The notes under the pieces: generated by a model
Databases searched by the model: none
Seen by the model: the letters and a program-made list of their open reading frames with translations, nothing else
What the model was told of the DNA's origin: nothing
In this document: positions 1 through 64,000 of the stretch, in pieces
Layout of the letters: each line of letters starts with the position of its first letter
Position numbering within the stretch: position 1 is the first letter of the stretch
Source: a virus
Taxonomy: Duplodnaviria; Heunggongvirae; Uroviricota; Caudoviricetes
Length of the DNA: 64,000 bases
Virus record (IMG/VR): IMGVR_UViG_2778261087_000003
Reading direction: 5' to 3' (one strand)
Position numbers and translations under genes: made by a program

Positions 1-598
1 TCTTCAGCAGAAAAAGCCGCACCATTGCATTTCAGCCAGCCTGTTGGCGGAGTGGCTGAAGGCCACGGAACAGGCACGCCAACGGGTAATGCCGAACCTT
101 CTCCCAAACCAAGGTTTTTGACAAACAGCGCAGGCTCAGGAATATCTGCGCCGTTCTGGTCTTTAGCCAGCTTTTCCGCCAGCTTGTTCAGTACCGTAGT
201 CGCAAAGTTTGGATCATTACCGAGAGCGTCAGCCAGCTCTTTAAGCGTATCCAGTGTCTCAGGGGCGCTGCCTGCAAGTGCCGCAAGTGCTTTGGCCACA
301 AACTCCGTCGTCGCCAGCTTTTTGCTGTTATCACCATTTGCAGGTGTAGGTGCTGTTGGTGTGCCGGTGAATGTCGGACTGGCTTTCGTCGCGTACTGGG
401 TATGCGGGTCAACTGCCGCGATATGTGCAGCCAGGTCTGTTCCGCTTTTTTCGACCTTCTGTTTGAGGTATGACGTTCGGCTGGCCAGTTGTTTAGCCTG
501 GCGGTTAGAAATTCCGTCAGGTCCGCCCAGAACGGGGTCAGAGACCTCAATCTGGTAGATGCCGTCTTCCCACTGCGGGGTTTCGGGTAGATTTGCCA
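1..598 (-). CDS. Tail fibre protein, 5' portion only (gene runs off the left edge)
   Basis: Minus-strand ATG at 598-596 gives MANLPETPQWEDGIYQIEVSDPVLGGPDG...; further in it reads ...GLGEGSALPVGVPVPWPSATPPTGWLKCNGAAF, the same motif as the host-range region of the tail fibre at 40061-41959. Plus-strand ORF 25-558 is its antisense. Confidence 0.8.
98..123. other. gix/cix-like recombination crossover site inside the tail-fibre gene
   Basis: TTCTCCCAAACC-AA-GGTTTTTGACAAA: two half sites ending AAACC / GGTTT around a 2-bp AA core (111-112), the pattern of Gin/Cin/Hin sites; lies exactly where the constant and variable fibre parts join. Confidence 0.55.
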
Positions 599-601
599 TA
601 A

Positions 602-1180
602 TTAACTGCTCCCGTGGTTGTAACTACCGTCATAACGGGTAGTACTGTTGTATCGAATGGCGACAGACTGATATTCCAGACTTGCCAGATGACAGCGAGC
701 CGGAGCAAAGGCAGCAAGCGTCTGACGTAACAGCGCCGCCTGATCGTTAGTGATGGGTTGTTGAAGGATGACGCGATAGACTGCCCAGGCTTGTGCATCA
801 CCATGGACGAAAAGCCCGTTGTACGTGTGTCTGCCGTCATAGCCAATCTGCCCCGTACCTTCAATCAGATCCACTTCGCCGAAGCCAAAACGGCGGATAA
901 TTTCCCGGATTGACCACGGTGTTCCTTTATAGCGGTGTAGCTCGATAGCGGATTTGATAAGCATGCGGCGTACATCGTCCGATTCCGCCAGTTCCCAGCC
1001 ATCGCCGAACAGCGAGAACTGCTCGCCAAGCCATGGCAGCGCGGAACTGTCGACAATATCGACGAGACCGACCATCAGTACGCTCAGGTCGATGTTATCC
1101 AGCCGTCCGGCCAGTCTTCCCAGCGTTCTGAGACTGATATCACCCTCAAGCGGTGGCGGGAGTTGTAGCACCTCAGCCAT
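602..1180 (-). CDS. Baseplate/tail protein (P2 gpI-like, Mu gp48-like)
   Basis: 192 aa, immediately upstream of tail fibre and downstream of J-like gene; position and size typical of gpI. Confidence 0.55.
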   Translation of the reverse strand: MAEVLQLPPPLEGDISLRTLGRLAGRLDNIDLSVLMVGLVDIVDSSALPWLGEQFSLFGDGWELAESDDVRRMLIKSAIELHRYKGTPWSIREIIRRFGFGEVDLIEGTGQIGYDGRHTYNGLFVHGDAQAWAVYRVILQQPITNDQAALLRQTLAAFAPARCHLASLEYQSVAIRYNSTTRYDGSYNHGSS

Positions 1181-2276
1181 CGGACACCCCGGTCATGTTA
1201 AGAGTGATCGCCGTACAGTTTGCCCATTCGTTTTCTGCCACCACCCTCAGTGCCGGTGTCACCAGTTCGACCTGGTACACCCCGGAAACGGACAACACGC
1301 TGATAATCTGGCTGGGAACAATATCGCGCCCCAGCGTGGCGGTACGGGATGCCACCCAGTTCTGTATGGCGCTGTTAGCGTTGTCCTTTACCAACCTTGC
1401 ATCCTGATCACGATAGATCGTAATCCTGGCTTCAATGGTGTAATCCACCTGAACAGGTGTTTTAGCCCGCACGGTATCAGTGAGTGGTCTGACTTTTTCG
1501 TCAGAACAGAAACTCTCTACCAGAGTGAGGATACTGCTGTCCGGCAGACCAGTGCTGAGCAGCGGATACAGCTCGACAGTGCCGGGAACGGGAGAAAGAA
1601 CAGCAACGTCGACAATGCCGGGATGCGCCCCCATAGCATGAAAACGGTATGCACCACGGCTTCCGGCATTGGTGAATGACTCCGGGGCCAGCCTGATACG
1701 CTCCCGGAGCCGGTCATCGTCTTCCTGCTCTGAACCGCCAGAGCTGGCCGTCAGATTGGTCACCAGCAGGTCAATGTTATCAATCTCATCGAGTAACTGA
1801 CTGACCTGCGCCGGTTGCCAGCCGTTGCCAGCGGTACCCGGCTCGGTACAGGTGGCCGTGACATTGACCAGCAGCAATCCGGCCTTCAGCACCACGTCTG
1901 TATCGGTGGCAAAAATAATACTGTCGGAAGCGCTGACGCGGGTGCCTGCCGGGATCAGCACATCAATGGCCAGTGCCTCATCCACAGAGAACTGAAGTGT
2001 GGTGGTGGCAGGCTGCGCGGCAAGGCGGTATACACCGACCAGTTCACCGAGGTAATCAATCATCGGCTCACGGGAAAAAGCGACCAGATTCTGCTTCGCC
2101 GCCTCCTGTACTGCCACCCTGACCAGCATTTCGCGATAGGCCCACAGGTCAATCAGCAGACGTTCAGCCTGTGCCGGGTACAGCGTTTTTCCGGTATCCG
2201 CTTCATACTTCGCAATCATTTCTGCCGTGATTTTATCGGCATCGCGTTCAATAAAATCGGGTTCTGTCAGCGCCAT
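1173..2276 (-). CDS. Baseplate protein J-like (Mu gp47-like)
   Basis: 367 aa, overlaps neighbours by a few nt, sits between gpW-like and gpI-like genes. Confidence 0.7.
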   Translation of the reverse strand: MALTEPDFIERDADKITAEMIAKYEADTGKTLYPAQAERLLIDLWAYREMLVRVAVQEAAKQNLVAFSREPMIDYLGELVGVYRLAAQPATTTLQFSVDEALAIDVLIPAGTRVSASDSIIFATDTDVVLKAGLLLVNVTATCTEPGTAGNGWQPAQVSQLLDEIDNIDLLVTNLTASSGGSEQEDDDRLRERIRLAPESFTNAGSRGAYRFHAMGAHPGIVDVAVLSPVPGTVELYPLLSTGLPDSSILTLVESFCSDEKVRPLTDTVRAKTPVQVDYTIEARITIYRDQDARLVKDNANSAIQNWVASRTATLGRDIVPSQIISVLSVSGVYQVELVTPALRVVAENEWANCTAITLNMTGVSDG

Positions 2277-2614
2277 AGCAGTTCCTGAGTACGGGGTTGT
2301 CCGTCTGAGCCTTTCCAGCTCACCCGGAGCGTAAGATGTTCGCCGTCGACGGCGGGTTTAACCGACATAAGCTGGCAGCGGGGTTCCCAGCGCCTGATGG
2401 CATCGACGGATTCGCGAACCACATGCGGAATGGCCCGGTCGACAGGCCAGTCGATATAAAGGTGCAGATTACTGCCGAACTCCGGGCGATGCGGGTCGCT
2501 GCCCCGGGGAGTCCGCAGGATGATTAGGATGGACTGCCGGATATCATCCAGCCCCCGGACAATTTCGCCGGGAGCCTGCAGAGCCGGTTGCCAGAATACT
2601 GAGGTCGTTTTCAT
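2267..2614 (-). CDS. Baseplate wedge protein gpW/gp25-like (Mu gp46-like)
   Basis: 115 aa small protein between spike V-like and J-like genes; conserved synteny. Confidence 0.6.
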   Translation of the reverse strand: MKTTSVFWQPALQAPGEIVRGLDDIRQSILIILRTPRGSDPHRPEFGSNLHLYIDWPVDRAIPHVVRESVDAIRRWEPRCQLMSVKPAVDGEHLTLRVSWKGSDGQPRTQELLWR

Positions 2615-2670
2615 GGAGGCAGTATTGCCCCCGGGAAGTAAGCGCCGATATTAAAGGCGTTTAAGAAGGT

Positions 2671-3198
2671 TCAATGGGAGTGGTGATTAGAGTTCTGACC
2701 ATCAGCAAATATGTCACCCGTTGCATGGGCGCTTCCGTTGATTTCCAGATCACCATTGAGTGTCGCGGGACCGTTGATTGTGGTAACTCCCGTGAGGTCA
2801 ATGTTTTTCCCTTTGAGAGAGATATCAGCGGCAACCTCCACCACGATATGCTCAATACCTCCTCTGACCGTCAGCGTATGGGTCGCGCGGTTATAACTGA
2901 ACTCCGCGCCATCAGCGTATTTCGTACCCCGGACGTTTTTATCACTGAACGGCGGTTTATCGACGTCTGAGTACACCGCGCCCAGAATAACACCATCCTC
3001 GCCGTTGGCATCGAGCAGCACCTCAACCTGCTCCCCCACGTCAGGGAGCCAGTAATCCTTGTTATCCTGGGTATTGCGCTGTAGCACGTTAAGCCAGTTT
3101 GTGCGCAGATTATCGCATTCAGGCAGACGAACGCGGGCCTGAACCCTGTCGGCATCAACGGCACTGACCGTACCGACCTGACGGGTGACACCAGTCAT
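2671..3198 (-). CDS. Baseplate spike/hub protein gpV-like (Mu gp45-like)
   Basis: 175 aa, MTGVTRQVGTVSAVDADRVQARVRLPE... N-terminal OB-fold-like segment typical of gpV spike proteins. Confidence 0.65.
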   Translation of the reverse strand: MTGVTRQVGTVSAVDADRVQARVRLPECDNLRTNWLNVLQRNTQDNKDYWLPDVGEQVEVLLDANGEDGVILGAVYSDVDKPPFSDKNVRGTKYADGAEFSYNRATHTLTVRGGIEHIVVEVAADISLKGKNIDLTGVTTINGPATLNGDLEINGSAHATGDIFADGQNSNHHSH

Positions 3199-4349
3199 TT
3201 TTTCTTCTCCTTAATCACCGTCGATGTACTGCCATCCGGGTGATAAACCGTGAGTTTCTGAGTTTTTTGTTTTTTCCCTCTTGTGACTGGCCCCCGTGCC
3301 ACTTCCAGCTCTGTGGTGTAGCCGCTGTTACGCTCAAACGCATGGCGGGCAGTGATTATCAGCCATGGACCGGATAACTGTCCAAAGCCCACCAGTTCAA
3401 TTTTGTTGCCTGCTGTCAGTTGAGGCGTTCCCGTCAGCGTCAGGGAGCCGTTCTGCTGGTATTCGTTATGTCTGGCCAGTGCTGAATCCGCTTTAATCCG
3501 GGCACTGTCCGGGTCGCTGACGCGGCTGTTAACTTTAAGTGAGTCAGCGCTGGTAACCTTACCACCTTTGAGCTTTTTGTCGCTTTCACGGGTACCACCA
3601 TCAGCTTCGTAGACGATCAGTTTTTTACTGCTGCTTTTCTGGTGTTTTACCTTTGCAGATTTATAGACCCGGTTGATGGTGTCACGCAGGGAAAAGCGGG
3701 CCACATCCTGCGGTTTTAACTGCCTGACCGGCTCCTGACTGCGCAGTGTGGCCAGATGAGAAAAAATCAGCTGGTCACTGACCACTTTCACTGCATAACC
3801 ATACTCGCTGGCCAGCCGGCGCAGAAAACCCACGTCGGTTTCAGCATACTGGGTCACCCGGTCGATTCTGATGGACTCAATGCTGCCCACCAGTTTCAGC
3901 CGGTGCTTTCTGGCAATCCGCCCCGCAACAGCCGCCAGCGTGGTGTTCTCAAAACCACGGCTGGATTTAGTCCGCAGAGCACTGTTAACCGAGGTGGCCA
4001 CCCCACGGATAGCGACAACGGACGCGGGCGAACTCACTTCGATCTCGTCTATTGAGAATGTACCGCAGGACAGCAGTTTCTCGCCCTGATAACCCATTTT
4101 CAGCGTCAGCGTGTCACCCTTGCCCGGATACCACTTATCCAGCCAGCGGCCATCGGTGTCGTCCAGCTCCACCTCAATGGTATCGGACTCATTTTTGATG
4201 TTATCGCTCCAGACCACACGGGTGACATAAGGCGCGATATCAGAGGTGATGTTTTTCTGCAGATACCACAGCGTGAACACCGGTGTCAGCACATCGCTGA
4301 CGACGGTTAACGCTGATGCGGCCTGTGCAGTGCTGTTTATCTCAGCCAT
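3195..4349 (-). CDS. Tail protein gpD-like (Mu P/gp44-like)
   Basis: 384 aa, follows gpU-like and X-like genes as in P2/Mu tail modules. Confidence 0.6.
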   Translation of the reverse strand: MAEINSTAQAASALTVVSDVLTPVFTLWYLQKNITSDIAPYVTRVVWSDNIKNESDTIEVELDDTDGRWLDKWYPGKGDTLTLKMGYQGEKLLSCGTFSIDEIEVSSPASVVAIRGVATSVNSALRTKSSRGFENTTLAAVAGRIARKHRLKLVGSIESIRIDRVTQYAETDVGFLRRLASEYGYAVKVVSDQLIFSHLATLRSQEPVRQLKPQDVARFSLRDTINRVYKSAKVKHQKSSSKKLIVYEADGGTRESDKKLKGGKVTSADSLKVNSRVSDPDSARIKADSALARHNEYQQNGSLTLTGTPQLTAGNKIELVGFGQLSGPWLIITARHAFERNSGYTTELEVARGPVTRGKKQKTQKLTVYHPDGSTSTVIKEKKK

Positions 4350-4552
4350 GGGGCAATATCCTCTTCTGTATGGGCATCTTCAGCCTCAATAACCGGGATC
4401 AGTAACAACAACCCGGAGGGCAGCACCGGCGTAATGGCCACGTGCGGATTGGCTGCAATAATCCGGGGATAGCCCAGCGGGTCACCGTAGTACTGCCATG
4501 CCAGCGAATCCCAGCGCTCTCCGTCACGGGTAATATGTTCAAGAAACATCAC
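4337..4552 (-). CDS. Small tail protein X-like
   Basis: 71 aa ORF overlapping both neighbours, position of P2 gpX-like genes. Confidence 0.45.
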   Translation of the reverse strand: MMFLEHITRDGERWDSLAWQYYGDPLGYPRIIAANPHVAITPVLPSGLLLLIPVIEAEDAHTEEDIAPWLR

Positions 4553-5433
4553 ACACTCCTCGTCAGTATTCTGGCGGCCATTGCACTTAATCCCGGAGAC
4601 ATGCGGTTGAATGCTGTGCCGGCGGCGTTAAGCTGCCCGGAAACGGTATCCAGAGCACCTGCAATATTTCTTTTGTCCACACCACTCAGCGCCGACTGCG
4701 CCTGCTGTACATACGTGGCTGCCTCACTGGCTGTTCTGGCCAGACTGATGGCATCGGGCATGGATTCAGAAAGTGCATTAAACGCCGGAACACTTTTCCC
4801 CAGAGCCCCGGATATATTACCCAGTCCGCTCATCAGTCCCGGCACACGGGTCAGCGCGACAACAGGGTTACCCTTCATTTTCTGCGCCACCCGAACGGCA
4901 CTGATAGTGGTCTGTAGTACAGACTGCGCCTGTTTCGCATAGTTGACGCCGTTACGGACGAACTGAGCCACCCCGGAAGGCGATGGAACAGCACCAGATA
5001 TGGCCCCGGCACCGGGAACCTGCCTGCGTATTGCCGGCGGTTGCAGAGGATTTTTCGGGTCACCGGTGTATTCCCGGAGAGACACGGTGGCACTGACAGC
5101 CAGCACGTTACCGGTGCTGTCTGTCTGCTCGCTGGTTGCGGTCACATCGGTAATCACGAACCAGCCGCGATAGTCACCGTTGCCGAAGACCAGCGCCAGT
5201 GCCTGATGGGCCTTCATGGCTGTTCGCACTCTCGCCAGCTCCACGTCGGGCACACAATAATGCTGATGGAAGACCAGGCTTATCTGGATTTCGTCCAGCC
5301 TGTCGCCGACGAACTGCAGGCCGGGTTTACCCTCGATGCGGGCATGCTCCGCATAATCGACGCCAAACGTGGCCTCGAAGCCGTCCCAGTAGGTAATCAG
5401 TTCAAACTCAATATCACCCAGTACGGCAAACAT
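4549..5433 (-). CDS. Tail protein, gpU-like / DNA circulation N-like
   Basis: 294 aa, MFAVLGDIEFELITYWDGFEATFGVDYAEHARIEGKPGLQFVGDRLDEI... directly downstream of tape measure. Confidence 0.5.
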   Translation of the reverse strand: MFAVLGDIEFELITYWDGFEATFGVDYAEHARIEGKPGLQFVGDRLDEIQISLVFHQHYCVPDVELARVRTAMKAHQALALVFGNGDYRGWFVITDVTATSEQTDSTGNVLAVSATVSLREYTGDPKNPLQPPAIRRQVPGAGAISGAVPSPSGVAQFVRNGVNYAKQAQSVLQTTISAVRVAQKMKGNPVVALTRVPGLMSGLGNISGALGKSVPAFNALSESMPDAISLARTASEAATYVQQAQSALSGVDKRNIAGALDTVSGQLNAAGTAFNRMSPGLSAMAARILTRSV

Positions 5434-7898
5434 CAGCTGTACTCCTTACGTTGTTTCTGAGCCAGCAGACGCTCCAGCATTTTTTCCAGCTCATGCAGGC
5501 TCATATTCAGGGCACCAGCCAGCCCGGCAGGCGCTGCGGTTTCCTTACCATTGAGGAAAAACTGAGGATTAAAGCTGACCTGGATACCGCCAGACGCTCC
5601 ACCGCCGGTTGCCGTTGCGCCACGGCCTGAATATCCGGCAGCCATGATTTCCGGCGATGGGATACGGGGAACATCCGGTGTCATTTCAGCGGCCAGGCGC
5701 TGCCCGGCCAGTGCAGCAAGCGGAGTGGTTCGTTGCAGGCCAATGGCGGCACCCTGCGCGATATTGTCACCAAAGCCTATAAACACGCGACTCGGTGAAT
5801 GGATGCCCAGCTTTTCGCTGAACCAGTCACTGATGCTGTCACCCATTCCGGTTATGCTGGTTTTCAGTGACGCCCATTTGTTTCTGATGCCATTTATCAG
5901 CCCGTCAATAAGATGACCACCGAAGTCGGTGAATTTCGCCGGCAAATCAACGCCGAGATATTTCAGCGCAGCCGCAAAGGCTTTATAAAGCAGACCTGCC
6001 GGAGACCAGTTAACCAGCAGTTTACCAGTTCCCGCGATACCGCCGTTAAAGGCTTCCTGAATGTCAGCCCAGCGCTGTTTAAACCAGCTACTGACCGCGC
6101 CCCAGTTGCGGTAGATAAGGTAAGCTGCTGCCGCGACGGCGGTGATAGCGAGACCGATGGGATTCATCATCAGCGCCCGGCCAATCCAGAGAACGGCACG
6201 CCCGGCGCTCATAATTCCGCGAACCAGCCCCCCTGAGAGCACACCACCCAGTGTTCTGGCTCCTCTGGCGACAGCACCAAAGCCTGTCACCAGCCAGCGG
6301 AGTTTACCGCCTTCCCCCAGTGCGAGCGTCAGACGAAGCCAGTTGGCCCGAAGTAAAACAGCATTTTTCCAGACGCTTACAAAGGGGGAAAGAAGGAGAT
6401 TCAGCCCAAGCTTGAGACCGATAGTGGCCATCCTGAAAGCGAGTAATGCGCCCACAACCTTTATGGTGCTGCTGACGAGCTGCGGATTTGCCGCTATCCA
6501 TTTGCCAACACTGTCCATTAAAGGAATAAATGTTTCACCCAACTGGAGCAAAGCCGGACGCAAGGATTGCCCGATGCTGATAGCAGAATCATTAAAGCCG
6601 ATCTGCATTCTGCGCCAGCGGCCTTCAAGCGTATCATTCTGCTTTGCAGCATCCTTATCCAGGGTAGAAATTGCAGCCGGAGCATTCATTTCCTGCTTAC
6701 TGGAAAGGTATTTATCCCAGCCCTGTCGCATTGACAGTAAATGGTTGACAGTCTGAATATCGGTAAAGACCTCAGCCAGACCAAATGACTCCATGAGTTT
6801 CTGCTGACCTTCCTGATCGCCTCTTGCTCCTGCAGCTTTCCATTGCTGCAAGAACGCTTTGCCTTTACTGTCGATAAAACGGTTGGCAATCATCAGTGAA
6901 GCTTCGTACTGCGAAAAACCCTGAGCGACGTAATTCTGCATTGACCCCTGGTAATCCACCCCGGCTTTAGCATATTTCTGGATGGTATCTCCGCGGCCCA
7001 TTGCTGCCAGCCAGTTGGACATATTGGTGACCGCTTCCTCTGCAGAGCCACTACCTTTACCGACCTCCAGACTGGCAACAATCTGGGTAATCGCATCTTT
7101 TCCATAAATACCACGAGCAGCGAAGGCTTTAGCCATACCGGGTAATGCTTTTGCCATATCCTTCAGCTCAAATGACCCAAGTTTGGCTCCTGTTGCCGCA
7201 ATACCAAACGCCTGTTCAAGTTCTTTCGCATCAGTGATTCTGAGTGCATCGCTGAAGGCATAAGTCATTTTGGCAAGGTCGGTCATATCGGCTTTGGTTG
7301 CTGTAGCGGTCTTTCCAAGCATCTCTGCAAACGTTGCTGCCCGTTCGGGGGCCATACCATCAGCAACTAATTGTCCGACTCCCCCTAACAGAGACTCCTG
7401 CAGTTGGTTAACCTTCAGCGAGGCCTGTCTGATAGCCTGGCCAATTGCACGTTCCTGTTTTGCATCCAGGTCTCCTGTGACACTGATATCCCGCAACTGT
7501 GATTCAAACGAGGCATATTGTTTAACCGAGGCCATGACCGGTGCGCCCAGCGTTCTGCCAATAGCATAGGTTTCTGCACCCTGACCATAGAGCGCCAGGC
7601 GGTTAGCCTTCAACGCATCACCGATGGCTGATACTGCTGACAGACGGCGCTGCTGACGTTCAATTTGCTCCATGGTGCGGCTTACCCGCAGCAACTCGCT
7701 GTTGAGATGCAGCATCCGGGAAGAACCCAACTGACCATAACGTTCTGTTGCCCGGGTTAAGGCATTCTGGCGTTCCTGCAGACGGCGGGAGGTATCACCA
7801 AGGGAATCAAGGGCGCGTCGGGTGCCACTGACGGCTGAGCGGAAGCTGCTCCCGACAATGCCGCCAATAATGACGCCGACTGAAAATTCACTGGCCAC
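5433..7898 (-). CDS. Tail tape measure protein
   Basis: 821 aa, Ala/Gly-rich helical protein with hydrophobic central segments, located between chaperone pair and baseplate genes. Confidence 0.85.
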   Translation of the reverse strand: MASEFSVGVIIGGIVGSSFRSAVSGTRRALDSLGDTSRRLQERQNALTRATERYGQLGSSRMLHLNSELLRVSRTMEQIERQQRRLSAVSAIGDALKANRLALYGQGAETYAIGRTLGAPVMASVKQYASFESQLRDISVTGDLDAKQERAIGQAIRQASLKVNQLQESLLGGVGQLVADGMAPERAATFAEMLGKTATATKADMTDLAKMTYAFSDALRITDAKELEQAFGIAATGAKLGSFELKDMAKALPGMAKAFAARGIYGKDAITQIVASLEVGKGSGSAEEAVTNMSNWLAAMGRGDTIQKYAKAGVDYQGSMQNYVAQGFSQYEASLMIANRFIDSKGKAFLQQWKAAGARGDQEGQQKLMESFGLAEVFTDIQTVNHLLSMRQGWDKYLSSKQEMNAPAAISTLDKDAAKQNDTLEGRWRRMQIGFNDSAISIGQSLRPALLQLGETFIPLMDSVGKWIAANPQLVSSTIKVVGALLAFRMATIGLKLGLNLLLSPFVSVWKNAVLLRANWLRLTLALGEGGKLRWLVTGFGAVARGARTLGGVLSGGLVRGIMSAGRAVLWIGRALMMNPIGLAITAVAAAAYLIYRNWGAVSSWFKQRWADIQEAFNGGIAGTGKLLVNWSPAGLLYKAFAAALKYLGVDLPAKFTDFGGHLIDGLINGIRNKWASLKTSITGMGDSISDWFSEKLGIHSPSRVFIGFGDNIAQGAAIGLQRTTPLAALAGQRLAAEMTPDVPRIPSPEIMAAGYSGRGATATGGGASGGIQVSFNPQFFLNGKETAAPAGLAGALNMSLHELEKMLERLLAQKQRKEYS

Positions 7899-7991
7899 GG
7901 TGGCTATCCTCTGAAAGCAAAAAAAACGGAAGGGAAGTGTCTGAAACCCATGCAGAACAGCCGCGACTGGCGGCTGTTAAGTGATACGTTG

Positions 7992-8409
7992 TTACTGATT
8001 GTCGCCGAACTCGCTTTTGATTTGCTCTTCAGCCTGCTCCAGCCACATCTCCAGATCGTCAGTATCGAGGGCATCAATCTCCCCCGGCTGAAACCTGAAC
8101 CATCTCGCCAGCAGGCCCTGCGCCTGCATCAGTGTTTTTGTCGCTCTTGCCCAGCCCAGTGATTTTCTGAAATCGTTTCTGCAGCTCCATATAGTCGGCA
8201 AGATCCATGTTATCGAGGTCTTCCGGGAGGATACCGGTGCTACGGGCAATCAGTGGTTCGTCCCAGTCTGCCGGGTCTTTGTTGATTTTGCGCACCTGCT
8301 TCAGGTCTTTTACTGTCAGGCGTTTCAGTTCAATCTGTTCAATTCTGGTACCTGCAGCAGTGGTGAAAGGATAAGACAGCGTAAAAGTATCTGGCTGGGT
8401 CTGTGACAT
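7992..8409 (-). CDS. Tail assembly chaperone pair: 111-aa ORF (8074-8409) plus overlapping +1-frame ORF (7992-8249) with no ATG, probable programmed frameshift product
   Basis: Good RBS (AGGAG) before ATG at 8409; second frame is open through the overlap and ends ...EIDALDTDDLEMWLEQAEEQIKSEFGDNQ; arrangement directly upstream of tape measure as in P2 E/E' and Mu. Confidence 0.5.
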
Positions 8410-8475
8410 GATCGTGCTCCTGTGTAAGTTCAGGGCAGTATGTCTGGCGGTGGACGTAACGGATATTAAAGGAGA

Positions 8476-8505
8476 TTAAGAAGAAAGGGGCCGGAGCCCC
8501 TGTGA
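8476..8505 (-). terminator. Intra-operon rho-independent terminator/attenuator
   Basis: Minus-strand AGGGGC-TCCG-GCCCCT hairpin followed by TTCTTCTTAAT, between ORF 8508-8789 and the chaperone gene. Confidence 0.4.
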
Positions 8506-8507
8506 TA

Positions 8508-8789
8508 TCAGCAAGTGCGAAACCCCTTGCAGTTACGCAGGAAAGCGATGAGAAGCGCCTTTCCCTCAGATTTGCCGGTGCCGGAGAACCAGTGGTCGGG
8601 CGGCTCCCATGCTTCAATCAAATCGGCCAGTTTGCGGGCCTTTGAACGTGTGCAGTCAATCGGGTCATTGGTTTTACGGGTATTAAAAAGGTTTTCCACC
8701 CCCGGAATATCGAGAAGGGTAAACCACGTACCGTTCGACATGCCCAGTGCTGCACATCGACCTCCTTTATCAGTCAGTTCAACACTCAC
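8508..8789 (-). CDS. Hypothetical tail-module protein
   Basis: 93 aa ORF immediately after tail tube gene. Confidence 0.4.
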   Translation of the reverse strand: MSVELTDKGGRCAALGMSNGTWFTLLDIPGVENLFNTRKTNDPIDCTRSKARKLADLIEAWEPPDHWFSGTGKSEGKALLIAFLRNCKGFRTC

Positions 8790-8791
8790 TG

Positions 8792-9316
8792 TCAGCCCCC
8801 GATATTGATGCGGTAGTCGGTCAGTTGATCAACGCCACCGACGCGGAAGATGTTGGCCAGATAGTCCAGCTCCAGCAGCTCTTCACCATCCAGTACCTGT
8901 TTTATATACGTGCAGGTGAAGCTACTGGAGAACTCGGCGTTCTCGTGCTGTTTGAACGTTCCCATCGGGTTCTTCTTGAACATAATTGTCAGGAAGGTGA
9001 CCAGCGGGATTTCGTCAATCAGCCCCTGCGAGCTGTAGCGCTGGACGCTGGAACGACACTGCAGTGCCAGCGACTTATACGGGTTCGCGGCAGACAGCAT
9101 CGCATCGCGGTAAAAGCTGTTCCATTTGATTTCGCCTTCCAGTTTGTCGAAGCCAGCCGGGAGCTCCACCTTACCCACCATTCCCAGCGCTTTATGTTCC
9201 TGCATAATCATGGAGACATCGGGGAGTTTAACCTCCTCAGCCCGTCCCAGCAGGTTTACACCATCCAGATAGATGTTGGCATTCGTGATCCGGTTTATCT
9301 CAATCTTTGACATCAA
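8792..9316 (-). CDS. Tail tube protein
   Basis: 174 aa, MMSKIEINRITNANIYLDGVNLLGRAEEVKLPDVS..., start overlaps sheath stop (ATGA). Confidence 0.8.
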   Translation of the reverse strand: MMSKIEINRITNANIYLDGVNLLGRAEEVKLPDVSMIMQEHKALGMVGKVELPAGFDKLEGEIKWNSFYRDAMLSAANPYKSLALQCRSSVQRYSSQGLIDEIPLVTFLTIMFKKNPMGTFKQHENAEFSSSFTCTYIKQVLDGEELLELDYLANIFRVGGVDQLTDYRINIGG

Positions 9317-10740
9317 CTGGTCCCCTTCAGGGTTAACAGATATTCCGAGGTGATTTCAGTCTCAAACGTCAGTCGCTCCAGCGGCGGTGGTGGCGTGTAT
9401 TTGTAGCTCAGCAACAGGTGCCCGGCGGCCAGCTCCGTCTCCGGATTGCGGGCCGGATCAAACCAGCAACGGAAGCCCAGTACCGCACCATCACCAGTCA
9501 TTTTGCGACCGTAAGCGTTGACTGACTCCGTCAGTGCATCAATCAGCGCCTGAGTAATCGGCATGTCGATGTACTGCTGGCTGAAGTAACGAATGGACTC
9601 ATTGATCACATCACCGGTGCGGCGAACGTTCTCAAAGTTACGCATATGGGTGACCGTTGGCCATGCTGCCATCCGGTTACCCCACAGACGAAGGCCGCTA
9701 CCGTAACTGCTGAATACCGTGGTGATCCCCTGTTCGTTAAGCAGGTTAACCTCGCTCTGCGGATCGTCAATCATTGCCGACAGCTGGCGCTCCACGCCGG
9801 TGATCCCCAGAATTTCCTGATTGGAGGATGACCACCAGTACCCTTTGTCCAGGTCGACTTTGGCACGCAGGCCCGCCGCACGCTGGCTCAGTGGCTCCAG
9901 ACGCTCCGTGTTCGTCACCGGGTCATATACCTTCACATGCGGGTAGCACAGGCGGACACGGTCAGAGCTGGTATTAAAGTTAATGGTGCCTTCCGGGCCA
10001 CGTCCCGCCAGAGCCTGCGCAAAAGTGGTACCAACCGGCGCATCAATATAGGTTACTGCTCCCAGTTTCTCAGCCATGGCGATAAGCTCAACCGAGACGC
10101 TGTTCTGGGTGCAGAATACCGGAGCAATCAGGATTTTGGCGAAGTAGCCAAACAGGTTAAAACTGTCGTTAAGCAGCTTCATGCCGGTACGGTTGCCTGC
10201 AGCGTTAACGGTACCGATGATATCAGCCGGGGTGACTTTGGTCGGATCAGCATAGTTATAGCTGGCCTTCACCGTTGCATCTGCAGCAATGCTTTTGCCC
10301 AGGTTAGTAATCACCCCGGTCTGTGCATCAAGCAAGTAGTCCTGACCTTCAACATAAGGCTGACCGTCGCTGTCCGGTTTCAGTACCAGCTGCGCGACCA
10401 CCGGATTAGCCAGCCGGGCTCTGCCTGTCGCCTTGTCGAACGACACATTCTCACTGACCACAGCGGTTTTATGCACAGACGGATCGAGTACGTTAATGAC
10501 CAGAACGGTGCCTGCACCATGGTCATAAATCGCATCCAGCGCCTGCGGAATGGTAAAGCCGGTGAACTGGCTGCCAAATGCCGCTGCGTCTTTCTCAGAC
10601 AGGCACTGTACCAGCGTATTGACATCCCCCATCGGGGCGGTACCAATCAGGCCAATAACGGCAGATTTCACCGTTTTAACCGGGCGGGCTCCGTTTTCCA
10701 CCTCAATGGTTTCGACGCCATGCAGATAGTTAGCTGCCAT
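9313..10740 (-). CDS. Contractile tail sheath protein
   Basis: 475 aa, MAANYLHGVETIEVENGARPVKTVKSAVIGLIGTAP... typical sheath N-terminus. Confidence 0.9.
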   Translation of the reverse strand: MAANYLHGVETIEVENGARPVKTVKSAVIGLIGTAPMGDVNTLVQCLSEKDAAAFGSQFTGFTIPQALDAIYDHGAGTVLVINVLDPSVHKTAVVSENVSFDKATGRARLANPVVAQLVLKPDSDGQPYVEGQDYLLDAQTGVITNLGKSIAADATVKASYNYADPTKVTPADIIGTVNAAGNRTGMKLLNDSFNLFGYFAKILIAPVFCTQNSVSVELIAMAEKLGAVTYIDAPVGTTFAQALAGRGPEGTINFNTSSDRVRLCYPHVKVYDPVTNTERLEPLSQRAAGLRAKVDLDKGYWWSSSNQEILGITGVERQLSAMIDDPQSEVNLLNEQGITTVFSSYGSGLRLWGNRMAAWPTVTHMRNFENVRRTGDVINESIRYFSQQYIDMPITQALIDALTESVNAYGRKMTGDGAVLGFRCWFDPARNPETELAAGHLLLSYKYTPPPPLERLTFETEITSEYLLTLKGTS

Positions 10741-10984
10741 GGGAGTCCTCCGTTTTCACTTCGCTGTCACTGCTGCTTCTGCGCTTTGGTGACTGCACAG
10801 CCGGTGTGACGGCGGGTTTAGTATCTTCTGGTACCGGCGTCAGATGCTTCAGCGCCACCAGTACCTTCACGTAGTCATGCTCCTCCGGCAGGGAAACCGT
10901 CTTCCCCGGCCAGAGCAGGATTTCGGTTCCGTCCGACAGCGTGACGCCGCTGGCCGGGCCGGAATAGCGGTATGCTTTCATCAC
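10730..10984 (-). CDS. Hypothetical small protein upstream of sheath
   Basis: 84 aa ORF in conserved position. Confidence 0.45.
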   Translation of the reverse strand: MMKAYRYSGPASGVTLSDGTEILLWPGKTVSLPEEHDYVKVLVALKHLTPVPEDTKPAVTPAVQSPKRRSSSDSEVKTEDSHGS

Positions 10985-11445
10985 TCGCTTTCCTCATAGT
11001 TCACTTCGGTTAACAGCGGGCCGGACGGTAAATCGCTGTCTTCGATAAAGACGCTTTCAGTCGCGAAGTCGAGGGCGTACTGCCACAGCCCCCTGACTTC
11101 ACCGATAAACACCTCGCGGGTCAGCCAGATACGGCGGCGGCACCCGGGCGGGGTGTGGCCACCGAGAATGCGGCGGACAGCATCCAGGACATTAATCGCC
11201 CCTTTTTTACCGTTGAGCTGGCGGAAGACCACCGTGACGCAGAGCTGGATGGTCTGAGGCTGGATCACCGCACCGGTATCATCCGGCCTGTCAAAGCGCG
11301 AACCAGCATAGCTCAGCAGCAACGCGCCGACAGAATGATTGAGGCGATATTCGGACGGCTTTTCCGGGAAGTACTCCACCTGCAGTTGAGGCAGCTTCTC
11401 GCGCAACCGGGTCAGCACCGCATCAAGGACGGGCAGAACGTTCAT
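10981..11445 (-). CDS. Mu gp37-like head-tail/tail completion protein
   Basis: 154 aa, synteny between gp36-like and sheath. Confidence 0.55.
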   Translation of the reverse strand: MNVLPVLDAVLTRLREKLPQLQVEYFPEKPSEYRLNHSVGALLLSYAGSRFDRPDDTGAVIQPQTIQLCVTVVFRQLNGKKGAINVLDAVRRILGGHTPPGCRRRIWLTREVFIGEVRGLWQYALDFATESVFIEDSDLPSGPLLTEVNYEESE

Positions 11446-11891
11446 CAGTATTTCTCCAGTAAGCCGTCACGACCGCCGAAAGTGGCCGGGCGGCTGCGTA
11501 CACGAAACTCGCCAGGCTCAGGCACATCTTTCTGAGTGGACGGCAGCCCCAGCGTGAGCCTGTTATCACGTAACTCCTTCAGTTGCCGCAGCGCTTCTTT
11601 GTGGTCATCCTTCACTGTATCCGGGAGGTCACCTTCCGGGCGGCGGGCGTAGAGCCGGTAACGGACCAGCGTGATGGCAATGTCCCGCAGAACGGTCGGT
11701 ATCTCCGCCAGCGGCAGGATATAGCGTCCGCGCAGATGGGCATCAATCAGCTCGTCGGCATAGCGGATACAGCTCTCCACCACTCTGGTATTCACTGCCG
11801 CAGGCGAGTCGAAGTCGATCTCTTCACTGGTGAGCTCGATCAGCGTTCGTTCCGGCACCTGCTCAAGCAAATCCTCCAGGGTGCAGTACAT
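11445..11891 (-). CDS. Mu gp36-like head-tail joining protein; start trimmed to internal ATG
   Basis: Longest ORF starts at 12002 but overlaps upstream gene by 110 nt; internal start MYCTLEDLLEQVPER... at 11891 abuts upstream stop. Confidence 0.5.
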   Translation of the reverse strand: MYCTLEDLLEQVPERTLIELTSEEIDFDSPAAVNTRVVESCIRYADELIDAHLRGRYILPLAEIPTVLRDIAITLVRYRLYARRPEGDLPDTVKDDHKEALRQLKELRDNRLTLGLPSTQKDVPEPGEFRVRSRPATFGGRDGLLEKY

Positions 11892-11892
11892 G

Positions 11893-12231
11893 TCACACCC
11901 CTCGCAGGATACGAATGACATCACCTTCTGCTGTGGCTTCATCCAGTGCAATACCACAGGATTTACCGTCGCCGCTCTGAGGTACTGCTCTGGCACTGGC
12001 ATCAGACTGTACAGCTACCCCACGGCTGACAGCGGCCCCGGCCTCGATGGCAATAATGCCCAGAACGCTCACCGGCGTGCTGTCGCCGGTAACAGCATCC
12101 ACTTCGGCAACCCCGAGCGCTGCGGCACCGGCCTGACAGGGGGTATTATCTGCCCCGACAAAACGCTGCTGTGTCAGTGGTGCCCCTGCCGTTATGGTCG
12201 TGGTCAGAATGACCTGCTGAGTGGTTCCCAT
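11893..12231 (-). CDS. Hypothetical head-associated protein
   Basis: Start placed at MGTTQQVILTT... preceded by AAGGAGGG RBS; Ala/Gly/Val-rich; sits just after major capsid gene. Confidence 0.5.
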   Translation of the reverse strand: MGTTQQVILTTTITAGAPLTQQRFVGADNTPCQAGAAALGVAEVDAVTGDSTPVSVLGIIAIEAGAAVSRGVAVQSDASARAVPQSGDGKSCGIALDEATAEGDVIRILRGV

Positions 12232-12241
12232 AACGCCCTCC

Positions 12242-13195
12242 TTATTTACTGATACCGGTGATGAGATACCCTGCATCGCCACCCACCACGGCGACTTTGT
12301 AGATATCGGTATAACGGCAGTACTTCACCTTGCCGCCGGCTCCGTCGTATTTGTCGGCAACAGGCATTCCCTTACGACGCAGGGTGTAGCCGAAGGACGG
12401 CTCGTTCTCGTCCGCGCTGTCCGCCCCCGGCTGCGGCTTGCCGACGTAGTGCAGCATCAGGTTGTCTCCCCAGATATCCGTCGGCACGCTGTCCTTATCC
12501 ATTGCCGTTTTCATGGACGGCAGGGAGACAGGGGCACCGATGACGATCTCTTCGATCTGAAAGAGGTCCCGCAGGATCTCAGTGGTGATGCGCTTGCGCT
12601 CGTTGGCTCCGATGGCAGCCTGAATTGCCGGGTGGAACTTCAGCAGCGCCATCACGCTGGCCCCCATGGTCATCAGGTTAGGACGCAGCCCCGTGGCAGT
12701 ACGGACCGCTTCCATACCGGCTTCAATCACCCCGATGGGGTCACCTTTACCACCGGCCCAGCGGTCGCCGGACGTCAGTTTTTTGACGTGCCCGGTACGG
12801 TAGACCTTTTCATCCTGGGCCAGACGGGCAGCGATAAGTTCACGGCGCAGGTTCACGCCATTCGTGGCGCGACGGATGGCCTTGCTCTCTTCGTTAAACA
12901 TGGACTCCGCCTGCTCGCGATAGTCCACCGGCGCAGCCAGATCGTGCTCACCCAGTACCAGGTCCAGCGTGCCGGTTTTCTCACGGACCAGAACATTGCT
13001 GTCCGCCCCGACAGCACGCTCAGTGTCATATTCCACAAAGGCGGTTTTTCCGAAGGTCGGTACACGCACGCCTTCCTTGTCCGTCAGTACGACGGGGAAA
13101 ATACGTTCGCCGATGAATGCAGCATTTTTATAGCCACGGGCGATACTGGTCAGTACAGGATCAACGACACGTTTACCTTTTAAGTAATCAGACAT
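12242..13195 (-). CDS. Major capsid protein, Mu gpT-like
   Basis: 317 aa, MSDYLKGKRVVDPVLTSIARGYKNAAFIGERIFPVV...; follows protease/scaffold gene as in Mu. Confidence 0.85.
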   Translation of the reverse strand: MSDYLKGKRVVDPVLTSIARGYKNAAFIGERIFPVVLTDKEGVRVPTFGKTAFVEYDTERAVGADSNVLVREKTGTLDLVLGEHDLAAPVDYREQAESMFNEESKAIRRATNGVNLRRELIAARLAQDEKVYRTGHVKKLTSGDRWAGGKGDPIGVIEAGMEAVRTATGLRPNLMTMGASVMALLKFHPAIQAAIGANERKRITTEILRDLFQIEEIVIGAPVSLPSMKTAMDKDSVPTDIWGDNLMLHYVGKPQPGADSADENEPSFGYTLRRKGMPVADKYDGAGGKVKYCRYTDIYKVAVVGGDAGYLITGISK

Positions 13196-13209
13196 GCTCT
13201 CTCCTTAAA

Positions 13210-14325
13210 TTACAGGCAGCGTGCGACAGCAGCCTCATAGCTGATGCCTTCTTTTTTCGACAGGGCCACTGCTTTCTGATGCAGGGCCAGACGCTCAGGA
13301 TCGGCTTCCGCAAACTCCGCCACATCCACCTTCACCGCGTCGCCAACACGATCCTTTGTGGCCTGTTCGGCGAAGTTCATCACCGGCTCCCCGTCGGAGA
13401 GCAGCGAACGGAAGGCGGTGGCCAGCGGTGTACGGTTTTCTCCCTCGGCAAACTCCACCGGTTTGTCGCCACCGGCGACGGCATCCAGCAGGGCAACCAC
13501 CACGGAAGAGGCGCGGGGAGCCAGACGGCCCTCTGCGACCAGTTTTTCTGCAAAGGCCACATTGTCCTTATGCAGTTGCTCCTGTCTGACCTGTGCATCA
13601 CGCGCATCGCGATCAGCAGCCTGCTGCTTCAGGCGGCGGTTCTCCTCCTGAAGGGCTTCAATCTCTTCTTTTGTCATCGATGATTCCTCGTTACTTTTGG
13701 AAGACGGCACCCGGCCTGTCTCACTGAATTGCGCACCTGCAGCATCCTGCGACGCTGTGTCGCGGTACGCCTCTTCGCGCAGATTGTTGAGCTGCCATTC
13801 CGGCAGGACTTTTTCTGCCTCGTCCAGACTGAAGCGGGCGATCAGAAAATCGCGCAGCTTTCCCCACAGGGAGGCATTCGTGATGGCCTGCCAGTCGGCG
13901 AACTCCACCACACCTTCTTCCTGCTCACTGAAGGACACCTGTTTCAGCCCTTTGACGGAAGGTGGCTGTGCCCCGAGAAAGCCCACATGGCGAAGGTAGA
14001 GCACGCCGGGCTTCGGATTGGACGGTGAATCCGGGAGGTAGAAAGAGGCGGACACTTTTTTGAATCGTCCGTCGGTGACCATCTCAGCAAACTGCGGGTC
14101 CAACTGGGCAGGCTCTGCCATCAGATCGACGCCGCTGAGCGACAGGGCTTTCACCCAGCCCCACGCCGGGTCTTCCGTTCTGGGATGACCAATCACGAGT
14201 GGTGCTTCATGGACGGACGGGTCATAGGCTTTCACGCAGGCGGCAAGATCGTCTGGCGTGAACGGCAGTTTTTTGCCGTGCATATCGGTATGAGTACCGG
14301 CTTTAAAAATGTGAATGGCTGACAT
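13210..14325 (-). CDS. Head protease/scaffold protein, Mu gpI-like
   Basis: 371 aa with N-terminal protease-like region and charged coiled-coil C-terminal half (EEIEALQEENRRLKQQAADRDARDAQ...). Confidence 0.8.
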   Translation of the reverse strand: MSAIHIFKAGTHTDMHGKKLPFTPDDLAACVKAYDPSVHEAPLVIGHPRTEDPAWGWVKALSLSGVDLMAEPAQLDPQFAEMVTDGRFKKVSASFYLPDSPSNPKPGVLYLRHVGFLGAQPPSVKGLKQVSFSEQEEGVVEFADWQAITNASLWGKLRDFLIARFSLDEAEKVLPEWQLNNLREEAYRDTASQDAAGAQFSETGRVPSSKSNEESSMTKEEIEALQEENRRLKQQAADRDARDAQVRQEQLHKDNVAFAEKLVAEGRLAPRASSVVVALLDAVAGGDKPVEFAEGENRTPLATAFRSLLSDGEPVMNFAEQATKDRVGDAVKVDVAEFAEADPERLALHQKAVALSKKEGISYEAAVARCL

Positions 14326-14461
14326 TTTGCTGTCCCGCGTTATGTTGTCGGAGACAGTTTGTGAGAAATGCAGGCCCGGCGATTTTAATCTGCTTTAGAA
14401 AACATCAGGGGAGAAGGACAGGGAAAGCAATGCGGTGAACCGGAGGCGGTTATAAAACAGA

Positions 14462-14493
14462 GGCTGTAAAGCCTTTATAAAGGTAATACAGCC
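14462..14493 (-). terminator. Stem-loop between G-like and I-like genes, likely terminator next to an internal late promoter
   Basis: GGCTGTA...CCTTTATAAAGG...TACAGCC nested palindrome, T-rich tract after it on minus strand; 215-bp non-coding gap 14326-14539. Confidence 0.35.
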
Positions 14494-14539
14494 CCTCATT
14501 CGCTGGCAATGATAAATCACCCGCCTGAAGAGAGAAACC

Positions 14540-15001
14540 TCAGCGACGGGCCGCTGATTCAAGATGGCGGACAATGGTATCGAGGATGGGGATTACCACT
14601 TCAGGCTGTAGTTCTCCATCCCCCGTCACCGGCAGGAACGGGCGGGCCGGAAGTTCAACAGACTCATTACGCCCCGTTTTACCCCCGAACTGGTGAATGG
14701 CACCGTAAACAACGTTGGTCCCCACAAGAGCCTGCCGGTCGTCATGGTCGGTTGATACTGACCCCATCAGACGCCCGGTATCCTGCAGTGTCTGCCCGTC
14801 ACGTTCTTCCGCTGCCAGCGAGGGTATCCACCCCGGACGCCCCTCATCAAGAAAGTTAAACTGTGTTTCCGCCAGCAGGGTTCCGGCAATTTTGCGCATC
14901 GCGGGTTCCAGATCTGTGGCAGAGAGCTCCAGTGCGCGGAGACTCCGGCGCAGGGATTTATCGTTAATGGTGATATTGACCAGTTTATCGGAAGCCATCA
15001 T
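14540..15001 (-). CDS. Virion morphogenesis protein, Mu gpG-like
   Basis: 153 aa, conserved position after F-like gene. Confidence 0.65.
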   Translation of the reverse strand: MMASDKLVNITINDKSLRRSLRALELSATDLEPAMRKIAGTLLAETQFNFLDEGRPGWIPSLAAEERDGQTLQDTGRLMGSVSTDHDDRQALVGTNVVYGAIHQFGGKTGRNESVELPARPFLPVTGDGELQPEVVIPILDTIVRHLESAARR

Positions 15002-15849
15002 TATCCTCTCAGTTCCTGCTGTGCCAGTGGCTGAAGCGCACCCTGATAACGGGCAAGGTCAGGACGGTATGCCGCCCCCGGCGCATAAGACCAGCCGACG
15101 TCGGTGGCCACCTTCGTGGTACCGGTATTAAAAGTGGCCACGTTCCGCATTTCGCCGGTTTTCTCTGAGACCAGTTTCAGTTCCTGGCTCATGGCAGAGC
15201 CGGAGCGGATAACCTTCAGGCCACGGGCACGTACATCCGCCGCACTCAGGGCAATCACACTACAGCGGCAGCGCCAGCCGTTCGGCGGGTAAAACGCCTG
15301 CCAGAACGGGTCATCCCAGCGCAGCACCAGACCATGCAGCGCCAGATGGCTCCTGCGGGTATGGCTGTCGTTGATGCCGGTATACATCCAGTACGGCCTG
15401 TCGTCGACGTTTTCCATCTGCTCCGCCCAACGACCGGCGCTGTAGAGTACGGACATATTGGTGCGAAAGATGGTATCGAGCCGCCACGGACTGCCCTGCT
15501 GAATGGTGACCGGTTCACCCGTTACCGGGTCAGTCGTGTCACGCGGTCCCCACCATCCCCTGCGCTTCAGCGCCGGCTCCAGCTCCTGCCGGAACCAGCG
15601 ATCGGTTTTTCCTTCATCGACAGCCTGCTGCAGTGCCCCGCGAATATCTTCCAGAATATCCAGGCGGGTCACTTTAGCGACGGTAAAGGCGCGGGCATGG
15701 GCTTCCTGCCACATTTCTTCCCAGTCCCAGGTAATCTGATACCCTTTGGACTTCAGGTAACTGACTGCCCGCTTCGGGGGAAGCGTCATGCAGTACGCCA
15801 GTTCAGCCGTTGTCACGCTCATGCAGACGCCCCCAGATATTTGCCACAA
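15001..15849 (-). CDS. Minor head protein, Mu F (gp30)-like
   Basis: 282 aa; ...GWRCRCSV... Cys motif typical of F-family; follows portal. Confidence 0.75.
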   Translation of the reverse strand: MWQISGGVCMSVTTAELAYCMTLPPKRAVSYLKSKGYQITWDWEEMWQEAHARAFTVAKVTRLDILEDIRGALQQAVDEGKTDRWFRQELEPALKRRGWWGPRDTTDPVTGEPVTIQQGSPWRLDTIFRTNMSVLYSAGRWAEQMENVDDRPYWMYTGINDSHTRRSHLALHGLVLRWDDPFWQAFYPPNGWRCRCSVIALSAADVRARGLKVIRSGSAMSQELKLVSEKTGEMRNVATFNTGTTKVATDVGWSYAPGAAYRPDLARYQGALQPLAQQELRG

Positions 15850-17299
15850 AGAGAATGCGGGCCAGCCGTTCCTGCAGATCGTCCGTGTTCATCTGAGGGT
15901 AGAGCTCCGCCAGTTCGCCCAGCAGCTCAGACGGGTTAACCCCGTTTTCGACCCGCTTAAACAGAGGTGCCAGGACGGGTTCCAGCGTGCCATTTAACAC
16001 ACCTCCGTTCATCAGAATGTCCAGCGCGTCGTCAAGCTGCTGTTGAGCCTGAATATCGGCATCAATCGCCTCGGCAAATGACAGCGGCAGCATGTTCTTC
16101 TCGCGTTCTGACGGTGGTGTCTCGTCAATATCGCCGTCCTGCAACTGGTACTCACGCTTGAAGTATTGCGGGGTCAGACGCAGACCCGCCCGGGTGAGTT
16201 TTTCGTCGCGGGTGGCACGGGTGTCATCAATGGCCTCCTGTTCCCACATGGCCCAGACCGGACACGGCACATCGCCGAAGTTCAGGGTGACCACCGTTCT
16301 TATGACCTGATTCACTGCCGCCTGAATGATGTCCGCATCCGCATCGCGGATATCAGCCGTCACCTCCAGCCCGGCCTGTGCAGAGGCCTTGTTACTGTTC
16401 GCTTCCGTGGTCTGATTCTGACCCAGTAATGCAATGGAGATCTCACTGCGTGACAGTGTGATCAACTCGCGGAATACCTCGCTGCTGTCTGCCTTGCCAT
16501 CCGCTGCTTTGAGTTCGATGCTGCTGTCATCAGGGATGGCGGCCACCGCGTCCTCCACCATCTGCTCCATGGAGTCCAGCAGTTTTTCAATCTCTGCATC
16601 ATTTGCACCCCTCGGGTGCTTACCGATCACCCATGGGGAGCCAAACTTTTCGGCAAAGCGGAGCCAGAATTTCATCCCGCCTTTCTTGAAGGCGACCGGC
16701 CAGAAGCACATGGACAGGTCAGGGAAACCGTAAGGATTGTCATACGAGGCATCCTGTGCCGGCACCACGAATTTTGACGGTGACAGCAGCTCACCCTCCA
16801 CACCCGCATCACGAGCCCGGAAGCGCAGGCAGTTGTCCGTATCAAACTGAAACCACTCAGGCGGTTTGCCGACAATATCCGTCACCGCCCACGCCCTGAC
16901 CGAACGGCCCCACATGATTTCACAGGGCTGATACCCGTAGAGCACGGCATCGCTCATCTCACCGATGATACGGGACAGATCCAGATCGTCGAGCATGTCG
17001 CGGATGAAACGGAAGACCCGGGCAGAAGCGTGACCGCGCTCCAGTCCACGCTCCAGCGATTTGAGCGCTGCTTTACGTCTGCGGATACAGCCCCCGACCA
17101 GCGGGTCGGTGCGCAGTTCGCGGTAGATACGGATATCCCGTCCCTGAGCCTTGAGAATGGGATCAGGATTGGGCAGATACATGCCCAGAGCGTAAAAGTC
17201 GATCGCGCGGCTGCGGGAGGCAATCTGCGCGGTCAGTGATTTTTGGGGTTCGGCGAACGCCACGAACTCATCGGGTGAAACCCAGATACCCCTCGCCAT
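15803..17299 (-). CDS. Portal protein, Mu gp29 (DUF935)-like
   Basis: 498 aa directly downstream of large terminase. Confidence 0.8.
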   Translation of the reverse strand: MARGIWVSPDEFVAFAEPQKSLTAQIASRSRAIDFYALGMYLPNPDPILKAQGRDIRIYRELRTDPLVGGCIRRRKAALKSLERGLERGHASARVFRFIRDMLDDLDLSRIIGEMSDAVLYGYQPCEIMWGRSVRAWAVTDIVGKPPEWFQFDTDNCLRFRARDAGVEGELLSPSKFVVPAQDASYDNPYGFPDLSMCFWPVAFKKGGMKFWLRFAEKFGSPWVIGKHPRGANDAEIEKLLDSMEQMVEDAVAAIPDDSSIELKAADGKADSSEVFRELITLSRSEISIALLGQNQTTEANSNKASAQAGLEVTADIRDADADIIQAAVNQVIRTVVTLNFGDVPCPVWAMWEQEAIDDTRATRDEKLTRAGLRLTPQYFKREYQLQDGDIDETPPSEREKNMLPLSFAEAIDADIQAQQQLDDALDILMNGGVLNGTLEPVLAPLFKRVENGVNPSELLGELAELYPQMNTDDLQERLARILFVANIWGRLHERDNG

Positions 17300-18894
17300 C
17301 AGAATCCCTCCAGTATACGGACCGCCTGACGACGACGTCGTGAGCTTGCCTTCACCGGCCCTTTGTTAATTTCACGGCTGGCGAAATACGCCAGCGCCAG
17401 TGCGATGGCTGAATCCCCGTGGCGTTTACCACCATCAGCCTTTGCTTTTGAGCGTTGCTCCGGCACGCGGGGGACACCGTTCACCACCTGAACGGCCCGC
17501 AGGTCATCCAGTGTGTCTTCATCTTTTGGTAAGTCCACCAGGTTACCGTCTTCCAGTGCAGCTTTGACCGGAGGCATATGCTCCCGGTACCAGCCTTCGG
17601 TTGGCATCACCTGCTGAACCCGGCTGGAGCCGTAGCGCTGCATGGCGTATTCAGCCAGATAGGCACCATTACCACGGGCATCAAACGCTGCACCCAGCAG
17701 ACCAGGCAGTCCATCCATCAGATACCAGGTGATTTGCTCCTGCTGTCTGAACGGCACGTTACGCAGCTCCAGTACGAATGGCACGCGTCGTACCAGGTTC
17801 TTCTCCTGGAGCAGTGGATAGTCCACTGACAAATCACCACTGCGGCCAAAGTCGCGCCCCAGGAAAGAGCGGGCACCAGCGGGGAGTGCCTCCAGTAATG
17901 GTTTCAGATGCTCATCAAGCCAGTCCTGCGTCTCGCGGAAGCGAACCTCATCAGACAGCAGTTCATAACCTTCCTTGCAGGTCAGACGCAATACCGGCGT
18001 ATCAGCGGACATGCGGGACTCTATCAGGGCACGGGACAGCCAGGCACCGCCACCGTTGGCCGGAATACAGTCAAGCTCTTCGGATGCGCCGGCACCGTAG
18101 AATTTGTACACCGATGCCATCCAGGCCTGCTCGGATGCCTCCGACCATTCCTTCCCGGTGCGCAGACAGACGCGCCGGAACAGCCCCTCAGATACGGCTT
18201 CCCGGAAAGTGATGCGATGTATGCTGCCTCCCTGACGTCCGGCACGGATATCCCCGATAAGCGTATTGAACGGATTGTCGTCACCGTTATGGGTGGAGAT
18301 AACGCGTACCTTTCCCCCCCAGATAAGCATCGCCAGCGCCGCTTTCAGCAGTTCGTCCAGTTGCTCATGGAACGCCGCTTCGTCGATAACAATAATACCC
18401 TGACGGCCACGCAGGTTAGACGGGCGGCTGGAGAGCGCAACAATACGAAAGTCGGAGTCAGGAAATTTGATGGTGTAAGTCCTGATGTGTTTGTCGTCGT
18501 CGTCCTCTTCCCAGAATCCTTCTTCAATTTCACTGGCCGCATAGTTGAATGCCCGTGCCCACATCGCACACGCCTGAATGTATTCGACGGTCATGTCCTG
18601 GTTATAAGCGATGTAATACACATTCATCCCGCCTGCTGGCGCAGAAGAGGCGGCGGTCAGTACGTTATCGGATGCCTCAGCCCATGTAATACCGGTACGA
18701 CGGCTCTTTTCTATCACCTTAAGCGGAGAGGTGTCTGCCACCCAGCGCTGCTGGTAAGGCAACAGAACGGGAGGGGCATCCAGCGCCGAGGTATCAGGCA
18801 AAACGGGAGCAAGGTTATTCCTCCCGTCCATGGGACTCATCCCTTCGGGGCCGCCGCCAGCGGCGTTTAAAATCACTCCGGATGATTTTGTCAT
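17299..18894 (-). CDS. Terminase large subunit, Mu gp28-like
   Basis: 531 aa, ATPase region ...GIIVIDEAAFH... and C-terminal nuclease-like region. Confidence 0.85.
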   Translation of the reverse strand: MTKSSGVILNAAGGGPEGMSPMDGRNNLAPVLPDTSALDAPPVLLPYQQRWVADTSPLKVIEKSRRTGITWAEASDNVLTAASSAPAGGMNVYYIAYNQDMTVEYIQACAMWARAFNYAASEIEEGFWEEDDDDKHIRTYTIKFPDSDFRIVALSSRPSNLRGRQGIIVIDEAAFHEQLDELLKAALAMLIWGGKVRVISTHNGDDNPFNTLIGDIRAGRQGGSIHRITFREAVSEGLFRRVCLRTGKEWSEASEQAWMASVYKFYGAGASEELDCIPANGGGAWLSRALIESRMSADTPVLRLTCKEGYELLSDEVRFRETQDWLDEHLKPLLEALPAGARSFLGRDFGRSGDLSVDYPLLQEKNLVRRVPFVLELRNVPFRQQEQITWYLMDGLPGLLGAAFDARGNGAYLAEYAMQRYGSSRVQQVMPTEGWYREHMPPVKAALEDGNLVDLPKDEDTLDDLRAVQVVNGVPRVPEQRSKAKADGGKRHGDSAIALALAYFASREINKGPVKASSRRRRQAVRILEGF

Positions 18895-19436
18895 GTGGCA
18901 ATCCCCAGAATCTCGCGACGAAGCGCCTGTACTGCGTCGCTTGACAGTCCCCCCTTACGGGCAATTTTCTCGGCGTTGCTGGCTGCCTGCTGCGCTCTGG
19001 CCCGTACTTCAGACTGGAACTTTTTGAGGTTGACGGACGCGCGGGACAGCGTAGCCACATTCTTCGCCACCTTCGACAGCAGGGCCACGCGTTCTTTAGG
19101 ATCGACTTCACCTTCTTCCGCCTCCTGCAACTGGACAATACTCTCGAACAGCTCGGTCTGAATAAGGGCTATCACAGCCTCCGAACGCGCATCCTGATCG
19201 TCTGCTGCGCCTTCGGTCAGCATGCGGGCCGCTTCTGTTGCCGCACGGATAGCACCATAGCGGCGCTCAATCTTCTGTCCATAGCGATGGATAGCGGATT
19301 TGCTGATGACGTACCCCCGCTCACGCAGCAGGGACTCCAGCTCGTTATACCCGCTGAAGCCGGATTCAGTCAGCGCCCGTTCAAGCCAGCGGCGCACGTC
19401 TTCCGGCAGCTTTTCTATTGTGCTGCGTCTGGCCAT
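18891..19436 (-). CDS. Terminase small subunit-like protein (Mu gp27-like)
   Basis: 181 aa, MARRSTIEKLPEDVRRWLERALTESGFSGYNELESLLRERGY..., overlaps terminase start. Confidence 0.65.
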   Translation of the reverse strand: MARRSTIEKLPEDVRRWLERALTESGFSGYNELESLLRERGYVISKSAIHRYGQKIERRYGAIRAATEAARMLTEGAADDQDARSEAVIALIQTELFESIVQLQEAEEGEVDPKERVALLSKVAKNVATLSRASVNLKKFQSEVRARAQQAASNAEKIARKGGLSSDAVQALRREILGIAT

Positions 19437-19747
19437 TATTCACTCCAGTACTTTTCCGGGCGGGCAATACCCGGACCACATTCCACGGTGTATTCCACCA
19501 GGTCTACGCCGAGGCGGGTCAGGTCAGCAAACCAGTCGCCAGAAGGTTTTTTCTCCAGCTCAACCATTTTACGGTCAGCCAGATAATCCAGTTCGCGGCG
19601 CAGTTCCAGCGGTGTGGTGTCCGGGTAGATGGCGCGGGACACGTCCAGCAGCAACGTTTCACTGGCGGTGTAAGGGCGGGTTTTGTTCAGGGCAACCAGC
19701 AAACTCCAGCGCAGGGATTCGCGGCGTACCCGGGTAATATCGACCAT
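19436..19747 (-). CDS. Hypothetical protein (late operon)
   Basis: 103 aa ORF between lysis genes and terminase. Confidence 0.4.
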   Translation of the reverse strand: MVDITRVRRESLRWSLLVALNKTRPYTASETLLLDVSRAIYPDTTPLELRRELDYLADRKMVELEKKPSGDWFADLTRLGVDLVEYTVECGPGIARPEKYWSE

Positions 19748-20073
19748 TATTGACCTCCGGTATTGCGGTACTGCTGTACCACTTCCAGTTTGTTATAAAG
19801 CGCGTCCAGTTTGGCCTCGATGACTGTCTGGCCACGGATATAATCCTCGCGACGGACATAATTCAGCGGTAAATCCGCTTTAAATCGCATAAATTCTTTT
19901 TCCAGCTCGCCCCAGTTGGATGCGGACTGTTGCAGGGCCTGTTCAAGAGAGGCGAATCGTGCCGCCTGGCGTTCTTCTGTTTTACTGAACAACCATTTGG
20001 CGAGCCCTCCCACAAACCCCATGAAGGTGAGCAAAAAACTCACCACCGTCCAGAATTCAACCTGCAGTGTCAT
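19747..20073 (-). CDS. Small membrane protein (late operon)
   Basis: 108 aa with one N-terminal hydrophobic helix. Confidence 0.45.
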   Translation of the reverse strand: MTLQVEFWTVVSFLLTFMGFVGGLAKWLFSKTEERQAARFASLEQALQQSASNWGELEKEFMRFKADLPLNYVRREDYIRGQTVIEAKLDALYNKLEVVQQYRNTGGQ

Positions 20074-20723
20074 TTCTGTAATCCTTCCCGTTCATCCAGT
20101 AGCGCGTTTATCTGGTTCCGCCAGCGACGACATTGCCCTGCGTTGTCGATGATGTTGGCGAGAACGTCACGCTGGGAGACGCCTGAGTCGCGTAGCCAGG
20201 CGTCAGCGGTTTCAGGTTGCCCGGTCGCTGCGCCAGTGCCGGTGCCAGTGGCGGCAGTTGCGTCTGAATGACCGGTGTCGACGGATGCGTTGTCATATCC
20301 GAGTGCGGCGTTGTACTGGCGCACGAAACCGCGAGTAAACACGCACTCAATGGGATGGCTCTTACCTTTTTCATCAATCCAGCGCTGTGTGACATCGTTA
20401 ATTTGCCCCTGTAGTTGTTTATTCCGGCTCTCCAGTTGAGCAATCTGCTCAAGGTAACTGGCTTCAGCCTGCTGCCCGGCGGCCACCTGCTCCTGATACC
20501 GTTTTGCCCAGGCCCGCAACGCAGCATTCTCAAGCGTTGCCTGCTCCGTTTTGTATTTGTCGAATGCTGACTGCAACTCACTGATCGCCTTATCGCCGTC
20601 GCGCGTGGCGTTTTCATGCCCGCTTTTGTAGCCCAGGTAATAAAGTCCAATCAGAAAAGCATTTATGAGCACAGCCAGCAGCAGACTGCGCCACGGCAGA
20701 TTTTTTAGCAGGTTAGTCCACAC
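20070..20723 (-). CDS. i-spanin (Rz-like)
   Basis: 217 aa, N-terminal TM helix (WRSLLLAVLINAFLIGLYYLGY) then coiled coil; follows endolysin. Confidence 0.6.
   Translation of the reverse strand: MWTNLLKNLPWRSLLLAVLINAFLIGLYYLGYKSGHENATRDGDKAISELQSAFDKYKTEQATLENAALRAWAKRYQEQVAAGQQAEASYLEQIAQLESRNKQLQGQINDVTQRWIDEKGKSHPIECVFTRGFVRQYNAALGYDNASVDTGHSDATAATGTGTGAATGQPETADAWLRDSGVSQRDVLANIIDNAGQCRRWRNQINALLDEREGLQK
20108..20374 (-). CDS. o-spanin (Rz1-like lipoprotein) embedded in +1 frame of i-spanin gene
   Basis: MKKVRAIPLSACLLAVSCAS... lipobox followed by Pro-rich sequence, entirely inside 20070-20723. Confidence 0.55.
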   Translation of the reverse strand: MKKVRAIPLSACLLAVSCASTTPHSDMTTHPSTPVIQTQLPPLAPALAQRPGNLKPLTPGYATQASPSVTFSPTSSTTQGNVVAGGTR

Positions 20724-21447
20724 AGCTGCCGCCCCCCCATGTCAGATAACGGGGGGCCAGTTCGTGCAGGATGCGCTGCGGATAATGGCGGTTCTCCCGC
20801 CAGCTGGCAGTGCTGCGTCCGGCATTCACCGTGGCGACATGACCAAACCAGCGGGTGCTGTCCAGCCCTTTTTGTGATGCAAGCCGCCTGTCCCGCTGTA
20901 CCCAGCCCAGACCACCGTTATAGCCCGACAGTGTCATGGCCATACGCTCGCAGTCACTGGCGGCGCTGACGCGCTGCCACAGCCAGCGGTCATAGCTGAC
21001 CAGCGCCCGGATGGCCCATGCCGGATTAAATGGCTCACGGCTGTTAAGCCCCGGCATCAACTGACTTATCCAGTCGGCGGTGGCGGGCATGAACTGCGCT
21101 AGTCCCTGAGCGCCAACCGGCGAGATCGCATCAGGTCGCCAGCCGCTTTCCTGATGCAGTTGCGCAGCGAAATCAGCCACCGGCGCAGACAGTCCCCATT
21201 CAAGCCGGGCATTACGGATCACATCATCGCGATACTGCAGCGCTGCCTGCGGAGGCTGCGCTGCGCGGGCCTGACTGAAGAAGCCGCCACACCAGAGCAA
21301 CATTGCGACAAAGAATACCCGTGCCATATGAACCAGAAAGGTCCCGGCGCGGACTGACAGGCGTTCGGTTCTGATGAAGACCCGAAAGGCTTCGAAAGCC
21401 AGTTTCAGGGACATGCATACAATCCAGGTGATCTGCGGCCAGTTCAT
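20713..21447 (-). CDS. Endolysin, SLT-family lytic transglycosylase with N-terminal hydrophobic anchor
   Basis: ...EWGLSAPVADFAAQLHQESGWRPDAISPVGAQGLAQFMPATA... SLT catalytic motif. Confidence 0.8.
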   Translation of the reverse strand: MNWPQITWIVCMSLKLAFEAFRVFIRTERLSVRAGTFLVHMARVFFVAMLLWCGGFFSQARAAQPPQAALQYRDDVIRNARLEWGLSAPVADFAAQLHQESGWRPDAISPVGAQGLAQFMPATADWISQLMPGLNSREPFNPAWAIRALVSYDRWLWQRVSAASDCERMAMTLSGYNGGLGWVQRDRRLASQKGLDSTRWFGHVATVNAGRSTASWRENRHYPQRILHELAPRYLTWGGGSCVD

Positions 21448-21449
21448 GA

Positions 21450-21800
21450 TTAAAGCCCCATCGCAACAGCCAGACAGACCGCTGCAACAATCAGTGCACG
21501 GCGGATTAACGCAGCAGAAAACACCAGGTGAAGGCCGGTCTGTACCGGGAAACGCCCATCAGCCATCAGTCTGTCGTCATGTTTCAGGTACTGACCGGGA
21601 CGGGCTTTGGGGAAGAGCGAACGGTCAAGCCAGTAACCCAGCACTGCTGCCAGCGTGATGAGTGCCAGCTTGTAGATCACAACAGGCAACTGCTGTGGCG
21701 AGACCAGAGCGATGGTGCCCAGCAACAGCACTGAGGTCAGCAGCCAGCCGCTGAGGCGAGGTTTTTTAACAGGGGGAATGAATTTTTTCAGGTTTTTCAT
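21450..21800 (-). CDS. Putative holin (start set at internal ATG with strong RBS)
   Basis: AAGGAGA RBS before ATG at 21800; three predicted hydrophobic helices; first gene of late arm. Confidence 0.5.
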   Translation of the reverse strand: MKNLKKFIPPVKKPRLSGWLLTSVLLLGTIALVSPQQLPVVIYKLALITLAAVLGYWLDRSLFPKARPGQYLKHDDRLMADGRFPVQTGLHLVFSAALIRRALIVAAVCLAVAMGL

Positions 21801-21930
21801 GTGTGTCTCCTTGTCTGGTGGAGACAGCATCACAAATACAGGGCGCGAAGGATTTTAAAGCGCGTTAAGAGAGCCGGGGATACGGGATGTGCAGGATAAA
21901 CGATGAATTATTCACAGAGGAGAATACGAT

Positions 21931-22674
21931 ATGACGCAGACACTGAATCCGGTCATCACTGTCACTGTGTCCGGTCCTGTGGGCAGCGGTAAAAGTTACG
22001 TACTGGCGCGGATAGAAGAGATGGTGAAACAGGAACTCGGAAACAGCGTCATTGTCGATGCTGCTGACGTGGAGAATGAGCGCCGTATGAGTGGCGATGA
22101 TCTGACGACCTGGCAGAAGCCACGGGGTGGCACAGTGATCAGGCTGGAGGAATACACGGGACAGGGCCTGTTGTCATACGGCGAGGAGCGTATCTGTCGG
22201 ACGAATGAGCTGCTGGATGTTATATGCCCCACGGGCCGGCAACCCTGGATACTGCCCGATGCACTGCATGCCACCATTGCGGCACTGATGACAGTTTACG
22301 ATCAGGAACTGCTCATGAAGGAGTTACGTAAACTCACCGGTCAGCCAACAGAATGTTTTTCGGCCCCGAAGTACGGGAAGCAGGAACACCTCCCGGTGAA
22401 CACAATCCCCGTTAACCAGCCTCCCCGGTTCTTCGACGAATACATTCTGACACCGGAAAATAAAGCTGAGCACGAAGAGATCAAAGCGGCGTTGTTCCGG
22501 GAAATCAGGAAGATTGCTGAAATGCAACTGGGGGGCGGGCTGGACAGAGTGATAGCGAGAGGAGAATGGGAGTCGCTGTTTGAAAGAGTTTCCCCGGAAT
22601 TACTGCCCCTCGCACTGGCTATCGGGATTATGCAGACAGCAGATAAACCTCACTTACGTTCATCAAACACGTAG
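21931..22674 (+). CDS. P-loop NTPase of unknown function (cargo)
   Basis: 247 aa, Walker A GPVGSGKS near N-terminus and candidate Walker B VIVDAADV; C-terminal 150 aa unassigned. Confidence 0.55.
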   Translation: MTQTLNPVITVTVSGPVGSGKSYVLARIEEMVKQELGNSVIVDAADVENERRMSGDDLTTWQKPRGGTVIRLEEYTGQGLLSYGEERICRTNELLDVICPTGRQPWILPDALHATIAALMTVYDQELLMKELRKLTGQPTECFSAPKYGKQEHLPVNTIPVNQPPRFFDEYILTPENKAEHEEIKAALFREIRKIAEMQLGGGLDRVIARGEWESLFERVSPELLPLALAIGIMQTADKPHLRSSNT

Positions 22675-22727
22675 CGCAGAATATTTTGCCGGTGAGTACA
22701 TAAAAATCATCATTTAAGGAGTGCATC

Positions 22728-22943
22728 ATGAATCCCCGATTAACGTTAACAGAACATCAGCGCCGTGCTGAAGCAGTGAACAATGTTCTGGAAGATATTA
22801 TCCGGTTATACCGCGGAGAACTGAGTGTCTGTCGTGCCGCTTTTCATTTTCAGGGAATACAAAAGCAGTTTGATACTTCTGTTTTTGCAGAAGGTATTAC
22901 TTATGCCCTGGACCGGATAAGGTCAGAAAATCGCCCCGGATAA
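22728..22943 (+). CDS. Hypothetical small protein
   Basis: 71 aa ORF between NTPase and Dam genes. Confidence 0.35.
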   Translation: MNPRLTLTEHQRRAEAVNNVLEDIIRLYRGELSVCRAAFHFQGIQKQFDTSVFAEGITYALDRIRSENRPG

Positions 22944-22997
22944 TCCCTAAACCACATTAACAGAAATCCCGCCATCCCTGCCGCATCATGAAAGAAC

Positions 22998-23029
22998 GAC
23001 CAGCCCGGCACCCGAAAGCCGGGCTGGTC
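22998..23029 (+). other. Perfect 12-bp stem-loop (GACCAGCCCGGC-8 nt-GCCGGGCTGGTC)
   Basis: Seen directly; intergenic between 71-aa ORF and Dam; no U-tract after it. Confidence 0.4.
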
Positions 23030-23133
23030 ATCGCCCCACAGGAATGCGCTGTGAGCCGACCAAGGTTCAGTCAGTCTCGCGAGACCTGACCAGACTGCCA
23101 TATTTTTTAATAATTGTAAAAGGCTTACAGATT

Positions 23134-23898
23134 ATGAAAATGCAGACATTACCCATCGTGCCGTGGATTGGTGGCAAACGTCGCCTTGCAAAACACATTC
23201 TGCCGCTGTTTCCGGCGCATGAATGTTATGTGGAGCCGTTTTGTGGGGCAGCAGCGCTCTATTTTCTTAAGACACCTGGTAAGCTCGAAGTCATTAACGA
23301 TATCAATGGTGAACTGGTGAATCTGTACCGGGTGGTAAAGCATCACCTGGAAGAATTTGTCCGCCAGTTCAAATGGGCGCTGGTCAGCCGTCAGATCTAC
23401 AAATGGCTGCAGATCACCCCGGAAGAAACACTGACGGATATCCAGCGTGCAGCACGGTTCTACTACCTTCAGAAGCAGGCGTTTGGCGGCAAGGTGGCAG
23501 AGCACAGCTTCGGTACCTCCACCACATCCCCGCCACGCTTCAACTTGCTGCGTATTGAAGAAGAACTGTCAGCGGCACACCTGCGACTTTCCAGAACAGT
23601 CATAGAACACATGGACTGGCAACAGTGCATTGAGCGTTATGACCGCCCGCACACGCTGTTCTACTGCGACCCGCCGTATCTGGGTACGGAAGGCTATGGT
23701 GTGGATTTTCCTGAAGGGAACTACTCGCGGCTGGCAGAGCTGGCCCGGTGCATCAGAGGAAAAATGATAATTTCGGTGAACGACATCCCGCAGATGCGCG
23801 AGGTGTTCACTGGACTGAACATACAGACAGTGAATATCAACTACAGTCTGGCGGGCAAATCAACGCCGCGCCGTGAGCTGGTGATTTGCAATTTTTAA
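23134..23898 (+). CDS. dam: DNA adenine methyltransferase, Dam family
   Basis: ...PWIGGKRRLAKHILPLFP..., EPFCGAAA (SAM motif), YCDPPYLG (DPPY catalytic motif); start set at MKMQTLPIVPW. Confidence 0.85.
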   Translation: MKMQTLPIVPWIGGKRRLAKHILPLFPAHECYVEPFCGAAALYFLKTPGKLEVINDINGELVNLYRVVKHHLEEFVRQFKWALVSRQIYKWLQITPEETLTDIQRAARFYYLQKQAFGGKVAEHSFGTSTTSPPRFNLLRIEEELSAAHLRLSRTVIEHMDWQQCIERYDRPHTLFYCDPPYLGTEGYGVDFPEGNYSRLAELARCIRGKMIISVNDIPQMREVFTGLNIQTVNINYSLAGKSTPRRELVICNF

Positions 23899-23911
23899 AA
23901 GAGGTAGTTAA

Positions 23912-23936
23912 AGGTGGTGCATCTGCAGCACCACCT
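23912..23936. terminator. Bidirectional rho-independent terminator
   Basis: AGGTGGTGC-ATCTGCA-GCACCACCT hairpin between convergent Dam and lipoprotein genes. Confidence 0.5.
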
Positions 23937-23942
23937 AAACAT

Positions 23943-24470
23943 TTAATCCAGCCTTGGACAAGTCCAATAATCATTATCTGGATCAGGTGAATAAACCTTC
24001 AAACAACCCGCTCGCGGGGGCTTATCATCATCTGTCATCGGAACATTTTCTTTATCCAGTTTCACAGTCAAGTCTCCACCGGGAACATCCGTTTTATCAA
24101 AAAAAACAGCCTGACATGCTGATTTAGGTATTTTCACTTCATGGGCATTATTGGATATGAACAAATAACAATTATTGCCAGAAGCTATGTAGTCACTTGG
24201 AATGTTATTTTCGTCTTTAATATGAAACTGCACAGTTGTCACCGGGCGTTCGCTATCCTTGGATACTTCAATTTTTTCAAAACTGCCCGCGTACTTATCT
24301 AGGCCGGGGAGTTGTTGGCGAATAAATTGTAATTCACGATTTACAACAGGATTATCTGTTTCAACGCTAAAAACATCGTGCTCCTTAGTTGTGGTGGACA
24401 TATCAGCTGGGGCAGTATTATCTCCACAGCCAGATAAAACAAATATCAACGGTATAAATAATTTACGCAT
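23943..24470 (-). CDS. Lipoprotein (cargo/moron), visibly AT-rich
   Basis: MRKLFIPLIFVLSGC lipobox signal; RBS AAGGA before this ATG; downstream of repressor on same strand. Confidence 0.7.
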   Translation of the reverse strand: MRKLFIPLIFVLSGCGDNTAPADMSTTTKEHDVFSVETDNPVVNRELQFIRQQLPGLDKYAGSFEKIEVSKDSERPVTTVQFHIKDENNIPSDYIASGNNCYLFISNNAHEVKIPKSACQAVFFDKTDVPGGDLTVKLDKENVPMTDDDKPPRAGCLKVYSPDPDNDYWTCPRLD

Positions 24471-24511
24471 CGTCATGTCCTTATACATTTAGTGTTCTTA
24501 ATAGGAACAGA

Positions 24512-24922
24512 TTAACCCGTATTTTTTAATCTCTCGAACTCAGCGGACAGCTCCTTAAGCTGTTTTTCCATATTAATCATTCGCTGTTTTTCTTCAGCGC
24601 CTCGCAGTAACTCTTTCCGCACTTCTGGATCCAGTTGGTTGAGCAACTCTAATAACTTCAGGTCAGATTGGCTGAAATGCTGCTCTTGATTAGTCAACTG
24701 TACTTTCTCTACTCCCACAGTTTCCCCTTTACCAGTAAGTAGCCAATCTATCGATATGTTCAAATGAGCACTCAATGCAACAAGAGCTTCTGCATTAGGC
24801 TCTCGCTCTCCACGTAGATAATTTTGAAGTGAGCGATATGGAATTTTCGATAAATCAGATAATGCCTTGATTGTCAGACCTTTAGCAACCATCGCTTCGC
24901 GCAATCTCTCTTTTATACTCAT
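24512..24922 (-). CDS. Phage repressor (c-like), HTH XRE-type with coiled-coil C-terminus; start uncertain
   Basis: MSIKERLREAMVAKGLTIKALSDLSKIPYRSLQNYLRGEREPNAEALVALSAHLNISIDWLLTGKG; divergent from early operon. Confidence 0.7.
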   Translation of the reverse strand: MSIKERLREAMVAKGLTIKALSDLSKIPYRSLQNYLRGEREPNAEALVALSAHLNISIDWLLTGKGETVGVEKVQLTNQEQHFSQSDLKLLELLNQLDPEVRKELLRGAEEKQRMINMEKQLKELSAEFERLKNTG

Positions 24923-24938
24923 TTGAACACATCTCAAT

Positions 24939-24966
24939 TTGACACACTCATTCGGGTGTGTACAAT
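24939..24966 (+). promoter_or_regulatory. Early promoter (TTGACA-16 bp-TACAAT) with operator-like palindrome ACACAC-N8-GTGTGT in the spacer
   Basis: Seen directly, 40 bp upstream of the ner-like start, between divergent repressor and early genes. Confidence 0.45.
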
Positions 24967-25010
24967 AGACCCAATAGAGTACATCATAACCCAACAGGAA
25001 CACGGTGCAT

Positions 25011-25235
25011 ATGAACAAACAACAAGTTCGAGCACGACTGGTTGAACGAGGCAGTAGCCTGCGCCAGTTTGCGCTTAACGCGGGCTATGAGCCACGAACT
25101 GTTACCCAGGCTGTTAGCCGCTGGGCAGGCAAAAGTGAACTTCCACGCGGTCGTTTGACTTATCGGATTTTGCGAGACCTTTCTGTTGCAATAGGTAAGG
25201 AAGTTACCCCCGGTATCCTCAAGGAGGCGTCATGA
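25011..25235 (+). CDS. Ner-like DNA-binding protein
   Basis: 74 aa, first early gene, ...RARLVERGSSLRQFALNAGYEPRTVTQAVSR... resembles Ner/HTH_35 pattern. Confidence 0.5.
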   Translation: MNKQQVRARLVERGSSLRQFALNAGYEPRTVTQAVSRWAGKSELPRGRLTYRILRDLSVAIGKEVTPGILKEAS

Positions 25236-25540
25236 GTAAACCAAATACATCAAGCTCAGGTACTCGTATTTTGCGTGTTCTTAAGGCCTTACGTGGTCAC
25301 ACTCTGAATGGTGTTTCTAATGGTGAATTGGCATTAGCTCTTGGTGAGTCCCCGGCGAATATCAATCGGGCACTAAATACCCTTATCGAAGAGGGACTAG
25401 CCCTAAAACTGGAGAACGGACGTTTTGCGCCAGGCATCCAGTTACTGCAGATCGCCATGGCTCACAGTAACGAGATGGCGCGAGCACAGGATCGTATTAA
25501 CGAAATCAATCAGCGAGTTATATCAGGTAGCTACCTGTAA
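25232..25540 (+). CDS. Winged-helix transcriptional regulator
   Basis: 102 aa, TRILRVLKALRGHTLNGVSNGELALALGESPANINRALNTLIEEGLA. Confidence 0.45.
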   Translation: MSKPNTSSSGTRILRVLKALRGHTLNGVSNGELALALGESPANINRALNTLIEEGLALKLENGRFAPGIQLLQIAMAHSNEMARAQDRINEINQRVISGSYL

Positions 25541-25550
25541 GGAGTGATTA

Positions 25551-26468
25551 ATGGGACGCACCAAATCACCGGTTAACACTGAACTGAACGCCGAGGTACC
25601 GCTGTCGGATGATCTCAACGTCAGCCTGAATGCCATGACACAGCATCGTATGGAGATCATGCAGCAGTTCGGCGACGGCCTGCCCTATGAACGTGAACGC
25701 ATCGTTCACGAGGCTCGATTTTATATGGACCAGAGTGCGGAGGCTATGCTGGAGGCAGGTAAGCGTTTGGTTATCCTGAAAGAAAATGAACCTCATGGAG
25801 AATACGTACAAATCGTCAAAGAACAGTTGAACCTTGAACCACGCATAGCCCAAAAAATGGCCCAAGCTGCTCTGAAGTTTTTATCTCCAGAACTGACATC
25901 AAAAGCGAAAACGTTTTCGCATTTGGGAAGATCAAAACTGTACGAATTGATGTTAGAGGATGACGAAGATCTTGCTGAACTGGCCGACGGCGGCACAGTC
26001 GCCGGCCTGACGCTTGACGACGTTGATCGCATGTCAGTACGTGAATTGCGTCAGGCCCTGCGCGAAGCGCGCGAAACCAACGCAGCACAACAGCGCGTAC
26101 TCGCCGACAAAAATGAAAAAATCGACTCACTTTCCACCAGACTGGAGAAGAAATCCCGTATTCAGCCACCCGAGCCTGATGAAGAGGTGAAGAAGCTGCG
26201 GGCGGAAGTGACGGCATTAGCGGTTGAGGCGGAATCTGCCATCGCCGTCCGGCTGTCCGGTGCCTTTGAAACCCTGTGTGAATACTGCAGTAAAAACATG
26301 ATTGATACCCCCAGAAATTTCATGGCTGGTCTGGTCTGCCAGATTGAACGCAGTGTTCATGCATTGCGTGAGACGTTTGACCTTGATGCCGCACCATCGG
26401 GTAACGATGTCCCCGCCTGGCTGACCGAACCGGAGCCTGAAATCAACCGACCGGAGGGCATGCGTTAA
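25551..26468 (+). CDS. Hypothetical early protein
   Basis: 305 aa, acidic, coiled-coil rich; upstream of transposase. Confidence 0.45.
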   Translation: MGRTKSPVNTELNAEVPLSDDLNVSLNAMTQHRMEIMQQFGDGLPYERERIVHEARFYMDQSAEAMLEAGKRLVILKENEPHGEYVQIVKEQLNLEPRIAQKMAQAALKFLSPELTSKAKTFSHLGRSKLYELMLEDDEDLAELADGGTVAGLTLDDVDRMSVRELRQALREARETNAAQQRVLADKNEKIDSLSTRLEKKSRIQPPEPDEEVKKLRAEVTALAVEAESAIAVRLSGAFETLCEYCSKNMIDTPRNFMAGLVCQIERSVHALRETFDLDAAPSGNDVPAWLTEPEPEINRPEGMR

Positions 26469-26785
26469 TGAACACGAATAACACACAAAATATCCTGATG
26501 GACAGCCCGGAGGCACTGGGGCACGCACTGTGTAATCTGCTGCCGGAGATGGTGCAGGGTTTCCGCGTGGTGACCCCTTCCGGTGAAATCTGCGTACCCG
26601 CACAGGAGACGCACCCGTTTGTACTGACGATGGAGGTGATGCTGATGCAGCAGATAAGACGTCTGCAGAATCAGTCAGCATTACGCCCGGTAGTTGCACC
26701 GCAACCGGTAAATACCGTGGTGAAAACCTGCGATGGCGAAACACTGTGCGACCTCGCCAGAAAAATTGCCGCCAGAATCGGATAA
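26468..26785 (+). CDS. Hypothetical early protein
   Basis: 105 aa ORF start-coupled to upstream gene. Confidence 0.4.
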   Translation: MNTNNTQNILMDSPEALGHALCNLLPEMVQGFRVVTPSGEICVPAQETHPFVLTMEVMLMQQIRRLQNQSALRPVVAPQPVNTVVKTCDGETLCDLARKIAARIG

Positions 26786-26800
26786 CAGGGAAGACAAGCT

Positions 26801-28570
26801 ATGACCCCGGCACTGACTGAAAAACTGGTTGAAACAGCCCGCGCGGCACGTGACGCGGGGCATGGTAAACGCGGTGCAATATACGACGCTGCCTGTGCTG
26901 AACTTGGCATGTCCCGCGCCACTCTGCTGCGCAGGCTGAAGGAGGTCTCTGTGACTGATAAACGCAAAAAACGCGCCGATGCCGGGCGCAGCGCCCTGAC
27001 CCGCGACGAAGCCGCGCTGATATCTGCCACACTGCGTGAGGCCACCCGCAAGAACGGTAAGCGTCTCTATTCCATCGCAGATGCAGTGGAAACCCTGCGG
27101 GCTAACGGCTTTATCACCGCAGGCAGAACAGATGAAACCACCGGTGAGTTTTTCCCGTTGTCTGAAGATGCCATCAGCCGTGCTCTGCGTAACTATGGCC
27201 TGCACCCGGAACAACTGGATGCCCCTGCACCACATACCGAAGTGGCCAGTCTGCATCCCAATCATGTCTGGCAGATTGACGCCTCACTCTGCACGCTTTA
27301 CTACCTGAGCAATGGACATAAAGGGCTGCAGGTGATGGACAGCGCGAAGTTCTACAAGAACAAGCCCGCTAACCTTGCCCGTATCGCCAGTGACCGCGTG
27401 TGGAGTTACGAGATTACCGACCATGCCAGCGGCTGGATTTACGTTGAGTATGTGACGGGCGCGGAATCAGGTGAGAACCTGTGTTCTGTGCTTATCAACG
27501 CCATGCAGGAGCGTGGCGGCGCAGACGTGCTGCACGGCGTGCCGAAAATACTCTATCTCGACCCCGGCTCGGCAAACACCGCGGGTATGACGAAAAACAT
27601 GTGCCGCTCACTGGGCATCGACCTGATAGCGCACAAGCCGCATAACGCCCGCGCCACCGGACAGGTGGAAAAGGCGCGTGACATTATCGAACGCAAGCTG
27701 GAGCCGGGTCTGAAGTTCCGGCCGGTTCACAGCCTGGAAGAACTCAACGCGCTGGCCGCGAAATGGCGCAGCCACTTTAACGCCACGGCTGTTCACAGCC
27801 GCCACGGTAAAACCCGCACGGATATCTGGCTGAAGATTACTGCTGAGCAGCTGAAAAAAGCGCCTTCCGTTGAGGTATGTCGTGAACTGGCTGTGGCGGC
27901 ACCAGAACTCCGCAAAGTCACGCCAAAACTTCGTGTCTCGTTCCGGGGCACTGAATTTGACGTATCAACGGTACCGGGCGTACTGGTTGGTGAAAAACTG
28001 ATGATTACCCGTAACCCATGGCGCAGCGATGTGGCACAGGTGGTTCTGACCGGTGAGGACGGCCACGAGACGTTCTTCCTGGTCGAAGAGGTCAGAAAGA
28101 ACGAGTTTGGCTTTGCTGAAGGCGCGGCGGTATTTGGCGAAAGTTACAAAGCCCTGCCGGAAACCCCGGCACAGACGGCGGCAAAAGAAACTGAAGCGCT
28201 GGTTACCGGTACAGACAACGCCGCAGATGCAGCCGCCGCACGCAAGGCGAAGGCGCTGCCGTTCGGCGGGCGGCTTGACCCGTATAAACATATCGACGAC
28301 ACCACACTTCCGGCCTATATGCCGAAGCGTGGTCAGGCCTCTGACGTACGCGGGCCGCGCACTGAACAACGTCCCATGACTCATGTGGAGGCCGCGAAAG
28401 CCCTGCGCGATAAGTTCAGCGCCGACGGCCTTACCTGGACGCCGGAACATTACCGCCAGTTAACGGCACAGTACCCGGACGGCGTACCGGAAGCCGCACT
28501 GGATGAAGTCATGGCCACGCTGACCACACCGGCCAGCAGCAGTGTTATCAGCATTGTTAACGGCAACTGA
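26801..28570 (+). CDS. DDE transposase (Mu A-like)
   Basis: 589 aa; N-terminal HTH; catalytic residues in WQIDAS, YLDPGS and GQVEKA. Confidence 0.85.
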   Translation: MTPALTEKLVETARAARDAGHGKRGAIYDAACAELGMSRATLLRRLKEVSVTDKRKKRADAGRSALTRDEAALISATLREATRKNGKRLYSIADAVETLRANGFITAGRTDETTGEFFPLSEDAISRALRNYGLHPEQLDAPAPHTEVASLHPNHVWQIDASLCTLYYLSNGHKGLQVMDSAKFYKNKPANLARIASDRVWSYEITDHASGWIYVEYVTGAESGENLCSVLINAMQERGGADVLHGVPKILYLDPGSANTAGMTKNMCRSLGIDLIAHKPHNARATGQVEKARDIIERKLEPGLKFRPVHSLEELNALAAKWRSHFNATAVHSRHGKTRTDIWLKITAEQLKKAPSVEVCRELAVAAPELRKVTPKLRVSFRGTEFDVSTVPGVLVGEKLMITRNPWRSDVAQVVLTGEDGHETFFLVEEVRKNEFGFAEGAAVFGESYKALPETPAQTAAKETEALVTGTDNAADAAAARKAKALPFGGRLDPYKHIDDTTLPAYMPKRGQASDVRGPRTEQRPMTHVEAAKALRDKFSADGLTWTPEHYRQLTAQYPDGVPEAALDEVMATLTTPASSSVISIVNGN

Positions 28571-28580
28571 GGAGGGAAAC

Positions 28581-29747
28581 ATGCTGGTACTGAAGCAGCA
28601 ACTGAAAGAGGCCCGTATTCCACAGGCGGTGGTGGCGAGAGCTGTCGATGTTTCTGAGGCCACGCTGGCCCAGATTGTGAATCATAACGCGTGGCCCCGC
28701 ACCAGTCCCGGAGAAGTACGCCGGCGTCTTGCGTCCTGGCTGGAAAGTCAGGGGATTGATACAACGAAGAGTTTTGATGCTGTACAGGGCGCGGCCACGC
28801 CCCGTACAGCGGGTACCACAGATAAAACGAGCCTCAGTGAGGAAGAGAATATGTTACTCAAAAAACAGGTGTTATTTCCAGCAACCAAAAAAGCGTTTGG
28901 TCTTTTCCGTGACCCGTTCGCCGACGAAGCCATGCAGGGTTCTGATGATGTGTTCACCACCCCGGACATCCGCTATGTGCGTGAGGCGCTGTACCAGACA
29001 GCCCGTCATGGTGGATTTATGGCCGTCATCGGTGAGTCCGGTGCGGGTAAATCCACGCTGCGCCGCGACCTGACTGAACGTATCAACCGCGAGAATGCGC
29101 CGGTAATTGTTATCGAGCCATATGTCATCGCCATGGAAGACAACGATGTGAAAGGGAAAACCCTGAAGGCAGCAGCGATTGCCGAAGCCATTATCAGTAC
29201 CATCGCACCACTGGAAAGCATCAGACGCAGTCAGGATGCCCGCTTTCGCCAGCTGCATCGCGTCCTGAAAGACAGCAGCCAGGCGGGGTTCAGCCACGTT
29301 CTGGTGATTGAGGAGGCCCACAGCCTGCCCATTCCGACACTGAAACACCTCAAACGCTTTTTTGAGCTGGAGTCCGGTTTCAAAAAACTGCTGTCCATCG
29401 TGCTGATTGGCCAGCCGGAACTGGCGACAAAACTGTCTGAACGCAATATGGAAGTCCGTGAAGTCGTTCAGCGCTGTGAGGTGGTCGAACTTCTGCCTCT
29501 CGACAATAACCTTGAAGAGTTTCTGACGTTCAAACTGCAACGGGCCGGTAAACAACTGACGGACATTATGGACGCCGGCGCAGTGGATGCCATACGTGCC
29601 CGCCTGAGCAATCCGGGAAGTCACCGTAAAAACAGGGTCAGCCTGCTGTATCCGCTGGCCGTCAGTAACCTGGTAATAGCCGCCATGAATCTGGCCGCTG
29701 AAATCGGGGTTCCACAGGTCAACGCTGACGTTGTCAAAGGGGTTTAA
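28581..29747 (+). CDS. Transposition ATPase (Mu B-like, AAA+)
   Basis: Walker A GESGAGKST, Walker B HVLVIEEAH; GGAGG RBS before ATG at 28581. Confidence 0.8.
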   Translation: MLVLKQQLKEARIPQAVVARAVDVSEATLAQIVNHNAWPRTSPGEVRRRLASWLESQGIDTTKSFDAVQGAATPRTAGTTDKTSLSEEENMLLKKQVLFPATKKAFGLFRDPFADEAMQGSDDVFTTPDIRYVREALYQTARHGGFMAVIGESGAGKSTLRRDLTERINRENAPVIVIEPYVIAMEDNDVKGKTLKAAAIAEAIISTIAPLESIRRSQDARFRQLHRVLKDSSQAGFSHVLVIEEAHSLPIPTLKHLKRFFELESGFKKLLSIVLIGQPELATKLSERNMEVREVVQRCEVVELLPLDNNLEEFLTFKLQRAGKQLTDIMDAGAVDAIRARLSNPGSHRKNRVSLLYPLAVSNLVIAAMNLAAEIGVPQVNADVVKGV

Positions 29748-29749
29748 TA

Positions 29750-30019
29750 ATGAAATCCATCACAGGTATCAACCAGCAAATCAGCAAAGTGCAGTCAGCC
29801 ATTATGGCGCTTATGGCGACGAACACGGATGTACAAAGCATCACCATCAGGGGCAATAAACCTGTCATCCGCGTTTCCCGGAGTGCGCATTGCATGCGCA
29901 TGCTTGAACAGGGGAAAGCCAGTTATCTGTATACCGGTCATGACCACAGGGGACATTTCCGTCAGGGCGTTTTCGAACTGCACGGCTGTCGCGTCGTGTG
30001 GCCGGAATCTTTGTGGTAA
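29750..30019 (+). CDS. Hypothetical protein
   Basis: 89 aa ORF after B gene. Confidence 0.35.
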   Translation: MKSITGINQQISKVQSAIMALMATNTDVQSITIRGNKPVIRVSRSAHCMRMLEQGKASYLYTGHDHRGHFRQGVFELHGCRVVWPESLW

Positions 30020-30046
30020 TCAGCACAACCGGAGAAATCATAAAAT

Positions 30047-30577
30047 ATGGCAAAAAGTACAAAAGGGGCAAAACGTATCAAGTCCGCAGCGGCACTCTGG
30101 GTACCGGGGACACGCGAAGAGGTCATTGAGGGCATCAGACTGCTCGGTGACGCACAACGTGAACTGGTCAGGGCTGAAACAGAAATGAATGACGCCATTG
30201 GCGATATCACCGCACGTTATGCCCCGCTCACCGAGAGCCTGAAAAAACGCATGTCAGAACTGCAGTCCGGTATCCAGACATGGTGTGAGGCACACCGTGA
30301 TGAACTGACCGGCAACGGGAAGGTGAAGTTCGCTAACCTCACCACCGGCGAGGTGCAGTGGCGAAACCGTCCGCCATCAGTCAGTATCCGTGGAGCGGAT
30401 AATGTTATTGAACTACTGAGACGTCTGGGGCTTGAGCGCTTTATTCGTGTAAAAGAGGAAATAAATAAAGATGCCATTCTGAATGAAAAAGAGGCCGTGA
30501 AAAATATTCCCGGCATTACCATAAAAAGTGATATTGAGGATTTTTCAATAATTCCTTTTGAGCAGGATGTGCAGTAA
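30047..30577 (+). CDS. gam: Gam-like host nuclease inhibitor
   Basis: 176 aa; ...AKRIKSAAALWVP..., ...PPSVSIRGADNVIELLRRLGLERFIRVKEEINKDAIL..., ...EDFSIIPFEQ closely resemble Mu Gam as I recall it. Confidence 0.8.
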   Translation: MAKSTKGAKRIKSAAALWVPGTREEVIEGIRLLGDAQRELVRAETEMNDAIGDITARYAPLTESLKKRMSELQSGIQTWCEAHRDELTGNGKVKFANLTTGEVQWRNRPPSVSIRGADNVIELLRRLGLERFIRVKEEINKDAILNEKEAVKNIPGITIKSDIEDFSIIPFEQDVQ

Positions 30578-30674
30578 ACACACCACGTTAATTATTTAAT
30601 AAAAACATTTTCTTTTTTATTCCGGCGTCAGCGCCGTGGGCTTCTGCACGCCGGAAACAGAGGAGAATTAAATT

Positions 30675-30869
30675 ATGATATTTAAATGTATTCAGTGCGA
30701 GAGGGATATAACAGCCCTGCGTTTTCACAGCGCCATCGCCGTGATGTCCGGTAAATACCACGTACCTGCAGTACGCGTCACCCTGGTCTGTCCGTACTGC
30801 AGTCAGCATTTTTCGGCAGATGTGCCCGTTATGGAATTCTCCCGCCCTGACAGGGAGGAAGCGCAATGA
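30675..30869 (+). CDS. Small zinc-ribbon-like protein
   Basis: 64 aa with CxxC (CIQCER) and CPYC pairs. Confidence 0.35.
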   Translation: MIFKCIQCERDITALRFHSAIAVMSGKYHVPAVRVTLVCPYCSQHFSADVPVMEFSRPDREEAQ

Positions 30870-31138
30870 TTACCCCACAGGAAGCACATCAGCGCACCCG
30901 CGCCCTTGTTGAACGGTATCTCAACGAGTGTGAATGCCGTGACCTCACCGATATCATGTGCGCCCTGACGGCGTTAATCAGCATGGCCACGCAGGCCATT
31001 GTGGCGACTAACGGAAAGGAGGCCGCCCTGCAGATACTAGTGAACACACTCACCCACGCGGCAGAGCACGAGGTGCCGTACCGGATGGAAATCACTGCAG
31101 AAGGCGACCTGCACATCATTGTTGACCGGAAGCACTGA
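30866..31138 (+). CDS. Hypothetical protein
   Basis: 90 aa ORF. Confidence 0.35.
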   Translation: MITPQEAHQRTRALVERYLNECECRDLTDIMCALTALISMATQAIVATNGKEAALQILVNTLTHAAEHEVPYRMEITAEGDLHIIVDRKH

Positions 31139-31147
31139 GGGCGCGGT

Positions 31148-31444
31148 ATGACACGGAACACCGTACACACCCGCGCCGCCCTCTACCGTCTGGCCCTGCA
31201 GCGTTTCGGGCCGGACGCACAGGCCCTGAAACTGACAGAAGAGGCCGCTGAACTGGCGGCCAGTGCCGCCCGCAATCTGAACGGACAGGGCAGCGAAAGT
31301 GACCTCGCGGCAGAGCTGGCAGACGTGGAAATCATGACAGAGCAATTGCGCCTTCAGGGGATGGACCGGCTGATTGACTTCCACAAACAGAAAAAACTGG
31401 AACGTCTGGCTGCACGACTGGGCGTGATTTACACGAACGAGTAA
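31148..31444 (+). CDS. MazG-like nucleotide pyrophosphohydrolase (small all-alpha type)
   Basis: 98 aa; EEAAELAASA and ELADVEIMTEQL acidic helix motifs typical of MazG-like phage proteins. Confidence 0.5.
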   Translation: MTRNTVHTRAALYRLALQRFGPDAQALKLTEEAAELAASAARNLNGQGSESDLAAELADVEIMTEQLRLQGMDRLIDFHKQKKLERLAARLGVIYTNE

Positions 31445-31458
31445 CCGGGAGGCATTCA

Positions 31459-31674
31459 ATGGCTGACATACTCAGGGAAATCACCGCATGGACACTGATT
31501 CTTACTGGCCTGGCGACATGCCTCAGTGCGGGGGCAGCCCTGGCTGCCCTGCTGATGCACATAACAACACAGTGGTTATGGGAAAAGCTTAAAGCAGCAT
31601 ACAGCCTGAAAGAGCTGTCCGACGCTGTCCGGGCATGGAAACGGCAGAAAAATACCGGAGATACAGAACAATGA
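31459..31674 (+). CDS. Small membrane protein
   Basis: 71 aa, one TM helix. Confidence 0.35.
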   Translation: MADILREITAWTLILTGLATCLSAGAALAALLMHITTQWLWEKLKAAYSLKELSDAVRAWKRQKNTGDTEQ

Positions 31675-32354
31675 CAGACCAGAATAAACACATTGAGAAA
31701 CTGAAAAAGTTGCTGGCGCTGGCCGCATCCGGCAACCCGCACGAGGCCGCTCTGGCACTGCGCCGAGCCCGTAAACTGATGGATGTTCACGGCATCACAC
31801 ATTCCGACATTGCTATGAGTGATATTGATGAAACCATCAGTCATTACTGGCCGACAGGCAGTCTCCGTCCACCGCGCTACATGCTGGGCCTGATGAACAT
31901 CATCCGCGAGGCATTTGGTGTTAACTCCATCATTCACCCCGGCACGCATCCGTCTGTGGGGTTCTACGGCAACCGGGAACGTACGGCACTGGCTGCATAC
32001 ACCTGGGAAGTGCTGGCCCGTCAGCTGAAAAAGGCGCGTCAGCAGTATATCAGTGCACAGAACAAAAGAATAAAAACCGCCACCCGCACCAGCCGTGGAG
32101 ACCAGTTTGCCGAAGGCTGGGTGCTGGCCGTTATCAGTGAAATACAGTCCTTCGCCCTGACCGATGACGAACGTGAACTGATGCAGCAGTGGCTGGAACA
32201 TAAATACCCGCAGACGCAAACCACCAGGGCGCGTAAACCGGGAAGAAGCCGCAATGGCGACGCCTCGCGCTATGCGGGGTTTCGTGAAGGGCAGAACGTC
32301 AGACTGCACCGCCCGGTCAGTGGGCAGGAACAACAGAAACTGGAGGCCAGATGA
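31671..32354 (+). CDS. DUF2786-like protein (start trimmed)
   Basis: MTDQNKHIEKLKKLLALAASGNPHEAALALRRARKLMDVHGITHSDI. Confidence 0.5.
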   Translation: MTDQNKHIEKLKKLLALAASGNPHEAALALRRARKLMDVHGITHSDIAMSDIDETISHYWPTGSLRPPRYMLGLMNIIREAFGVNSIIHPGTHPSVGFYGNRERTALAAYTWEVLARQLKKARQQYISAQNKRIKTATRTSRGDQFAEGWVLAVISEIQSFALTDDERELMQQWLEHKYPQTQTTRARKPGRSRNGDASRYAGFREGQNVRLHRPVSGQEQQKLEAR

Positions 32355-32581
32355 TTACGCTATCAGGTAACAGCCGGAAATTAAAAGCCTGCCGAATATC
32401 TGCCAGATACCTTTTTGCCCGCGCCTTTTTTAAGAACGTCAGGCCGGGGATCACAATTGGTGTTATTGCCGGACGCGAACAGGTTGAAAAATACATGTCA
32501 GGTGCATGGTGGAATAACGACCCTGTCATTGCTGCCCGTAATATTCATATCAGTTGGGGGGATATTCAGAATGACTGCTGA
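32351..32581 (+). CDS. Hypothetical protein
   Basis: 76 aa ORF. Confidence 0.3.
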   Translation: MITLSGNSRKLKACRISARYLFARAFFKNVRPGITIGVIAGREQVEKYMSGAWWNNDPVIAARNIHISWGDIQNDC

Positions 32582-32786
32582 ATCTGTTGTATGTGCCCTG
32601 TTCTGGTATTGTTTTGTCGGTTGGTGTACTGCTGAACTGCACCGCCGTTCAGGGTTTTATTCACGTTACAGTGGTGCTGGCTACTGGATTAGTTGGTCGG
32701 TGATGTTCCTGTGCTGGCCTGTGGCGCTTCCTTTATATGTCGATTATATCGGTGGCGCAGGTAAAAGGAGCAACGATGATGACTAA
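32571..32786 (+). CDS. Small membrane protein
   Basis: MTAESVVCALFWYCFVGW... two hydrophobic segments. Confidence 0.35.
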   Translation: MTAESVVCALFWYCFVGWCTAELHRRSGFYSRYSGAGYWISWSVMFLCWPVALPLYVDYIGGAGKRSNDDD

Positions 32787-33228
32787 ACAACGTCTTATCC
32801 AGCTCATTCATATTGCCCGTAATGAACTGGGTATGGATGAAGACACCTACCGCCAGATGTTACAGGGGCTGACCGGTAAAGCCTCAACCAAAGGAATGGA
32901 TACCACACAACTAAACTGCGTGCTGGAATCCATGAAAAGGAAAGGCTTTCGCGTTAAGCCTGCCGGAAAAGCCAGCTCCGGTTTACCGCTGGATAACCAT
33001 CCGCAGTCCAGGAAAATCCGTGCGCTATGGCTTGAAATGGCTGCTGCCGGCATTGTTCGTGACCGTTCAGAAAATGCATTAGCGCGGTGGATCAAGCGGG
33101 AAACGGGCATCAGCGCCCTGCGCTGGCTCAATACTGAACAGGCAAGTAGTGTTATTGAGAAACTGAAGAAGTGGCAGCGCAGAGCTGCGGGAGTAAAACA
33201 TGAGCGACCTGAATCAGTTTCGAAGTAA
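32776..33228 (+). CDS. GemA-like regulatory protein (Mu gp16-like)
   Basis: MMTKQRLIQLIHIARNELGMDEDTYRQMLQGLTGKASTKGMDTTQL... Confidence 0.6.
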   Translation: MMTKQRLIQLIHIARNELGMDEDTYRQMLQGLTGKASTKGMDTTQLNCVLESMKRKGFRVKPAGKASSGLPLDNHPQSRKIRALWLEMAAAGIVRDRSENALARWIKRETGISALRWLNTEQASSVIEKLKKWQRRAAGVKHERPESVSK

Positions 33229-33589
33229 AGGGCCGGAACTCCTGGTGGAACTGGCACAGCATACCTCTGAGACCGTTCGCGAGATTATTGATATTGAGCC
33301 CGCAATTGCCGACCAGATTGGTCAGGCCGTCGCGAACCGCATGATGCAGGTCTGGGGCGGGCAAAACGTTTATTTCCCGATGGGCATGGTATGGAAGGTC
33401 AGTCAGCGCGACCGGGAAATCTTCAGGGAGTTTAACGGACGTAACCACCATGAACTGGCCCGCAAATTTGGTGTTTCGCTTCAGTGGGTCTACAGCGTGG
33501 TTAAGCGGGTAAGAAAAGAAGAACTGGATCGGATGCAGGGCAAGCTATTTGCTGATGAACCCGATGTAGATACGGAGAAAAAAGAGTAA
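33200..33589 (+). CDS. mor: Mor/C-family late transcription activator
   Basis: ...GGQNVYFPMG...REIFREFNGRNHHELARKFGVSLQWVYSVVKRVRKEE...; last gene of early arm. Confidence 0.7.
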   Translation: MSDLNQFRSKGPELLVELAQHTSETVREIIDIEPAIADQIGQAVANRMMQVWGGQNVYFPMGMVWKVSQRDREIFREFNGRNHHELARKFGVSLQWVYSVVKRVRKEELDRMQGKLFADEPDVDTEKKE

Positions 33590-33598
33590 TATCTGCAA

Positions 33599-33676
<78 letters not shown>

Positions 33677-33677
33677 A

Positions 33678-33752
<75 letters not shown>

Positions 33753-33893
33753 TCTCGTGTAGTTCAGGAGGGCATTGCTCAACAGGAACAGCAGGCCAAA
33801 TCAACTACACCAAAGGGTAAAAAACGACGCAGGAAGGCTATACCAGAGGATATAAAGGCACAACGGACCGAAGCAGCCGAACACGCTCGCGAA

Positions 33894-36800
33894 ATGTTCG
33901 ATCAAAAAGGCGGTGCGCAAAAAAGCCAAAACCAACGCGATGCGCGTGGTCGTTTTATTGGAAAGTCAGGGAGTAAGGCCGCAGCGGAAGATGCCCGTGC
34001 TGAACGTGCTGAAAAGGCCAGGCGCAAAGAGGATGATGAGCGTCTAAATGCTGAATCAGGTTTATTAAAAAAACTGTCAAAAGTAGCTGAAGGCATAGGT
34101 AACCCTTCAGAGACTCGTGCCGTCGATGCGTTAGGTTATGCCGTTGCTGGTCCATTGTGGGCAGCAGGGAAGGAGCTTGGCGGGATATCAAAAGAAGTTG
34201 GTGGATCGCTTAATGGTGCCAGAAAGTCTATTGCCGATGTGATTCGTGGCAATGACGATAACAGCCGTAGAAAAGGTTTTTTTAGGCGTAAATCGCAAAA
34301 TAGTGCCGATGTCGTTCAGGTTAACACCCAAAAACGGACGGTTCAGGAACTTCAGGAGCAGACCAGCGAAATTAAAGAGGGCAATGACAAGATTCTCAGC
34401 GCCCTTGATCAGATAGCCAAAAACACCGGGAAAAAGAAGGGCGGCTTGCTGTCCAAACTATTTAGCCTGTTAGGGAAGGGGGCCGGTGGCGTCGCGTCGT
34501 TGTTAATGGGGCGTGGCATGCTGAAAAAAGCTGGAGCACTCGCTTTTGGCGCTCTGGGGGCAAAGAAACTTGTAGGAATGCTACGCGGTGGTGGCAAGAA
34601 GACTCTCGCCCATGAAGGCGGAGATTTGGCTGCCCGGGCAGCAGGTAAACTTGGATTAAAGGCAGTTGGTAAAGGGGCGTTACGCGCAATTCCCCTGGTC
34701 GGCACAGTGGCTGGAGGTATTTATGATGCGGTAACCGGTTGGAATGATACAGAAGCGCAACGTCGAGCGTTTGGGCTTAAATCAGGACAAGATCCATCAT
34801 TCCAGCAAAAAGCCGCTTATACGTTAGCTAATGTTCTTGATATGGGGGGACTGGTATCTGGTATTAGCAGCGCCATTGGTGAGGTTCTCAAATCACTTGG
34901 ATTTGAGGATATCGGCAATATGTTGCAATCATTTTCGACGGAAAGTATTGCCCAGGCCATTGATAGTGGGATTACCAACTTAGAAACATATATTTCTAAC
35001 CTTGGCGACACCATTTCTACCAAGTTCGATGATTACACAGCAAAGATTGGTGATGCTGTTTCAGCATGGTTTAGCGATACATCTAATAAGCTGCTTGAAA
35101 AGCTGGATGCCATCAAAGACTTCTTTACTGTCGATAACCTGAAACAGGTTTTCAGTGATGCAATTGATAGTGCAATTGATTTCATTAAGAACCCAGGGAA
35201 ACACATTAAAGAGGCGGCTGGTAATATTTGGGATGGGGTTAAAAATTTACCTGGTAAAGCATTAGATGCAGCGGTTGATGCCGTTAAAAATACCCCTGCG
35301 GCAATGATTGTATCAAAAATACCCAATCCGATCGGCGAGGCTAATGCGAAAGAAATCACTCCAGAGTTAAAAGCTCCGGTTAATAGCCACCAGGAGACAT
35401 CTGATTCTAAAACTGAATCCGATGCCAAACAGACTAATATTGTTACCCGCGTGATAAATGCGGCACTGGACACGGCGAAAGATAGCAATAAAACAGTTAA
35501 AGAAACTGCTAATCAGATTATCAATGCAAATGCCGTAGAAACGGGCAATAGCGCGTTGCAGAAAATTGATAAAGCTATTGGTCAAAATAGCTCGTCATCA
35601 TCGTCGCTTAATACCACTGGCACCAGGAATGACATTCAGAAAGCTGCGGATACCTACAACAATGGCCGCTTGGATGTAAAAGTCGGAAGTCTTGGCGCTG
35701 AAGGTAAGGCAAATCTCGATAAGTTGGCTCCGTATTTTGCTGAACTAGAGAATAAATATGGCCTTCCTGAAGGTACTCTTTACGCGATCGCTGCAACTGA
35801 ATCTGGTGGTGATCCTAACGCAAAATCTACGCTTACAAGATCACCAAATGGAAAGCTAAGTGGTGGCGCTCTCGGAATGTTCCAGTTTACGAGCGTTGCT
35901 CGTGAGGAAACTGGATTATCCCGGGAAGATTCTTTTAATCCGGAAAAATCGGCAGAAGCTGCGGCTCTTCTCATGAGCAAGTATCTGAAGCAAGCCAATG
36001 GAGACTTAAACGAGGCCATCACTGCATATAACGCTGGGTTTGGCACTATCAATAAGTGGAAAAAAGGCACAGGTGACTTATCGAAAGAAAACCGTGAGTA
36101 CGCGATCAAGGTCAATACTCATCGTGCTCGCTATTTAGGTGGTGAAATCTATACACCTGGAGCAGGAGCACAGGGTGGGGCGCAATATGGAGTGAGGGGA
36201 CCACTGCCTGATAACGCTGTTATCGATCAGTCTACTGGCTTGGCGTTTACCCTTGGTGATAGCCCGTTTGAGAAAGGCGGTCTGGTAGACAAAATCGGCA
36301 ATGCTGTTGGCGTTAACGATCTGGTCAACAAATTCATGAATGGCCGGGGTATGCGTCGGGAAGTCGTTCAGGGAACGCTCGAAGAACGTGCACGAGGGAA
36401 GGGGACCGCAACAGCAGCTGGCAATGTGTATGTTGATACCCCGATGCCAGTTGAAGAGGCGCGTCCGGTGGCCAACAACTCAAGTTACTTTGACCAGCTC
36501 GGCGCACAAATGGGGATTGATGGACTATTCGATAAACTCCTCAACTCGCCGGGGATGCGGAAAAATAATGCGCCTGAACCAGCCTCCACGTCCCAGGTGA
36601 CGACTGCCGCCAACGATTTGCAGCAACCAACCGGTCGTATGCAGATAGACGGACAGGTTATTAGTGACCTTGGCGGCTCCGGTGCCAAGCCGACAATGCA
36701 GTTGGCTGATAATACCGTTTCACTTGATGGTGAAACGAAGCGGCTGTTTGCGCAGATGACCTCATTGCTTGCCAGGATTGAAGAGCACACCAAAGACTCG

Positions 36801-36914
36801 GCGAAAGGCCAGGGAACTGTCGTAAAGGTCAGCACGCCTCAGCCGGGCGTTATGCGCACGGTACCACTGTCAATTGATGATCCGTTGATGAATGACTACG
36901 CGAGAGTTGATTGA
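33894..36914 (+). CDS. sit: Sit-like injection protein with lytic transglycosylase domain; likely 5'-truncated (frame open back to 33750)
   Basis: 1006 aa; ...LYAIAATESGGDPNAKS...GALGMFQFTSVAREETGL...AYNAGFG... LT motifs; position upstream of baseplate/R/S/U as in P1. Confidence 0.65.
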   Translation: MFDQKGGAQKSQNQRDARGRFIGKSGSKAAAEDARAERAEKARRKEDDERLNAESGLLKKLSKVAEGIGNPSETRAVDALGYAVAGPLWAAGKELGGISKEVGGSLNGARKSIADVIRGNDDNSRRKGFFRRKSQNSADVVQVNTQKRTVQELQEQTSEIKEGNDKILSALDQIAKNTGKKKGGLLSKLFSLLGKGAGGVASLLMGRGMLKKAGALAFGALGAKKLVGMLRGGGKKTLAHEGGDLAARAAGKLGLKAVGKGALRAIPLVGTVAGGIYDAVTGWNDTEAQRRAFGLKSGQDPSFQQKAAYTLANVLDMGGLVSGISSAIGEVLKSLGFEDIGNMLQSFSTESIAQAIDSGITNLETYISNLGDTISTKFDDYTAKIGDAVSAWFSDTSNKLLEKLDAIKDFFTVDNLKQVFSDAIDSAIDFIKNPGKHIKEAAGNIWDGVKNLPGKALDAAVDAVKNTPAAMIVSKIPNPIGEANAKEITPELKAPVNSHQETSDSKTESDAKQTNIVTRVINAALDTAKDSNKTVKETANQIINANAVETGNSALQKIDKAIGQNSSSSSSLNTTGTRNDIQKAADTYNNGRLDVKVGSLGAEGKANLDKLAPYFAELENKYGLPEGTLYAIAATESGGDPNAKSTLTRSPNGKLSGGALGMFQFTSVAREETGLSREDSFNPEKSAEAAALLMSKYLKQANGDLNEAITAYNAGFGTINKWKKGTGDLSKENREYAIKVNTHRARYLGGEIYTPGAGAQGGAQYGVRGPLPDNAVIDQSTGLAFTLGDSPFEKGGLVDKIGNAVGVNDLVNKFMNGRGMRREVVQGTLEERARGKGTATAAGNVYVDTPMPVEEARPVANNSSYFDQLGAQMGIDGLFDKLLNSPGMRKNNAPEPASTSQVTTAANDLQQPTGRMQIDGQVISDLGGSGAKPTMQLADNTVSLDGETKRLFAQMTSLLARIEEHTKDSAKGQGTVVKVSTPQPGVMRTVPLSIDDPLMNDYARVD

Positions 36915-37270
36915 TGGCCAACAATAACGAAATTGATCCTTTGCTGACGCTGGAGTTATCCGGCGTAAAAACGTATGAGTCCCAGGAGGAGGCCTGGGGC
37001 GCTCGTTTATATGAGTGGCTAAACACTTATCAGGGTGAGGTATACGGGGATCCGTCATGGGGCAATGTTTTACCGCAGTTTAAACACGAACCGACCAACT
37101 TGTCGCATGTTCAAATTGCGGTTGAGGCAATGCTGTTGCAAAAACTGACGGTAGATTTACCTGACATACCGATTTCTGGCTTGTCAGTAGCCGAGGGAGA
37201 TGCTTTTGATAAGTTGAAAATATCCATTCGTATCAGGGATATAACTATCACACAGGACGTGGTGCTATGA
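36911..37270 (+). CDS. Baseplate/tail protein (P1 PmgA position)
   Basis: 119 aa, start-coupled to sit. Confidence 0.4.
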   Translation: MMANNNEIDPLLTLELSGVKTYESQEEAWGARLYEWLNTYQGEVYGDPSWGNVLPQFKHEPTNLSHVQIAVEAMLLQKLTVDLPDIPISGLSVAEGDAFDKLKISIRIRDITITQDVVL

Positions 37271-38700
37271 GTAAAACAACACCGACTAAAGACAGTATTC
37301 GTGCAGAGTTTGAAGAGCTTGTCGAGAAAGATTCATTCTGGTCGAAGTTTGTCGGCTCTCAATTTGTCTCAATGCTGACATTGTTTATTACCCAGATTGT
37401 CTACAGGTGCTTTCAGTATGCCGATGCGGCGCTGGCTGAAGGCTTTATATCGACCGCGACGCGGCGTTCCTCTATCCTGGCAGCGGCAGAAACGAATAGT
37501 TACGTTGGTACCAAGCCAACACCGTCATCGGGGATGATTGAGATCACCGCCACAAGTGAAGATGCCCCAGCGGTAATCCCCAAAAACATGCCTTTAATAT
37601 CTGACGACCAGTACCCTTACATGACTATGGATGTATGCAGGTTGGTTGACGGCATCGGTACGGTAGAAGTGGCACAGTTGGAAATCCAGGAGGTGACATA
37701 TACCGTTACGGCAGCCAAAGAATTTCTGGAAGTCGTGTTATCAAAGGCTCTCACTGCTGTCTGCTATAAGCTGGAAGTATTCGTGACGACCGATGGTAAG
37801 ACCACGCAGTGGTCTTCCAGCACTATGTTCCGGTTAGCCGGTAGTAAAAGCCAGGTCTACGTTGAGTTTTATAAACCATCCGAGCAGTTGGGGGTTCGAT
37901 TCGGTGATGGGCTAATTGGGCAAATACCGCCAGAAGGCTCGACCATTACACTTAAGGTATGGTGCACCAACGGAGATATAACCTTGGTTGCTGGCCAAAA
38001 TCTGACGCCTGTCGATTCTGCGGCTAATTTAGCTAATTTGATTTCAGTTAAGACAACGACACCCATAACCGCAGGTACCGATGCCGAAACAACGGAGATC
38101 ACACGTAATCGTGCACAATATTACCTTGCCTATGATGATCAGGTCGTATGGGGCGGGGACTATACGTATTTTCTGGTGCGTAACATCCCGGGACTGTCCT
38201 GGGTAAAGGCATGGGGCGAAGGCCAGCAAGAGAAATTAGATGGTGCTTATAATGTTCGGAATATCAATAAGATATTTATTTCAGGATGGCATCCAAACAA
38301 AAGCCAGTCAGAGCTTGAAGAAATGATCCTGGCTGCCTTTAAGAAGGTGCCGAATGAGTTGAACAAGAAATTCTCGTATAAAGAGGTCAGAAAACTACCC
38401 TTTAAGATCACCATCACCGGGCGGATATCGGCAAGCCTGACCATTGAGAACGTGACTGATGAGCTGAAGTCGGCACTGGAAACAAAATTTGGGCGTGACT
38501 CAACTTTCTTTGATCCGAACCGTGTCGGCAAGTACATCCTAATCAAGAAAAAAGACGTTTGGGCATTTATCGAAACGCTGGGTTATTTCCGCGACTTTTA
38601 TCTGGAATTTGTCGAGTGGAATGAGTCCAACGGCTTTTACGATTTCGTTTATCTGGATACAGAAAACTCCACCTTTAATATTTCGTATGAGGAGGAGTGA
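37267..38700 (+). CDS. Baseplate protein (P1 BplB position)
   Basis: 477 aa, start-coupled to upstream gene. Confidence 0.5.
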   Translation: MSKTTPTKDSIRAEFEELVEKDSFWSKFVGSQFVSMLTLFITQIVYRCFQYADAALAEGFISTATRRSSILAAAETNSYVGTKPTPSSGMIEITATSEDAPAVIPKNMPLISDDQYPYMTMDVCRLVDGIGTVEVAQLEIQEVTYTVTAAKEFLEVVLSKALTAVCYKLEVFVTTDGKTTQWSSSTMFRLAGSKSQVYVEFYKPSEQLGVRFGDGLIGQIPPEGSTITLKVWCTNGDITLVAGQNLTPVDSAANLANLISVKTTTPITAGTDAETTEITRNRAQYYLAYDDQVVWGGDYTYFLVRNIPGLSWVKAWGEGQQEKLDGAYNVRNINKIFISGWHPNKSQSELEEMILAAFKKVPNELNKKFSYKEVRKLPFKITITGRISASLTIENVTDELKSALETKFGRDSTFFDPNRVGKYILIKKKDVWAFIETLGYFRDFYLEFVEWNESNGFYDFVYLDTENSTFNISYEEE

Positions 38701-39536
38701 TGCAGCGTTCCTGGTTTAATAACCGGCTTACATCAGCTAAGCAAAAGTCATTGCTCTATAAATCATTGGCTGATTTGGTTCAGTCAATGATGGATACCTT
38801 TGTTGACCCATGGTTGGAGCGAATTACCAACCGGAAGTCTATTTTTTCCATGAGCAAGGAGGATCTGGAGACCAGGACAAATGAACTTGGCCAGTTCTTT
38901 ACTATCAGAACGTCGAACTCATCTTCCGTTCCGATGTTGTTACAACAGCGTCTTGATGAGATTCACTTTAAGGGGACTGAACGCCCTATAAACCAGACAA
39001 TTTACCGCGAATTTAACGGTATTTCTGTTTTATGGGATCCGATATATGCACCGGTGGACCTTGAGCGTCATCCCTATGGCACGGTTCTAATACCAGAAAG
39101 CACACTGGAGACTACCGGCGGCACATTCGGCGAGATGTTTCTGACTTCCAGAGGGATGATCAGTATTCCCATAAACGACCTGGCCAGGACAATGGGTATT
39201 ACTGGCACGATAGATCAGTCCGCAATTACAGAAGAAATTCTCAGAAAGTTTAATCAGTTCGTAAAGCCTCTACTGCCACTGCATATAGTGTTTGATGGGC
39301 TTACGCTCTATTTGTCGGTTGTTGTAAATGAACAGGCCGACATGATCACTTTGAACGAGATTTCTGATACCGAAAAAGCATTCTGCTGGTTTGAAACTTC
39401 GGATACAACTTCGCTTACTGGAGTTACGTCGATTAGCGCCCCGATCACCGCAACGCCTGGTGGCACTATTGTGAAAGCGACACCTACGTTTGATCGCACA
39501 CGCGCAGATGATTTGTTGCTGGATAGCGACGCCTGA
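38697..39536 (+). CDS. Tail/baseplate protein (P1 gp16 position)
   Basis: 279 aa. Confidence 0.4.
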   Translation: MMQRSWFNNRLTSAKQKSLLYKSLADLVQSMMDTFVDPWLERITNRKSIFSMSKEDLETRTNELGQFFTIRTSNSSSVPMLLQQRLDEIHFKGTERPINQTIYREFNGISVLWDPIYAPVDLERHPYGTVLIPESTLETTGGTFGEMFLTSRGMISIPINDLARTMGITGTIDQSAITEEILRKFNQFVKPLLPLHIVFDGLTLYLSVVVNEQADMITLNEISDTEKAFCWFETSDTTSLTGVTSISAPITATPGGTIVKATPTFDRTRADDLLLDSDA

Positions 39537-39614
39537 CAATCACCCCGTCCGCAGGGCGGGGTGACAAGTTACTTCTCTTACAATGAGGCTTCACAACATT
39601 GATTAGGGAAAATC

Positions 39615-40049
39615 ATGTCTGACGTCTCAACAAACCTCTATAAGAGTCAGTTGTTGGACTATTACTATCAGCGGCGCGCTGAATCGTCCATTAACAAAGG
39701 CTCTCGATTTTTAATCAGCAAGGCCGTTTTCGGTACCAGTTCACTGGTTACTAAGAAAGGAGATGGCACTTATGAGATTGGAGAACTGCCAAAGGTTTTC
39801 GATCTGGCAGAACTGACCAGTCAATTTTGCACCATCAACCTCGTCCCAACCTACTCAGGCGGGATAATTACTGTCCGAATGGACCTTGATCAAAGCCAGT
39901 TGCAGGAAGGGAAAAACTACCCATTCAACACTCTGGTTGTTCTGGATAACGAGAACAAGCCAATCGCCATTATTTGTGTCCAGGAAGACTCGCTGTATGT
40001 GGGCAAAACATATACCGCAGTTATGGCCATAAACACGACAACAGCATAA
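39615..40049 (+). CDS. Tail fibre-associated structural protein (P1 R position)
   Basis: 144 aa, immediately upstream of S. Confidence 0.45.
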   Translation: MSDVSTNLYKSQLLDYYYQRRAESSINKGSRFLISKAVFGTSSLVTKKGDGTYEIGELPKVFDLAELTSQFCTINLVPTYSGGIITVRMDLDQSQLQEGKNYPFNTLVVLDNENKPIAIICVQEDSLYVGKTYTAVMAINTTTA

Positions 40050-40060
40050 GGATATGCTTG

Positions 40061-41959
40061 ATGAATGACGTTACAGTTGTTACATCAGTTACTTACCCAT
40101 CACCCGAGTCGTTGGCTCTGGTGGCTGATGTGCAATACCACGAACCATATCTGTCAGCCGCGCTAAACCGAAAATTCAGGGGGATTGTTGACCCGGGATT
40201 TTATGCCGGTTTCTTACCTAAGCCTGGCGGTGGGATGAACCTGTTAATCACCTCAGTGGATGGTGATAAAACCGCAGGCGCGGCGTCGGTGGATATTGGT
40301 GAATTCTACCAGGTAACTATTCAGCACCGTCAGGATATTTCTCTTGCACTTAGTGCAGGCAAGAAATATGCAATTGTGCTGAAGGGAAGATACCTCCTTG
40401 GAGAGGATACCTATCAGGTTAATACCGCGTCACATATTCATGCGGCTGAATTTGTTACCCGAACCTATACCGATTCATATCAGTTAGGAGATGGGGAGCT
40501 GCTTGTTTGTACGGTGAATATCCCTGCTGGCGTATCAGCCATTACCCAGGAGATGATTGATACATCCGAGCGTATTAACCGCACGATCGGCATTGATATT
40601 TCAGACTCTGTAACCAGTAGCAGAAGTGATGTTGCTGCAAGTTCGCTGGCAGTTAAAAAAGCCTACGATCTGGCGAAAAGCAAGTATACGGCGCAGGATG
40701 CAAGCACAACGCAAAAGGGATTAGTTCAGCTCAGTAGCGCAACTAACAGCGACAGCGAAACAATGGCGGCTACCCCTAAAGCCGTTAAGTCTATAAAAGA
40801 TCTGGCTGATACCAAAGCGCCAATAGAAAGCCCGAGTCTGACAGGAACGCCAACCGCGCCGACGGCAGCGCAAGGTACAAACAGCACGCAGATCGCAAAT
40901 ACAGCCTTTGTTAAGGCAGCTATAACTGCACTTATCAACGGTGCGCCTGGCACACTGGATACGCTGAAAGAAATAGCGGCTGCGATCAATAACGACCCGA
41001 ATTACAGCACAACTATCAACAATGCCTTGGCTCTCAAAGCGCCTTTGGCAAGCCCTGCATTAACGGGTGTCCCTACTGCGCCTACGGCTGCACAGGGCAC
41101 AAACAATACGCAGATCGCTACGACTGCTTACGTACGGGCTGCTATCTCTGCATTGGTCGGATCATCACCTGAAGCTCTTGATACCCTGAATGAGCTTGCA
41201 GCAGCACTGGGCAATGACCCGAACTTTGCGACAACAATGACAAATGCGCTGGCAGGGAAACAGCCACTTGATGCAACTTTAACCGCGCTTGCTGGTCTTG
41301 CGACAGGCGCAAATAAATTGCCGTACTTTACCGGTACAGACACTGTTTCTCAGACTGACTTAACGTCAGTCGGTCGCGATATTCTGGCCAAAACAAGCGT
41401 TCTTGCTGTTATCCAATACCTTGGTTTAGGGGAAGGCTCTGCTTTGCCGGTTGGAGTCCCCATTCCGTGGCCGTCAGCAACGCCACCAACAGGGTGGCTC
41501 AAATGTAATGGGGCTGCGTTTACCGCCTCCCAGTACCCTAAGTTGGCACTGGCTTATCCGGCGCTCAGACTGCCTGATCTACGCGGGGAGTTTATCCGGG
41601 GATGGGATGATGGGCGTGGGGTTGATAGTGGTCGTCAGTTGTTCAGTCTGCAGGGTGAAGATTTCAAAGCCCACCGACATGAGTCCTATTTTTATGCAGG
41701 AATATCACGTAATGAAATACCTCTGACAAGCCTGCTGAGTTCCGATGAAATGCTGACGTTAAGCTCGACGACTAACTCACTATCACCTATGGATATTGAT
41801 GCAAACGGTACCCTTCTCGGTAATGACGATTATAACTGCGTTCAGGAGGGTAACAAAAACAACAAGCGGACTGCGACCGGGTTGAGTACCAATATTATAG
41901 GTGGTTCAGAGACGCGTCCGCGCAACGTTGCATTTAACTATATTGTGAGGGCTGCATAA
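40061..41959 (+). CDS. S: Tail fibre protein S (constant part plus currently expressed variable part)
   Basis: MNDVTVVTSVTYPSPESLALVADVQYHEPYLSAAL...; repeated ...TQIANTAFVKAAI... units; C-terminus ...RPRNVAFNYIVRAA; AAGGA RBS. Confidence 0.85.
   Translation: MNDVTVVTSVTYPSPESLALVADVQYHEPYLSAALNRKFRGIVDPGFYAGFLPKPGGGMNLLITSVDGDKTAGAASVDIGEFYQVTIQHRQDISLALSAGKKYAIVLKGRYLLGEDTYQVNTASHIHAAEFVTRTYTDSYQLGDGELLVCTVNIPAGVSAITQEMIDTSERINRTIGIDISDSVTSSRSDVAASSLAVKKAYDLAKSKYTAQDASTTQKGLVQLSSATNSDSETMAATPKAVKSIKDLADTKAPIESPSLTGTPTAPTAAQGTNSTQIANTAFVKAAITALINGAPGTLDTLKEIAAAINNDPNYSTTINNALALKAPLASPALTGVPTAPTAAQGTNNTQIATTAYVRAAISALVGSSPEALDTLNELAAALGNDPNFATTMTNALAGKQPLDATLTALAGLATGANKLPYFTGTDTVSQTDLTSVGRDILAKTSVLAVIQYLGLGEGSALPVGVPIPWPSATPPTGWLKCNGAAFTASQYPKLALAYPALRLPDLRGEFIRGWDDGRGVDSGRQLFSLQGEDFKAHRHESYFYAGISRNEIPLTSLLSSDEMLTLSSTTNSLSPMDIDANGTLLGNDDYNCVQEGNKNNKRTATGLSTNIIGGSETRPRNVAFNYIVRAA
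41410..41435. other. cix crossover site (left)
   Basis: ...CCAATACC-TT-GGTTTAGGGGAA, 2-bp core TT at 41421-41422, inside S. Confidence 0.55.
41419..41625. repeat. Left inverted repeat of the invertible segment (about 207 bp)
   Basis: Near-identical to reverse complement of 43439-43645, read directly from both strands. Confidence 0.8.
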
Positions 41960-42567
41960 TGGTCAAAGCCGAATTAAATCAGGACATGATCGCCACGGTG
42001 GCCGGTGAAATCCCCGTCTACAACTACGATGGCGAGACGCGCGAATATCTGTCTTCATCCGTTGAGTACCTTGCCGTAGGGGTTGGCATCCCGGCTAATT
42101 CCTGCATTGATGCTCCAGGCGAAAGTAAAACCGGCTTCGCTATTTGCCGGACGGCTGATTTTGCCGCATGGGAATACGTTGTCGATCATCGTGGTGAGTC
42201 GGTCTACAGTACCGTAACTGGTGAGGTAGTTGTCGTTTCTTTACTTGGTGATTACCCAACAGAAACCACACCGCTGGCACCTGCTACGCCATACGATACG
42301 TGGAGTGGTGGCGAGTGGGTGACGGATACCGCCGCGCAGCACGCGGCAAAAGTGGAGGCAGCAGAACAGCAAAAATCAGCGTTACTGATTGAGGCGCAGG
42401 CAATGATCAGTCTATGGCAGACAGAACTACAATTAAGCATTATCAGTGATAAAGATAAGGCCAGCCTGATACTCTGGCTGACCTACATAAAGGAATTGCA
42501 GGCGGTCGTTCCTGACGCTGCACCAGGTATCAAATGGCCTACGCCTCCGGTTGAACAGGCCAGTTAA
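41959..42567 (+). CDS. U: Tail fibre assembly protein U
   Basis: 202 aa, MVKAELNQDMIATVAGEIPVYNYDGETREYL... Confidence 0.8.
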   Translation: MVKAELNQDMIATVAGEIPVYNYDGETREYLSSSVEYLAVGVGIPANSCIDAPGESKTGFAICRTADFAAWEYVVDHRGESVYSTVTGEVVVVSLLGDYPTETTPLAPATPYDTWSGGEWVTDTAAQHAAKVEAAEQQKSALLIEAQAMISLWQTELQLSIISDKDKASLILWLTYIKELQAVVPDAAPGIKWPTPPVEQAS

Positions 42568-43138
42568 TATCAGGAGCCGTCGAAACATCGACGGCTTTAA
42601 CCGCCGTTTTATAAGCCATCCATGACGATAATTTCTTTTTGTTTTCTTCGCTGATATCACCGAGCATCAGCTCCACTCGCCAGTCGGAGGATAGTTCATC
42701 TACCTGAGCGAGGAGCATTTGTCGGTGTTGTTCTGCATCAGCAATATCACCTTGATGTTTTGCGTCAGAATCCGTGACCCATTTCTCTCCGTCCCATTTA
42801 TCATACGGTGATGCAGGGGCATTTGGCGTTGTACCTTCGGGATAATCCCCCAGTGTAGTCACGTCGACTTGTTGCATTGTCTCTGTGCTATAAACGGTTT
42901 GACCTCTGTGGTCGGTGACATATTCCCAGGATGAAAGGTCTGCTGTACGGCAAATAGCAAATCCCTCCTTTTTTTCACCCGGAGCATCAACGCAGGAATT
43001 AGCCGGGATGCCAACCCCTACGGCAAGGTACTCAACGGATGAAGACAGATATTCGCGCGTCTCGCCATCGTAGTTGTAGACGGGGATTTCACCGGCCACC
43101 GTGGCGATCATGTCCTGATTTAATTCGGCTTTGACCAT
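42539..43138 (-). CDS. U': Alternative tail fibre assembly protein U'
   Basis: 199 aa, same first 40 residues as U then divergent; convergent with U. Confidence 0.8.
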   Translation of the reverse strand: MVKAELNQDMIATVAGEIPVYNYDGETREYLSSSVEYLAVGVGIPANSCVDAPGEKKEGFAICRTADLSSWEYVTDHRGQTVYSTETMQQVDVTTLGDYPEGTTPNAPASPYDKWDGEKWVTDSDAKHQGDIADAEQHRQMLLAQVDELSSDWRVELMLGDISEENKKKLSSWMAYKTAVKAVDVSTAPDINWPVQPEA

Positions 43139-43620
43139 TATGCAGCCCTCACGATGTAGTTAAATACGACGTTGCGTGGACGAGTTTCACCTTTCATTGA
43201 TGAGGCATCATTGATGTTCTCCGCACCATTTTTGCCGCCAGACATATAGGTGAATGTCCTACCTCCATTAGCCCAATAGTCACATCCGTATTGAGCTGCA
43301 GGAGAAAAAATAGTTTCATTTGCTATCGCCTGCTCTACACCTGGAGGGATAGCAGTTGGAGTATTAACCGTCGTAGGAATCGCGTGATTGTGGGATATGA
43401 CGGTATGCTCCTGGCTTGACAGTAATTCCCTTCCTGCATCGACCCCGCGTCCATCATCCCATCCCCGGATAAACTCCCCGCGTAGATCAGGCAGTCTGAG
43501 CGCCGGATAAGCCAGTGCCAACTTAGGGTACTGGGAGGCGGTAAACGCAGCCCCATTACATTTGAGCCACCCTGTTGGTGGCGTTGCTGACGGCCACGGA
43601 ATGGGGACTCCAACCGGCAA
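43138..43620 (-). CDS. Alternative tail fibre variable segment Sv' (expressed only after inversion; no own promoter)
   Basis: First 60 residues identical to the variable start of S (PVGVPIPWPSATPPTGWLKCNGAAFTASQYPKLALAYPALRLPDLRGEFIRGWDDGRGVD) then divergent; ends ...RPRNVVFNYIVRAA. Confidence 0.8.
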   Translation of the reverse strand: MPVGVPIPWPSATPPTGWLKCNGAAFTASQYPKLALAYPALRLPDLRGEFIRGWDDGRGVDAGRELLSSQEHTVISHNHAIPTTVNTPTAIPPGVEQAIANETIFSPAAQYGCDYWANGGRTFTYMSGGKNGAENINDASSMKGETRPRNVVFNYIVRAA

Positions 43621-43645
43621 AGCAGAGCCTTCCCCTAAACCAAGG
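43439..43645. repeat. Right inverted repeat of the invertible segment
   Basis: Reverse complement matches 41419-41625 with a few inner-end mismatches. Confidence 0.8.
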
Positions 43646-43655
43646 TTTAGGATTG
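43630..43655. other. cix crossover site (right)
   Basis: TCCCCTAAACC-AA-GGTTTAGGATTG, palindromic half sites around AA core at 43642-43643; overlaps cin 3' end. Confidence 0.55.
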
Positions 43656-44207
43656 AAATGATGACGCCGGAAACTTCTTATAAAGCGTGGAAACAGCCAC
43701 ATCATAGATGATTGCAACCTGCTTACGGGGGATGCCCTTCTCCAGCAATCGCCGCATTTGCTGCCATGTTTCTTCCTGGTATTTAGGCCGACGCCCACCT
43801 ATACGACCTTCTGCGCGAGCTACATCAAGTCCAGCGCGTGTACGTTCAACGATAAGCTCACGTTCCATTTCTGCCAGCGCCCCCATTACGTGAAAGAAAA
43901 AGCGCCCCATTGGTGTACTGGTGTCGATGGAGTCAGTGAGACTCCGGAAATTAATGCCTCTGTCACGCAGCTCTTCCACCAGCACAACTAAGTGACGCAT
44001 GCTGCGCCCAAGACGGTCTAACTTCCATACGACCAGGGTATCACCTCTGGAAAGCATACGGAGTACCTTTTTTAACCCAGGGCGCTCAGCCTTTTTGCCG
44101 CTCGCCTTGTCCTCAAAAATTAGCTCACATCCTGCGCTTTCAAGAGCGTTTCGTTGTAAAGCAGTGTTTTGTTCATTTGTTGATACGCGTACATAGCCTA
44201 TTAGCAT
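43647..44207 (-). CDS. cin: Serine DNA invertase (Cin/Gin/Hin family)
   Basis: 186 aa; MLIGYVRVSTNEQNTALQRNALESAGCELIFEDKASG... with catalytic Ser in VRVST; adjacent to invertible segment. Confidence 0.9.
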   Translation of the reverse strand: MLIGYVRVSTNEQNTALQRNALESAGCELIFEDKASGKKAERPGLKKVLRMLSRGDTLVVWKLDRLGRSMRHLVVLVEELRDRGINFRSLTDSIDTSTPMGRFFFHVMGALAEMERELIVERTRAGLDVARAEGRIGGRRPKYQEETWQQMRRLLEKGIPRKQVAIIYDVAVSTLYKKFPASSFQS

Positions 44208-44334
44208 ATTTTCTGCTCACTATCGTTATTTATAGCAAGCTGCGGATTTTAATTAACAAAAACCAGTATGTGTGGAAATCACAAAGTACATACCGTTTCC
44301 CAATGATATTTAATTCACTATTAAGGAAATAGTT

Positions 44335-44616
44335 ATGTGTGATTTCACAATAATGCTCCTCTCCATCCTTGGCGGGGTGCATTCGTTTCTGAATGGGGTT
44401 CGTGAAAAACGTTACGAAGCGTCATGCAGGCAATTGATGGCCGAGTGTATTGCTGCCGTACTTGCAGGCTTTATAGGCATGTATTTCGCGGAATATAAGG
44501 GTATGGATGAAAGTCTTCAGAATTGCGTGACTATTATTTGCAGCATCAATAACAGGCTCATTCTTGAAAAGTTACAAAGGATTATCGATTTGTACCTCAA
44601 TAGAAATGCCTCTTAA
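44335..44616 (+). CDS. Holin-like small membrane protein (paralog of next gene)
   Basis: 93 aa; shares pattern with 44684-45013. Confidence 0.4.
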   Translation: MCDFTIMLLSILGGVHSFLNGVREKRYEASCRQLMAECIAAVLAGFIGMYFAEYKGMDESLQNCVTIICSINNRLILEKLQRIIDLYLNRNAS

Positions 44617-44683
44617 GCAACAAATGACCGGTTGAGAAGTTACTTTGCATACCATTACCTCCTGACAACGTAGGAGGGAACTT

Positions 44684-45013
44684 GTGCTTGACACACAGGA
44701 ATTAGCTCCAGTTGCTATTGCGCTCCTGCTTTCAGTAATTGGTGGGATAGGCACGTTCCTGATGGATGTCCGAGACGGTCGCCAGTCTGGCAATTTGTTG
44801 GGATTGGTTACGGAGATCTTTGTTGCAGTGACAGCTGGCGCGGTGGCGTACCTATTGGGGCAACACGAGGGCTGGGAGTTATCAATTACGTACTTAATGG
44901 TAACGATAGCCAGCAATAACGGTCATGAGGTGATTTCAGGGATGAAACGAGTGAATATCGATAGCATTCTGAATGTTCTTACAAGTTTGGTGAAAAAGGG
45001 AGGCGGGAAATGA
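44684..45013 (+). CDS. Holin (P1 LydA-like)
   Basis: 109 aa, hydrophobic helices, charged C-terminus ...KKGGGK. Confidence 0.5.
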   Translation: MLDTQELAPVAIALLLSVIGGIGTFLMDVRDGRQSGNLLGLVTEIFVAVTAGAVAYLLGQHEGWELSITYLMVTIASNNGHEVISGMKRVNIDSILNVLTSLVKKGGGK

Positions 45014-45453
45014 TTGGCTGGGGTGTATGCGTTCTTGCGTTAGCCTTAGCCGATCGCTATTTGCTAAAACGCAAGGACATCACGCATTTAGAACTTGGTG
45101 ATGTGGAAATTAAACCGGGTTTCATCCGGGTGCCGTTCAAATACCGGTCTAAATTCCCGTTTTTGCGCGGCGCAACGGTCAGATATTGGATCCGCGATGT
45201 TCAGAAGCCGACGACAGTGATTGAAGGCGAACAACGTTGTCTGACGTCGGCTGAACAGGGCGAAAACAGTGAATGGTTGTACATACCCACTGAATATATG
45301 GGTAAAGGAGAGCGACTGTGGCATTTCAACGTCATGGTTACGCATGGCGACTCGTTCATTAACCCGTTGTATCGGATTTTCCCTGTTACTCAGCAAATCC
45401 GCAGAAGTTACGTAATAAATCTCGCACAGGATGTGTCAGATGACGAAAAATAA
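45010..45453 (+). CDS. Antiholin-like protein (P1 LydB position)
   Basis: 147 aa, start-coupled to holin. Confidence 0.4.
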   Translation: MIGWGVCVLALALADRYLLKRKDITHLELGDVEIKPGFIRVPFKYRSKFPFLRGATVRYWIRDVQKPTTVIEGEQRCLTSAEQGENSEWLYIPTEYMGKGERLWHFNVMVTHGDSFINPLYRIFPVTQQIRRSYVINLAQDVSDDEK

Positions 45454-46042
45454 GTATGCAACGGTCGATTTTGACCAGGTTAATGAAAAGGGGCTGAAAC
45501 CCCTTATCGCGGCGATCAATAAAACCGGGGTTACGGTAATTGAGGTTGACTCCAGCAACCGCGCAACAACGAAAGATGGCGTTAAAGTTAAAACCGCAAA
45601 GCTGGTTCTTAACGACGGACAAATTCTTGCCATACAGGTAAACGATACTGGCGATATATCGTCTGTGAAACTGAATGGAAAAGCTATTCCTAACGCTCAG
45701 TCGCCGGATATCAAGACGCTTGGTACCGTTATGGGACAGGCGGCCCGCAAAAACTCCGCAAAATTCCAGAAATCACTGATCGCCAAAGCGAAGCGTGTTG
45801 CCAATCCGGTAGACAAGAAACCGGCAGTTAAATCCAACTTTCAGCGCCTGCAAGAAGCAAAACAGCGGAATGCTCAGGTGGTTGCCGCTTATAAGTCCGC
45901 GCAGAATTCGGTGTCTTTCAATCAACAGCAGATCACTGATTTGCGGGCGAAGCTGGATAAGGAGACGGGCCGACTCAATAACGAAAAGGCACGGAATGGC
46001 GAACTCAAACGTCGTCTTAAGCAACTGAAAGCAGGAAATTAA
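45431..46042 (+). CDS. hdf: Hdf-like protein (homolog of the DarA N-terminal region)
   Basis: 203 aa; shares ...KNSAKFQ... and LNDGQILAIQV / LSDGQTISILF segments with the following 639-aa protein. Confidence 0.6.
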   Translation: MCQMTKNKYATVDFDQVNEKGLKPLIAAINKTGVTVIEVDSSNRATTKDGVKVKTAKLVLNDGQILAIQVNDTGDISSVKLNGKAIPNAQSPDIKTLGTVMGQAARKNSAKFQKSLIAKAKRVANPVDKKPAVKSNFQRLQEAKQRNAQVVAAYKSAQNSVSFNQQQITDLRAKLDKETGRLNNEKARNGELKRRLKQLKAGN

Positions 46043-46043
46043 C

Positions 46044-47963
46044 ATGGAACAGTTCAATATCAATAAAGGGGTGACGATCAAGCCTGGGCTTGACGTGCTT
46101 CCCCCGCCAGTGACTGATGATGAATATCGCGCATTAATGGCCGGTGAGGACCGCTATCTGATGACGGAATCCAACACCCTGGAGGAAATCGAGGCTACGT
46201 TCTTCTATGACACGCCGATCCACTGGTGTGCTACGGATTTACTGGAGGCGATTAGTTCTACTCGTTTGCAGTTACACCGGACCATGCAGGCATTTGTCCG
46301 GGCATTGAACCAGAAGCTGAATGGTACCGGAATCTCTGCGGGGAGTGATAAAACGGGGGATGTGGCCCAGAGCGGCGCGCGCGCGATCGGCGGCGCTGAA
46401 ATTGGCCGGGCACGTAACGTTAACGGGCTGCCGGTCTTGCCAGCCATTATTCCGCTCAGTGATGGTCAGACTATCAGCATTCTGTTTCATAGCCCGACAG
46501 CGGAAAACCGGATCACCAATAGCGATACGCTGGTTGCTTTCCAGTTCTTACTGAATAAAAAAGACGTTACTCACACCGTTGCTCCGATGAGTGGACGTGA
46601 TATGACGCTGGCGCAGGTCACCATGAAACTTGCCAACCTTGCAGAGAAAAACTCGGCAAAATTCCAGCGTGCGCAGAAGAAGAAAAAAACCCTTGTTGAT
46701 GAAATAACCCAACTACAGGCTGACAGTGACCAGAAAGAGGATGCCATGAGCGACCTCGCGGATCAGGTGGCAGCGGTAGAAGGGCAGAAGGCAGATCTGG
46801 AGCAGAAAATTAACGCTGTTGCATCGGAAGCGGATTCTCTTTATGAAGAGAATGAGCGTTTGCAGACGGAGATTGATCAGCTCAATCGCACTGGTGGGCG
46901 CGATACCATTGCTCCAGCGGGGATGACTGGTGGGCACTCTCGCGCGCTGACGGATCGCCTTGCCAGTATCAAAAATCGTATGCATATGAACGGGGAAGTG
47001 ACGCTCAGTAATGGAGCATCAATGAAGCAATTCATTGAGGACGGCGAAGGGTATATCCAGTTAACCGATCCGGATGGCAGCGTATACATGATCAAGGCTA
47101 AATCCATACAGGGTGTGGACATGGCAGATGCGATCGGCAAGCTGTTTAAAGCCTATAAAGCGGGTAATGTATCGGAATACCTGGTCCAACCAGAAGAACA
47201 TAAACCGGAAAACGTCGAACCTGAACAAGCGGAGGATACCGGTAGCTCTTCGCCTGAACCAGAAGTCTCTGTAGGTGCATATCGATATGCCCTGCAAATG
47301 CGTCCGGCGGCCCCTGGCGCAATACCTGAAGGTAACAAAGCAATTCTGCCGCGCCCTGATGAAGGTGACCCGTATTATGAATATGCACGCTACGGCATTG
47401 CTACTTTCGATACCCCGCTTTCTGATCAGCAAATGAGTGAGTACGACCTGAAGTTATTGCCTCGCGAGGATTCTTTCGACTTCCTGGCGAAGACACTTAC
47501 TAATGGTCCGTTTGGCAAATATGCACAAAAAGCTCTGGAGCTGGCCACCAGCTCACCAGACGAGTTCCGCGTAATGCTGAAAACTCAGTTTCAAAAAACT
47601 TTCCCCAATATTGCGTTTCCTGGGGGCGCTGGCACCGAGAAAATGGTGCAGAGCATGATCAATGCATTGCAGGCCGAAGTCGGTGAGATTACTCAGCCAG
47701 AACCGGCCCCGGCACAGCCTGATGAAACGGTTAGCGAAGCAGATGCAGAGGCTAATAAAGCCATTGAATATCTCAATAACGTGATGGATATGAAAAGCAC
47801 TGACATGGCGGAGATCCGTAACGCCCGGGGCAATGTCCGGGAAGCGATTGCAGCCCTTCAGGCTGCCGGACGTTTTGAGGAAAACGAAGAGCTGGTTAAC
47901 GGCGCAGCTCGCCACCTAGCTGATCTGTTGGTAGCAATCCAGAAAGCGGGGGTAGCGGCATGA
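46044..47963 (+). CDS. darA: DarA-like antirestriction/capsid-associated protein
   Basis: 639 aa; paralogy to upstream hdf-like gene; central coiled coil; followed by ddrA/ddrB-sized genes. Confidence 0.6.
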   Translation: MEQFNINKGVTIKPGLDVLPPPVTDDEYRALMAGEDRYLMTESNTLEEIEATFFYDTPIHWCATDLLEAISSTRLQLHRTMQAFVRALNQKLNGTGISAGSDKTGDVAQSGARAIGGAEIGRARNVNGLPVLPAIIPLSDGQTISILFHSPTAENRITNSDTLVAFQFLLNKKDVTHTVAPMSGRDMTLAQVTMKLANLAEKNSAKFQRAQKKKKTLVDEITQLQADSDQKEDAMSDLADQVAAVEGQKADLEQKINAVASEADSLYEENERLQTEIDQLNRTGGRDTIAPAGMTGGHSRALTDRLASIKNRMHMNGEVTLSNGASMKQFIEDGEGYIQLTDPDGSVYMIKAKSIQGVDMADAIGKLFKAYKAGNVSEYLVQPEEHKPENVEPEQAEDTGSSSPEPEVSVGAYRYALQMRPAAPGAIPEGNKAILPRPDEGDPYYEYARYGIATFDTPLSDQQMSEYDLKLLPREDSFDFLAKTLTNGPFGKYAQKALELATSSPDEFRVMLKTQFQKTFPNIAFPGGAGTEKMVQSMINALQAEVGEITQPEPAPAQPDETVSEADAEANKAIEYLNNVMDMKSTDMAEIRNARGNVREAIAALQAAGRFEENEELVNGAARHLADLLVAIQKAGVAA

Positions 47964-48325
47964 CACTATCAGCTATTGAGTTAATGGATCTCAGCGATAA
48001 GTTGGATGCTCTGATGTCCAAAGCGGCGACCGCGAGTGGCATGGAGTTGCTGGATATCAGCGATGAAATTGACCAGATCATGCAACAGATGGGGTACGGC
48101 GCGTCCGGCGGTGGTAGTGGCGAGGAAAAACAACCTTCGGAACATGATGGTGTGCCAAAACTGGTTGCTGATTTCCTGGCTGATAAATTCGTCGATCAGA
48201 GCACCGATGCATTTATCGGTACCTTGCAGGATTTGAGTCAATATGTTGGCACATACATCGACCTGGACCAGGTTAAACAGCACACGGCGGCATGGATAGC
48301 CGCCAACATTAAAGAGGCAGCATAA
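47960..48325 (+). CDS. ddrA: DdrA-like small protein
   Basis: 121 aa acidic protein start-coupled to darA-like gene. Confidence 0.45.
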   Translation: MTLSAIELMDLSDKLDALMSKAATASGMELLDISDEIDQIMQQMGYGASGGGSGEEKQPSEHDGVPKLVADFLADKFVDQSTDAFIGTLQDLSQYVGTYIDLDQVKQHTAAWIAANIKEAA

Positions 48326-48337
48326 GGCGTAACAGGG

Positions 48338-51325
48338 ATGAGCTTAAGCGATCAGGTGGTAATGGCCACCAGCATAGAAACGCTGATCGAGCTGCTAAAG
48401 AACCTGCCCGATTATGGGCGGGTTTCGTATGTGGTGACAGCGAAGGGAGACGAGGTAAAAACAGCGTTTGATATCGTCGATGCCTCAGTTCTTTTGGTAT
48501 CCAATACTCTGGATGGGAAAATTAATCCAGACTATCCCCAGGAACTTCAGCCGCGCGACCGGACCCGCGCATCCAGCCTTCTTCAGGTCAACCAGATATC
48601 CAAGGATTTGCGTCCTGCCCAGCTTACCGATTCCGGTTTATCCAGCCATGGCGCGCCAATAATTGGTGAGGACAATGCCGTTGAGTCAGGTAATGGGCGG
48701 ACCATGGGGATCATTAAAGCCTATCAGGACGGTAATGCGGATCGGTATCGGGAGTACCTGATTGAACATGCGACCGAATTCGGCATACGGCCTGAAAAGG
48801 TTGAATCAATGACGGCTCCGGTACTGGTGCGCCGCCGGTTAACGAAGGTTGACCGTGTTCAGTTTGCCAAGGACTCAAATATTTCTGATCTCCAGGAAAT
48901 GGCAGCCAGTGAAAAGGCTTTTGTTGATGCCGACAGCATAACACCGGCGATGATGGCGTTGTTTAACCCGTCAGAAAGTGGAGATCTGCTTAGCCGCAGT
49001 AATGACGCGTTTATTCGCGGATTCATGACGCAAGTTGGTGCCACACAGGCTGCTGGCCTTGTAACGGAAGATGGGCGACCAACACGGCAACTTGTAGACC
49101 GTATACAAAACGCGATCTTTGCCAAGGCATATAAGGATGCGCGCCTGGTAAGGATGGTTGCAGAAGAACCTGATCCGGATATGCGTAATGTTCTGACGGC
49201 GCTTAATGCGGCAGCCAATGATTTTGTCCAGATGCAGGCTTTATCAGGAGAAGCGCACAAGCAGGCTGTGACAACTATTGTTGATGGCATTGAGACAGCG
49301 GATAGCCTCGATAAAAAGGCGCTGGCGGCATTGAAAGATGCGGTAGACCTGGTAAGGCAATCGAAGGAGTCAGGCCAGCATATTACCGATGTTATTGCTC
49401 AGGGGGATATGTTCAGCGAAACGGCCCCGGAAGTGAAAGCACTCGCGTTGTTCATCGTCGCGAATAACCGTAGTGCGAAGCGTATGGCCACCGCCTTTAA
49501 GTTGATGGCGCAACGTATCAATGATGAGTTACAGCACCAGGGCCAGGCGCTCGGGGATATGTTTGGCGGCGGCGATGTGTCGTTACAGGATATCCTTCGC
49601 CAAGTATCTCAGGAACTGGAAAACGAAGGTATGCAAGGGATATCTGGCGGTCTTTTCGAGTCAGCTTCTGGCGGTAGTTACAACGGTGTTGCTCCATATA
49701 CCAGCTTGCTATTACATCGGGCATCCGGCATCAAAGACATTATTCATCTGATCAGGCTGCTTTCCCGTACAGATCCCCAGGATGAACAGCTTGTTCAAGT
49801 GCTTGCGCATTTTGTTCGAATGCCTGTTGCCGACGTGAAAAAATGGTGCCGATTATTCGGTATCAGCAATTCGTTACTTCGCGGCTTGTTAAATCACGCA
49901 TCCTCCCTTGGGCGCGATGGCTTTGACGAGATAGCGCAGGCGATAAAAAACGGAGATATGCCACCAGCTATTGACTGGTTTTCCATTCGCCCAACCAGGG
50001 TGAAAGCATTCCTTAGCGCGGCGCAATCAGCATCACCATTGGCAGAAATGGTTCAGAGGTTATCGCTCATATTCACAGACCATACCGCGTTGGGAGATCT
50101 GACTCTGGACGAGATGAAGGAAGCCTCCATTCAGTGGGCCGATCAACAAAATGAGGTTAACTCAGACTTCTTGCCAGCATTCAGGAAGGCCGTTAGTAAA
50201 GCTGATGATGCCCGTGGAATTCTGAAGGCATTTAAGGCATTGCAAAGTCGGGTTAATAAACATGTCGGTGATATCGATGGGGTAACGGCGGAAGGCAGGG
50301 ATATCCTTAAAGAGCACGGCATAACGCCAGAGTTTATTGATGAGATCAGGACTGATATGCAGCGTGAGGTCGTATCGTCCCTGCAAATCGTAGCCAGAGC
50401 GTTGGCGGATGCTAATCCGAAGAGTGCGGCCATTGTTAACCGTGTTATTGGTGATATTGAAGCATCGGAGGGCATGGGGGCGCTGAAACTCTTCCTTTCG
50501 CGAGCGTTTAATCCTAACGGCAATATTCTCCCCGGCATTATTGGTGAGGCTAAAAAGTATGTCAGCGAAGAAGAACTTGAGCATCTTGACCAACTACTTA
50601 AGCGATTCTCATATAACCCGCAGACACGCTGGCAAATGAATCAGCGAAGTATGGGTTCGGTCTATGAGAAAGTGTTATCTGCCATGAATAGTGCGATAGC
50701 CAACTCATCCGTATCTGAAGAAAAAGCTCTTGAGTGGGCCGACTCTTTTATCACGGAAGAAGTGGAAGAAGCCCGCGCTGGACAGAGTGGTGGGATAGAC
50801 CTGCGCAAGGAACTTGCTGATATTTATCGCCTGACCGGCGGTAAAATTTCGACCTTATCAAAGGTGGTTCACCACCAGGGAAGGGCATATGCAAATCTTA
50901 ATGGTGTTGTTGCTGTCAATTTGAACGATGAAAATGCAAGTGCACTGTGGCACGAGCTGGGCCATCATCTTGAGTACAGTAATCCTGGTTTGTTAGAGAA
51001 AGCCCGGTCATTCCTGAAGGCCAATGTTGAAGGGGATAAGCCATCTTTCGTTAATATCGGTGGGCGTGGCAAGCCTGAATGGTGCTTCAGATCCCGATTG
51101 AGTAATATTTATATGGCGAAGGTATACCCGCCAGCCTCAGTAAGTAACACCGGGAAAATTCGGCAGAAATCACCGACTATTTCCAAAACGTCAGCAACGG
51201 AAGTATTCTCTATGGCTCTTCAGTTGTATCATGACAAAGAGGCCGCTGCCGCATCACTGATGAATGGTGACGGATTGCTGGAACTGTTATTAGGTGTGGC
51301 AAAGGAGCTAAATAATGCAGATTAA
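48338..51325 (+). CDS. ddrB: DdrB-like large protein
   Basis: 995 aa, operon position after ddrA-like gene. Confidence 0.5.
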   Translation: MSLSDQVVMATSIETLIELLKNLPDYGRVSYVVTAKGDEVKTAFDIVDASVLLVSNTLDGKINPDYPQELQPRDRTRASSLLQVNQISKDLRPAQLTDSGLSSHGAPIIGEDNAVESGNGRTMGIIKAYQDGNADRYREYLIEHATEFGIRPEKVESMTAPVLVRRRLTKVDRVQFAKDSNISDLQEMAASEKAFVDADSITPAMMALFNPSESGDLLSRSNDAFIRGFMTQVGATQAAGLVTEDGRPTRQLVDRIQNAIFAKAYKDARLVRMVAEEPDPDMRNVLTALNAAANDFVQMQALSGEAHKQAVTTIVDGIETADSLDKKALAALKDAVDLVRQSKESGQHITDVIAQGDMFSETAPEVKALALFIVANNRSAKRMATAFKLMAQRINDELQHQGQALGDMFGGGDVSLQDILRQVSQELENEGMQGISGGLFESASGGSYNGVAPYTSLLLHRASGIKDIIHLIRLLSRTDPQDEQLVQVLAHFVRMPVADVKKWCRLFGISNSLLRGLLNHASSLGRDGFDEIAQAIKNGDMPPAIDWFSIRPTRVKAFLSAAQSASPLAEMVQRLSLIFTDHTALGDLTLDEMKEASIQWADQQNEVNSDFLPAFRKAVSKADDARGILKAFKALQSRVNKHVGDIDGVTAEGRDILKEHGITPEFIDEIRTDMQREVVSSLQIVARALADANPKSAAIVNRVIGDIEASEGMGALKLFLSRAFNPNGNILPGIIGEAKKYVSEEELEHLDQLLKRFSYNPQTRWQMNQRSMGSVYEKVLSAMNSAIANSSVSEEKALEWADSFITEEVEEARAGQSGGIDLRKELADIYRLTGGKISTLSKVVHHQGRAYANLNGVVAVNLNDENASALWHELGHHLEYSNPGLLEKARSFLKANVEGDKPSFVNIGGRGKPEWCFRSRLSNIYMAKVYPPASVSNTGKIRQKSPTISKTSATEVFSMALQLYHDKEAAAASLMNGDGLLELLLGVAKELNNAD

Positions 51326-51626
51326 AATCGCAGCGCCATTAGGCGGAGATGCCATTATCGAATTTGATGATAATGAAGAAGTTTCCGGGCGTTTAAGCAT
51401 TATCTCCGGTGACATTACCGAGGACATGATCGCTGAAGCCATAGCTGGGGCAAATCCCAATAGCTATATGGGATTCGTTAACACCCTTGATGCTCCCGCA
51501 AGTGATGTTCTCCGAACGCTGCATCTTTACGCTGGCTGGTTTGTTGATTGGCCAGCAGTAGATGGTGGCGATGAGGACGACGACGACGATGATTTTGGTG
51601 ATCATGTAGACCAGATCGTATATTGA
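51315..51626 (+). CDS. Strongly acidic small protein
   Basis: 103 aa, C-terminus ...VDGGDEDDDDDDFGDHVDQIVY. Confidence 0.45.
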   Translation: MQIKIAAPLGGDAIIEFDDNEEVSGRLSIISGDITEDMIAEAIAGANPNSYMGFVNTLDAPASDVLRTLHLYAGWFVDWPAVDGGDEDDDDDDFGDHVDQIVY

Positions 51627-51628
51627 AG

Positions 51629-51654
51629 AAATCCCGCCAATTGGCGGGATTTTT
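51629..51654. terminator. Bidirectional rho-independent terminator
   Basis: AAATCCCGCC-AATT-GGCGGGATTT perfect hairpin then TT, between convergent genes. Confidence 0.6.
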
Positions 51655-51657
51655 ACC

Positions 51658-52752
51658 TCACGAGAAACTCTTTTCTGATGTCAGCCAACAGTGCTCGTGC
51701 ATATCTCTTGGTGGTTTTTCGACAAATGCCTCTTCAGCAATATCCCGCCAGGGGATTTGTTTAGCCCATTCAGCTATAGCGTTATGGTTTGCCGAGAATA
51801 ACGGTATTGTATAGGCCTTCAGCCAGTCTAATGTGCTGGAGTTGTGTTTTTGAGCGTGATGTTTCGCATGGTGTTTGGCGATCACGATCGTAGGCACTAC
51901 CCATTTACTACCGTCAGTCATTGTGAAGTGCATATTACGGGGAACAGATGACTTTTCCATCAACTCCCGAATCCCGGGAAATTTCCCCAAGATCAATCGG
52001 CGATATTCATCGCTATTGCGCCCACCAAACTCTTTGGCTTTGAATTCAAGATATGCTTCAGAAACGAGAGGTGAATCCTCTGTGTTTAGAGTTATCGCCG
52101 TGAAAAAACCAGCAGGATTGTTTTTACTATGGGCCAACCGGTGATGCGAATCATAAAAGTACCCTTTCTCGCGTTCCGATGGTTTCGACAGCAACAGCAG
52201 GCGCGAGTCATAATTGGTTAAATTGCCTGTTATCACTGCATGAGCGCGATCGCTGATTTCCGCCGAGTTAATAACGATGAAAAGATCGTGCGGTCCAGTA
52301 AAACCAGCCAGAGATACTTCGTTATTCAGACAATAGGTTATATAGACGCATCCCCATGTTTCACTGGTATGCACCAACCCTTTGTCAGGGTGCATTCTGA
52401 AATGATTGCCAAGAAAAGGGTGTCTTTGGGTAACTCGCTCCCAATAACGGAACATATAGTCAATTATTGTTTTTCGACTATCGTTAATCGCAGGAGAAAC
52501 AACCACTGTACGGGAACACGAATACAGTATTGTTTGCAGGATGCTAATCACTGCCACAATAGAGGTTTCCCCAATACCATGTGGTGTGGTGGCAGTGACT
52601 TTGGCTCCGGTGTTCTTTATCGCGTTAATAATTTTTGCTTGATGAGGTGTTAACTCAATATCAAGCAACTCTTTCGCTGCCAGTTCCCAATTGTCTTTAT
52701 ACTGTTCTATCAGTGCTAACCAGGCAGGTTCATTCTGTATACGATTAGTCAC
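51658..52752 (-). CDS. Hypothetical protein (last gene of ssb-linked operon)
   Basis: 364 aa, no diagnostic motif recognised with confidence. Confidence 0.45.
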   Translation of the reverse strand: MTNRIQNEPAWLALIEQYKDNWELAAKELLDIELTPHQAKIINAIKNTGAKVTATTPHGIGETSIVAVISILQTILYSCSRTVVVSPAINDSRKTIIDYMFRYWERVTQRHPFLGNHFRMHPDKGLVHTSETWGCVYITYCLNNEVSLAGFTGPHDLFIVINSAEISDRAHAVITGNLTNYDSRLLLLSKPSEREKGYFYDSHHRLAHSKNNPAGFFTAITLNTEDSPLVSEAYLEFKAKEFGGRNSDEYRRLILGKFPGIRELMEKSSVPRNMHFTMTDGSKWVVPTIVIAKHHAKHHAQKHNSSTLDWLKAYTIPLFSANHNAIAEWAKQIPWRDIAEEAFVEKPPRDMHEHCWLTSEKSFS

Positions 52753-52848
52753 TTTCCACCTCTTCCGTGGTGTTTTCTTGCAGTTCTGTTAATGCAGCAC
52801 GACACAGGTTCCGGGCCTTGGCTATAGCCACACTTTTGACTTCATCCG

Positions 52849-53532
52849 TCATCGTGCAGGCAATGTACTGATCGAGTTCTTCAGCTCGGAGATGCTTTTG
52901 CCAATCAGAAACTGTATTTGCCAGAGCAGATCGGCATCCATAATCAGAATTTCTGCCGGGCCTTCAGGGCCAGCCGGGAAGGAAACATAAGCCTGTTTGC
53001 CCAAGCCGATAACTCGACAACTTGCTTCAAGAATTGCGCGCTTGAGGTCTGACTTTGTAACGGAAACAGGTTGGTTTTCACCAGTGATTACGCCGTTGAC
53101 ATGGAAGTGAAAGGGCATGTAGCTTGAAATTCGCTCTACTTTCCATACGCCAGCAAGCGATCCTTCATGCAGCACAATGGGGGTAACCGCGAGTTTCATC
53201 TCACCATATAACTGCTGGCAGAGAGCTGGATTGCTGAATACATCCAAAGGTTCACACTCAAACAGCGGTGCAATCTGCATGAGGTCCATCATGGTCATAC
53301 CTGGGGTACGAGCAGTAATGAATCTGCGCATTCCAGTATCCATTGTGCGCCAGATAGCTACACCATGCTTTTTGCTCACTTCTTCAGTAAAGCCAAGGTG
53401 GCACATGATGGTTTTTTCGATAGCCAGATCAGAGATAGAAACCTTTTCGCCTGGCACTCCATCATTATTGATGGTCACTTCGACACTCTGGCCATTACGC
53501 AGGCGGTATTGAATTGCTTTAGTATTTTCCAC
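52849..53532 (-). CDS. Hypothetical protein
   Basis: 227 aa ORF. Confidence 0.45.
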   Translation of the reverse strand: MENTKAIQYRLRNGQSVEVTINNDGVPGEKVSISDLAIEKTIMCHLGFTEEVSKKHGVAIWRTMDTGMRRFITARTPGMTMMDLMQIAPLFECEPLDVFSNPALCQQLYGEMKLAVTPIVLHEGSLAGVWKVERISSYMPFHFHVNGVITGENQPVSVTKSDLKRAILEASCRVIGLGKQAYVSFPAGPEGPAEILIMDADLLWQIQFLIGKSISELKNSISTLPAR

Positions 53533-53538
53533 GTTAAA

Positions 53539-54336
53539 TCACTCCACTACAAACCAGTCACATGCCAGTAAGTCGCCTACAGAAGGAACCCACGGAACAA
53601 CTACACCTTGTGCATTTTTTAAGGCGAAATAAGCACCATACGGAACGAGGTCGCCGGGGAAATATCCCTTAATGGCTTCCATTCGTGCCGGGTACTGTCC
53701 TTCAGGAACCAGCCAGCAGAATTGGTTTTCGCCGTTCCACCCGCGTCGAGCAACTTTCTTGCCATCCTTCAGCCACATCAGCGCGTCAGAAAAGTCGGCT
53801 GCTTCAAGGTCGATTTCTTCTTGTAGAGTAGCGATACCGCCAGCAGAAATAGTTACGTCCCTGGCTGTAATGAATGTCACCCCATTGTGACCTTCAATGC
53901 TGAGCAATGCCCCATTTTCGAAGAAGTCGTTAGTCCGACTAAAGCCTTCTTCAAATGTTTTTTCTGGTGAATAGGACAGAGATCCGTCCTCATAAGCGAC
54001 CAGATATCCGCCAATTTCTGGTCGGTGTTTTTGCAAAAACATTTTATCAACATGGACTTTTACCCCTTCTGGCTCAACGACTTCGATGTTGCAAAGAAGG
54101 ACCACATCCATTAGGGCGATAATTTCGATATCTTTGATTTTTGAGGCACGAACTGTTTTATGGCTTTTGTATTTTGGAAGTGCCGTCAAAAGCTCTTTCG
54201 TTGTCATATTATTCATAGTCTTTCCTCTGCTTAAAACCTGGTGTATTGCGCCTTCAGGTGGGTCAGGAATGTTTTCCCACCAGCGAAAGCAATATCTCGG
54301 GGTGTTCTTTTCGTGAAAAGCGCGTGCCATTGCCAA
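53539..54336 (-). CDS. Two-domain hypothetical protein with C-terminal DUF2829-like segment (start may be internal)
   Basis: C-terminal ...FSDALMWLKDGKKVARRGWNGENQFCWLVPEG... matches the GKKvxRxGWNG hallmark I associate with DUF2829. Confidence 0.45.
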   Translation of the reverse strand: MAMARAFHEKNTPRYCFRWWENIPDPPEGAIHQVLSRGKTMNNMTTKELLTALPKYKSHKTVRASKIKDIEIIALMDVVLLCNIEVVEPEGVKVHVDKMFLQKHRPEIGGYLVAYEDGSLSYSPEKTFEEGFSRTNDFFENGALLSIEGHNGVTFITARDVTISAGGIATLQEEIDLEAADFSDALMWLKDGKKVARRGWNGENQFCWLVPEGQYPARMEAIKGYFPGDLVPYGAYFALKNAQGVVVPWVPSVGDLLACDWFVVE

Positions 54337-54413
54337 CTTTGGCGTTTTTTAGCGAGTTCGTGCTTTTGTTGGCGTCTGGACCACCGCTTTTCTTTCAATC
54401 GTTTTTTACTCAT

Positions 54414-54902
54414 TCAAAACGGAATATCGTCGTCAAAGTCCATTGGAGGTTCGTTATTGGCGTTGCTCTGAGGTTTACCGCCACCACTGTATTGCTGGTG
54501 GTTTTGAGGTTGGTTTGATTGCCCCCAGCCGTTTGAGGGCTGTGAATCGTCACGACGAGTGCCGATCATTTGCATGGTGCCGCCCTGGCTGACGATAATT
54601 TCCGTCGTGTAACGTTCTACACCGGCGTCATCTGTCCACTTACGGGTTTTAAGTTTCCCTTCGATGTAGACCTGAGAACCTTTTCGTAAATACTCACTCG
54701 CAATTTCAGCAAGTTTTCCGAACAAAACGACTTTATGCCATTCTGTTTGCTCTTTCTGTTGGCCCGTTTGCTTGTCGCGCCATGATTCATTCGTTGCGAT
54801 GCTGAGTCTTCCGACCGCGCCGCCATTTGGTATATACCTGATCTCCGGGTCTTGCCCCAGGGTACCAATCAGGATGACTTTGTTTACACCGCGTTGTGCC
54901 AC
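54414..54902 (-). CDS. ssb: Single-stranded DNA-binding protein
   Basis: [44 protein letters not shown]... OB fold, Gly/Gln-rich linker, C-terminal DFDDDIPF tip. Confidence 0.9.
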
Positions 54903-55071
54903 TTATCTTACCTAATAAAATAAATTAATTAGAGCAATAATGTATATCTTTGAAACGTAGCTAACAAGTGATTTGCATTATCCTGTGTCTTCTAAAGGGA
55001 TCGAGTCAGTCGGTATTGGCTGTGAATGGGTGTTTGTCCTGGAGCGTAAAAAATTCGCTTATGAGGTCTTT

Positions 55072-55629
55072 ATGAAGGGAAAAACAGCCGCAGGAGGCGG
55101 TGCAATTTGCGCTATCGCGGTGATGATTACCATCGTGATGGGTAATGGCAATGTGCGAACCAACCAGGCGGGGCTTGAGCTTATCGGAAACGCTGAAGGT
55201 TGCCGACGTGATCCATACATGTGCCCGGCGGGTGTATGGACTGACGGGATTGGTAATACACACGGGGTAACGCCTGGCGTGCGAAAAACCGACCAGCAAA
55301 TCGCCGCTGATTGGGAAAAGAATATCCTGATCGCTGAACGCTGTATTAACCAGCACTTCCGGGGCAAAGACATGCCCGATAATGCCTTCAGCGCAATGAC
55401 AAGCGCGGCATTCAATATGGGATGCAATAGTTTACGGACCTACTACAGCAAAGCGCGAGGCATGCGAGTAGAAACGTCCATCCACAAGTGGGCGCAGAAA
55501 GGGGAATGGGTGAATATGTGTAACCATCTCCCTGATTTCGTGAACAGTAACGGCGTCCCCCTGCCCGGGTTAAAGATTCGCCGTGGAAAAGAACGCCAGC
55601 TTTGCCTGACGGGGCTTGTCAATGAATAA
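55072..55629 (+). CDS. lyz: SAR endolysin (T4-lysozyme fold)
   Basis: 185 aa; N-terminal MKGKTAAGGGAICAIAVMITIVMG signal-anchor-release segment; catalytic region NAEGCRRDPYMCPAGVWTDGIGNTHG. Confidence 0.85.
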   Translation: MKGKTAAGGGAICAIAVMITIVMGNGNVRTNQAGLELIGNAEGCRRDPYMCPAGVWTDGIGNTHGVTPGVRKTDQQIAADWEKNILIAERCINQHFRGKDMPDNAFSAMTSAAFNMGCNSLRTYYSKARGMRVETSIHKWAQKGEWVNMCNHLPDFVNSNGVPLPGLKIRRGKERQLCLTGLVNE

Positions 55630-55876
55630 ACTCCGGCAGCTCCGCCGACTTTCGACAATGAAGTTATCGCTGGCGGCGATAGTTTTTGACTCGATTTTCA
55701 TGGCGGTATATGTGCTCAATGAGACGTGGCCACTGGAACCGCTATTGTATGCCGGGCTTCGGCTGTGCCTGACATTTTTGAGCATGGCTGCGAGATTGAT
55801 GCAGCAGAAAGAAACTGCTTCAGATTGTCCACGCCGCGCGGTGCGCAAATATATGGCACGCAGGCGAAGGAGATAA
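55616..55876 (+). CDS. Hypothetical small membrane protein
   Basis: 86 aa with hydrophobic segments, overlaps lysozyme stop. Confidence 0.3.
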   Translation: MSMNKLRQLRRLSTMKLSLAAIVFDSIFMAVYVLNETWPLEPLLYAGLRLCLTFLSMAARLMQQKETASDCPRRAVRKYMARRRRR

Positions 55877-55920
55877 TAGTTAACGAGAACCCCGGCAGCC
55901 GCCGGGGTTATTTTTGGTGG

Positions 55921-58651
<2,731 letters not shown>

Positions 58652-58717
58652 TTAATTAGAATAATTCGCATCGTGTTTTAACGGAATTTAACACTAGTCA
58701 CTTGTTAAGGATTACCA

Positions 58718-61700
58718 ATGAACAAGCTATCTATGGGGGTGTTTCGCTGTTCAAGTGTCAGCGAAATATTGAAATACATTAGGGCAATAACATCTCACCG
58801 AGCGCCGATTAAATACGGCGTGGAAAAGGTGGAAGGCAAAAGCTATGACCGACTGCGCCGGGAGGCGAATCAGAAGGCGATAGATTTGCTTAATTCGCTG
58901 GTGGACGGCGCGACACTGACAGATGAACAGCGCCAGATCCTGGCTGGGTACACCGGTGAAGGCGGCATTGGCGGGTCCGTCTCCGAATATTACACACCAA
59001 AGCCGATCGCTGAAGGTGTCTGGGAGATCATGAAGCTCTACGGCGCGGACGTAGGTAACACTCTGGAACCATCGGCGGGCACCGGCGTTTTTAATGAGAC
59101 AAAACCGGTTGGTACGGTGATGACCGCGACTGAGATCAGCAGTGTTTCCGGTCGTATAAACCAGCTGTTACATCCGGAAGACAGCGTACAGATTTCCCCG
59201 TTCGAACAACTGGCTGTAAGCACGCCTAACGATTCATTCGACCATGTTGTGGGTAACGTTCCGTTCGGCGGTCGTGATAACACACGCAACATCGATAAGC
59301 CTTACGCAGAAGAAACGGACATGGGTTCTTACTTCATGCTCCGCATGCTGGACAAGATAAAGCCAGGCGGATTCATGTGCGTGATTGTGCCGCCGTCCAT
59401 TGTTTCAGGTTCAAACATGAAGCGGTTACGCCTGCGCCTATCACGGAAAGCTGAATTTCTTGGTGCCCACCGCTTGCCTACCGGTACTTTTGATGCTAAC
59501 GGGACCAGTACGGTCGTAGATGTGGTGCTGATGCGCAAACATCCGGCAGAGATGGCTGAGAAAATCCCCCTGGTGGATGAAGGCACTCTTGAATCGGCAA
59601 ATGTGCTTTGGCCAACGTTTATTTCTGGCAAGTGGTTCGAAAAGGATGGCCGCCGGTTTGTTCATGGCACCCAGGAGAAGGGATTCCAGGGGCGTATTGA
59701 GGTTCGTGCCGACGGGCAGATTGATAACCAGGCTCTTAAAGCGAAGCTGATTCATCGTTTCGAAAGCCGTATCGACTGGTCTTTGCTTGATATGGCTGAA
59801 CCGTCACCGACCGCAGACGTTGTTGATGAAGGGGAAATGCGCCTGATTAATGGCGTATGGCAAAAATATGCTGGTGGTCGCTGGATTGAAGCTGATTCTG
59901 GTAAGGAGCTTAAGATTGATGCTGCCAGTTATGGCGCGGATAGCTGGGAGGCTCTTCAGCGTAACCTGACTACCACTGAAGGCCGTCTCGGCATGACATT
60001 TACCCAGATGGCAAATGTCCGCGATAAGTACACCACATCAATCAGCGACGATATGGTGCAGCTGGTGGACTGGATTAACAGCCAGCCTGAAAAATACCGT
60101 GAACGCTTGTATCGCGGGGCGATGATTGGCCGGATGTTAATTGAATATCAGGACATGAAGGCCGCCGGGCATAGTGCTGAACAAATCGAACAGCAGCGCC
60201 TTTCTCTGGTATCCCGTTTGCAAGCAGAGATTGACCGTTTTGGTAACCCCGGTCGCGGTCCGATAGCGAAATTATCGGGAAGCGGTGCGCGCGCCTGGTT
60301 TGCTTTCCGTGGTGCAATTAAGCTGGATGGCACTATTTCTGACGAGCTGACAGGAAAGCTGGTTACGCATGATTCCAGCGCCAGTTATGACTCCACCAGC
60401 TATCAGGACACCCTGCGTTATCTCTATAGCGATCTTACCCGCGATCCAATCCAGCTCGATGATTTCCGCCTTGCGTTTACCGGCGGACTGCCAGCCAGTG
60501 ATGAAGAGTTGCTTAATTTATTGGCCAGCACCCCTGGTATTGCGGTTTCACCGTATGGCGGGATTGTTCCGTTCGCCCGCGCCACCAGCGGCGACATTAA
60601 CGAGATAGTGGCTCCAAAACAGGAATTCCTTTCCACACTCCCCGACGGTCCAGTAAAGAACAACGTCCTTAATCAGTTGGCAGCGATCGAAGAGAAGCGC
60701 ATCAAGACGCCAGCAGAGAATATCCGCTTTAAGCTCAATAGCCGTTGGTTCGACCGTTCCGTCATTCTGGAGTTTTTGCAGGAAAACGGCTATCCGGATC
60801 TGCGCTATGTGCAGTCAGTGCAGCTGGAAGGCGACGAAATGGTTTCTGACACCTATCACGGTGGTGATGGTCTGTTCGTCGGGCACCGATACGGTGTCGT
60901 CCAGCGCAAGGATAAAGAAACAGGTGAGATCCGCTACGAGTGGGACCGTAAATCAGGTGAAAACGCGACCGGGTTCCCGGCACAGCTGGAAAAGTATCTC
61001 AATGGTGCGCGTATCGGTGGCAAAGATAGCGCGACGGCGAACGGCTATCGTGAGCAGATGGCACTGCTTGAGGACCAGTTCAATAAGTGGATCAAGACGC
61101 ACGATCGCTACGATGAGCTGGTTGCCAAATACAACGATGTTTTCAATAGCAATATTCCGTATGAACACTCTGGTGATCCGCTTGGGTTGAAGGGATTAAG
61201 CGGTAAGCGTCAGCCATTTGATTACCAGAATAGCGAGGTGCGCCGACTGTCCGAAGATGGGCGCGGCATCCTGGGCTTCGGCACCGGGCTGGGTAAAACC
61301 ACGACCGCGCTGGCACTTGAGGCGTTCAACTATGAGAACGGTCGCTCCACCCGTACTGCGTATGTAGTGCCTAAATCAGTGCTGGAAAACTGGTATTACG
61401 AAGCAAAAGAATTCCTGAGTGAAGAGGCATTCAGTAACTACCTGTTCGTCGGTCTTGATGTGCTGATGGATGGCGATCAGATTCGCCAGGTGCCGGTGCT
61501 CGATGAGAACGGTAAACCTGTTCTTGGTGCTGATGGCACTCCAGTTATGCGCGATGCTCTTAAGCTGGCAGATGAAGCCACTATCACGGCGCGGATGAAT
61601 GCGATCCCGCACTCAAATTACCGTGCAGTCGTGTTTACCAAAGAACAATACGCCCGCATTCCGCTACGTGATGACACCGTAGATGAGCATGCACAAGACA

Positions 61701-64000
61701 TGCTTTATGACTTCGTTGCTGCCGGACGTGTGGCCAGCGCAATGGATTCCGATTCCCATCGCAAAGAGGCGGCGCGTCGCCGGGTATTGTCGGAGTATTC
61801 AGATACCGGTACCGAAAAAGCAGAGAAGTATCCGTACTTTGAGGATATGGGCTTCGACAGCGTGATCGCCGACGAAGGCCACAACTACCGCAATAGCTAT
61901 AAAAATGGTCGCGAAGCGTCACAACTGGCCTATCTGCCCACCAGCGCGGTGGCGCAATCGGCGCGGGATATGGCAATTAAAAACGCGTACCTGATGAAAA
62001 AGAATGGCGGGCGCGGACCGGTTCTCCTGACTGCAACGCCAGTCGTTAACACCCCGATCGATGCATACAACATGCTTTCTCATGTTCTGCCGAAGGAATA
62101 CTGGCAGAAGATGGGGATCTACGGTCCTGATGACTTCGTTAAATTCTTCGGCAAGACCAGGCTGGAAACGGTACAGAAAATCAGCGGTGAAGTTGAAGAA
62201 AAAATGGCGCTGGTGGGCTTTGAAAACCTTGATGCGCTGCGCGGCATATTCCATCGCTGGACAACGCTTAAAACGGCGGAAGACGTTAAGGATACCGTGG
62301 AGATCCCGGAACTGGACGAACACCAGCAGGATGCACCACTTACTGAAGAACAACTGGCGGCGTATGAAGAATTACGTCAGCAGGCGGAAGCGGCAGCAAA
62401 AGCCAACAATGGCGTAACGACCTCGGTCAATGAAGACGGCGTGATTGAGCACGAGAAAGCCCGTCCGATCTTCTCAATAATCAGGGATATGGACCGCGTA
62501 TGTACTGACATGGACCTGTACTATCGCCGGATCACCTATCGTTTCCTGCCGGAGTACGCCGATGCGGTGCAGCAGCTGGCGGACAGTTTGCCTAAACAAG
62601 CCACCAGCGAAGACGACGACAGTGATGATTCAATCACGCAGCAATCGCAATACTCCCTGATAGATAAGGGCGAGTTTATTCAGTTGCAGGTTCCGGAAGC
62701 GTTCGAGCAGGAAGTGAATAAGCGCCTGGCCAGGTTTGGCATTGACGAACAGACCGTAACTCACCCCGTTACACCCAAATACGCGAAGCTGATCGCCACG
62801 CTGAAGGAGTTTTTCCCGGAAGGTAAGCAAATCATCTTCACGGACGAAAAAACGCAGCACCAGAAGCTCAAGCGCATTATCTGCAATGCTCTTAACCTTG
62901 AACCTTCAAAGGTGGGGATCCTGAATGCTCAGACGGTTGCCGAGGCAGGTAAAACCGGTAAGAAACTGAAAGCGGTTAAACCGCCGAAAGAGTTACCGGA
63001 TGAACCAACAGATGCACAGATAGCGAAATACAACGAGCAAATGGCTCTGTATGACGCCTATATCGCGCAGCAAAATGAAATGTCGTTGGGCGGTCTGGAA
63101 AAGATTGCAGCCGACTTCCAGGAGGGCCGGACTCCGATCATCATCTGCAACAAAAAGGCAGAGGTGGGTATCAACCTGCATCGAGGAACGACTGACATCC
63201 ATCATCTGACGTTGCCGTGGACTCCAGCCAGTATCGCACAACGTAACGGTCGCGGTGCCCGAGTTGGCTCCAACCGTGCAAGCGTTCGCGTTCACTACTA
63301 CTGCGGCAAGGGTTCTTTCGATGAATACCGACTGAAGACGCTGAAGCGTAAAGCAGGCTGGATCTCCGATATCCTCCGTTCAGATAAGTCAGAAATGGAG
63401 AACGCCGACGCCAACGATATGATCGAAATGCAGATGTATACCGCTAAGGATGATGGCGAACGTCTGGCAATGATGCAGGTTCAAATGGATAAGGCGAAAG
63501 CCGCGCAACGCGCTCGCCAGAAAGAACAGGCTACTATCGACCTTCAGAACTACATCAAGGCGCAGCACGCAGCTGGCGAGGATGTGGAGGTACTTACCGC
63601 TGAATTAGAGCGAAGCAAAGCGGAACTTGAAAAGACCACCGCCGAGGTAGCTAAATTCAAACAGGCGGTAATGGCCAAAGCAGCTGATAACGCAGACTGG
63701 AAAGCCCGCTGGGGTAGCGTCCATCACACAGACCGTACGTTGTTAGCACAGTATCGCGCGTCGTTGAAAAGCGCCATTCAGCGCAAGGCTAATATCTCTC
63801 AAGCCATCTCCCGCTATGAGAAATTATTGAACCGTACTCAGAAGGCCGCGACGGATATCAAACGCCTGCGCCCGCTGGTGGAGGATGCAATAAATAAAGG
63901 CATTCTGGATGTTGATCCTGACCTGGTTAACCATGCGAGTGAGTTCCTTGTTATCGGCGATCGCTCATGGCGTGTAGGCCAATACTACGATTGTGCCGGT
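58718..64000 (+). CDS. darB: Giant methyltransferase-helicase, DarB-like, 5' 1761 codons only (runs off the right edge)
   Basis: AAGGA RBS; SAM motif LEPSAGTGVF then DHVVGNVPFGG (NPPF-like); helicase motifs GFGTGLGKTTTALA, ADEGHNY, LTATPVVN, QRNGRGARVG; same frame checked at 59240, 61280 and 63962. Confidence 0.75.
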   Translation, partial: MNKLSMGVFRCSSVSEILKYIRAITSHRAPIKYGVEKVEGKSYDRLRREANQKAIDLLNSLVDGATLTDEQRQILAGYTGEGGIGGSVSEYYTPKPIAEGVWEIMKLYGADVGNTLEPSAGTGVFNETKPVGTVMTATEISSVSGRINQLLHPEDSVQISPFEQLAVSTPNDSFDHVVGNVPFGGRDNTRNIDKPYAEETDMGSYFMLRMLDKIKPGGFMCVIVPPSIVSGSNMKRLRLRLSRKAEFLGAHRLPTGTFDANGTSTVVDVVLMRKHPAEMAEKIPLVDEGTLESANVLWPTFISGKWFEKDGRRFVHGTQEKGFQGRIEVRADGQIDNQALKAKLIHRFESRIDWSLLDMAEPSPTADVVDEGEMRLINGVWQKYAGGRWIEADSGKELKIDAASYGADSWEALQRNLTTTEGRLGMTFTQMANVRDKYTTSISDDMVQLVDWINSQPEKYRERLYRGAMIGRMLIEYQDMKAAGHSAEQIEQQRLSLVSRLQAEIDRFGNPGRGPIAKLSGSGARAWFAFRGAIKLDGTISDELTGKLVTHDSSASYDSTSYQDTLRYLYSDLTRDPIQLDDFRLAFTGGLPASDEELLNLLASTPGIAVSPYGGIVPFARATSGDINEIVAPKQEFLSTLPDGPVKNNVLNQLAAIEEKRIKTPAENIRFKLNSRWFDRSVILEFLQENGYPDLRYVQSVQLEGDEMVSDTYHGGDGLFVGHRYGVVQRKDKETGEIRYEWDRKSGENATGFPAQLEKYLNGARIGGKDSATANGYREQMALLEDQFNKWIKTHDRYDELVAKYNDVFNSNIPYEHSGDPLGLKGLSGKRQPFDYQNSEVRRLSEDGRGILGFGTGLGKTTTALALEAFNYENGRSTRTAYVVPKSVLENWYYEAKEFLSEEAFSNYLFVGLDVLMDGDQIRQVPVLDENGKPVLGADGTPVMRDALKLADEATITARMNAIPHSNYRAVVFTKEQYARIPLRDDTVDEHAQDMLYDFVAAGRVASAMDSDSHRKEAARRRVLSEYSDTGTEKAEKYPYFEDMGFDSVIADEGHNYRNSYKNGREASQLAYLPTSAVAQSARDMAIKNAYLMKKNGGRGPVLLTATPVVNTPIDAYNMLSHVLPKEYWQKMGIYGPDDFVKFFGKTRLETVQKISGEVEEKMALVGFENLDALRGIFHRWTTLKTAEDVKDTVEIPELDEHQQDAPLTEEQLAAYEELRQQAEAAAKANNGVTTSVNEDGVIEHEKARPIFSIIRDMDRVCTDMDLYYRRITYRFLPEYADAVQQLADSLPKQATSEDDDSDDSITQQSQYSLIDKGEFIQLQVPEAFEQEVNKRLARFGIDEQTVTHPVTPKYAKLIATLKEFFPEGKQIIFTDEKTQHQKLKRIICNALNLEPSKVGILNAQTVAEAGKTGKKLKAVKPPKELPDEPTDAQIAKYNEQMALYDAYIAQQNEMSLGGLEKIAADFQEGRTPIIICNKKAEVGINLHRGTTDIHHLTLPWTPASIAQRNGRGARVGSNRASVRVHYYCGKGSFDEYRLKTLKRKAGWISDILRSDKSEMENADANDMIEMQMYTAKDDGERLAMMQVQMDKAKAAQRARQKEQATIDLQNYIKAQHAAGEDVEVLTAELERSKAELEKTTAEVAKFKQAVMAKAADNADWKARWGSVHHTDRTLLAQYRASLKSAIQRKANISQAISRYEKLLNRTQKAATDIKRLRPLVEDAINKGILDVDPDLVNHASEFLVIGDRSWRVGQYYDCAG

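What the first reader, a model, noticed from the sequence alone, without database searches (positions are those of the whole stretch)
1..123. The window begins inside a second invertible host-range segment
The minus-strand tail fibre gene of the Mu-like phage contains a Gin/Cin-type crossover site (CCCAAACC-AA-GGTTTTTG) at 98-123, exactly where its sequence becomes the shared PVGVPVPWPSATPPTGWLKCNGAAF variable-region start. Positions 1-110 are therefore probably part of a G-like invertible segment whose recombinase lies left of the window. Cin at 43647-44207 recognises very similar sites and could act on both.
Basis: partly seen in the sequence, partly recalled or inferred. Interest (0 to 1): 0.5.

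Follow-up and report, generated by a model that had tools for sequence, protein, structure and literature searches.

The report
Invertible tail-fibre switch, Pin type
The window starts inside a flip-flop DNA segment that lets a Mu-like prophage alternate between two tail-fibre tips; its partner site and its own invertase gene lie at the far end of the same circular 130-kb phage-plasmid contig, so this is a correct call of a textbook system.

Summary
Confirmed. A 26-bp imperfect-dyad crossover site, TTCTCCCAAACC-AA-GGTTTTTGACAA, lies at 99-124 inside the minus-strand tail-fibre gene (ATG at 599). It matches the e14 pix sites in 23 of 26 positions.

The window is positions 1-64000 of NCBI contig NNXF01000006.1 (130,020 bp), so nothing lies "left of the window" in the record. 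The contig is a P1-like phage-plasmid carrying a transposable Mu-like prophage in its sit gene (6-bp target duplication). It was linearised inside the invertible segment.

- Tfa and Tfa' assembly genes, and an alternative gp53-like fibre tip;
- an inverted partner site (128605-128630) with the same AA core;
- an intact 190-aa serine invertase (82% identical to e14 Pin, 72% to Gin, 73% to the window's Cin).

About 338 bp of the fibre tip is missing from the assembly. Flipping gives an in-frame 281-aa alternative fibre. More than 55 such full-length fibres, and both segment orientations, occur in related prophages.

The system is Pin/P-segment-like rather than G-like. Action by Cin is plausible but unnecessary and untested. 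This is an ordinary new member of a known kind. Side interest: two inversion systems share one replicon, and a fibre cassette was recently swapped with a P2-like phage.

The parts
1..98 (-). First 98 nt of the variable fibre part (Sv, Collar-domain tip). It encodes ...GSALPVGVPVPWPSATPPTGWLKCNGAAFSAE and lies inside the invertible segment. The gene continues across an assembly gap of about 338 nt to the contig's far end.
   Evidence: Translation; Pfam Collar match to residues 174-198. Window 1-115 is 100% identical to the Sv of a P2-like phage, L014. The last 28 nt of the contig encode the matching C-terminus FNFIVRAA*.
99..124 (+). Crossover site TTCTCCCAAACC-AA-GGTTTTTGACAA. The inner half-site is 99-110, the core dinucleotide 111-112 and the outer half-site 113-124.
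   Evidence: Unique in the window. Matches 23/26 to both e14 pix sites, 19/26 to Mu gix and 19-21/26 to the window's cix sites. The inverted partner TTCTCCCAAACCAACGTTTTCGTCTT is at contig 128605-128630 on the minus strand.
113..599 (-). Constant fibre part (Sc, residues 1 to about 163) outside the segment. It is joined in frame to whichever variable part faces it.
   Evidence: Translation. Window 96-33752 is 99.985% identical to the prophage of E. coli 97.3. The simulated flip gives an in-frame 281-aa Sc+Sv' fibre.
602..1180 (-). Tail protein I (P2 gpI / Mu gp48-like), the gene just upstream of the fibre. It marks the end of the baseplate module.
   Evidence: ORF list; annotation of the identical protein WP_000852584.1 in relatives.
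33748..33758 (.). Right end of the transposable prophage (...AATCA, up to 33752), followed by the 6-bp target duplication TCTCGT (33753-33758) in the P1-like sit gene.
   Evidence: Identity to 97.3 stops at 33752 and identity to the P1-like plasmid starts at 33753. The same TCTCGT precedes the left end at contig 127894-127899.
41409..41434 (-). cix site of the P1-like C segment (S side), TTCCCCTAAACC-AA-GGTATTGGATAA. It is inverted relative to the site at 99-124.
   Evidence: Site scan; sequence.
43630..43655 (+). cix site next to cin, TTCCCCTAAACC-AA-GGTTTAGGATTG. It has the same orientation as the site at 99-124.
   Evidence: Site scan; sequence.
43647..44207 (-). cin: an intact 186-aa serine invertase of the P1-like element. 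It is a possible trans-acting second enzyme.
   Evidence: ORF. It is 73% identical to the recombinase of the L001 relative, which differs from the source's own recombinase by one residue. It is 74% identical to Gin and 82% to Pin.

Best explanation
The window's first 110 bases are one edge of a Pin/Gin/Cin-type invertible host-range segment of about 1.85 kb. The segment belongs to a transposable, BcepMu-organised Mu-like prophage that sits inside a P1-like phage-plasmid.

The fibre gene has a constant 5' part (Sc, window 599 to 113) outside the segment. Inside the segment are two opposed cassettes. One is a Collar-domain tip (Sv) with its assembly chaperone Tfa. The other is a gp53-like tip (Sv') with its chaperone Tfa'.

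A 190-aa small serine recombinase is encoded just beyond the far site. It is inferred to bind the two inverted 26-bp sites, cut at the shared AA core and rotate the strands. That would flip the segment so that Sc is fused in frame to the other tip and the matching chaperone becomes co-oriented. Phage particles from a lysogen population would then carry one of two receptor specificities.

Shown here: both sites, their inverted orientation and identical core, the intact recombinase, both in-frame fusions, and both orientations in related genomes. Inferred: that the segment flips in this strain, that Fis and an enhancer are needed, and that the two tips bind different receptors.
For: - Site at 99-124, unique and dyad-symmetric.
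- The window is contig NNXF01000006.1 positions 1-64000.
- The far end of the same contig holds Tfa 129390-129992(-), Tfa' 128978-129418(+), Sv' 128676-128975(+), the partner site 128605-128630(-), an intact recombinase 127978-128550(-) with Resolvase and HTH_7 domains, then the prophage end and the 5' piece of sit.
- A 6-bp target duplication at both prophage junctions shows that the two contig ends belong to one inserted prophage on one circle.
- The sizes add up. 130,020 bp plus a gap of about 338 bp equals a P1-like backbone of about 94.1 kb (the reference plasmid is 94,179 bp) plus a prophage of about 36.2 kb.
- The recombinase of relative L001 matches solved Gin structures at E = 4.5e-91. 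It differs from the source's recombinase by one residue.
- The simulated flip gives an in-frame 281-aa fibre. More than 55 full-length 281-aa fibres, 86-99% identical to it, exist in public assemblies, in the flipped gene order.
- All 11 loci of this Mu-like prophage family inspected in complete records (L001, L002, L004-L011) have sites plus a recombinase gene, which is frameshifted in 97.3. Nine have two sites and two have 5-6 sites.
- L010 and L011 carry the segment reverse-complemented, at 95-97% identity, relative to the others.
- A P2-like phage with the identical cassette is also seen in both orientations (L027 and L028).
- Published work shows the e14 P segment and a 'Mu prophage' locus of EPEC flipping in culture (PMC4272514).
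Against: - No reads were available, so flipping in this strain is not shown. The assembly shows one orientation only.
- About 338 nt of Sv are missing between the contig ends, so the integrity of that tip rests on the identical flanks in L014.
- The recombinational enhancer could not be verified. One conserved Fis-like 15-mer was found, and coding constraint could explain it.
- The nearly identical prophage in strain 97.3 has a frameshifted recombinase, so inactive copies exist in the lineage.
Confidence: 0.87

Rival explanations
1. Relic site. The crossover sequence is a fossil carried along with a horizontally acquired fibre tip, as in fibre genes that have no invertible segment, and nothing inverts here.
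For: Window 1-120 or 1-129, including most or all of the site, matches at 90-96% the side-tail-fibre or H genes of HK97, HK106, pro483, 500465-1 and a P2 isolate. From general knowledge these genes are not flanked by an invertase. The site alone is therefore not proof.
Against: The same replicon carries the inverted partner with an identical inner half and core, the opposed second cassette and an intact invertase 55 nt from the partner site. Both orientations occur in relatives.
Confidence: 0.03
2. Assembly artefact. The first 115 bases (and the last 1,039 bases) of the contig belong to a co-resident P2-like prophage and were joined to the Mu-like prophage by the assembler.
For: Window 1-115 and contig 128982-130020 are 100% identical to P2-like phage L014/L028, found in a sibling assembly. 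The contig breaks inside this block.
Against: The sequence shared between the two phage types at the window end is only 20 nt (96-115), too short to mislead a k-mer assembler at usual k. The two ends carry complementary parts of one cassette in the expected order and orientation. The total length fits plasmid plus prophage. The P2-like fibre (536 aa) was not found in the source assembly.
Confidence: 0.05
3. The segment is complete but silent in this strain. It is frozen in one orientation, for example because the enhancer or Fis input is missing or invertase expression is low. Alternatively it is flipped mainly by the plasmid's Cin rather than by its own enzyme.
For: Only one orientation is assembled. 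Invertases of this family act in trans on each other's segments: PinQ on the e14 P segment, Fin on the H segment, PinE on H and G (PMC12529663). Cin is intact, and cix shares the AA core and 10/12 of the inner half-site.
Against: The segment's own invertase is intact and one residue from a protein found on at least 1000 contigs. The partner site's 'AACGTTT' variant is the same as in the e14 site next to pinE, and the e14 segment flips in K-12 (PMC4272514).
Confidence: 0.1

Closest known systems
P segment / PinE of the e14 element of E. coli K-12
   Same: - The site is 23/26 identical to both pix sites. The inner half-site is 12/12 and the core is AA.
- The recombinase is 82% identical.
- The segment size matches: about 1.85 kb against 1.8 kb.
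- The layout is the same: tail protein I, then Sc, [Sv Tfa | Tfa' Sv'], then the invertase.
- Tfa is 87% identical to TfaE, and window 1-124 is 92% identical to the start of stfE.
   Different: e14 is a defective lambdoid remnant. Here the module closes the tail operon of an apparently complete transposable myovirus prophage. The second tip is a gp53-like domain unrelated to StfP (15/63 identical).
G segment / Gin of phage Mu
   Same: Same logic and the same position at the end of the late operon of a transposable phage: Sc outside, S/U and S'/U' inside, and the invertase beyond the far site. The recombinase is 72% identical, and the near-identical L001 copy matches solved Gin structures at E = 4.5e-91.
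   Different: - The gix core is GA, not AA, and the site identity is 19/26.
- G is 3 kb.
- The fibre parts are not alike beyond the crossover region.
- The prophage has BcepMu-type gene order, with early genes opposed to late genes, not Mu order.
- No com or mom genes follow the invertase: about 80 nt separate its stop codon from the prophage end.
C segment / Cin of phage P1 (a copy is in the same window, 41409-44207)
   Same: Same AA core and 10/12 of the inner half-site. The crossover falls in the same codon frame (CTT of ...LGLGEG), and the start of the variable part is shared (78% nucleotide identity). The recombinases are 73% identical.
   Different: The constant fibre part and the tips differ. 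In this copy the segment between the two cix sites is about 2.2 kb. Cin's site overlaps the cin stop codon, whereas the Mu-like partner site lies 55 nt from its invertase gene.
Min system of plasmid p15B and P2-like prophage 'shufflons' (multiple inversion)
   Same: Relatives L005 and L006 of this same prophage family have 5-6 sites and several tip cassettes, served by the same recombinase protein. PMC4272514 describes a three-repeat version in an EPEC P2-like prophage.
   Different: Only two sites were found in the sequence held for the source. The 338-nt gap is too small for further cassettes.

Membership tests
Din family (Gin/Cin/Pin/Hin) DNA-inversion system | Small serine recombinase of about 190 aa, with an N-terminal resolvase catalytic domain carrying the active-site serine and a C-terminal HTH | tested here: met
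   The source gene at contig 127978-128550(-) is an intact 190-aa ORF beginning MQIGYIRVSTNDQ, with Pfam Resolvase and HTH_7 domains. The L001 relative, one residue different, matches the solved Gin structures 4m6f/3uj3 at E = 4.5e-91 over residues 1-185. Identity is 82% to Pin, 72% to Gin and 73% to Cin.
Din family (Gin/Cin/Pin/Hin) DNA-inversion system | Two 26-bp imperfect-dyad crossover sites in inverted orientation with an identical 2-bp core | tested here: met
   Window 99-124(+) and contig 128605-128630(-). The inner halves are 12/12 identical and both cores are AA.
Din family (Gin/Cin/Pin/Hin) DNA-inversion system | The segment carries two opposed sets of fibre C-terminus plus assembly gene. 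The constant N-terminal part and the promoter lie outside, and both fusions are in frame. | tested here: met
   Gene order on the contig ends. The Sc+Sv frame is continuous as far as it is sequenced. The simulated flip gives an in-frame 281-aa Sc+Sv' fibre.
Din family (Gin/Cin/Pin/Hin) DNA-inversion system | Both orientations occur (the segment really inverts) | tested here: inconclusive
   Met for the family. L010 and L011 are flipped relative to L001, L002, L004 and L007-L009; L027 and L028 differ in orientation; more than 55 flipped-state fibres exist in public assemblies. Not testable for this isolate, because no reads are available.
Din family (Gin/Cin/Pin/Hin) DNA-inversion system | Fis-dependent recombinational enhancer in cis (inside the 5' part of the invertase gene in Hin and Gin) | tested here: inconclusive
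   A 15-mer fitting GNNYRNNWNNYRNNC is conserved at nt 71-85 of gin, cin, pin, the source gene and the P2-like invertase gene. Coding constraint could explain this, and no second site at a conserved spacing was seen.
Mu G segment proper | gix sites (core GA) and S/U, S'/U' genes homologous to those of Mu | tested here: not met
   The core is AA and the site matches gix at 19/26. Outside the invertase gene, only about 65 nt around the crossover align with Mu.
Transposable (Mu/BcepMu-like) phage | DDE transposase plus MuB-like ATPase, Gam, GemA and Mor; TG...CA ends; short target duplication at varied insertion sites | tested here: met
   Pfam hits. The ends are TGAT...ATCA with a 6-bp duplication TCTCGT. 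Relatives sit at different host sites: next to proY, next to ppiD, next to napB, next to rcsC, in agaD, in an arylamine N-acetyltransferase gene and in a carbamate kinase gene.
Cross-action of Cin on the Mu-like sites | Cin binds and recombines the two sites | not testable with these tools
   Only sequence similarity is available (same core, 10/12 of the inner half-site), plus published cross-complementation within the family (PMC12529663 and the references it cites).

The most novel reading that the evidence does not exclude
The crossover sites may act not only as flip points but also as docking points for exchanging fibre cassettes between different co-resident phages.

The Tfa'-Tfa-Sv block of this Mu-like prophage is 100% identical to that of a P2-like phage. 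One boundary falls within 96-115, which spans the core dinucleotide. In addition, the Mu-like site and the P1-like cix sites lie on one replicon with the same core and the same reading frame. A single invertase-mediated 41-kb inversion between 99-124 and 41409-41434 would therefore create two chimeric, in-frame fibres.

If invertases, rather than homologous recombination, drive such swaps, this contig would be a natural substrate in which to catch them.
Probability: 0.15. Interest if true: 0.55.

Novelty: new member of a known kind. Interest (0 to 1): 0.27.

Why it matters
In itself it matters little. Invertible host-range segments served by Gin/Cin/Pin/Hin-type invertases have been textbook material since the 1980s, and the recombinase here is a common, already annotated protein.

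The practical value is threefold.
- It explains why the contig, and several related draft contigs, end inside this locus.
- It shows that the fibre gene is split across the two ends of a circular record and should be annotated as one gene.
- It documents a 130-kb phage-plasmid that carries two compatible inversion systems and a phage within a phage. With read data, this is a convenient natural test case for cross-talk between invertases and for cassette exchange between unrelated phages.

Tried and rejected
- **Junction searches.** Exact searches for the prophage/plasmid junction, the Sc-Sv junction and the Sv start found nothing in the species-representative genomes, IMG/VR or JGI metagenomes. 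The one exception was the Sv start in a P2-like viral contig.
- **Annotated collections.** No record in the E. coli, plasmid or phage collections spans either junction or holds window 1-130 exactly. The best match was 97.7%.
- **Reaching the contig's far end through a neighbouring P1 gene.** This failed. The protein is on more than 16,000 blocks and only the longest contigs were read. A rarer neighbour, WP_114071653.1, is not in the source. The route that worked was the Tfa protein of the P2-like phage, which is on only 5 contigs.
- **Predicted full-length fibre.** The predicted 321-aa Sc+Sv fibre is not in the protein collection. This is expected if the only assembly that has this combination splits the gene.
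- **Co-resident P2-like prophage.** I looked for one in the source assembly to explain the contig break. Its 536-aa fibre is not there, so the cause of the break remains open.
- **Fis-site scan.** The scan of the invertase genes was not decisive.
- **Rejected readings.** I rejected the relic-site reading and the G-segment-proper reading. See the rival explanations and the membership test.

Full report
**1. Observation**

The minus strand of window 1-599 is an open frame starting at ATG 599 (MANLPETPQWEDG...). It runs off the left edge after 199 codons. Its last 25 residues match the Pfam phage tail Collar domain.

Inside it, at 99-124, lies TTCTCCCAAACC-AA-GGTTTTTGACAA.
- The 26-mer is unique in the window at up to three mismatches, with none expected in shuffles.
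- The core 12-mer AAACCNNGGTTT occurs only here and at the P1-like cix site next to cin, 2 found against 0.06 expected.
- The two half-sites are 9/12 symmetric.
- The crossover dinucleotide falls in the CTT codon of ...KNLGLGEG.
- The peptide that follows (SALPVGVPVPWPSATPPTGWLKCNGAAF) is the one that starts both variable fibre parts of the P1-like C segment at 41435-41521 and 43543-43629.

**2. Where the window comes from**

An exact-protein look-up of the truncated sit product placed the window on NCBI assembly GCA_002486955.1, contig NNXF01000006.1 (130,020 bp), with identical coordinates. The returned locus equals window 23894-46914 base for base. The window therefore begins at base 1 of a contig, and there is no sequence to its left in the record.

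Window 96-33752 is 99.985% identical (5 mismatches) to a prophage in the chromosome of E. coli O68:H12 strain 97.3. That prophage has an rve transposase, a MuB-like ATPase, Gam, GemA and Mor on one strand, and head, tail and baseplate genes on the other. This is BcepMu-type organisation.

From 33753 onward the window is a P1-like IncY plasmid, 100% identical to Salmonella pSA20030575.2 over the stretch compared (window 33753-35500). The breakpoint lies 261 nt into the plasmid's sit gene.

**3. The other end of the contig**

Window 1-115 is 100% identical to a P2-like viral contig, L014. That phage's Tfa protein occurs on only five contigs, and one of them is the far end of NNXF01000006.1 (L029).

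In contig orientation the far end reads as follows:

| Feature | Contig coordinates |
|---|---|
| P1 genes, then the first 87 codons of sit | ORF 127633-127902(+), reads into the prophage end |
| Target duplication TCTCGT | 127894-127899 |
| Prophage left end (TGATGCG...) | from 127900 |
| Intact 190-aa recombinase | 127978-128550(-) |
| Partner site TTCTCCCAAACCAACGTTTTCGTCTT | 128605-128630(-) |
| gp53-like fibre tip Sv' | 128676-128975(+) |
| Tfa' | 128978-129418(+) |
| Tfa | 129390-129992(-) |
| Last 28 nt, encoding FNFIVRAA* (C-terminus of Sv) | to 130020 |

The same TCTCGT follows the prophage's right end at window 33753-33758, and the uninterrupted plasmid has it once. This is a genuine transposition, and both contig ends belong to one prophage on one circle.

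By comparison with L014, 114 codons (about 338 nt) of Sv are missing between base 130020 and base 1. A total of 130,020 + 338 fits a P1-like backbone of about 94.1 kb plus a prophage of about 36.2 kb.

**4. Anatomy and mechanism**

The two sites are inverted. They have identical inner halves (12/12) facing the segment and the same AA core. The segment between the cores is about 1,850 nt.

As assembled, Sc is joined to the Collar-type tip, for a predicted fibre of 321 aa, with Tfa downstream. A simulated inversion joins Sc in frame to the gp53-like tip, giving a 281-aa fibre with Tfa' downstream.

The recombinase differs by one residue from WP_023892613.1. It carries the Resolvase and HTH_7 domains. 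It is 82% identical to e14 PinE, 72% to Mu Gin and 73% to the Cin in this window. The L001 copy, one residue different, matches the solved Gin structures at E = 4.5e-91.

The inferred mechanism is the established one for this family. Invertase dimers bind the two sites, pair, make a 2-bp staggered cut at the core, and rotate and reseal the strands, helped by Fis bound at an enhancer in cis. The enhancer could not be verified. One Fis-like 15-mer is conserved at nt 71-85 of all five invertase genes compared, but the coding sequence alone could account for that.

**5. Evidence that such segments flip**

- All eleven loci of this Mu-like prophage family inspected in complete records (L001, L002, L004-L011) have a recombinase gene at the prophage end, next to sites in inverted orientation. 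Nine have two sites, and L005 and L006 have 5-6. The gene is frameshifted in 97.3.
- In L010 and L011 the segment is the reverse complement (95-97% identity) of that in L001, L002 and L007.
- A junction built by flipping L001 in silico is found contiguous in three genomes.
- The predicted 281-aa flipped fibre has more than 55 full-length counterparts, 86-99% identical, in E. coli, Salmonella, Klebsiella and Citrobacter assemblies.
- The best of these sits in the flipped gene order behind the same baseplate genes.
- The P2-like phage with the identical cassette is also seen in both orientations (L027 and L028).
- Published read-level work found the e14 segment and a 'Mu prophage' locus of EPEC E2348/69 flipping in ordinary cultures (PMC4272514).
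- Flipping in this isolate itself cannot be tested without reads.

**6. Comparison with known systems**

Reference sites were read from the records themselves.

| System | Site sequence | Match to window site |
|---|---|---|
| e14 pix, stfP side | TTCTCCCAAACCAAGGTTTTCGAGAG | 23/26 |
| e14 pix, pinE side | TTCTCCCAAACCAACGTTTATGAAAA | 23/26 |
| Mu gix | TTCCTGTAAACCGAGGTTTTGGATAA | 19/26, core GA |
| Window cix sites | (see parts) | 19-21/26, core AA |

Tfa is 87% identical to e14 TfaE, and window 1-124 is 92% identical to the start of stfE. The module is therefore a Pin/P-segment relative placed where Mu has its G segment. It is not a G segment in the strict sense.

Relatives L005 and L006 show a multiple-inversion version with 5-6 sites, comparable to the Min system of p15B and the EPEC 'shufflon' (PMC4272514).

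**7. The Cin idea**

Cin at 43647-44207 is intact. Its sites share the AA core and 10/12 of the inner half-site, and the crossover is in the same codon frame. Cross-action among these enzymes is documented: PinQ on the e14 segment, Fin on the H segment, PinE on H and G (PMC12529663).

Cin acting on the Mu-like sites is therefore plausible, but the prophage has its own intact enzyme.

The site at 99-124 is inverted relative to cix 41409-41434. An inversion of the 41 kb between them would give two in-frame chimeric fibres. It would also separate the prophage's left end from the rest. This is a possibility only; nothing here shows it happens.

**8. Mosaicism**

Compared with the 97.3 prophage, the source is nearly identical from the prophage's left end to about contig 129,090, and again from window 96 onward.

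The block from contig 128,982 to 130,020, plus window 1-115, is 100% identical to the P2-like phage. One exchange point therefore lies within window 96-115, at the crossover site. The other lies in about 110 nt of shared sequence at the 5' end of Tfa'.

Homologous recombination explains the second point and may explain the first. An invertase-mediated event at the first cannot be excluded.

**9. Rivals**

- **Relic site.** Fibre genes of HK97, HK106, pro483 and a P2 isolate contain near-copies of window 1-120 including the site, so a site alone proves nothing. Here the partner, the second cassette and the invertase are all present.
- **Mis-join by the assembler.** This is unlikely, because only 20 nt are shared at the junction and both ends fit one cassette. 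The P2-like fibre was not found in the source assembly.
- **A complete but silent segment.** This remains possible.

**10. Verdict**

The system is an ordinary new member of the Pin/Gin/Cin/Hin inversion systems. The unusual points are contextual:
- a transposable phage inserted in the sit gene of a P1-like phage-plasmid;
- two compatible inversion systems on one 130-kb circle;
- a very recent cassette swap with a P2-like phage;
- a contig that opens inside the segment.

Noticed in passing
window 33748-33758; contig NNXF01000006.1 127894-127906: A Mu-like transposable prophage of about 36.2 kb (ends TGAT...ATCA) is inserted 261 nt into the sit gene of a P1-like IncY phage-plasmid, with a 6-bp target duplication TCTCGT. 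The P1-like element probably cannot make normal tails, though its plasmid functions look untouched. No record in the three annotated collections has this junction.
   Followed up: yes
contig 128982-130020 plus window 1-115, compared with L014 6219-8233 and L003: The Tfa'-Tfa-Sv block is 100% identical to a P2-like phage found in a sibling assembly (GCA_002486995.1). The rest of the prophage is 99.985% identical to strain 97.3. The exchange points lie at the crossover site (window 96-115) and at the 5' end of Tfa'.
   Followed up: partly
L005 1355-4622; L006 890-4622: Two relatives of the same prophage family carry 5 and 6 crossover sites and several short fibre-tip cassettes. Shared cassettes lie in different orders and orientations, with the same recombinase protein. 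This is a multiple-inversion (Min/shufflon-like) form of the module.
   Followed up: partly
L002 6554-7127 (E. coli 97.3): The recombinase of the almost identical prophage in strain 97.3 is annotated as frameshifted, whereas the source copy is intact. This is either a sequencing error or a lineage in which the segment is frozen.
   Followed up: no
L033 and L034 (contig ends); window position 1: Draft contigs of related prophages also end inside the invertible segment. Repeated fibre cassettes, or mixed orientations, seem to break short-read assemblies here as a rule. The cause in the source assembly was not established.
   Followed up: partly
L010 (NZ_CP132021.1) and L011 (NZ_CP132022.1): A 40.5-kb record labelled as a plasmid of strain JCH8249 contains the Mu-like prophage. 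Its flanking host genes (yahJ, carbamate kinase) are the same as those in the chromosome of another strain deposited under the next accession number. It looks like a prophage plus its flanks circularised in assembly, or a record mix-up.
   Followed up: no
nt 71-85 of the invertase genes (window 44123-44137 in cin; contig 128466-128480 in the source gene): A 15-mer fitting the Fis consensus (G[CT]GCAGGATG[TC]GA[AG]C) is conserved in gin, cin, pinE, the source invertase gene and the P2-like invertase gene. It may be part of the recombinational enhancer or may simply reflect coding conservation.
   Followed up: partly
window 23044-23898: The prophage carries a D12-class N6-adenine DNA methyltransferase gene between the lysis genes and the early region, on the early-gene strand.
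   Followed up: no

Follow-up and report, generated by a model that had tools for sequence, protein, structure and literature searches.

What is the product of the first gene in the accessory island of a BcepMu-like Escherichia coli prophage, a 247-residue protein that carries a Walker A motif near its N-terminus, and what might it contribute to the phage that encodes it? The window analyzed here, a stretch of 64,000 nucleotides, matches the chromosome of E. coli O68:H12 strain 97.3 (NZ_CP061758.1) at 100% identity, and the 33 kb around the gene (herein referred to as the P-loop gene) constitute a BcepMu-like (Bcepmuvirus) transposable prophage. Its late genes run leftward on the minus strand (tail, head, terminase, spanin, SLT endolysin, and holin) and its early genes run rightward from approximately position 25000 (Ner-like protein, DUF3102, DDE transposase, ExeA/MuB-like ATPase, Gam, GemA, and Mor, the last at about 33200-33589). 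The genes that frame the locus are as follows:

21931-22674, plus strand: P-loop gene, encoding the 247-residue protein (open reading frame list, RefSeq, PHROG 3787, dN/dS)
21450-21800, minus strand: holin gene, divergent from the P-loop gene
23134-23898, plus strand: dam, a Dam-type N6-adenine DNA methyltransferase (Pfam PF02086, E 6e-29; TIGR00571; RefSeq)
24512-24922, minus strand: repressor gene
26801-28570, rightward: DDE transposase gene

An earlier note on this DNA, made from its letters, had proposed the reading frame at 21931-22674 as a gene, and the open reading frame list and RefSeq agree: the frame spans 247 codons from an ATG start to a TAG stop, and the same CDS is annotated in RefSeq as hypothetical protein WP_069934702.1. 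A ribosome-binding site precedes the start codon:

21917-21922, plus strand: Shine-Dalgarno sequence GAGGAG, 8 nt before the ATG of the P-loop gene (from sequence)

The AGGA core of this site is invariant (alignment A6). Nine distinct full-length alleles give a dN/dS of 0.24 for the gene and of 0.16-0.33 for each of its four segments, from which we conclude that the reading frame is under purifying selection. A literature search on the accession numbers, the PHROG identifier and the ST131 Mu-like prophages found nothing relevant. Truncated alleles of the gene bear misleading names in the databases, among them "ABC transporter ATPase" and "KAP family NTPase". The full-length protein is only mildly acidic (pI 5.2), and a role as a DNA mimic of the Ocr/ArdA-like kind was discarded on this ground.

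The location ascribed to the gene, between the late-promoter region and Dam and converging on the repressor operon, is borne out: the gene lies between the holin/late-promoter region and dam, with which it is co-oriented, and converges on a lipoprotein gene and the repressor gene. Comparison of E. coli prophages, a Citrobacter locus and other related loci shows the holin-repressor interval to be a variable island, of which the P-loop gene is the first gene, as had been suggested. In the window, the island holds the P-loop gene, a small open reading frame (orf71) and dam on the plus strand and the lipoprotein gene on the minus strand. In prophages of the ST131 type, the P-loop gene and orf71 are separated by an additional, convergent 134-residue gene; the CE10 type encodes a truncated, 158-residue P-loop protein together with two unrelated minus-strand genes and has no dam; the F1022 type encodes a 182-residue form with an internal deletion; a further type (L030) has a truncated P-loop gene; the gene is absent from the N61 type, and no P-loop open reading frame is annotated in the corresponding interval of the BcepMu record. 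The region is nevertheless common, being present in 635-639 of 5,426 complete E. coli genomes (~12%), ST131-type strains included, and Escherichia phage PhiKM, a relative that has been isolated, has at the same location a gene whose product is 92% identical. Because the island is variable and the gene is missing, truncated or re-assorted in sister prophages, we regard it as accessory cargo; its variable presence in a hot spot between conserved phage modules is that of a moron.

Such a setting invites the hypothesis that the gene defends the lysogen, or excludes superinfecting phages, with the P-loop head as a nucleotide-dependent switch or effector and the C-terminal part sensing incoming phages. 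The gene lies in a variable island between lysis genes and repressor, its orientation opposes that of both flanking phage operons in a moron-like manner, and the other island cargo of sister prophages comprises a 401-residue protein with a nucleoid-associated protein, a SLATT-like protein and membrane proteins. A constant NTPase-like head followed by variable C-termini, as described below, is also reminiscent of defense sensors. The family to which the protein belongs, the size of its head and the places where its relatives are found all bear on this hypothesis.

Scans of the protein, its neighbors and ten distant relatives against Pfam, NCBIfam, PADLOC, and PHROGs returned, for the family, generic sub-threshold P-loop matches and PHROGs of unknown function. 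For the 247-residue protein itself, Pfam matches were sub-threshold and limited to the P-loop (best AAA_30, 16.8 bits against a cut-off of 27), NCBIfam matches reached at most 13 bits against cut-offs of at least 70, and PADLOC-DB v2 yielded no defense family (best SngB, E 0.011, 12.8 bits, P-loop region only), the last of which counts against defense of the lysogen. No curated family claims the protein, which thus merits the description "uncharacterised" that it had received, and no homologue among housekeeping nucleotide kinases was found. The full-length match is to PHROG 3787 (E 1e-162), a group without known function, whose first 75 positions are also matched by distant relatives. A word-indexed search of 5.8 billion proteins retrieved E. 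coli relatives only, and HMMER, run exhaustively on 1.84 billion cluster representatives, retrieved 62 proteins; outside E. coli, these share only residues 1-75 with the window protein. They are of two kinds, namely proteins of 200-364 residues in BcepMu-like prophages of Enterobacteriaceae and free-standing proteins of 70-90 residues in unrelated phages, among them lambdoid-like prophages of Acinetobacter and Pseudomonas as well as jumbo phages. A profile search of genome contigs was dominated by the generic P-loop pattern and gave one locus. Judged from these sequence comparisons, the protein belongs to an undescribed, phage-restricted family.

The part shared across the family is a small N-terminal domain (the N-domain), whose elements in the window are as follows:

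21931-22158, plus strand: N-domain, residues 1-76, a minimal P-loop domain (b1, Walker A, a1, b2, long loop, b3); no other part is conserved beyond the Enterobacteriaceae
21973-21996, plus strand: Walker A motif GPVGSGKS, residues 15-22 (from sequence; G15, G20, K21, and S22 conserved in the family)
22048-22071, plus strand: VIVDAADV, residues 40-47, predicted strand b2 (alignment A3; AF2 secondary structure)
22132-22155, plus strand: TVIRLEEY, residues 68-75, strand b3, with the nearly invariant E74 (alignment A5; AF2 strand)

By itself, the Walker A pattern could be due to chance: translation of the window in all six frames yields it four times, twice within a tail-fibre gene, and shuffled sequence yields it 2.4 times. 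It is conservation across the family, rather than the count of the pattern, that identifies GPVGSGKS as real. In alignments of 26-27 homologues at 30-40% identity, G15, G20, K21, S22, I28, G37, E50, and E74 are invariant or nearly so, and the claim of a Walker A near the N-terminus stands, the motif following a predicted beta-strand and preceding a helix. The proposal of VIVDAADV as Walker B is not borne out, since D43 is conserved in the enterobacterial subgroup only and is replaced elsewhere by I, E, V, G, K, N, or A (alignment A3). The acidic residue that is conserved family-wide after a hydrophobic strand is E74, in TVIRLEE (alignment A5), and with its hhhhE pattern it appears to be a better Walker-B-like candidate than D43. 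Some members (P0028, P0050, and P0051) carry GKN in place of GKS, which indicates that Mg-nucleotide chemistry is not kept universally.

Structure prediction followed by structural search was among the checks that had been proposed for this protein. The full-length AF2 model is weak (pLDDT 49.7) and too poor for structure search. Built from an alignment of 26 sequences, the N-domain model (pLDDT 66) has a strand at residues 8-14, the P-loop, a helix at 21-39 and strands at 40-44 and 68-75, the last two separated by a long loop of low confidence. Foldseek found nothing significant for this model in the PDB (best E-value 0.55), and a search of BFVD returned a 72-residue member of the family (E 1.9e-5) and small uncharacterized jumbo-phage proteins. 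Matches of sequence profiles to the PDB are confined to the strand-P-loop-helix unit of many NTPase classes. Conservation stops at approximately residue 75, and the free-standing members, at 70-90 residues, end directly after strand 3; strands 4-5, a lid and a substrate domain are all lacking from the N-domain, and a complete three-layer alpha/beta core, with at least five parallel strands over ~130 residues or more, is not present. Taken together, the conservation, the AF2 model and the profile matches point to a genuine Walker A element in a partial P-loop fold. Of the earlier designation as a P-loop NTPase or kinase, the P-loop is hence upheld and the NTPase or kinase is not, given a conserved domain of ~75 residues without lid or substrate domain and the failure to reach the threshold of any family. 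A three-strand head of this size is likewise too small for a STAND, AAA, or ABC switch, a second point against defense of the lysogen.

Among canonical P-loop NTPases of the kinase-GTPase type (nucleotide and nucleoside kinases, SIMIBI), the best structural match is yeast YGR205w (PDB 1odf). Designed or minimal P-loop proteins, namely the de novo ATPase PL2x4_2 (PDB 9jix) and the "phosphate-loop protein" (PDB 6c2u), are similarly small and have an idealized strand-P-loop-helix at their center; they rank among the top PDB sequence matches, where the full-length profile gives E 0.018 and the N-domain profile 6e-4 and 1e-3. Unlike these artificial constructs, the N-domain belongs to a natural, phage-borne family, has the additional conserved residues E50, R51, W61, and E74, and is fused to further modules.

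These modules account for the stretch of about 150 residues that the earlier note could not assign. All-against-all BLAST resolves the residues after the N-domain into three modules that the protein shares with its relatives:

22183-22338, plus strand: module M, residues 85-136 (BLAST module map; P0058, P0064)
22339-22452, plus strand: module L, residues 137-174, a proline-rich linker, predicted to be disordered (AF2 pLDDT 25-28; module map)
22453-22671, plus strand: module C, residues 175-247, helical (homology to a separate 76-residue gene of locus L055; AF2 helices with pLDDT 62-78)

The window protein is accordingly a chimera with the architecture N-M-L-C, which is all that the 242-position profile of PHROG 3787 describes, that profile being limited to the E. 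coli form. Module M also stands at the C-terminus of N-Y-X-M proteins and of 141-residue N-M alleles of E. coli, and it occurs without the N-domain in the headless arrangement U-M. Module C is homologous to the 76-residue gene of L055 (E 1e-3 against residues 191-225 of the window protein; E 6e-10 against P0039) and to the C-termini of P0030, P0035, and P0039. Besides N-Y-X-M, relatives have the architectures N-Y-X-Z, N-Z, N-V-W, N-T-X-W, N-W, N-T-X-U, N-X-U, and N-Y-P-X-U, with N-Y-V in Citrobacter braakii and N(1-51)-L-C as a further form. Related prophages thus recombine the modules with at least eight others, delete them, or encode them as adjacent genes. The BcepMu-like prophage L055 is an example of the last: at the same holin-adjacent locus it has three tightly packed, co-directional genes encoding N (88 residues), Y-X-M (161 residues), and C (76 residues). 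This alternation of fission and fusion indicates that the parts are linked functionally, or at least by co-expression, and that each is able to exist as a small protein of its own. The modules have no match in Pfam, and some match PHROGs of unknown function.

Might this architecture be an evolutionary by-product, in which small moron reading frames fused in frame and are now functionless and drifting to decay, the P-loop being a relic? Many E. coli alleles are truncated, frameshifted or internally deleted, and the modules are known as separate reading frames too, both of which would be expected of such a process. We consider it very improbable all the same, as the full-length alleles show a low dN/dS in all four segments, the P-loop residues have stayed invariant in phage lineages that share 30-40% identity, and the full-length form is retained in hundreds of E. 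coli genomes.

The small reading frame downstream of the P-loop gene had suggested a toxin neutralized by a partner, and the region up to dam contains the following:

22728-22943, plus strand: orf71, PHROG 4490, unknown function (open reading frame list; PHROG)
22676-22729, minus strand: remnant of the convergent 134-residue gene, its first 18 codons (comparison with ST131-type prophages)
22998-23029, no strand assigned: GC-rich hairpin of 12 bp (dG -30.6 kcal/mol, z -5.5), between orf71 and dam

Relative to the ST131 type, the window is missing 318 bp between the P-loop gene and orf71, with an identity of 93.5% to the left of the junction and of 99.6% to its right. In most E. coli prophages, the convergent 134-residue gene separates the two, so that the P-loop gene and orf71 form no operon there. 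The hairpin is a possible terminator, though it has no U-tail on the plus strand.

A small P-loop toxin of the kinase type, Zeta-like or similar, with orf71 as its antidote would agree with the presence of a small reading frame downstream in the window and with sub-threshold matches to Pfam Zeta_toxin, at E 0.13 for the whole protein and at E 0.001 or weaker for 3 of 27 N-domains. The match to Zeta_toxin does not extend beyond the P-loop and, at 12 bits, falls short of the cut-off of 22.3; the lid or substrate domain is missing. While orf71 is found in every E. coli locus whose P-loop gene has the L-C modules, tblastn did not find it in E. coli loci with N-M alone or in the Citrobacter, L031, L032, and L055 loci; in L055, what follows the N-domain gene is the set of fissioned modules, not an orf71-like gene. 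Free-standing N-domain genes share no conserved downstream partner across contexts, and orf71 itself shows a weak coding signal, its dN/dS being 0.48 where the two alternative frames give 0.63 and 1.01. Among the related loci compared, neither the head nor the modules are accompanied by a co-varying gene, which makes a toxin-antitoxin or toxin-immunity pair unlikely. The pairing of a toxin with the 71-residue reading frame, as raised in the earlier note, is accordingly unlikely, given the restriction of orf71 to L-C alleles of E. coli and its usual separation from the P-loop gene; more generally, the protein is unlikely to be a kinase or a toxin, and a Zeta-like toxin held in check by orf71 strikes us as extremely improbable.

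Whether the gene, whose position the earlier note called typical of lysogen-expressed cargo, is expressed in the lysogen or in the lytic cycle bears directly on its role. The divergent intergenic region between the holin and P-loop genes is 130 bp long and contains three blocks common to six diverged loci:

21805-21825: inverted repeat over the holin ribosome-binding site (block 1 of the six-locus alignment)
21854-21868, no strand assigned: dyad TTTAAAGCGCGTTAA, with the pattern TTTAAAG(C/G)GC.TTAA (block 2 of the six-locus alignment)
21891-21897, plus strand: GCAG(G/A)AT box, 33 nt 5' of the start codon (invariant in the six loci, with a varying flanking spacer)

The holin side of this region has the arrangement TTAAAATC-N13-TGyATTT...CTGTCTCC, and a similar one lies upstream of the head operon; because of this recurrence, the dyad is probably a Mor-type activator box of the holin late promoter. 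That the P-loop gene should have a late promoter of the Mor type in mirror image is not supported, as the plus-strand side of the dyad is unlike the box common to the promoters of the holin gene and the head operon. The GCAG(G/A)AT box may be a promoter element of the P-loop gene. No sigma-70-type promoter was predicted upstream of the gene, which is a further argument against its serving to defend the lysogen.

The genes around N-domain genes in other phages offer a second view of the matter. Every context examined is a phage. In BcepMu-like prophages the P-loop gene is divergent from the holin gene, and in the L032 prophage dam follows directly after it. In Acinetobacter prophages with several head types, an HNH endonuclease gene, a free-standing mini-P-loop gene and TerS are all co-directional, and at one Acinetobacter locus a gene for Lar, a restriction-alleviation protein, lies 600 bp upstream of the mini-P-loop gene. 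A prophage of Pseudomonas alabamensis has an Acb2_Tad1_hairpin gene two genes downstream of the mini-P-loop gene, which also precedes HNH and TerS. Large phages that encode an NAD-dependent ligase have Acb2_Tad1_hairpin and Sequestin genes no more than 6 kb from the family member, and one copy of the family is found in a chimallin-encoding jumbo phage. On an IMG/VR contig (L035), the match is located at the 3' end of a DNA methyltransferase reading frame, and the called reading frames overlap. The free-standing homologues thus sit within lytic-cycle operons: that they occur among replication/nin genes, HNH and TerS, and also in a jumbo phage that forms a nucleus, is the remaining argument against defense of the lysogen or superinfection exclusion, which on balance we find doubtful.

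The same neighborhoods could suggest a core phage function at the start of the late or packaging genes, the protein being a nucleotide-binding cofactor for late transcription, for packaging dependent on HNH and terminase, or for DNA metabolism. Its position adjoining the late (holin) promoter region is conserved in BcepMu-like prophages, and in several types of Acinetobacter prophage it stands between the HNH endonuclease and TerS. This explanation is improbable, however, for a gene that is dispensable (missing from the N61 type, not annotated in BcepMu, and truncated or internally deleted in other alleles), that occupies the strand opposite the late operon in BcepMu-like phages, and whose extreme shuffling of C-terminal modules is atypical of a core gene.

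We propose instead that the phage can dispense with this protein, an accessory factor in which a minimal phosphate-binding head is joined to swappable modules, and that its most likely action is counter-defense or host manipulation; to this reading we assign a probability of roughly 0.4. The N-domain, being too small for a classical NTPase or kinase, would probably bind a phosphate-bearing ligand, whether a nucleotide, a nucleotide-derived signal or a nucleic acid, and might act as a homo-oligomer; the swappable modules would contribute other binding specificities. The protein would then most likely act during phage growth in the manner of short, often-fused sponge proteins. Phage anti-defense sponges are reported in a recent preprint (10.1101/2025.07.12.664507) to be shorter than 100 residues, homo-oligomeric and often fused to each other, and to bind nucleotide phosphates in positively charged pockets. 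The family resembles the sponges Tad1, Tad2, Acb2, Acb4, Sequestin, and Lockin in being confined to phages, in having free-standing members of fewer than 100 residues (70-90) and in its many fusions to small modules, and a phosphate-binding motif such as its own would be apt for nucleotide signals. In sequence and fold the N-domain is unlike all of them; the resemblance is limited to design and neighborhood.

What speaks for counter-defense, besides this size and these fusions, is the presence of Acb2_Tad1_hairpin, Sequestin, Lar or methyltransferase genes nearby in several, not all, contexts. Several considerations weaken it: sponge genes are associated with the family in two phage lineages of approximately ten contexts; hot spots for accessory genes in general are found upstream of terminase genes; the N-domain is unlike any known anti-defense protein in sequence or fold; the other strand of the island carries genes likely to be expressed in the lysogen; the P-loop of some members has GKN instead of GKS; and confidence in the AF2 models is low (pLDDT 50 over the full length, 66 over the N-domain). 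A role in defense or anti-defense, as the earlier note had surmised, is plausible, with the evidence from context leaning to anti-defense, and a toxin, a kinase or a protector of the lysogen is less likely than counter-defense or host manipulation.

Constant N-terminal domains followed by variable, recombining C-terminal modules are known from the MuF-toxin fusions of temperate phages and from the shuffled Bro-N/KilA-N regulators. The P-loop family has the same plan of a constant head with recombining C-terminal modules; unlike those proteins, it has no recognizable toxin, immunity, DNA-binding or MuF domain, and no downstream gene co-varies with its modules. In a bolder version of the proposal, the N-domain would be the smallest natural, autonomously folding Walker A protein (~70 residues), its pocket completed by homo-oligomerization, and would act as a phage sponge or decoy for a nucleotide immune signal or a host P-loop ATPase, forming the constant head of a shuffled, polyvalent anti-defense protein in Mu-like prophages. 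We put this forward as a speculation and think it rather unlikely to hold in full.

Should the proposed reading be correct, the N-domain would be a natural counterpart of the minimal P-loop peptides that serve as models of early protein evolution, the family would represent a new group of phage counter-defense or host-manipulation factors, and a dozen further small modules (M, C, X, Y, Z, U, V, W, and others) would become candidate effectors. Even if the protein were inert, the misleading names on its truncated alleles would be corrected. Since the gene is common in clinical E. coli, any phenotype that it confers would bear on phage therapy and on the biology of prophages.

The gene that follows the P-loop gene in most E. 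coli copies of the island, a convergent 134-aa gene (WP_000972294.1), is intact in those copies and is represented in the window by 18 codons only, from which we conclude that 318 bp have been lost from the window.

22676-22729, minus strand: remnant of the convergent 134-aa gene, 18 codons left
L004 (a related prophage locus) 4133-4537: the same gene, intact

Across the junction left by this loss, the identity between the window and the ST131-type sister prophage rises from 93.5% to 99.6%; this jump indicates recombination. The equivalent site in L055, another BcepMu-like prophage, holds a 188-aa homologue of the 134-aa protein (27% identity). For truncated alleles of the P-loop protein itself, NCBI records give the names "ABC transporter ATPase," "KAP family NTPase," or "P-loop NTPase fold protein," all of which derive from the Walker A segment alone.

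The remainder of the island in the window includes two further features.

22998-23029, between orf71 (the small ORF downstream of the P-loop gene) and dam: GC-rich stem-loop, 12 bp without a mismatch (dG -30.6 kcal/mol, z -5.5)
23943-24488, minus strand: lipoprotein-like 181-aa ORF

At the stem-loop the plus strand has no U-tract and the minus strand carries a weak one. Conservation of the 145 bp that precede dam extends even to prophages in which the P-loop gene is absent. The lipoprotein-like ORF returned no family in Pfam; in CE10-type prophages, the 328-aa island protein matches it with its C-terminal part, at 23% identity over 127 residues.

Divergent from the P-loop gene, the holin gene is preceded by two elements, one of which recurs upstream of the head operon.

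21805-21825, minus-strand holin transcript: inverted repeat GTCTCC-N9-GGAGAC, overlapping the holin Shine-Dalgarno
21846-21868 and 14380-14410, minus strand: TTAAAATC-N13-TG(T/C)ATTT...CTGTCTCC, upstream of the holin and head operon, respectively
19870-19893, within the 108-aa membrane-protein gene: weaker copy of the latter signature

The signature common to the holin and head-operon upstream regions is a candidate for the Mor-dependent late-promoter motif in this phage group (Mor being the late-gene activator homologue). The arms of the inverted repeat are unchanged in all six diverged BcepMu-like loci, with differing loops, and the repeat may form a hairpin exerting translational control of the holin.

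The window starts inside the tail-fibre region of the prophage, and in the stretch at about 33590-34265 the right end of the prophage adjoins an arylamine N-acetyltransferase pseudogene that RefSeq annotates as truncated, without its C-terminus, which agrees with Mu-type transposition into that gene.

Sister prophages carry different minus-strand cargo in the same island, co-directional with the repressor.

L055 5965-7224, minus strand: 188-aa and 184-aa proteins
L007 4905-7120, minus strand: 401-aa protein and nucleoid-associated protein
L005 4612-6270, minus strand: 196-aa membrane protein and 328-aa protein
L030 6502-7023 and 8415-9308, minus strand: zinc-ribbon 173-aa protein and 297-aa protein

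By eye, the N-terminus of the 184-aa protein resembles SLATT. We regard the minus-strand cargo of these four loci as candidate defence genes expressed by the lysogen.

What the first reader, a model, noticed from the sequence alone, without database searches (positions are those of the whole stretch)
23943..24470. AT-rich lipoprotein gene co-oriented with the repressor
It has a clean lipobox signal (MRKLFIPLIFVLSGC) and its base composition is visibly more AT-rich than its neighbours. It sits directly downstream of the repressor on the same strand, so it is probably expressed in the lysogen. This is the classical position of superinfection-exclusion or host-interaction morons.
Basis: partly seen in the sequence, partly recalled or inferred. 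Interest (0 to 1): 0.5.

Follow-up and report, generated by a model that had tools for sequence, protein, structure and literature searches.

The report
Prophage lipoprotein gene behind the repressor
A real, conserved gene for a membrane-tethered periplasmic protein sits in the repressor operon of a Mu-like (BcepMu-type) prophage; it belongs to an undescribed protein-domain family that recurs in that slot in many prophages and is most likely an accessory that blocks infection by other phages, but its function is untested.

Summary
The ORF at 23943..24470 (minus strand, 175 aa) has a conserved lipobox (LSG|C15). It is the most AT-rich stretch of the 64-kb window (GC 0.396, GC3 0.32). It starts 41 nt downstream of a 136-aa CI-type repressor on the same strand, and a strong hairpin follows its stop codon. 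One correction: the repressor is equally AT-rich, so the two genes form one low-GC exchangeable cassette rather than a lone moron.

The element is a BcepMu-like transposable prophage. The protein has no Pfam, NCBIfam, PADLOC or PDB match and no convincing fold relative. A profile search shows its core is a wider, always extracytoplasmic domain family. Members are lipoproteins or TM-anchored proteins, and the core is the C-terminal part of phrog_10002.

In 12 of 13 genomic contexts the gene lies downstream of, and co-oriented with, a repressor-like HTH gene. These include several repressor types and a P2-like prophage. None lies in a structural operon.

One sub-lineage fuses the domain to Ltp superinfection-exclusion repeats. 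The mature-protein coding part is a deeply diverged swapped allele within otherwise 80-93% identical DNA, yet it is under purifying selection.

Best reading (about 0.45): a lysogen-expressed envelope protein that excludes superinfecting phages. Function is inferred, not shown.

The parts
23943..24470 (-). Lipoprotein gene (175 aa). It encodes a signal peptide, lipobox Cys15, a roughly 25-residue disordered linker, an alpha/beta core domain (about residues 30-138, motif PGLDKYA...GxNC...K.AC) and a C-terminal Cys-loop extension (residues 139-175).
   Evidence: ORF. RefSeq CDS WP_244463904.1. 35 homologues. Alignment. AF2 model with pLDDT about 90 over residues 30-175. phrog_10002, C-terminal part, E=4e-12. 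dN/dS 0.15 against the KP12 allele.
24426..24470 (-). Signal peptide and lipobox (MRKLFIPLIFVLSG|C). After Cys15 the +2 residue is Gly and the +3 residue is Asp.
   Evidence: Read directly from the sequence. G14 and C15 are invariant in 17 homologues.
24478..24482 (-). Shine-Dalgarno AAGGA, 7 nt upstream of the ATG at 24470.
   Evidence: Read directly from the sequence.
24471..24511 (-). 41-nt gap between repressor and lipoprotein gene, with no promoter-like site, no terminator-like site and no significant structure. This implies one transcript.
   Evidence: fold z = -0.03.
24512..24922 (-). CI-type HTH repressor (136 aa), the first gene of the inferred operon. It is AT-rich like the lipoprotein gene.
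   Evidence: Pfam HTH_3 and Phage_CI_repr. PHROG repressor families. GC 0.414.
23912..23936 (.). 9-bp GC-rich hairpin between the convergent lipoprotein and methylase genes. It is the probable terminator of the repressor-lipoprotein transcript and marks the left edge of the exchangeable cassette.
   Evidence: -18.1 kcal/mol, z -2.9 on the minus strand; -17.1 on the plus strand. Not found by the strict terminator scan because the U-tract is weak. Among the loci fetched it occurs only in the identical prophage.
24939..24966 (+). Divergent early promoter (TTGACA-16-TACAAT, 11 of 12 matches) reading into the ner/cro-like gene at 25011. An inverted repeat (GACACAC-N8-GTGTGT) overlaps its spacer and is a likely operator.
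   Evidence: The repeat was read from the sequence.
25011..25235 (+). Ner/Cro-like small HTH gene (phrog_8503). It marks the right part of the immunity region.
   Evidence: Relatives with another immunity type carry a different gene here.
23134..23898 (+). Convergent Dam-type N6-adenine DNA methylase. It is conserved backbone flanking the cassette.
   Evidence: Pfam MethyltransfD12 E=5.7e-29. PADLOC MTase_II E=1.5e-112.

Best explanation
The gene encodes a membrane-tethered periplasmic protein. It is most likely made in the lysogen from the same transcript as the prophage repressor. It then most likely acts in the cell envelope to stop other phages from establishing infection (superinfection exclusion).

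Proposed sequence of events:
1. The repressor promoter drives repressor, then lipoprotein, with termination at the hairpin 23912..23936.
2. The pre-protein is exported, lipidated at Cys15 and cleaved by signal peptidase II.
3. A disordered linker of about 25 residues holds a compact alpha/beta domain in the periplasm. Conserved Cys pairs probably stabilise that domain with disulfides.
4. The domain binds a component that an infecting phage needs after adsorption. Candidates are the ejected tape-measure or tail-tip proteins, or the periplasmic face of an envelope protein they use. Genome entry is thereby blocked.

Shown here: the gene, the lipobox, the composition, the operon-like layout, the conserved slot, the family architecture, and purifying selection combined with allele swapping. 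Inferred: expression in the lysogen, localisation, the disulfides, the exclusion function and its target.
For: (1) Layout. The gene is 41 nt downstream of the repressor on the same strand. No promoter, terminator or structure lies between them, and a strong hairpin follows the gene.

(2) Conserved slot. In 12 of 13 contexts the homologue follows a repressor-like HTH gene on the same strand, either directly or after one ORF. In the thirteenth (L015) the HTH gene is divergent.
- The BcepMu-like prophages are from E. coli, Klebsiella phage KP12, Morganella, Yersinia, E. fergusonii, Serratia/Klebsiella and metagenomes.
- They carry at least four unrelated or distant repressor types.
- A P2-like prophage shows the same arrangement.

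(3) The domain is always extracytoplasmic. Among 148 family representatives, 65 have a lipobox, 56 have a signal peptide or TM segment, and at least 10 have an internal TM after a cytoplasmic or zinc-ribbon domain.

(4) Domain fusion. P0046 and P0184 combine a TM anchor, this domain and two Ltp repeats (PF07553 E=5.5e-28; PHROG 'superinfection exclusion' E=1.7e-42). Ltp is a proven lysogeny-module lipoprotein that blocks DNA injection through the tape-measure protein (PMC3952083). Gram-negative Ltp proteins use the same anchors, either a lipobox or a zinc ribbon plus TM.

(5) Evolution typical of phage-phage conflict genes. In the Morganella and Yersinia prophages the neighbouring genes have dN of 0.02-0.23 (repressor, ner, transposase, methylase and holin: 0.02-0.11). 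The lipoprotein has dN of 0.41-0.46 with saturated synonymous sites. DNA identity drops from 80-93% to 38-62% over essentially the mature-protein coding part (about 24400..23920) and recovers in the methylase gene. Close alleles show dN/dS of 0.15, so the gene is functional.

(6) Accessory status. The gene is present in about 3% of E. coli prophages of this backbone. In others the slot is empty or holds other cargo, an NA37 gene plus a 401-aa gene.
Against: - There is no experimental or expression evidence.
- The Ltp fusion is rare: one of 45 long family members, in two 90%-identity clusters. A fusion shows association, not the same function.
- AT-rich genes in E. coli are often silenced by H-NS (general knowledge), so expression in the lysogen is not assured.
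- No promoter for the repressor operon was recognised by the consensus scan.
- The position downstream of a repressor is also used by non-exclusion cargo.
Confidence: 0.45

Rival explanations
1. Receptor masking from the outer membrane, in the manner of Llp or Cor. The lipoprotein is sorted to the inner leaflet of the outer membrane, binds the periplasmic face of a specific outer-membrane receptor and changes it so that phages (and perhaps colicins) can no longer adsorb. This is a sub-type of exclusion that acts at adsorption rather than entry.
For: The +2 residue after Cys15 is Gly, not Asp, and only 6 of 65 lipobox members of the family have Asp at +2, so default Lol sorting to the outer membrane is expected for most. 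Conserved Cys pairs recall the intramolecular disulfide of Llp and Cor, and Llp acts from the periplasmic side (PMC9586334). The deep allelic divergence of the mature domain could track host-specific receptors.
Against: Many family members are anchored in the inner membrane by a TM helix (P0090, P0051, P0057, P0046), which fits poorly with a target at the outer membrane. The mature protein is about 160 aa, against 61 for Llp, and shows no sequence similarity to it. The gene is linked to the repressor rather than to a receptor-binding protein gene as Llp is (PMC9586334). The phage has a contractile tail of the Mu/BcepMu type, and Mu uses LPS as its receptor (my own knowledge, not tested here), so a protein receptor is not evident.
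Confidence: 0.15
2. Lysogenic conversion unrelated to phages. The lipoprotein benefits the host in its niche, for example through serum or complement resistance like lambda Bor or TraT, protection against peptidoglycan-targeting toxins (type VI effectors, lysozymes, colicins), or adhesion.
Confidence: 0.2
3. Part of the phage's own lysogeny/lysis control. The periplasmic domain senses or reports an envelope state and works with a BcepMu gp18-like membrane protein, whose cytoplasmic domain resembles anti-repressors weakly, to influence the repressor switch or lysis timing.
For: In phrog_10002 proteins (P0090, P0051, P0117) the domain is fused, through a TM helix, to the cytoplasmic N-domain that it shares with BcepMu gp18. 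In other prophages the two parts are adjacent genes right after the repressor. That N-domain has weak Ant-like matches (E about 4e-4).
Against: The window's prophage has no gp18-like partner; the repressor is followed directly by the lipoprotein. Most E. coli prophages of this backbone lack the gene altogether, so it is dispensable for the phage cycle. The Ant-like similarity is marginal.
Confidence: 0.1
4. A chance or decaying ORF with no function.
For: It is annotated only as hypothetical, has no known domain and has an unusual composition.
Against: The lipobox and about 26 residues are invariant across homologues down to 40% identity. dN/dS is 0.15. The profile search found 203 family representatives. 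The fold prediction is confident, and a good Shine-Dalgarno sequence precedes the start codon.
Confidence: 0.03

Closest known systems
Ltp of Streptococcus thermophilus phage TP-J34 (Pfam PF07553, Lipoprotein_Ltp)
   Same: [quoted passage not shown] Both have the layout lipid anchor, flexible spacer, extracytoplasmic effector domain (PMC3952083). The window's domain is physically fused to Ltp repeats in P0046 and P0184, and both domain types use the same alternative anchors.
   Different: There is no sequence or fold similarity: the window protein has no PF07553 match. Ltp is an all-helical HTH-like repeat in a Gram-positive host, whereas this protein is an alpha/beta domain in the Gram-negative periplasm. 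The target of Ltp, the tape-measure protein, is known; here the target is unknown.
Llp (phage T5) and Cor (T1, phi80, N15) exclusion lipoproteins
   Same: They are phage-encoded Gram-negative lipoproteins that act from the periplasmic side, carry an intramolecular disulfide and exclude phages (PMC9586334).
   Different: Llp is 61 residues, is encoded next to the receptor-binding protein gene and targets FhuA. The window protein is about 160 residues when mature, is unrelated in sequence, is linked to the repressor, and has relatives anchored in the inner membrane.
phrog_10002 and BcepMu gp18-like membrane proteins (phrog_6521, phrog_5825)
   Same: The window protein's core is homologous to the C-terminal periplasmic part of phrog_10002 (E=4e-12, positions 215-321 of 328). 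These genes occupy the same slot after the repressor in transposable phages.
   Different: phrog_10002 proteins carry a cytoplasmic N-domain and a TM helix in place of a lipobox. BcepMu gp18 shares only that N-domain and has a different periplasmic end; an HMM of the window family does not match gp18, gp19 or gp20. All of these are of unknown function.
Lambda rexAB and other repressor-operon accessory genes
   Same: They are accessory genes co-transcribed with the prophage repressor and therefore expressed in the lysogen, where they act against other phages (my own knowledge of lambda cI-rexA-rexB).
   Different: Rex proteins are unrelated to this protein and act by abortive infection from the inner membrane or cytoplasm, not as a periplasmic lipoprotein.

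Membership tests
Bacterial lipoprotein (Lgt/LspA/Lnt substrate) | N-terminal signal peptide with a positively charged n-region, a hydrophobic core and the lipobox [LVI][ASTVI][GAS]C | tested here: met
   MRKLFIPLIFVLSG|C. G14 and C15 are invariant in 17 homologues.
Bacterial lipoprotein (Lgt/LspA/Lnt substrate) | Actual lipidation and globomycin-sensitive processing | not testable with these tools
   Needs an experiment (globomycin treatment, palmitate labelling, C15A mutant).
Moron (independent transcription unit added to a phage genome) | Present in some but absent from closely related phages, with deviant base composition | tested here: met
   Absent from H4- and H6-type prophages. About 20-22 of 637 E. 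coli genomes with this backbone carry it. GC is 0.396 against 0.549 for the prophage.
Moron (independent transcription unit added to a phage genome) | Own promoter and own terminator flanking the gene | tested here: inconclusive
   A terminator-type hairpin is present downstream. No promoter-like site lies in the 41-nt gap or the 3' end of the repressor gene. The composition and the exchange unit are shared with the repressor.
Ltp family (PF07553) | Ltp repeat domain detectable in the protein | tested here: not met
   No Pfam hit at E <= 0.01. Only the distant relatives P0046 and P0184 carry Ltp repeats, as an added C-terminal module.
Ltp family (PF07553) | Lipoprotein gene in the lysogeny module | tested here: met
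   plus the contexts.
Llp/Cor exclusion lipoproteins | Sequence similarity to Llp or Cor; small mature size (about 60-80 aa) | tested here: not met
   The only PHROG hit is phrog_10002, and no exclusion family matched. The mature protein is about 160 aa.
Llp/Cor exclusion lipoproteins | Gene adjacent to the receptor-binding protein gene | tested here: not met
   The gene lies between the repressor and a methylase gene, more than 20 kb from the baseplate and tail genes.
Llp/Cor exclusion lipoproteins | Blocks adsorption by binding a receptor | not testable with these tools
   Needs adsorption assays and pull-downs.
phrog_10002 (unknown function) | Significant match to the family profile | tested here: met
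   E=4.1e-12, but only to profile positions 215-321 of 328, the periplasmic domain. The full-length architecture is seen in P0090 (E=8.9e-93).
o-spanin (Rz1-type outer-membrane lipoprotein of the lysis cassette) | Short proline-rich lipoprotein encoded in or next to the i-spanin gene in the lysis cassette | tested here: not met
   The lysis cassette (holin, SLT endolysin, Rz-like spanin 20070..20723) is separate and complete in outline. In BcepMu, Rz1 is embedded in Rz. This gene is 175 aa, not proline-rich, and lies outside the cassette.
Bor/TraT serum-resistance lipoproteins | Sequence match to the Bor or TraT families | tested here: not met
   No Pfam or NCBIfam family matched.

The most novel reading that the evidence does not exclude
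The 'PGLDKY' alpha/beta domain may define a previously undescribed and widespread class of periplasmic superinfection-exclusion 'warheads'. On this reading, temperate phages of at least two lineages (BcepMu-like transposable phages and P2-like phages) place it in the repressor operon. They mount it on interchangeable anchors (lipobox, TM helix, zinc ribbon plus TM, or a gp18-like cytoplasmic domain) and sometimes in tandem with Ltp repeats. It would act on the periplasmic stage of phage genome delivery, and its alleles would be swapped as cassettes under conflict-driven diversification.
Probability: 0.35. Interest if true: 0.6.

Novelty: new member of a known kind. Interest (0 to 1): 0.4.

Why it matters
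If the exclusion role is confirmed, this would add a new protein family and fold to the short list of envelope-level superinfection-exclusion proteins of Gram-negative bacteria. The family is absent from Pfam and is 'unknown function' in PHROGs.

It would also explain a recurrent gene slot behind the repressor of BcepMu-like prophages, a backbone found in about 12% of complete E. coli genomes. The gene itself could serve as a marker for predicting phage resistance conferred by prophages, which is relevant to phage therapy.

As it stands, it is a well-supported but ordinary-looking candidate accessory gene of unknown function.

Tried and rejected
- Sequence searches of the protein against Pfam, NCBIfam, PADLOC and PDB sequences gave no hits.
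- Is it an o-spanin or other lysis gene? Rejected. The lysis cassette is separate and the features do not fit.
- Do BcepMu's own slot genes gp18, gp19 or gp20 match? No homology to the lipoprotein domain by HMM. gp18 shares only the N-domain of the fused phrog_10002 form.
- Is the neighbouring slot cargo a known defence system? The NA37 plus 401-aa pair, BcepMu gp18/19 and others were scanned against PADLOC. Only two marginal hits appeared, at E about 1e-4.
- Fast evolution by positive selection? Close alleles give dN/dS of 0.15, which is purifying selection. The large divergence seen elsewhere is an old allele exchanged by recombination, with saturated dS, rather than demonstrable positive selection.
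- Co-variation with the tail fibre was not attempted.
- Literature searches found no paper on this protein or slot.

Full report
**1. What is in the sequence**

The finding's coordinates delimit a real ORF on the minus strand, 23943..24470 (175 aa). An AAGGA Shine-Dalgarno sequence lies 7 nt before the ATG at 24470. RefSeq calls the same ORF (WP_244463904.1, 'hypothetical protein') in a near-identical prophage of E. coli O68:H12 strain 97.3.

The N-terminus, MRKLFIPLIFVLSG|C, is a textbook lipoprotein signal. The Gly-Cys of the lipobox is invariant in 17 homologues down to about 40% identity.

The gene is the most AT-rich stretch of the whole window. Its GC is 0.396 and its GC3 is 0.318, against a prophage mean of 0.549 and a GC3 of about 0.61 in neighbouring genes. 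Only 0.6% of equal-sized windows are as low, and the global minimum lies inside the gene.

The repressor just upstream is almost as AT-rich (GC 0.414, GC3 0.380). The unusual composition therefore marks a repressor-plus-lipoprotein block, not the lipoprotein alone.

**2. Surroundings**

The element is a BcepMu-like transposable (Mu-like) prophage. To the right of the gene, in order, are:
- a 136-aa CI/HTH_3 repressor on the same strand (24512..24922);
- a divergent near-consensus early promoter (24939..24966);
- a ner/cro-like gene, an IclR-type HTH gene and a DUF3102 gene;
- a DDE transposase and an ExeA/AAA_22 (MuB-like) gene.

To the left are a convergent Dam-type methylase gene, two small conserved genes, and then the holin / SLT endolysin / Rz-like spanin cassette and the Mu-type head and contractile-tail genes. 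This gene order matches BcepMu itself.

The gap between repressor and lipoprotein gene is 41 nt. It has no promoter-like site, no terminator-like site and no RNA structure above background (z = -0.03). Six nt after the lipoprotein stop codon lies a 9-bp GC-rich hairpin (23912..23936; -18.1 kcal/mol, z = -2.9). The simplest reading is one transcript: repressor, then lipoprotein, then terminator. That is an inference from layout; no expression data exist here.

**3. Accessory status and the cassette**

The prophage backbone (21400..27000) matches 637 of 5,426 complete E. coli genomes. Only one genome covers more than 80% of that stretch, because the central part is replaced in the others.

The repressor-plus-lipoprotein cassette is found at 80% coverage or more in 20 genomes. 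Two further genomes carry a 72%-identical lipoprotein gene with another repressor.

In close relatives with other immunity types, the repressor faces the methylase gene directly and there is no lipoprotein gene. In another set, a related repressor is followed by a nucleoid-associated (NA37) gene plus a 401-aa gene instead. In Yersinia, E. fergusonii and E. coli A35, the lipoprotein gene and that gene pair occur together. The position behind the repressor is therefore a cargo slot.

**4. The protein and its family**

Nothing matched in Pfam, NCBIfam, PADLOC or PDB sequences. The only hit was phrog_10002, of unknown function, and only to its C-terminal third.

A word-indexed search found just 35 close homologues, all 'hypothetical' and all from Enterobacterales. 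A profile search of 1.84 billion cluster representatives reached 203 proteins at E <= 1e-3 and 80 at E <= 1e-10.

These share a core of about 100 residues with the motif PGLDKYA...IP..Y...G.xC...K.AC. Most are lipoproteins of 135-160 aa. Others carry a signal peptide or TM anchor, an N-terminal zinc ribbon plus TM, or a cytoplasmic domain of about 170 aa plus TM. The last type is the full phrog_10002 architecture (P0090, E=8.9e-93). Its cytoplasmic domain is the one found in BcepMu gp18, the gene directly after the BcepMu repressor.

The domain is thus always extracytoplasmic, and it is tethered to either membrane. Among the lipoprotein forms only 6 of 65 have Asp at +2, while at least 10 other forms have inner-membrane TM anchors.

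The window protein adds a C-terminal Cys-loop extension (ENVPMT..PPRAGCL....W.CP), which also ends some longer relatives.

**5. Genomic context of relatives**

I examined 13 independent contexts. Eleven are transposable (BcepMu-type or Mu-type) prophages or contigs of that type:
- the window, Klebsiella phage KP12, Morganella, Yersinia, E. fergusonii, Serratia/Klebsiella, E. coli A35 and metagenomic contig L008;
- the distant members P0045 and P0055;
- P0090, which is preceded by an HTH_31 gene on short contigs too small to type the phage.

In all eleven the gene lies downstream of, and co-oriented with, the repressor-like HTH gene, either directly or after one ORF. The repressors belong to at least four unrelated or distant types.

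The zinc-ribbon form P0057 sits directly after the repressor-like gene of a P2-like prophage. The Ltp-fused form P0046 lies next to a divergent HTH gene.

No homologue lies in a structural operon. That condition is in any case weak, because the proven exclusion lipoprotein Llp sits next to the receptor-binding protein gene (PMC9586334) and the mEpimmI Lpp genes lie within the structural gene cluster (PMC11893012).

**6. Evolutionary pattern**

Against the Morganella and Yersinia prophages, amino-acid identities are:

| Gene | Identity to the window's protein |
|---|---|
| Repressor | 86-89% |
| Ner-like | 93-96% |
| Transposase | 88-92% |
| Methylase | 84-87% |
| Lipoprotein | 41-47% |

DNA identity falls from 80-93% to 38-62% over the part that encodes the mature protein (about 24400..23920). 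It recovers in the methylase gene.

The lipoprotein's synonymous sites are saturated (pS 0.77, against 0.44-0.74 in its neighbours) and its dN is 0.41-0.46 (against 0.02-0.23). This is an old allele moved in by recombination, not recent fast drift.

Between close alleles (window against KP12) dN/dS is 0.15, so the gene is under purifying selection. Deep, exchangeable alleles of an otherwise constrained envelope protein are what one expects of genes involved in phage-phage or phage-host surface conflict. That last point is inference.

**7. Functional clue from domain fusion**

Two 90%-identity clusters, P0046 and P0184 (76% identical to each other, on five contigs up to 73 kb), combine a TM anchor, this domain and two Ltp repeats. 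The Ltp match is strong: PF07553 E=5.5e-28, and PHROG 'superinfection exclusion' families E=1.7e-42 and 2.7e-30.

Ltp of phage TP-J34 is a lysogeny-module lipoprotein that is transcribed in the prophage. Its repeat domain blocks DNA injection by binding the tape-measure protein of the incoming phage (PMC3952083).

Gram-negative Ltp-family proteins use the same alternative anchors, a lipobox or a zinc ribbon plus TM, as the family described here. This suggests the two domains are alternative effector modules for a similar job. The fusion is rare, occurring in one of 45 long members scanned, so this is a lead and not proof.

**8. Most likely mechanism and rivals**

The best reading (confidence about 0.45) is that the protein is made in the lysogen with the repressor, exported and lipid-anchored. 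It would then use its periplasmic domain to block a post-adsorption step of infection by other phages, in an Ltp-, SieA- or Imm-like way. Tethering to either membrane across the family favours a target that is reachable anywhere in the periplasm, such as ejected tail proteins.

The rivals are:
- outer-membrane receptor jamming like Llp or Cor (0.15);
- a host-benefit conversion factor such as serum resistance or a toxin/lysozyme inhibitor (0.2);
- a role in the phage's own switch together with gp18-like proteins (0.1), which is unlikely here because this prophage has no gp18-like gene and most relatives lack the lipoprotein;
- a functionless ORF (0.03), which the conservation data contradict.

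**9. Comparison with the known, and novelty**

By function the gene most resembles Ltp, Llp/Cor and other repressor-operon accessory genes. It fails the sequence-based membership tests for each of those families. It is a member of the uncharacterised phrog_10002 domain family.

It is best filed as a new member of a known kind, namely prophage-encoded envelope accessory proteins that are candidates for superinfection exclusion. The domain itself is undescribed and has no fold relatives.

Interest is moderate at 0.4. The breadth of the family, the conserved slot, the allele swapping and the Ltp fusion nevertheless make it a good, directly testable candidate.

**10. Seen in passing**

Identity to the E. 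coli 97.3 chromosome stops at window position 33752, just past the Mor gene, which marks the prophage end. From 33753 onward the window matches P1-like phage-plasmids at 99.4% identity. The junction lies 261 nt inside the P1 sit-like SLT/tape-measure gene. In this window, therefore, the transposable phage sits inside a P1-like phage-plasmid and disrupts one of its tail genes.

Noticed in passing
window 33752/33753 junction; 33753..~41000 and beyond: The BcepMu-like prophage ends at about 33752, just after the Mor gene (33200..33589). The flank is not E. coli chromosome. It is a P1-like phage-plasmid, 99.4% identical to roughly 95-100 kb plasmids such as pUTAK-22-3. The junction lies 261 nt inside the P1 sit-like SLT/tape-measure gene, whose truncated remainder is the ORF 33894..36914. 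This is a transposable phage inserted in, and disrupting, another phage.
   Followed up: partly
L007 6732..8947; L010 6549..8836; L014 2688..4924; L029 234..2449: In other prophages the same slot behind the repressor holds a conserved gene pair, a nucleoid-associated NA37-family protein plus a roughly 401-aa protein. The pair occurs with or without the lipoprotein gene. It has no PADLOC match and may be an uncharacterised prophage cargo or defence pair.
   Followed up: partly
window 24941..24963 (+): An inverted repeat, GACACAC-N8-GTGTGT, overlaps the spacer of the near-consensus early promoter (24939..24966). It is a likely repressor operator.
   Followed up: no
L024 (BcepMu) 9639..10421; P0090, P0051, P0117; L016 5396..5986: BcepMu gp18-like proteins are encoded directly after the repressor. 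They share a cytoplasmic N-domain (phrog_5825/6521) with weak anti-repressor (Ant) similarity (E about 4e-4), followed by a TM helix and variable periplasmic ends. In phrog_10002 that periplasmic end is the lipoprotein's domain.
   Followed up: partly
window 23134..23898 (+): A Dam-type N6-adenine methylase gene with no adjacent restriction gene (PADLOC MTase_II E=1.5e-112). It is convergent with the lipoprotein gene and conserved in the prophage backbone.
   Followed up: no
window 22728..22943 (+): A small conserved ORF (71 aa, phrog_4490, unknown function) also has low GC (0.444, GC3 0.347), unlike its neighbours. In one relative (L002) an extra 134-aa gene is inserted next to it.
   Followed up: no
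window 20713..21447 (-): The SLT-type endolysin has a long hydrophobic N-terminal segment that ends in an Ala-x-Ala-like site. This suggests a secreted or signal-anchored endolysin rather than a strictly holin-dependent one.
   Followed up: no
L024 (BcepMu) 10663..11199: BcepMu gp19, which occupies the same cargo slot, has a marginal match to a 2-TM effector model of defence systems (PADLOC PDLC00712, E=6.7e-5).
   Followed up: no

What the first reader, a model, noticed from the sequence alone, without database searches (positions are those of the whole stretch)
45431..51325. Dar-type antirestriction operon with visible hdf/darA paralogy
The 203-aa protein and the N-terminal part of the following 639-aa protein share segments (KNSAKFQ; LNDGQILAIQV versus LSDGQTISILF). 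This is what is expected of P1 hdf and darA. With the ddrA- and ddrB-sized genes downstream and darB-like at 58718, the window carries most of a capsid-packaged antirestriction system.
Basis: partly seen in the sequence, partly recalled or inferred. Interest (0 to 1): 0.45.

Follow-up and report, generated by a model that had tools for sequence, protein, structure and literature searches.

The report
Phage P1 Dar antirestriction operon

Summary
Window 45431-51325 is the hdf-darA-ddrA-ddrB block of a P1-type phage-plasmid. It is 97.8% identical in DNA to P1 (NC_005856). The four proteins are 98-99% identical to P1 Hdf, DarA, DdrA and DdrB, with no indels. The Hdf/DarA resemblance is real homology. 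Both match Pfam DarA_N (E = 2.7e-21 and 1.1e-42), and the pairwise score exceeds all 2000 shuffles (z = 6.5). It is also already published: Iyer et al. 2017 defined the DarA-N domain from these two proteins, and PDB 9ukm shows the DarA-Hdf pair. darB starts at 58718 (99.2% identical to P1) and is cut by the window end. On the source contig (NNXF01000006.1; the window is its first 64 kb) darB is full length and ulx follows, so all six Dar genes are present. The late promoter LPdar, a terminator after hxr, and the portal and protease genes are all conserved. Verdict: observation confirmed, interpretation supported, novelty nil. One point of context: the P1-type element appears broken. A Mu-like transposable prophage (window 1-33752) is inserted 261 nt into sit, P1's essential tape-measure gene. 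Unless repaired or complemented, this element probably cannot make infectious virions, and Dar proteins only act from inside virions. A Tad2-like gene absent from P1 sits at 53539-54216.

The parts
44637..44655 (+). LPdar, the P1 late promoter (-22 box and -10) that drives lydA-lydB-hdf-darA-ddrA-ddrB-hxr
   Evidence: Annotated in P1 at the corresponding position. Window 44600-44700 is 100% identical to P1. The sequence was read.
44684..45453 (+). lydA (44684-45013, holin) and lydB (45010-45453, holin antagonist). These lysis genes are the first two genes of the same late transcription unit and are not Dar components.
   Evidence: 109/109 and 145/147 identical to P1 LydA and LydB. P1 annotation.
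45431..46042 (+). hdf: a small basic (pI 10.2) capsid-internal protein. It consists of a DarA_N domain (res 13-109, nt 45467-45757) plus a C-terminal helix. The likely true start is 45440 (200 aa).
   Evidence: 200/203 identical to P1 Hdf. Pfam DarA_N E = 2.7e-21. PHROG 1620 Hdf-like, E = 1.4e-79. PDB 9ukm_H full length. Start-codon context.
46044..47963 (+). darA: a 639-aa internal head protein. It has DarA_N (res 66-204, nt 46239-46655), a coiled-coil helix (~205-290) and DarA_C (res 411-472, nt 47274-47459).
   Evidence: 627/639 identical to P1 DarA. Pfam DarA_N 1.1e-42 and DarA_C 3.5e-16. NCBIfam NF052326 at 1089 bits. PDB 9ukm_I.
47960..48325 (+). ddrA: a 121-aa acidic protein whose start overlaps the darA stop (ATGA).
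   Evidence: 119/121 identical to P1 DdrA. PHROG 1855 DdrA-like, E = 9.8e-58. No Pfam or NCBIfam family. Junction read.
48338..51325 (+). ddrB: a 995-aa protein with an N-terminal DdrB-type ParB domain (res 36-167, nt 48443-48838) and a C-terminal HELGH zincin-type motif (res 872-876, nt 50951-50965).
   Evidence: 979/995 identical to P1 DdrB. Pfam ddrB-ParB E = 5.5e-39. HExxH read. Iyer et al. predict a metallopeptidase domain here, but no Pfam peptidase model matched.
51315..51626 (+). hxr: a 103-aa, very acidic last gene of the operon. It overlaps the ddrB stop by 11 nt. Its function is unknown.
   Evidence: 100/103 identical to P1 Hxr. pI 4.05, with 24 D/E against 3 K/R. No Pfam or NCBIfam hit even at E <= 10.
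51627..51654 (.). Intrinsic-terminator hairpin (12-bp stem, AAUU loop, U-run) between hxr and the convergent 364-aa gene. It marks the end of the dar transcription unit.
   Evidence: RNA fold of -19.3 kcal/mol, z = -5.6, no shuffle folds as well. Sequence read. The consensus scanner missed it.
55921..58642 (-). pro (55921-56940, prohead protease) and prt (56933-58642, portal). These partner functions are needed for head assembly and for processing of DarA.
   Evidence: 337/339 and 565/569 identical to P1 Pro and Prt. Roles taken from PMC12810830 and PMC9024508.
58718..64000 (+). darB, the first 1761 of 2255 codons, cut by the window end. It encodes an N6-adenine methyltransferase plus SNF2-type helicase, a capsid-packaged protein.
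   Evidence: Open frame. 1747/1761 identical to P1 DarB. Pfam N6_Mtase, SNF2-rel_dom and Helicase_C. Full length (2231/2255 identical) on the source contig, followed by ulx (144/146 identical).
33753..36914 (+). Context: the 5'-truncated sit gene (P1 tape measure / transglycosylase). It lacks its first 87 codons and its upstream region because a transposable prophage abuts it at 33752/33753.
   Evidence: P1 similarity starts at P1 coordinate 44149, inside sit (40988-44410). The junction is clean. sit is essential in P1 (PMC10695390).

Best explanation
The region is the darA operon of a P1-lineage phage-plasmid, and it works as in phage P1.

Shown here: identity, anatomy and conservation.

Taken from the P1 literature: late in the lytic cycle the operon is transcribed from the late promoter LPdar. 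Hdf and DarA are paralogues that share the DarA_N domain and a following helix. They pair through those helices and bind the inner capsid surface at penton-hexon junctions, contacting DNA. They help set the normal large head size, and they are the foundation on which DdrA, DdrB, DarB and Ulx are then loaded. The N-terminus of DarA is removed by the prohead protease Pro. On infection all these proteins leave the head with the DNA. They protect only that DNA (cis action) from type I restriction enzymes. The DarA/Hdf/DdrA branch acts against EcoA-type enzymes and the DarB/Ulx/DdrB branch against EcoB/EcoK-type enzymes.

Inferred for this copy: the genes are intact and under purifying selection, so the proteins should be functional. 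However, the carrier element seems to have its essential tape-measure gene sit interrupted by a Mu-like prophage. In this strain the system can therefore probably not be delivered unless the defect is complemented.
For: DNA identity to P1 is 97.8-98.5% across 45431-51325 in 19 P1-group phage records, with matching annotation. Gene-by-gene protein identity is 98-99% with no indels. Order and overlaps match P1. The LPdar region is 100% identical. A terminator follows hxr. Family assignments: Pfam DarA_N in both Hdf and DarA, DarA_C, and ddrB-ParB; the NCBIfam DarA equivalog; PHROGs Hdf-like and DdrA-like; solved P1 structure chains 9ukm_H and 9ukm_I. Codon changes against P1 are 87 synonymous and 33 non-synonymous. 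darB, ulx, pro and prt are all present. The mechanism comes from PMC12810830, PMC9024508, PMC12707154 and PMC5512222. The Dar-Ddr system is reported as universal in P1/D6 phage-plasmids (bioRxiv 10.1101/2025.09.12.675607), and the operon occurs in 498 PLSDB plasmids.
Against: Nothing argues against the identity. Function in this particular element is untested. There are 33 amino-acid substitutions relative to P1 across the four proteins. sit is truncated at the junction with the transposable prophage, and sit knock-down abolishes P1 plaque formation. The molecular mechanism of protection is itself unresolved in the literature.
Confidence: 0.97

Rival explanations
1. The genes are intact, but in this strain the system is a stranded remnant. 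A Mu-like transposable phage has knocked out sit, so the P1-type element persists only as a plasmid. It cannot package or inject Dar proteins, and the dar genes are intact only because the insertion is recent.
For: Window 18000-33752 is ~100% identical to a transposable prophage of E. coli 97.3, and the match ends exactly at that prophage's own terminus. The terminus ...TCTAATCA abuts sit codon 88 with no shared repeat. sit is essential in P1. Contig length minus the prophage part is 130,020 - 33,752 = 96,268 bp, about one P1-type genome.
Against: The second junction lies outside the window and could not be reached. Only one assembly carries this junction, so a misassembly cannot be fully excluded. 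An intact second copy of the P1-type element or a helper could complement sit. This reading complements the main one and does not contradict it.
Confidence: 0.7
2. The Hdf/DarA resemblance is compositional (two lysine- and glutamine-rich coiled-coil proteins) and not common descent.
For: The pairwise BLASTP E-value is only 9e-4 at 29% identity. Both proteins carry long helical, low-complexity-like stretches that attract SMC- and tektin-type noise hits.
Against: The best-conserved segments lie in the globular alpha+beta N-domain, not the coiled coil. Both proteins hit the same curated Pfam domain at 76 and 145 bits, over profile positions 2-122 of 122. Shuffles that preserve composition never reach the observed score. 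The domain was defined from these two proteins.
Confidence: 0.01
3. The primary role of Hdf and DarA is structural (auxiliary scaffold, head-size determination, capsid stabilisation), and antirestriction is a secondary consequence of their recruiting the true effectors.
For: Deletion of either protein shifts P1 from ~80% to ~15% normal heads and excludes all other Dar proteins. Fifty-five DarA-Hdf pairs reinforce penton-hexon junctions (PMC12810830). The review notes that this dependence complicates the interpretation of dar mutant phenotypes.
Against: All dar genes are non-essential for plaque formation. darA mutants are specifically restricted by EcoA-type systems, according to the literature cited. 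This concerns emphasis within the known system and does not change what the locus is.
Confidence: 0.3

Closest known systems
Phage P1 darA operon (hdf, darA, ddrA, ddrB, hxr; NC_005856 coordinates 24244-30436) together with darB and ulx
   Same: Same genes, order, overlaps, late promoter and protein lengths. DNA identity is 97.8% and protein identity 98-99%.
   Different: There are 33 amino-acid substitutions across Hdf, DarA, DdrA and DdrB, and one extra Asp in Hxr. Downstream, P1's isaB-IS1 is replaced by a 364-aa gene, and a Tad2-like gene is inserted between isaA and ssb. The carrier's sit gene is interrupted.
P1-type phage-plasmids of Enterobacteriaceae (e.g. NZ_CP103660, NZ_MK410117; phages SJ46, RCS47, JL22, P7)
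   Same: The closest DNA matches are plasmids of this group, at 99.2% over the whole operon. They share the variable-region layout of 364 aa / IsaA / Tad2-like / ssb.
   Different: None of 484 plasmid records, 5,426 complete E. coli genomes, GTDB representatives or IMG/VR contigs carries the prophage-sit junction. The isaA homologue is split into 227 + 35 aa here and is 262 aa elsewhere.
DarA-N domain family (Pfam PF18788; Iyer et al. 2017) and the solved DarA-Hdf pair (PDB 9ukm, 9vz0)
   Same: Both window proteins contain the domain and match the solved chains over their full length.
   Different: None of substance. Hdf residue 61 is Asn here and Ser in P1, so the P1 Hdf motif LSDGQ is even closer to DarA's.

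Membership tests
P1 Dar (defence against restriction) system | Hdf orthologue: a small protein made of a DarA_N domain plus a C-terminal helix, encoded immediately upstream of darA | tested here: met
   200/203 identical to P1 Hdf. Pfam DarA_N at 76 bits against a 27-bit cutoff. PDB 9ukm_H over residues 1-203.
P1 Dar (defence against restriction) system | DarA orthologue with DarA_N and DarA_C domains | tested here: met
   627/639 identical. Pfam DarA_N and DarA_C. NCBIfam equivalog NF052326 at 1089 bits against a 350-bit cutoff. PDB 9ukm_I.
P1 Dar (defence against restriction) system | DdrA and DdrB orthologues downstream of darA. DdrB carries the DdrB-type ParB domain and a C-terminal HExxH motif. 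| tested here: met
   119/121 and 979/995 identical. Pfam ddrB-ParB E = 5.5e-39. HELGH at residues 872-876. No Pfam peptidase model matched the C-terminus.
P1 Dar (defence against restriction) system | DarB (methyltransferase plus helicase, ~2255 aa) and its loading factor Ulx | tested here: met
   The window holds DarB residues 1-1761, 99.2% identical. On the source contig beyond the window, DarB is full length (2231/2255 identical) and Ulx is 144/146 identical.
P1 Dar (defence against restriction) system | Late-gene expression as one unit from LPdar behind lydA and lydB | tested here: met
   The promoter region is 100% identical to P1. Genes overlap or are tightly spaced. A terminator follows hxr. 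Transcription itself was not measured.
P1 Dar (defence against restriction) system | Proteins are packaged in the capsid, DarA is processed by Pro, and the proteins are ejected with the DNA | not testable with these tools
   Known for P1 from proteomics and cryo-EM. Here only the presence of intact pro and prt could be shown.
P1 Dar (defence against restriction) system | Cis protection of the packaged DNA against type I restriction (EcoA, EcoB, EcoK) | not testable with these tools
   Literature only.
P1 Dar (defence against restriction) system | The carrier is a phage able to build virions that deliver the proteins | tested here: inconclusive
   The essential tape-measure gene sit lacks its first 87 codons at a junction with a transposable prophage. 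The second junction, and any possible intact copy, could not be examined.
DarA_N domain family (PF18788) | Match to the curated profile above the gathering score in both Hdf and DarA | tested here: met
   76.1 and 145.2 bits against a 27-bit cutoff, covering profile positions 2-122 of 122.
DarA_N domain family (PF18788) | Conserved Asp, and Asn followed by a basic residue (the NX+ motif of Iyer et al. 2017) | tested here: inconclusive
   Candidate residues align between the paralogues: Hdf D62 / DarA D140, and Hdf N82-G-K84 / DarA N171-K-K173. I could not check them against the authors' own alignment, which is in a supplement that is not held.

The most novel reading that the evidence does not exclude
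Hxr is the 103-aa last gene of the operon and is translationally coupled to ddrB. P1 records annotate it as a 'possible repressor, Xre homolog'. It may not be a DNA-binding repressor at all. It is extremely acidic (pI 4.05, with a run of six Asp near the C-terminus) and matches no helix-turn-helix or other family model. It could be an unrecognised seventh anti-defence component, for example a DNA-mimic-like decoy aimed at a defence system other than the type I enzymes tested so far.
Probability: 0.06. Interest if true: 0.4.

Novelty: already known. Interest (0 to 1): 0.05.

Why it matters
It matters little as a discovery. The Dar system has been studied since 1987, its component list was completed in 2017, its DarA-Hdf core was solved by cryo-EM in 2026, and a 2025 survey found it in every P1/D6-type phage-plasmid examined. 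The practical value here is annotation. The window can be labelled confidently as P1-lineage phage-plasmid DNA carrying a complete, conserved Dar set. The caveat is that a nested transposable prophage appears to have disabled the carrier's tail tape-measure gene. That nested arrangement is the only unusual thing in the window.

Tried and rejected
1. Compositional artefact as the explanation of the Hdf/DarA similarity. Rejected by Pfam and by shuffling.

2. Finding the prophage-sit junction elsewhere, to confirm it independently. I searched complete E. coli genomes, PLSDB plasmids, GTDB representative genomes and IMG/VR, and looked up the exact truncated Sit protein. Nothing turned up beyond the source assembly.

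3. Reaching the far end of the 130-kb source contig to see the second junction. This was not possible, because look-ups are limited to proteins encoded in the window plus 10-kb flanks. I judged a large homology search for P1 PmgB too costly for a side issue with a low chance of an exact-sequence hit.

4. Locus L004 (the left part of the strain 97.3 prophage) never appeared in the sandbox. I used DNA alignment on a small piece instead.

5. A Pfam metallopeptidase assignment for the DdrB C-terminus. No hit even at E <= 1, so only the HELGH motif supports it.

6. Hxr. Pfam at E <= 10 and NCBIfam gave nothing. A single-sequence AlphaFold2 model had pLDDT 39 and is unusable, so I ran no fold search.

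7. Piya et al. 2017, the key genetics paper (PMC6011833), is not in the held library. Its results are cited second-hand from PMC12810830, PMC9024508 and PMC10695390.

8. The consensus terminator scan missed the hairpin after hxr. It was confirmed by folding.


Full report
**What is in the sequence.** Between 44335 and 51626 the + strand carries a tight row of ORFs:

| Gene | Coordinates | Length |
|---|---|---|
| lydC | 44335-44616 | 93 aa |
| lydA | 44684-45013 | 109 aa |
| lydB | 45010-45453 | 147 aa |
| hdf | 45431-46042 | 203 aa |
| darA | 46044-47963 | 639 aa |
| ddrA | 47960-48325 | 121 aa |
| ddrB | 48338-51325 | 995 aa |
| hxr | 51315-51626 | 103 aa |

**Identity.** Megablast of 45431-51325 finds 19 P1-group phage records that cover the query fully at 97.7-98.5% identity, annotated Hdf, DarA, DdrA and DdrB. 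I aligned the translations against the reference P1 record NC_005856:

| Protein | Identical to P1 |
|---|---|
| Hdf | 200/203 |
| DarA | 627/639 |
| DdrA | 119/121 |
| DdrB | 979/995 |
| LydA | 109/109 |
| LydB | 145/147 |
| Hxr | 100/103 |

There are no indels in the four Dar proteins. Codon changes relative to P1 are mostly synonymous (87 against 33), as expected for genes under purifying selection.

Family models agree:
- Pfam gives DarA_N in Hdf and in DarA, DarA_C in DarA, and ddrB-ParB in DdrB.
- The NCBIfam equivalog 'antirestriction phage head protein DarA' scores 1089 bits against a cutoff of 350.
- PHROGs assigns 'Hdf-like antirestriction' and 'DdrA-like anti-restriction protein'.
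- The PDB copy contains P1 Hdf and DarA (9ukm and 9vz0, chains H and I), and the window proteins match them end to end.

**The paralogy.**
- BLASTP of Hdf against DarA aligns Hdf 29-115 with DarA 107-210 at 29% identity, E = 9e-4.
- A Smith-Waterman score of 86 compares with 42.8 +/- 6.7 for 2000 shuffles of Hdf. None reaches it (z = 6.5).
- With only the globular N-domains, 1 of 5000 shuffles reaches the observed score.
- Decisively, each protein matches the same curated Pfam domain over profile positions 2-122 of 122.
- The optimal alignment continues collinearly into the helical segment that follows the domain in both proteins. These are the segments that form the parallel helix bundle in the cryo-EM structure (PMC12810830).

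The paralogy is real. It is also published: Iyer et al. [quoted passage not shown]

**Operon anatomy.**
- The annotated P1 late promoter LPdar maps to window 44637-44655, and the surrounding 101 bases are identical to P1.
- Gene junctions are those of a coupled operon. hdf and darA are separated by one base. darA and ddrA share ATGA. ddrA and ddrB are 12 nt apart. ddrB and hxr overlap by 11 nt.
- Immediately after the hxr stop is a 12-bp hairpin with a U-run (51627-51654; -19.3 kcal/mol, z = -5.6) facing a convergent gene.
- DdrB keeps an HELGH motif at residues 872-876. This is the basis of the predicted C-terminal metallopeptidase, though no Pfam peptidase model matched.
- The hdf start is ambiguous. 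P1 annotates the ATG at 45431. Gene callers in seven related loci use the ATG at 45440, which has AGGA 8 nt upstream.

**The rest of the system.** The ORF at 58718 is darB. Its 1761 codons inside the window are 99.2% identical to P1 DarB residues 1-1761 and carry the methyltransferase and SNF2/helicase domains. The portal (prt, 56933-58642, - strand) and prohead protease (pro, 55921-56940, - strand) are 99.3-99.4% identical to P1.

An exact-protein look-up showed that the window is positions 1-64000 of contig NNXF01000006.1 (130,020 bp) of assembly GCA_002486955.1 (verified). Using Prt as an anchor I read 4.6 kb beyond the window. darB is full length (2231/2255 identical), and it is followed by ulx (144/146 identical) and an lxc-sized gene. 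All six published Dar components are therefore present in the source element.

**How it works.** This comes from the literature and was not tested here.
- The Dar proteins are internal head proteins.
- Loss of either Hdf or DarA also shifts head size from mostly large to mostly small.
- Fifty-five DarA-Hdf pairs sit at penton-hexon junctions touching DNA.
- DarA loses roughly 70 N-terminal residues to the protease Pro.
- The proteins leave with the DNA and protect it in cis from type I restriction. The DarA branch acts against EcoA/StySA and the DarB/Ulx/DdrB branch against EcoB/EcoK.

Sources: PMC12810830, PMC9024508 and PMC12707154. The biochemical basis of the protection is still unresolved. 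All dar genes and hxr are dispensable for plaque formation (PMC10695390).

**How common it is.** The operon is found in 498 PLSDB plasmids, 412 of them nearly full length, with the best at 99.2% identity. A 2025 survey reports the Dar-Ddr system in every P1/D6-type phage-plasmid examined (bioRxiv 10.1101/2025.09.12.675607).

Only window 33753-64000 is P1-like.
- Window 1-33752 is a Mu-like transposable prophage carrying a DDE transposase, a MuB-like ATPase, Gam, GemA, Mor and myovirus structural genes.
- Window 18000-33752 is ~100% identical to a prophage in the E. coli 97.3 chromosome.
- The match ends exactly at that prophage's own terminus, which in strain 97.3 abuts a disrupted nhoA gene.
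- In the window the same terminus (...TCTAATCA) abuts P1 sit 261 nt into the gene, with no shared repeat at the join. This is the signature of transposition and not of a repeat-mediated misassembly.
- sit has therefore lost its first 87 codons and its upstream region.
- sit is essential in P1.
- The contig begins at the constant/variable boundary of the prophage tail-fibre gene, a typical place for an assembly to break.
- The remaining 96,268 bp of the contig equal about one P1-type genome.

The simplest model is a ~132-kb circular composite: a P1-type phage-plasmid with a transposable prophage nested in its tape-measure gene. I could not reach the second junction, and no other record holds this one, so this remains a strong inference and not a demonstration. 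If it is true, the intact Dar genes cannot currently be delivered by this element.

**Verdict.** The locus is a near-identical copy of a textbook system, so the novelty class is 'already known' and interest is low.

Noticed in passing
window 1-33752 (junction at 33752/33753): A Mu-like transposable prophage (DDE transposase 26801-28570, MuB-like ATPase, Gam, GemA, Mor, myovirus late genes) is ~100% identical over window 18000-33752 to a prophage in the E. coli 97.3 chromosome. Its exact terminus is joined to codon 88 of the P1 tape-measure gene sit with no shared repeat. This looks like one phage nested in an essential gene of a phage-plasmid. No other record searched has this junction.
   Followed up: partly
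window 53539-54216 (- strand): A 225-aa protein with a C-terminal Tad2-like (anti-Thoeris) domain, Pfam PF11195, E = 1.6e-22. Relative to P1 it is a 684-bp insertion between isaA and ssb. A 2025 survey reports Tad2 in 56% of P1-type phage-plasmids, so this is known.
   Followed up: partly
window 51658-52752 (- strand): A 364-aa gene of unknown function replaces P1's isaB-IS1 segment. It has no Pfam or NCBIfam family, belongs to PHROG 5902 (unknown function), and has a weak resemblance to the terminase large-subunit ATPase (PHROG 2, E = 3.3e-7). It is common in other P1-type plasmids.
   Followed up: partly
window 52745-53532 (- strand): The isaA homologue (96% identical in DNA to P1 isaA) is split into 227-aa and 35-aa ORFs here. 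Related plasmids encode a single protein of 262 aa. It is probably a pseudogene in this element.
   Followed up: partly
window 51315-51626 (+ strand): Hxr is annotated in P1 as a possible Xre-like repressor. Here it is extremely acidic (pI 4.05; 24 D/E against 3 K/R; a DEDDDDDD run) and matches no HTH or other family model even at E <= 10. The repressor annotation looks doubtful. The single-sequence structure prediction was unusable.
   Followed up: partly
L019 395-2397 (source contig beyond the window, record ~66.2-68.2 kb): Past darB-ulx-lxc, where P1 carries its type III res/mod genes, this element has a 434-aa SIR2_2-domain protein and a 213-aa protein. This is a likely defence-gene swap, and several other P1-type contigs show the same arrangement.
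   Followed up: no
window 45431-45440: hdf start-codon ambiguity. P1 annotates a 203-aa product from the ATG at 45431. The ATG at 45440 (200 aa) has a properly spaced AGGA and is the one chosen by gene callers in seven related loci.
   Followed up: partly
window ~38000-43600: The P1-type tail-fibre and invertible C-segment region differs from reference P1. In one search the P1 match to window 33753-45499 is split into 2 pieces (3 in other P1-group records), and tail-fibre gene sizes differ between related loci. This is the usual host-range variable region next to cin (43647-44207, - strand).
   Followed up: no
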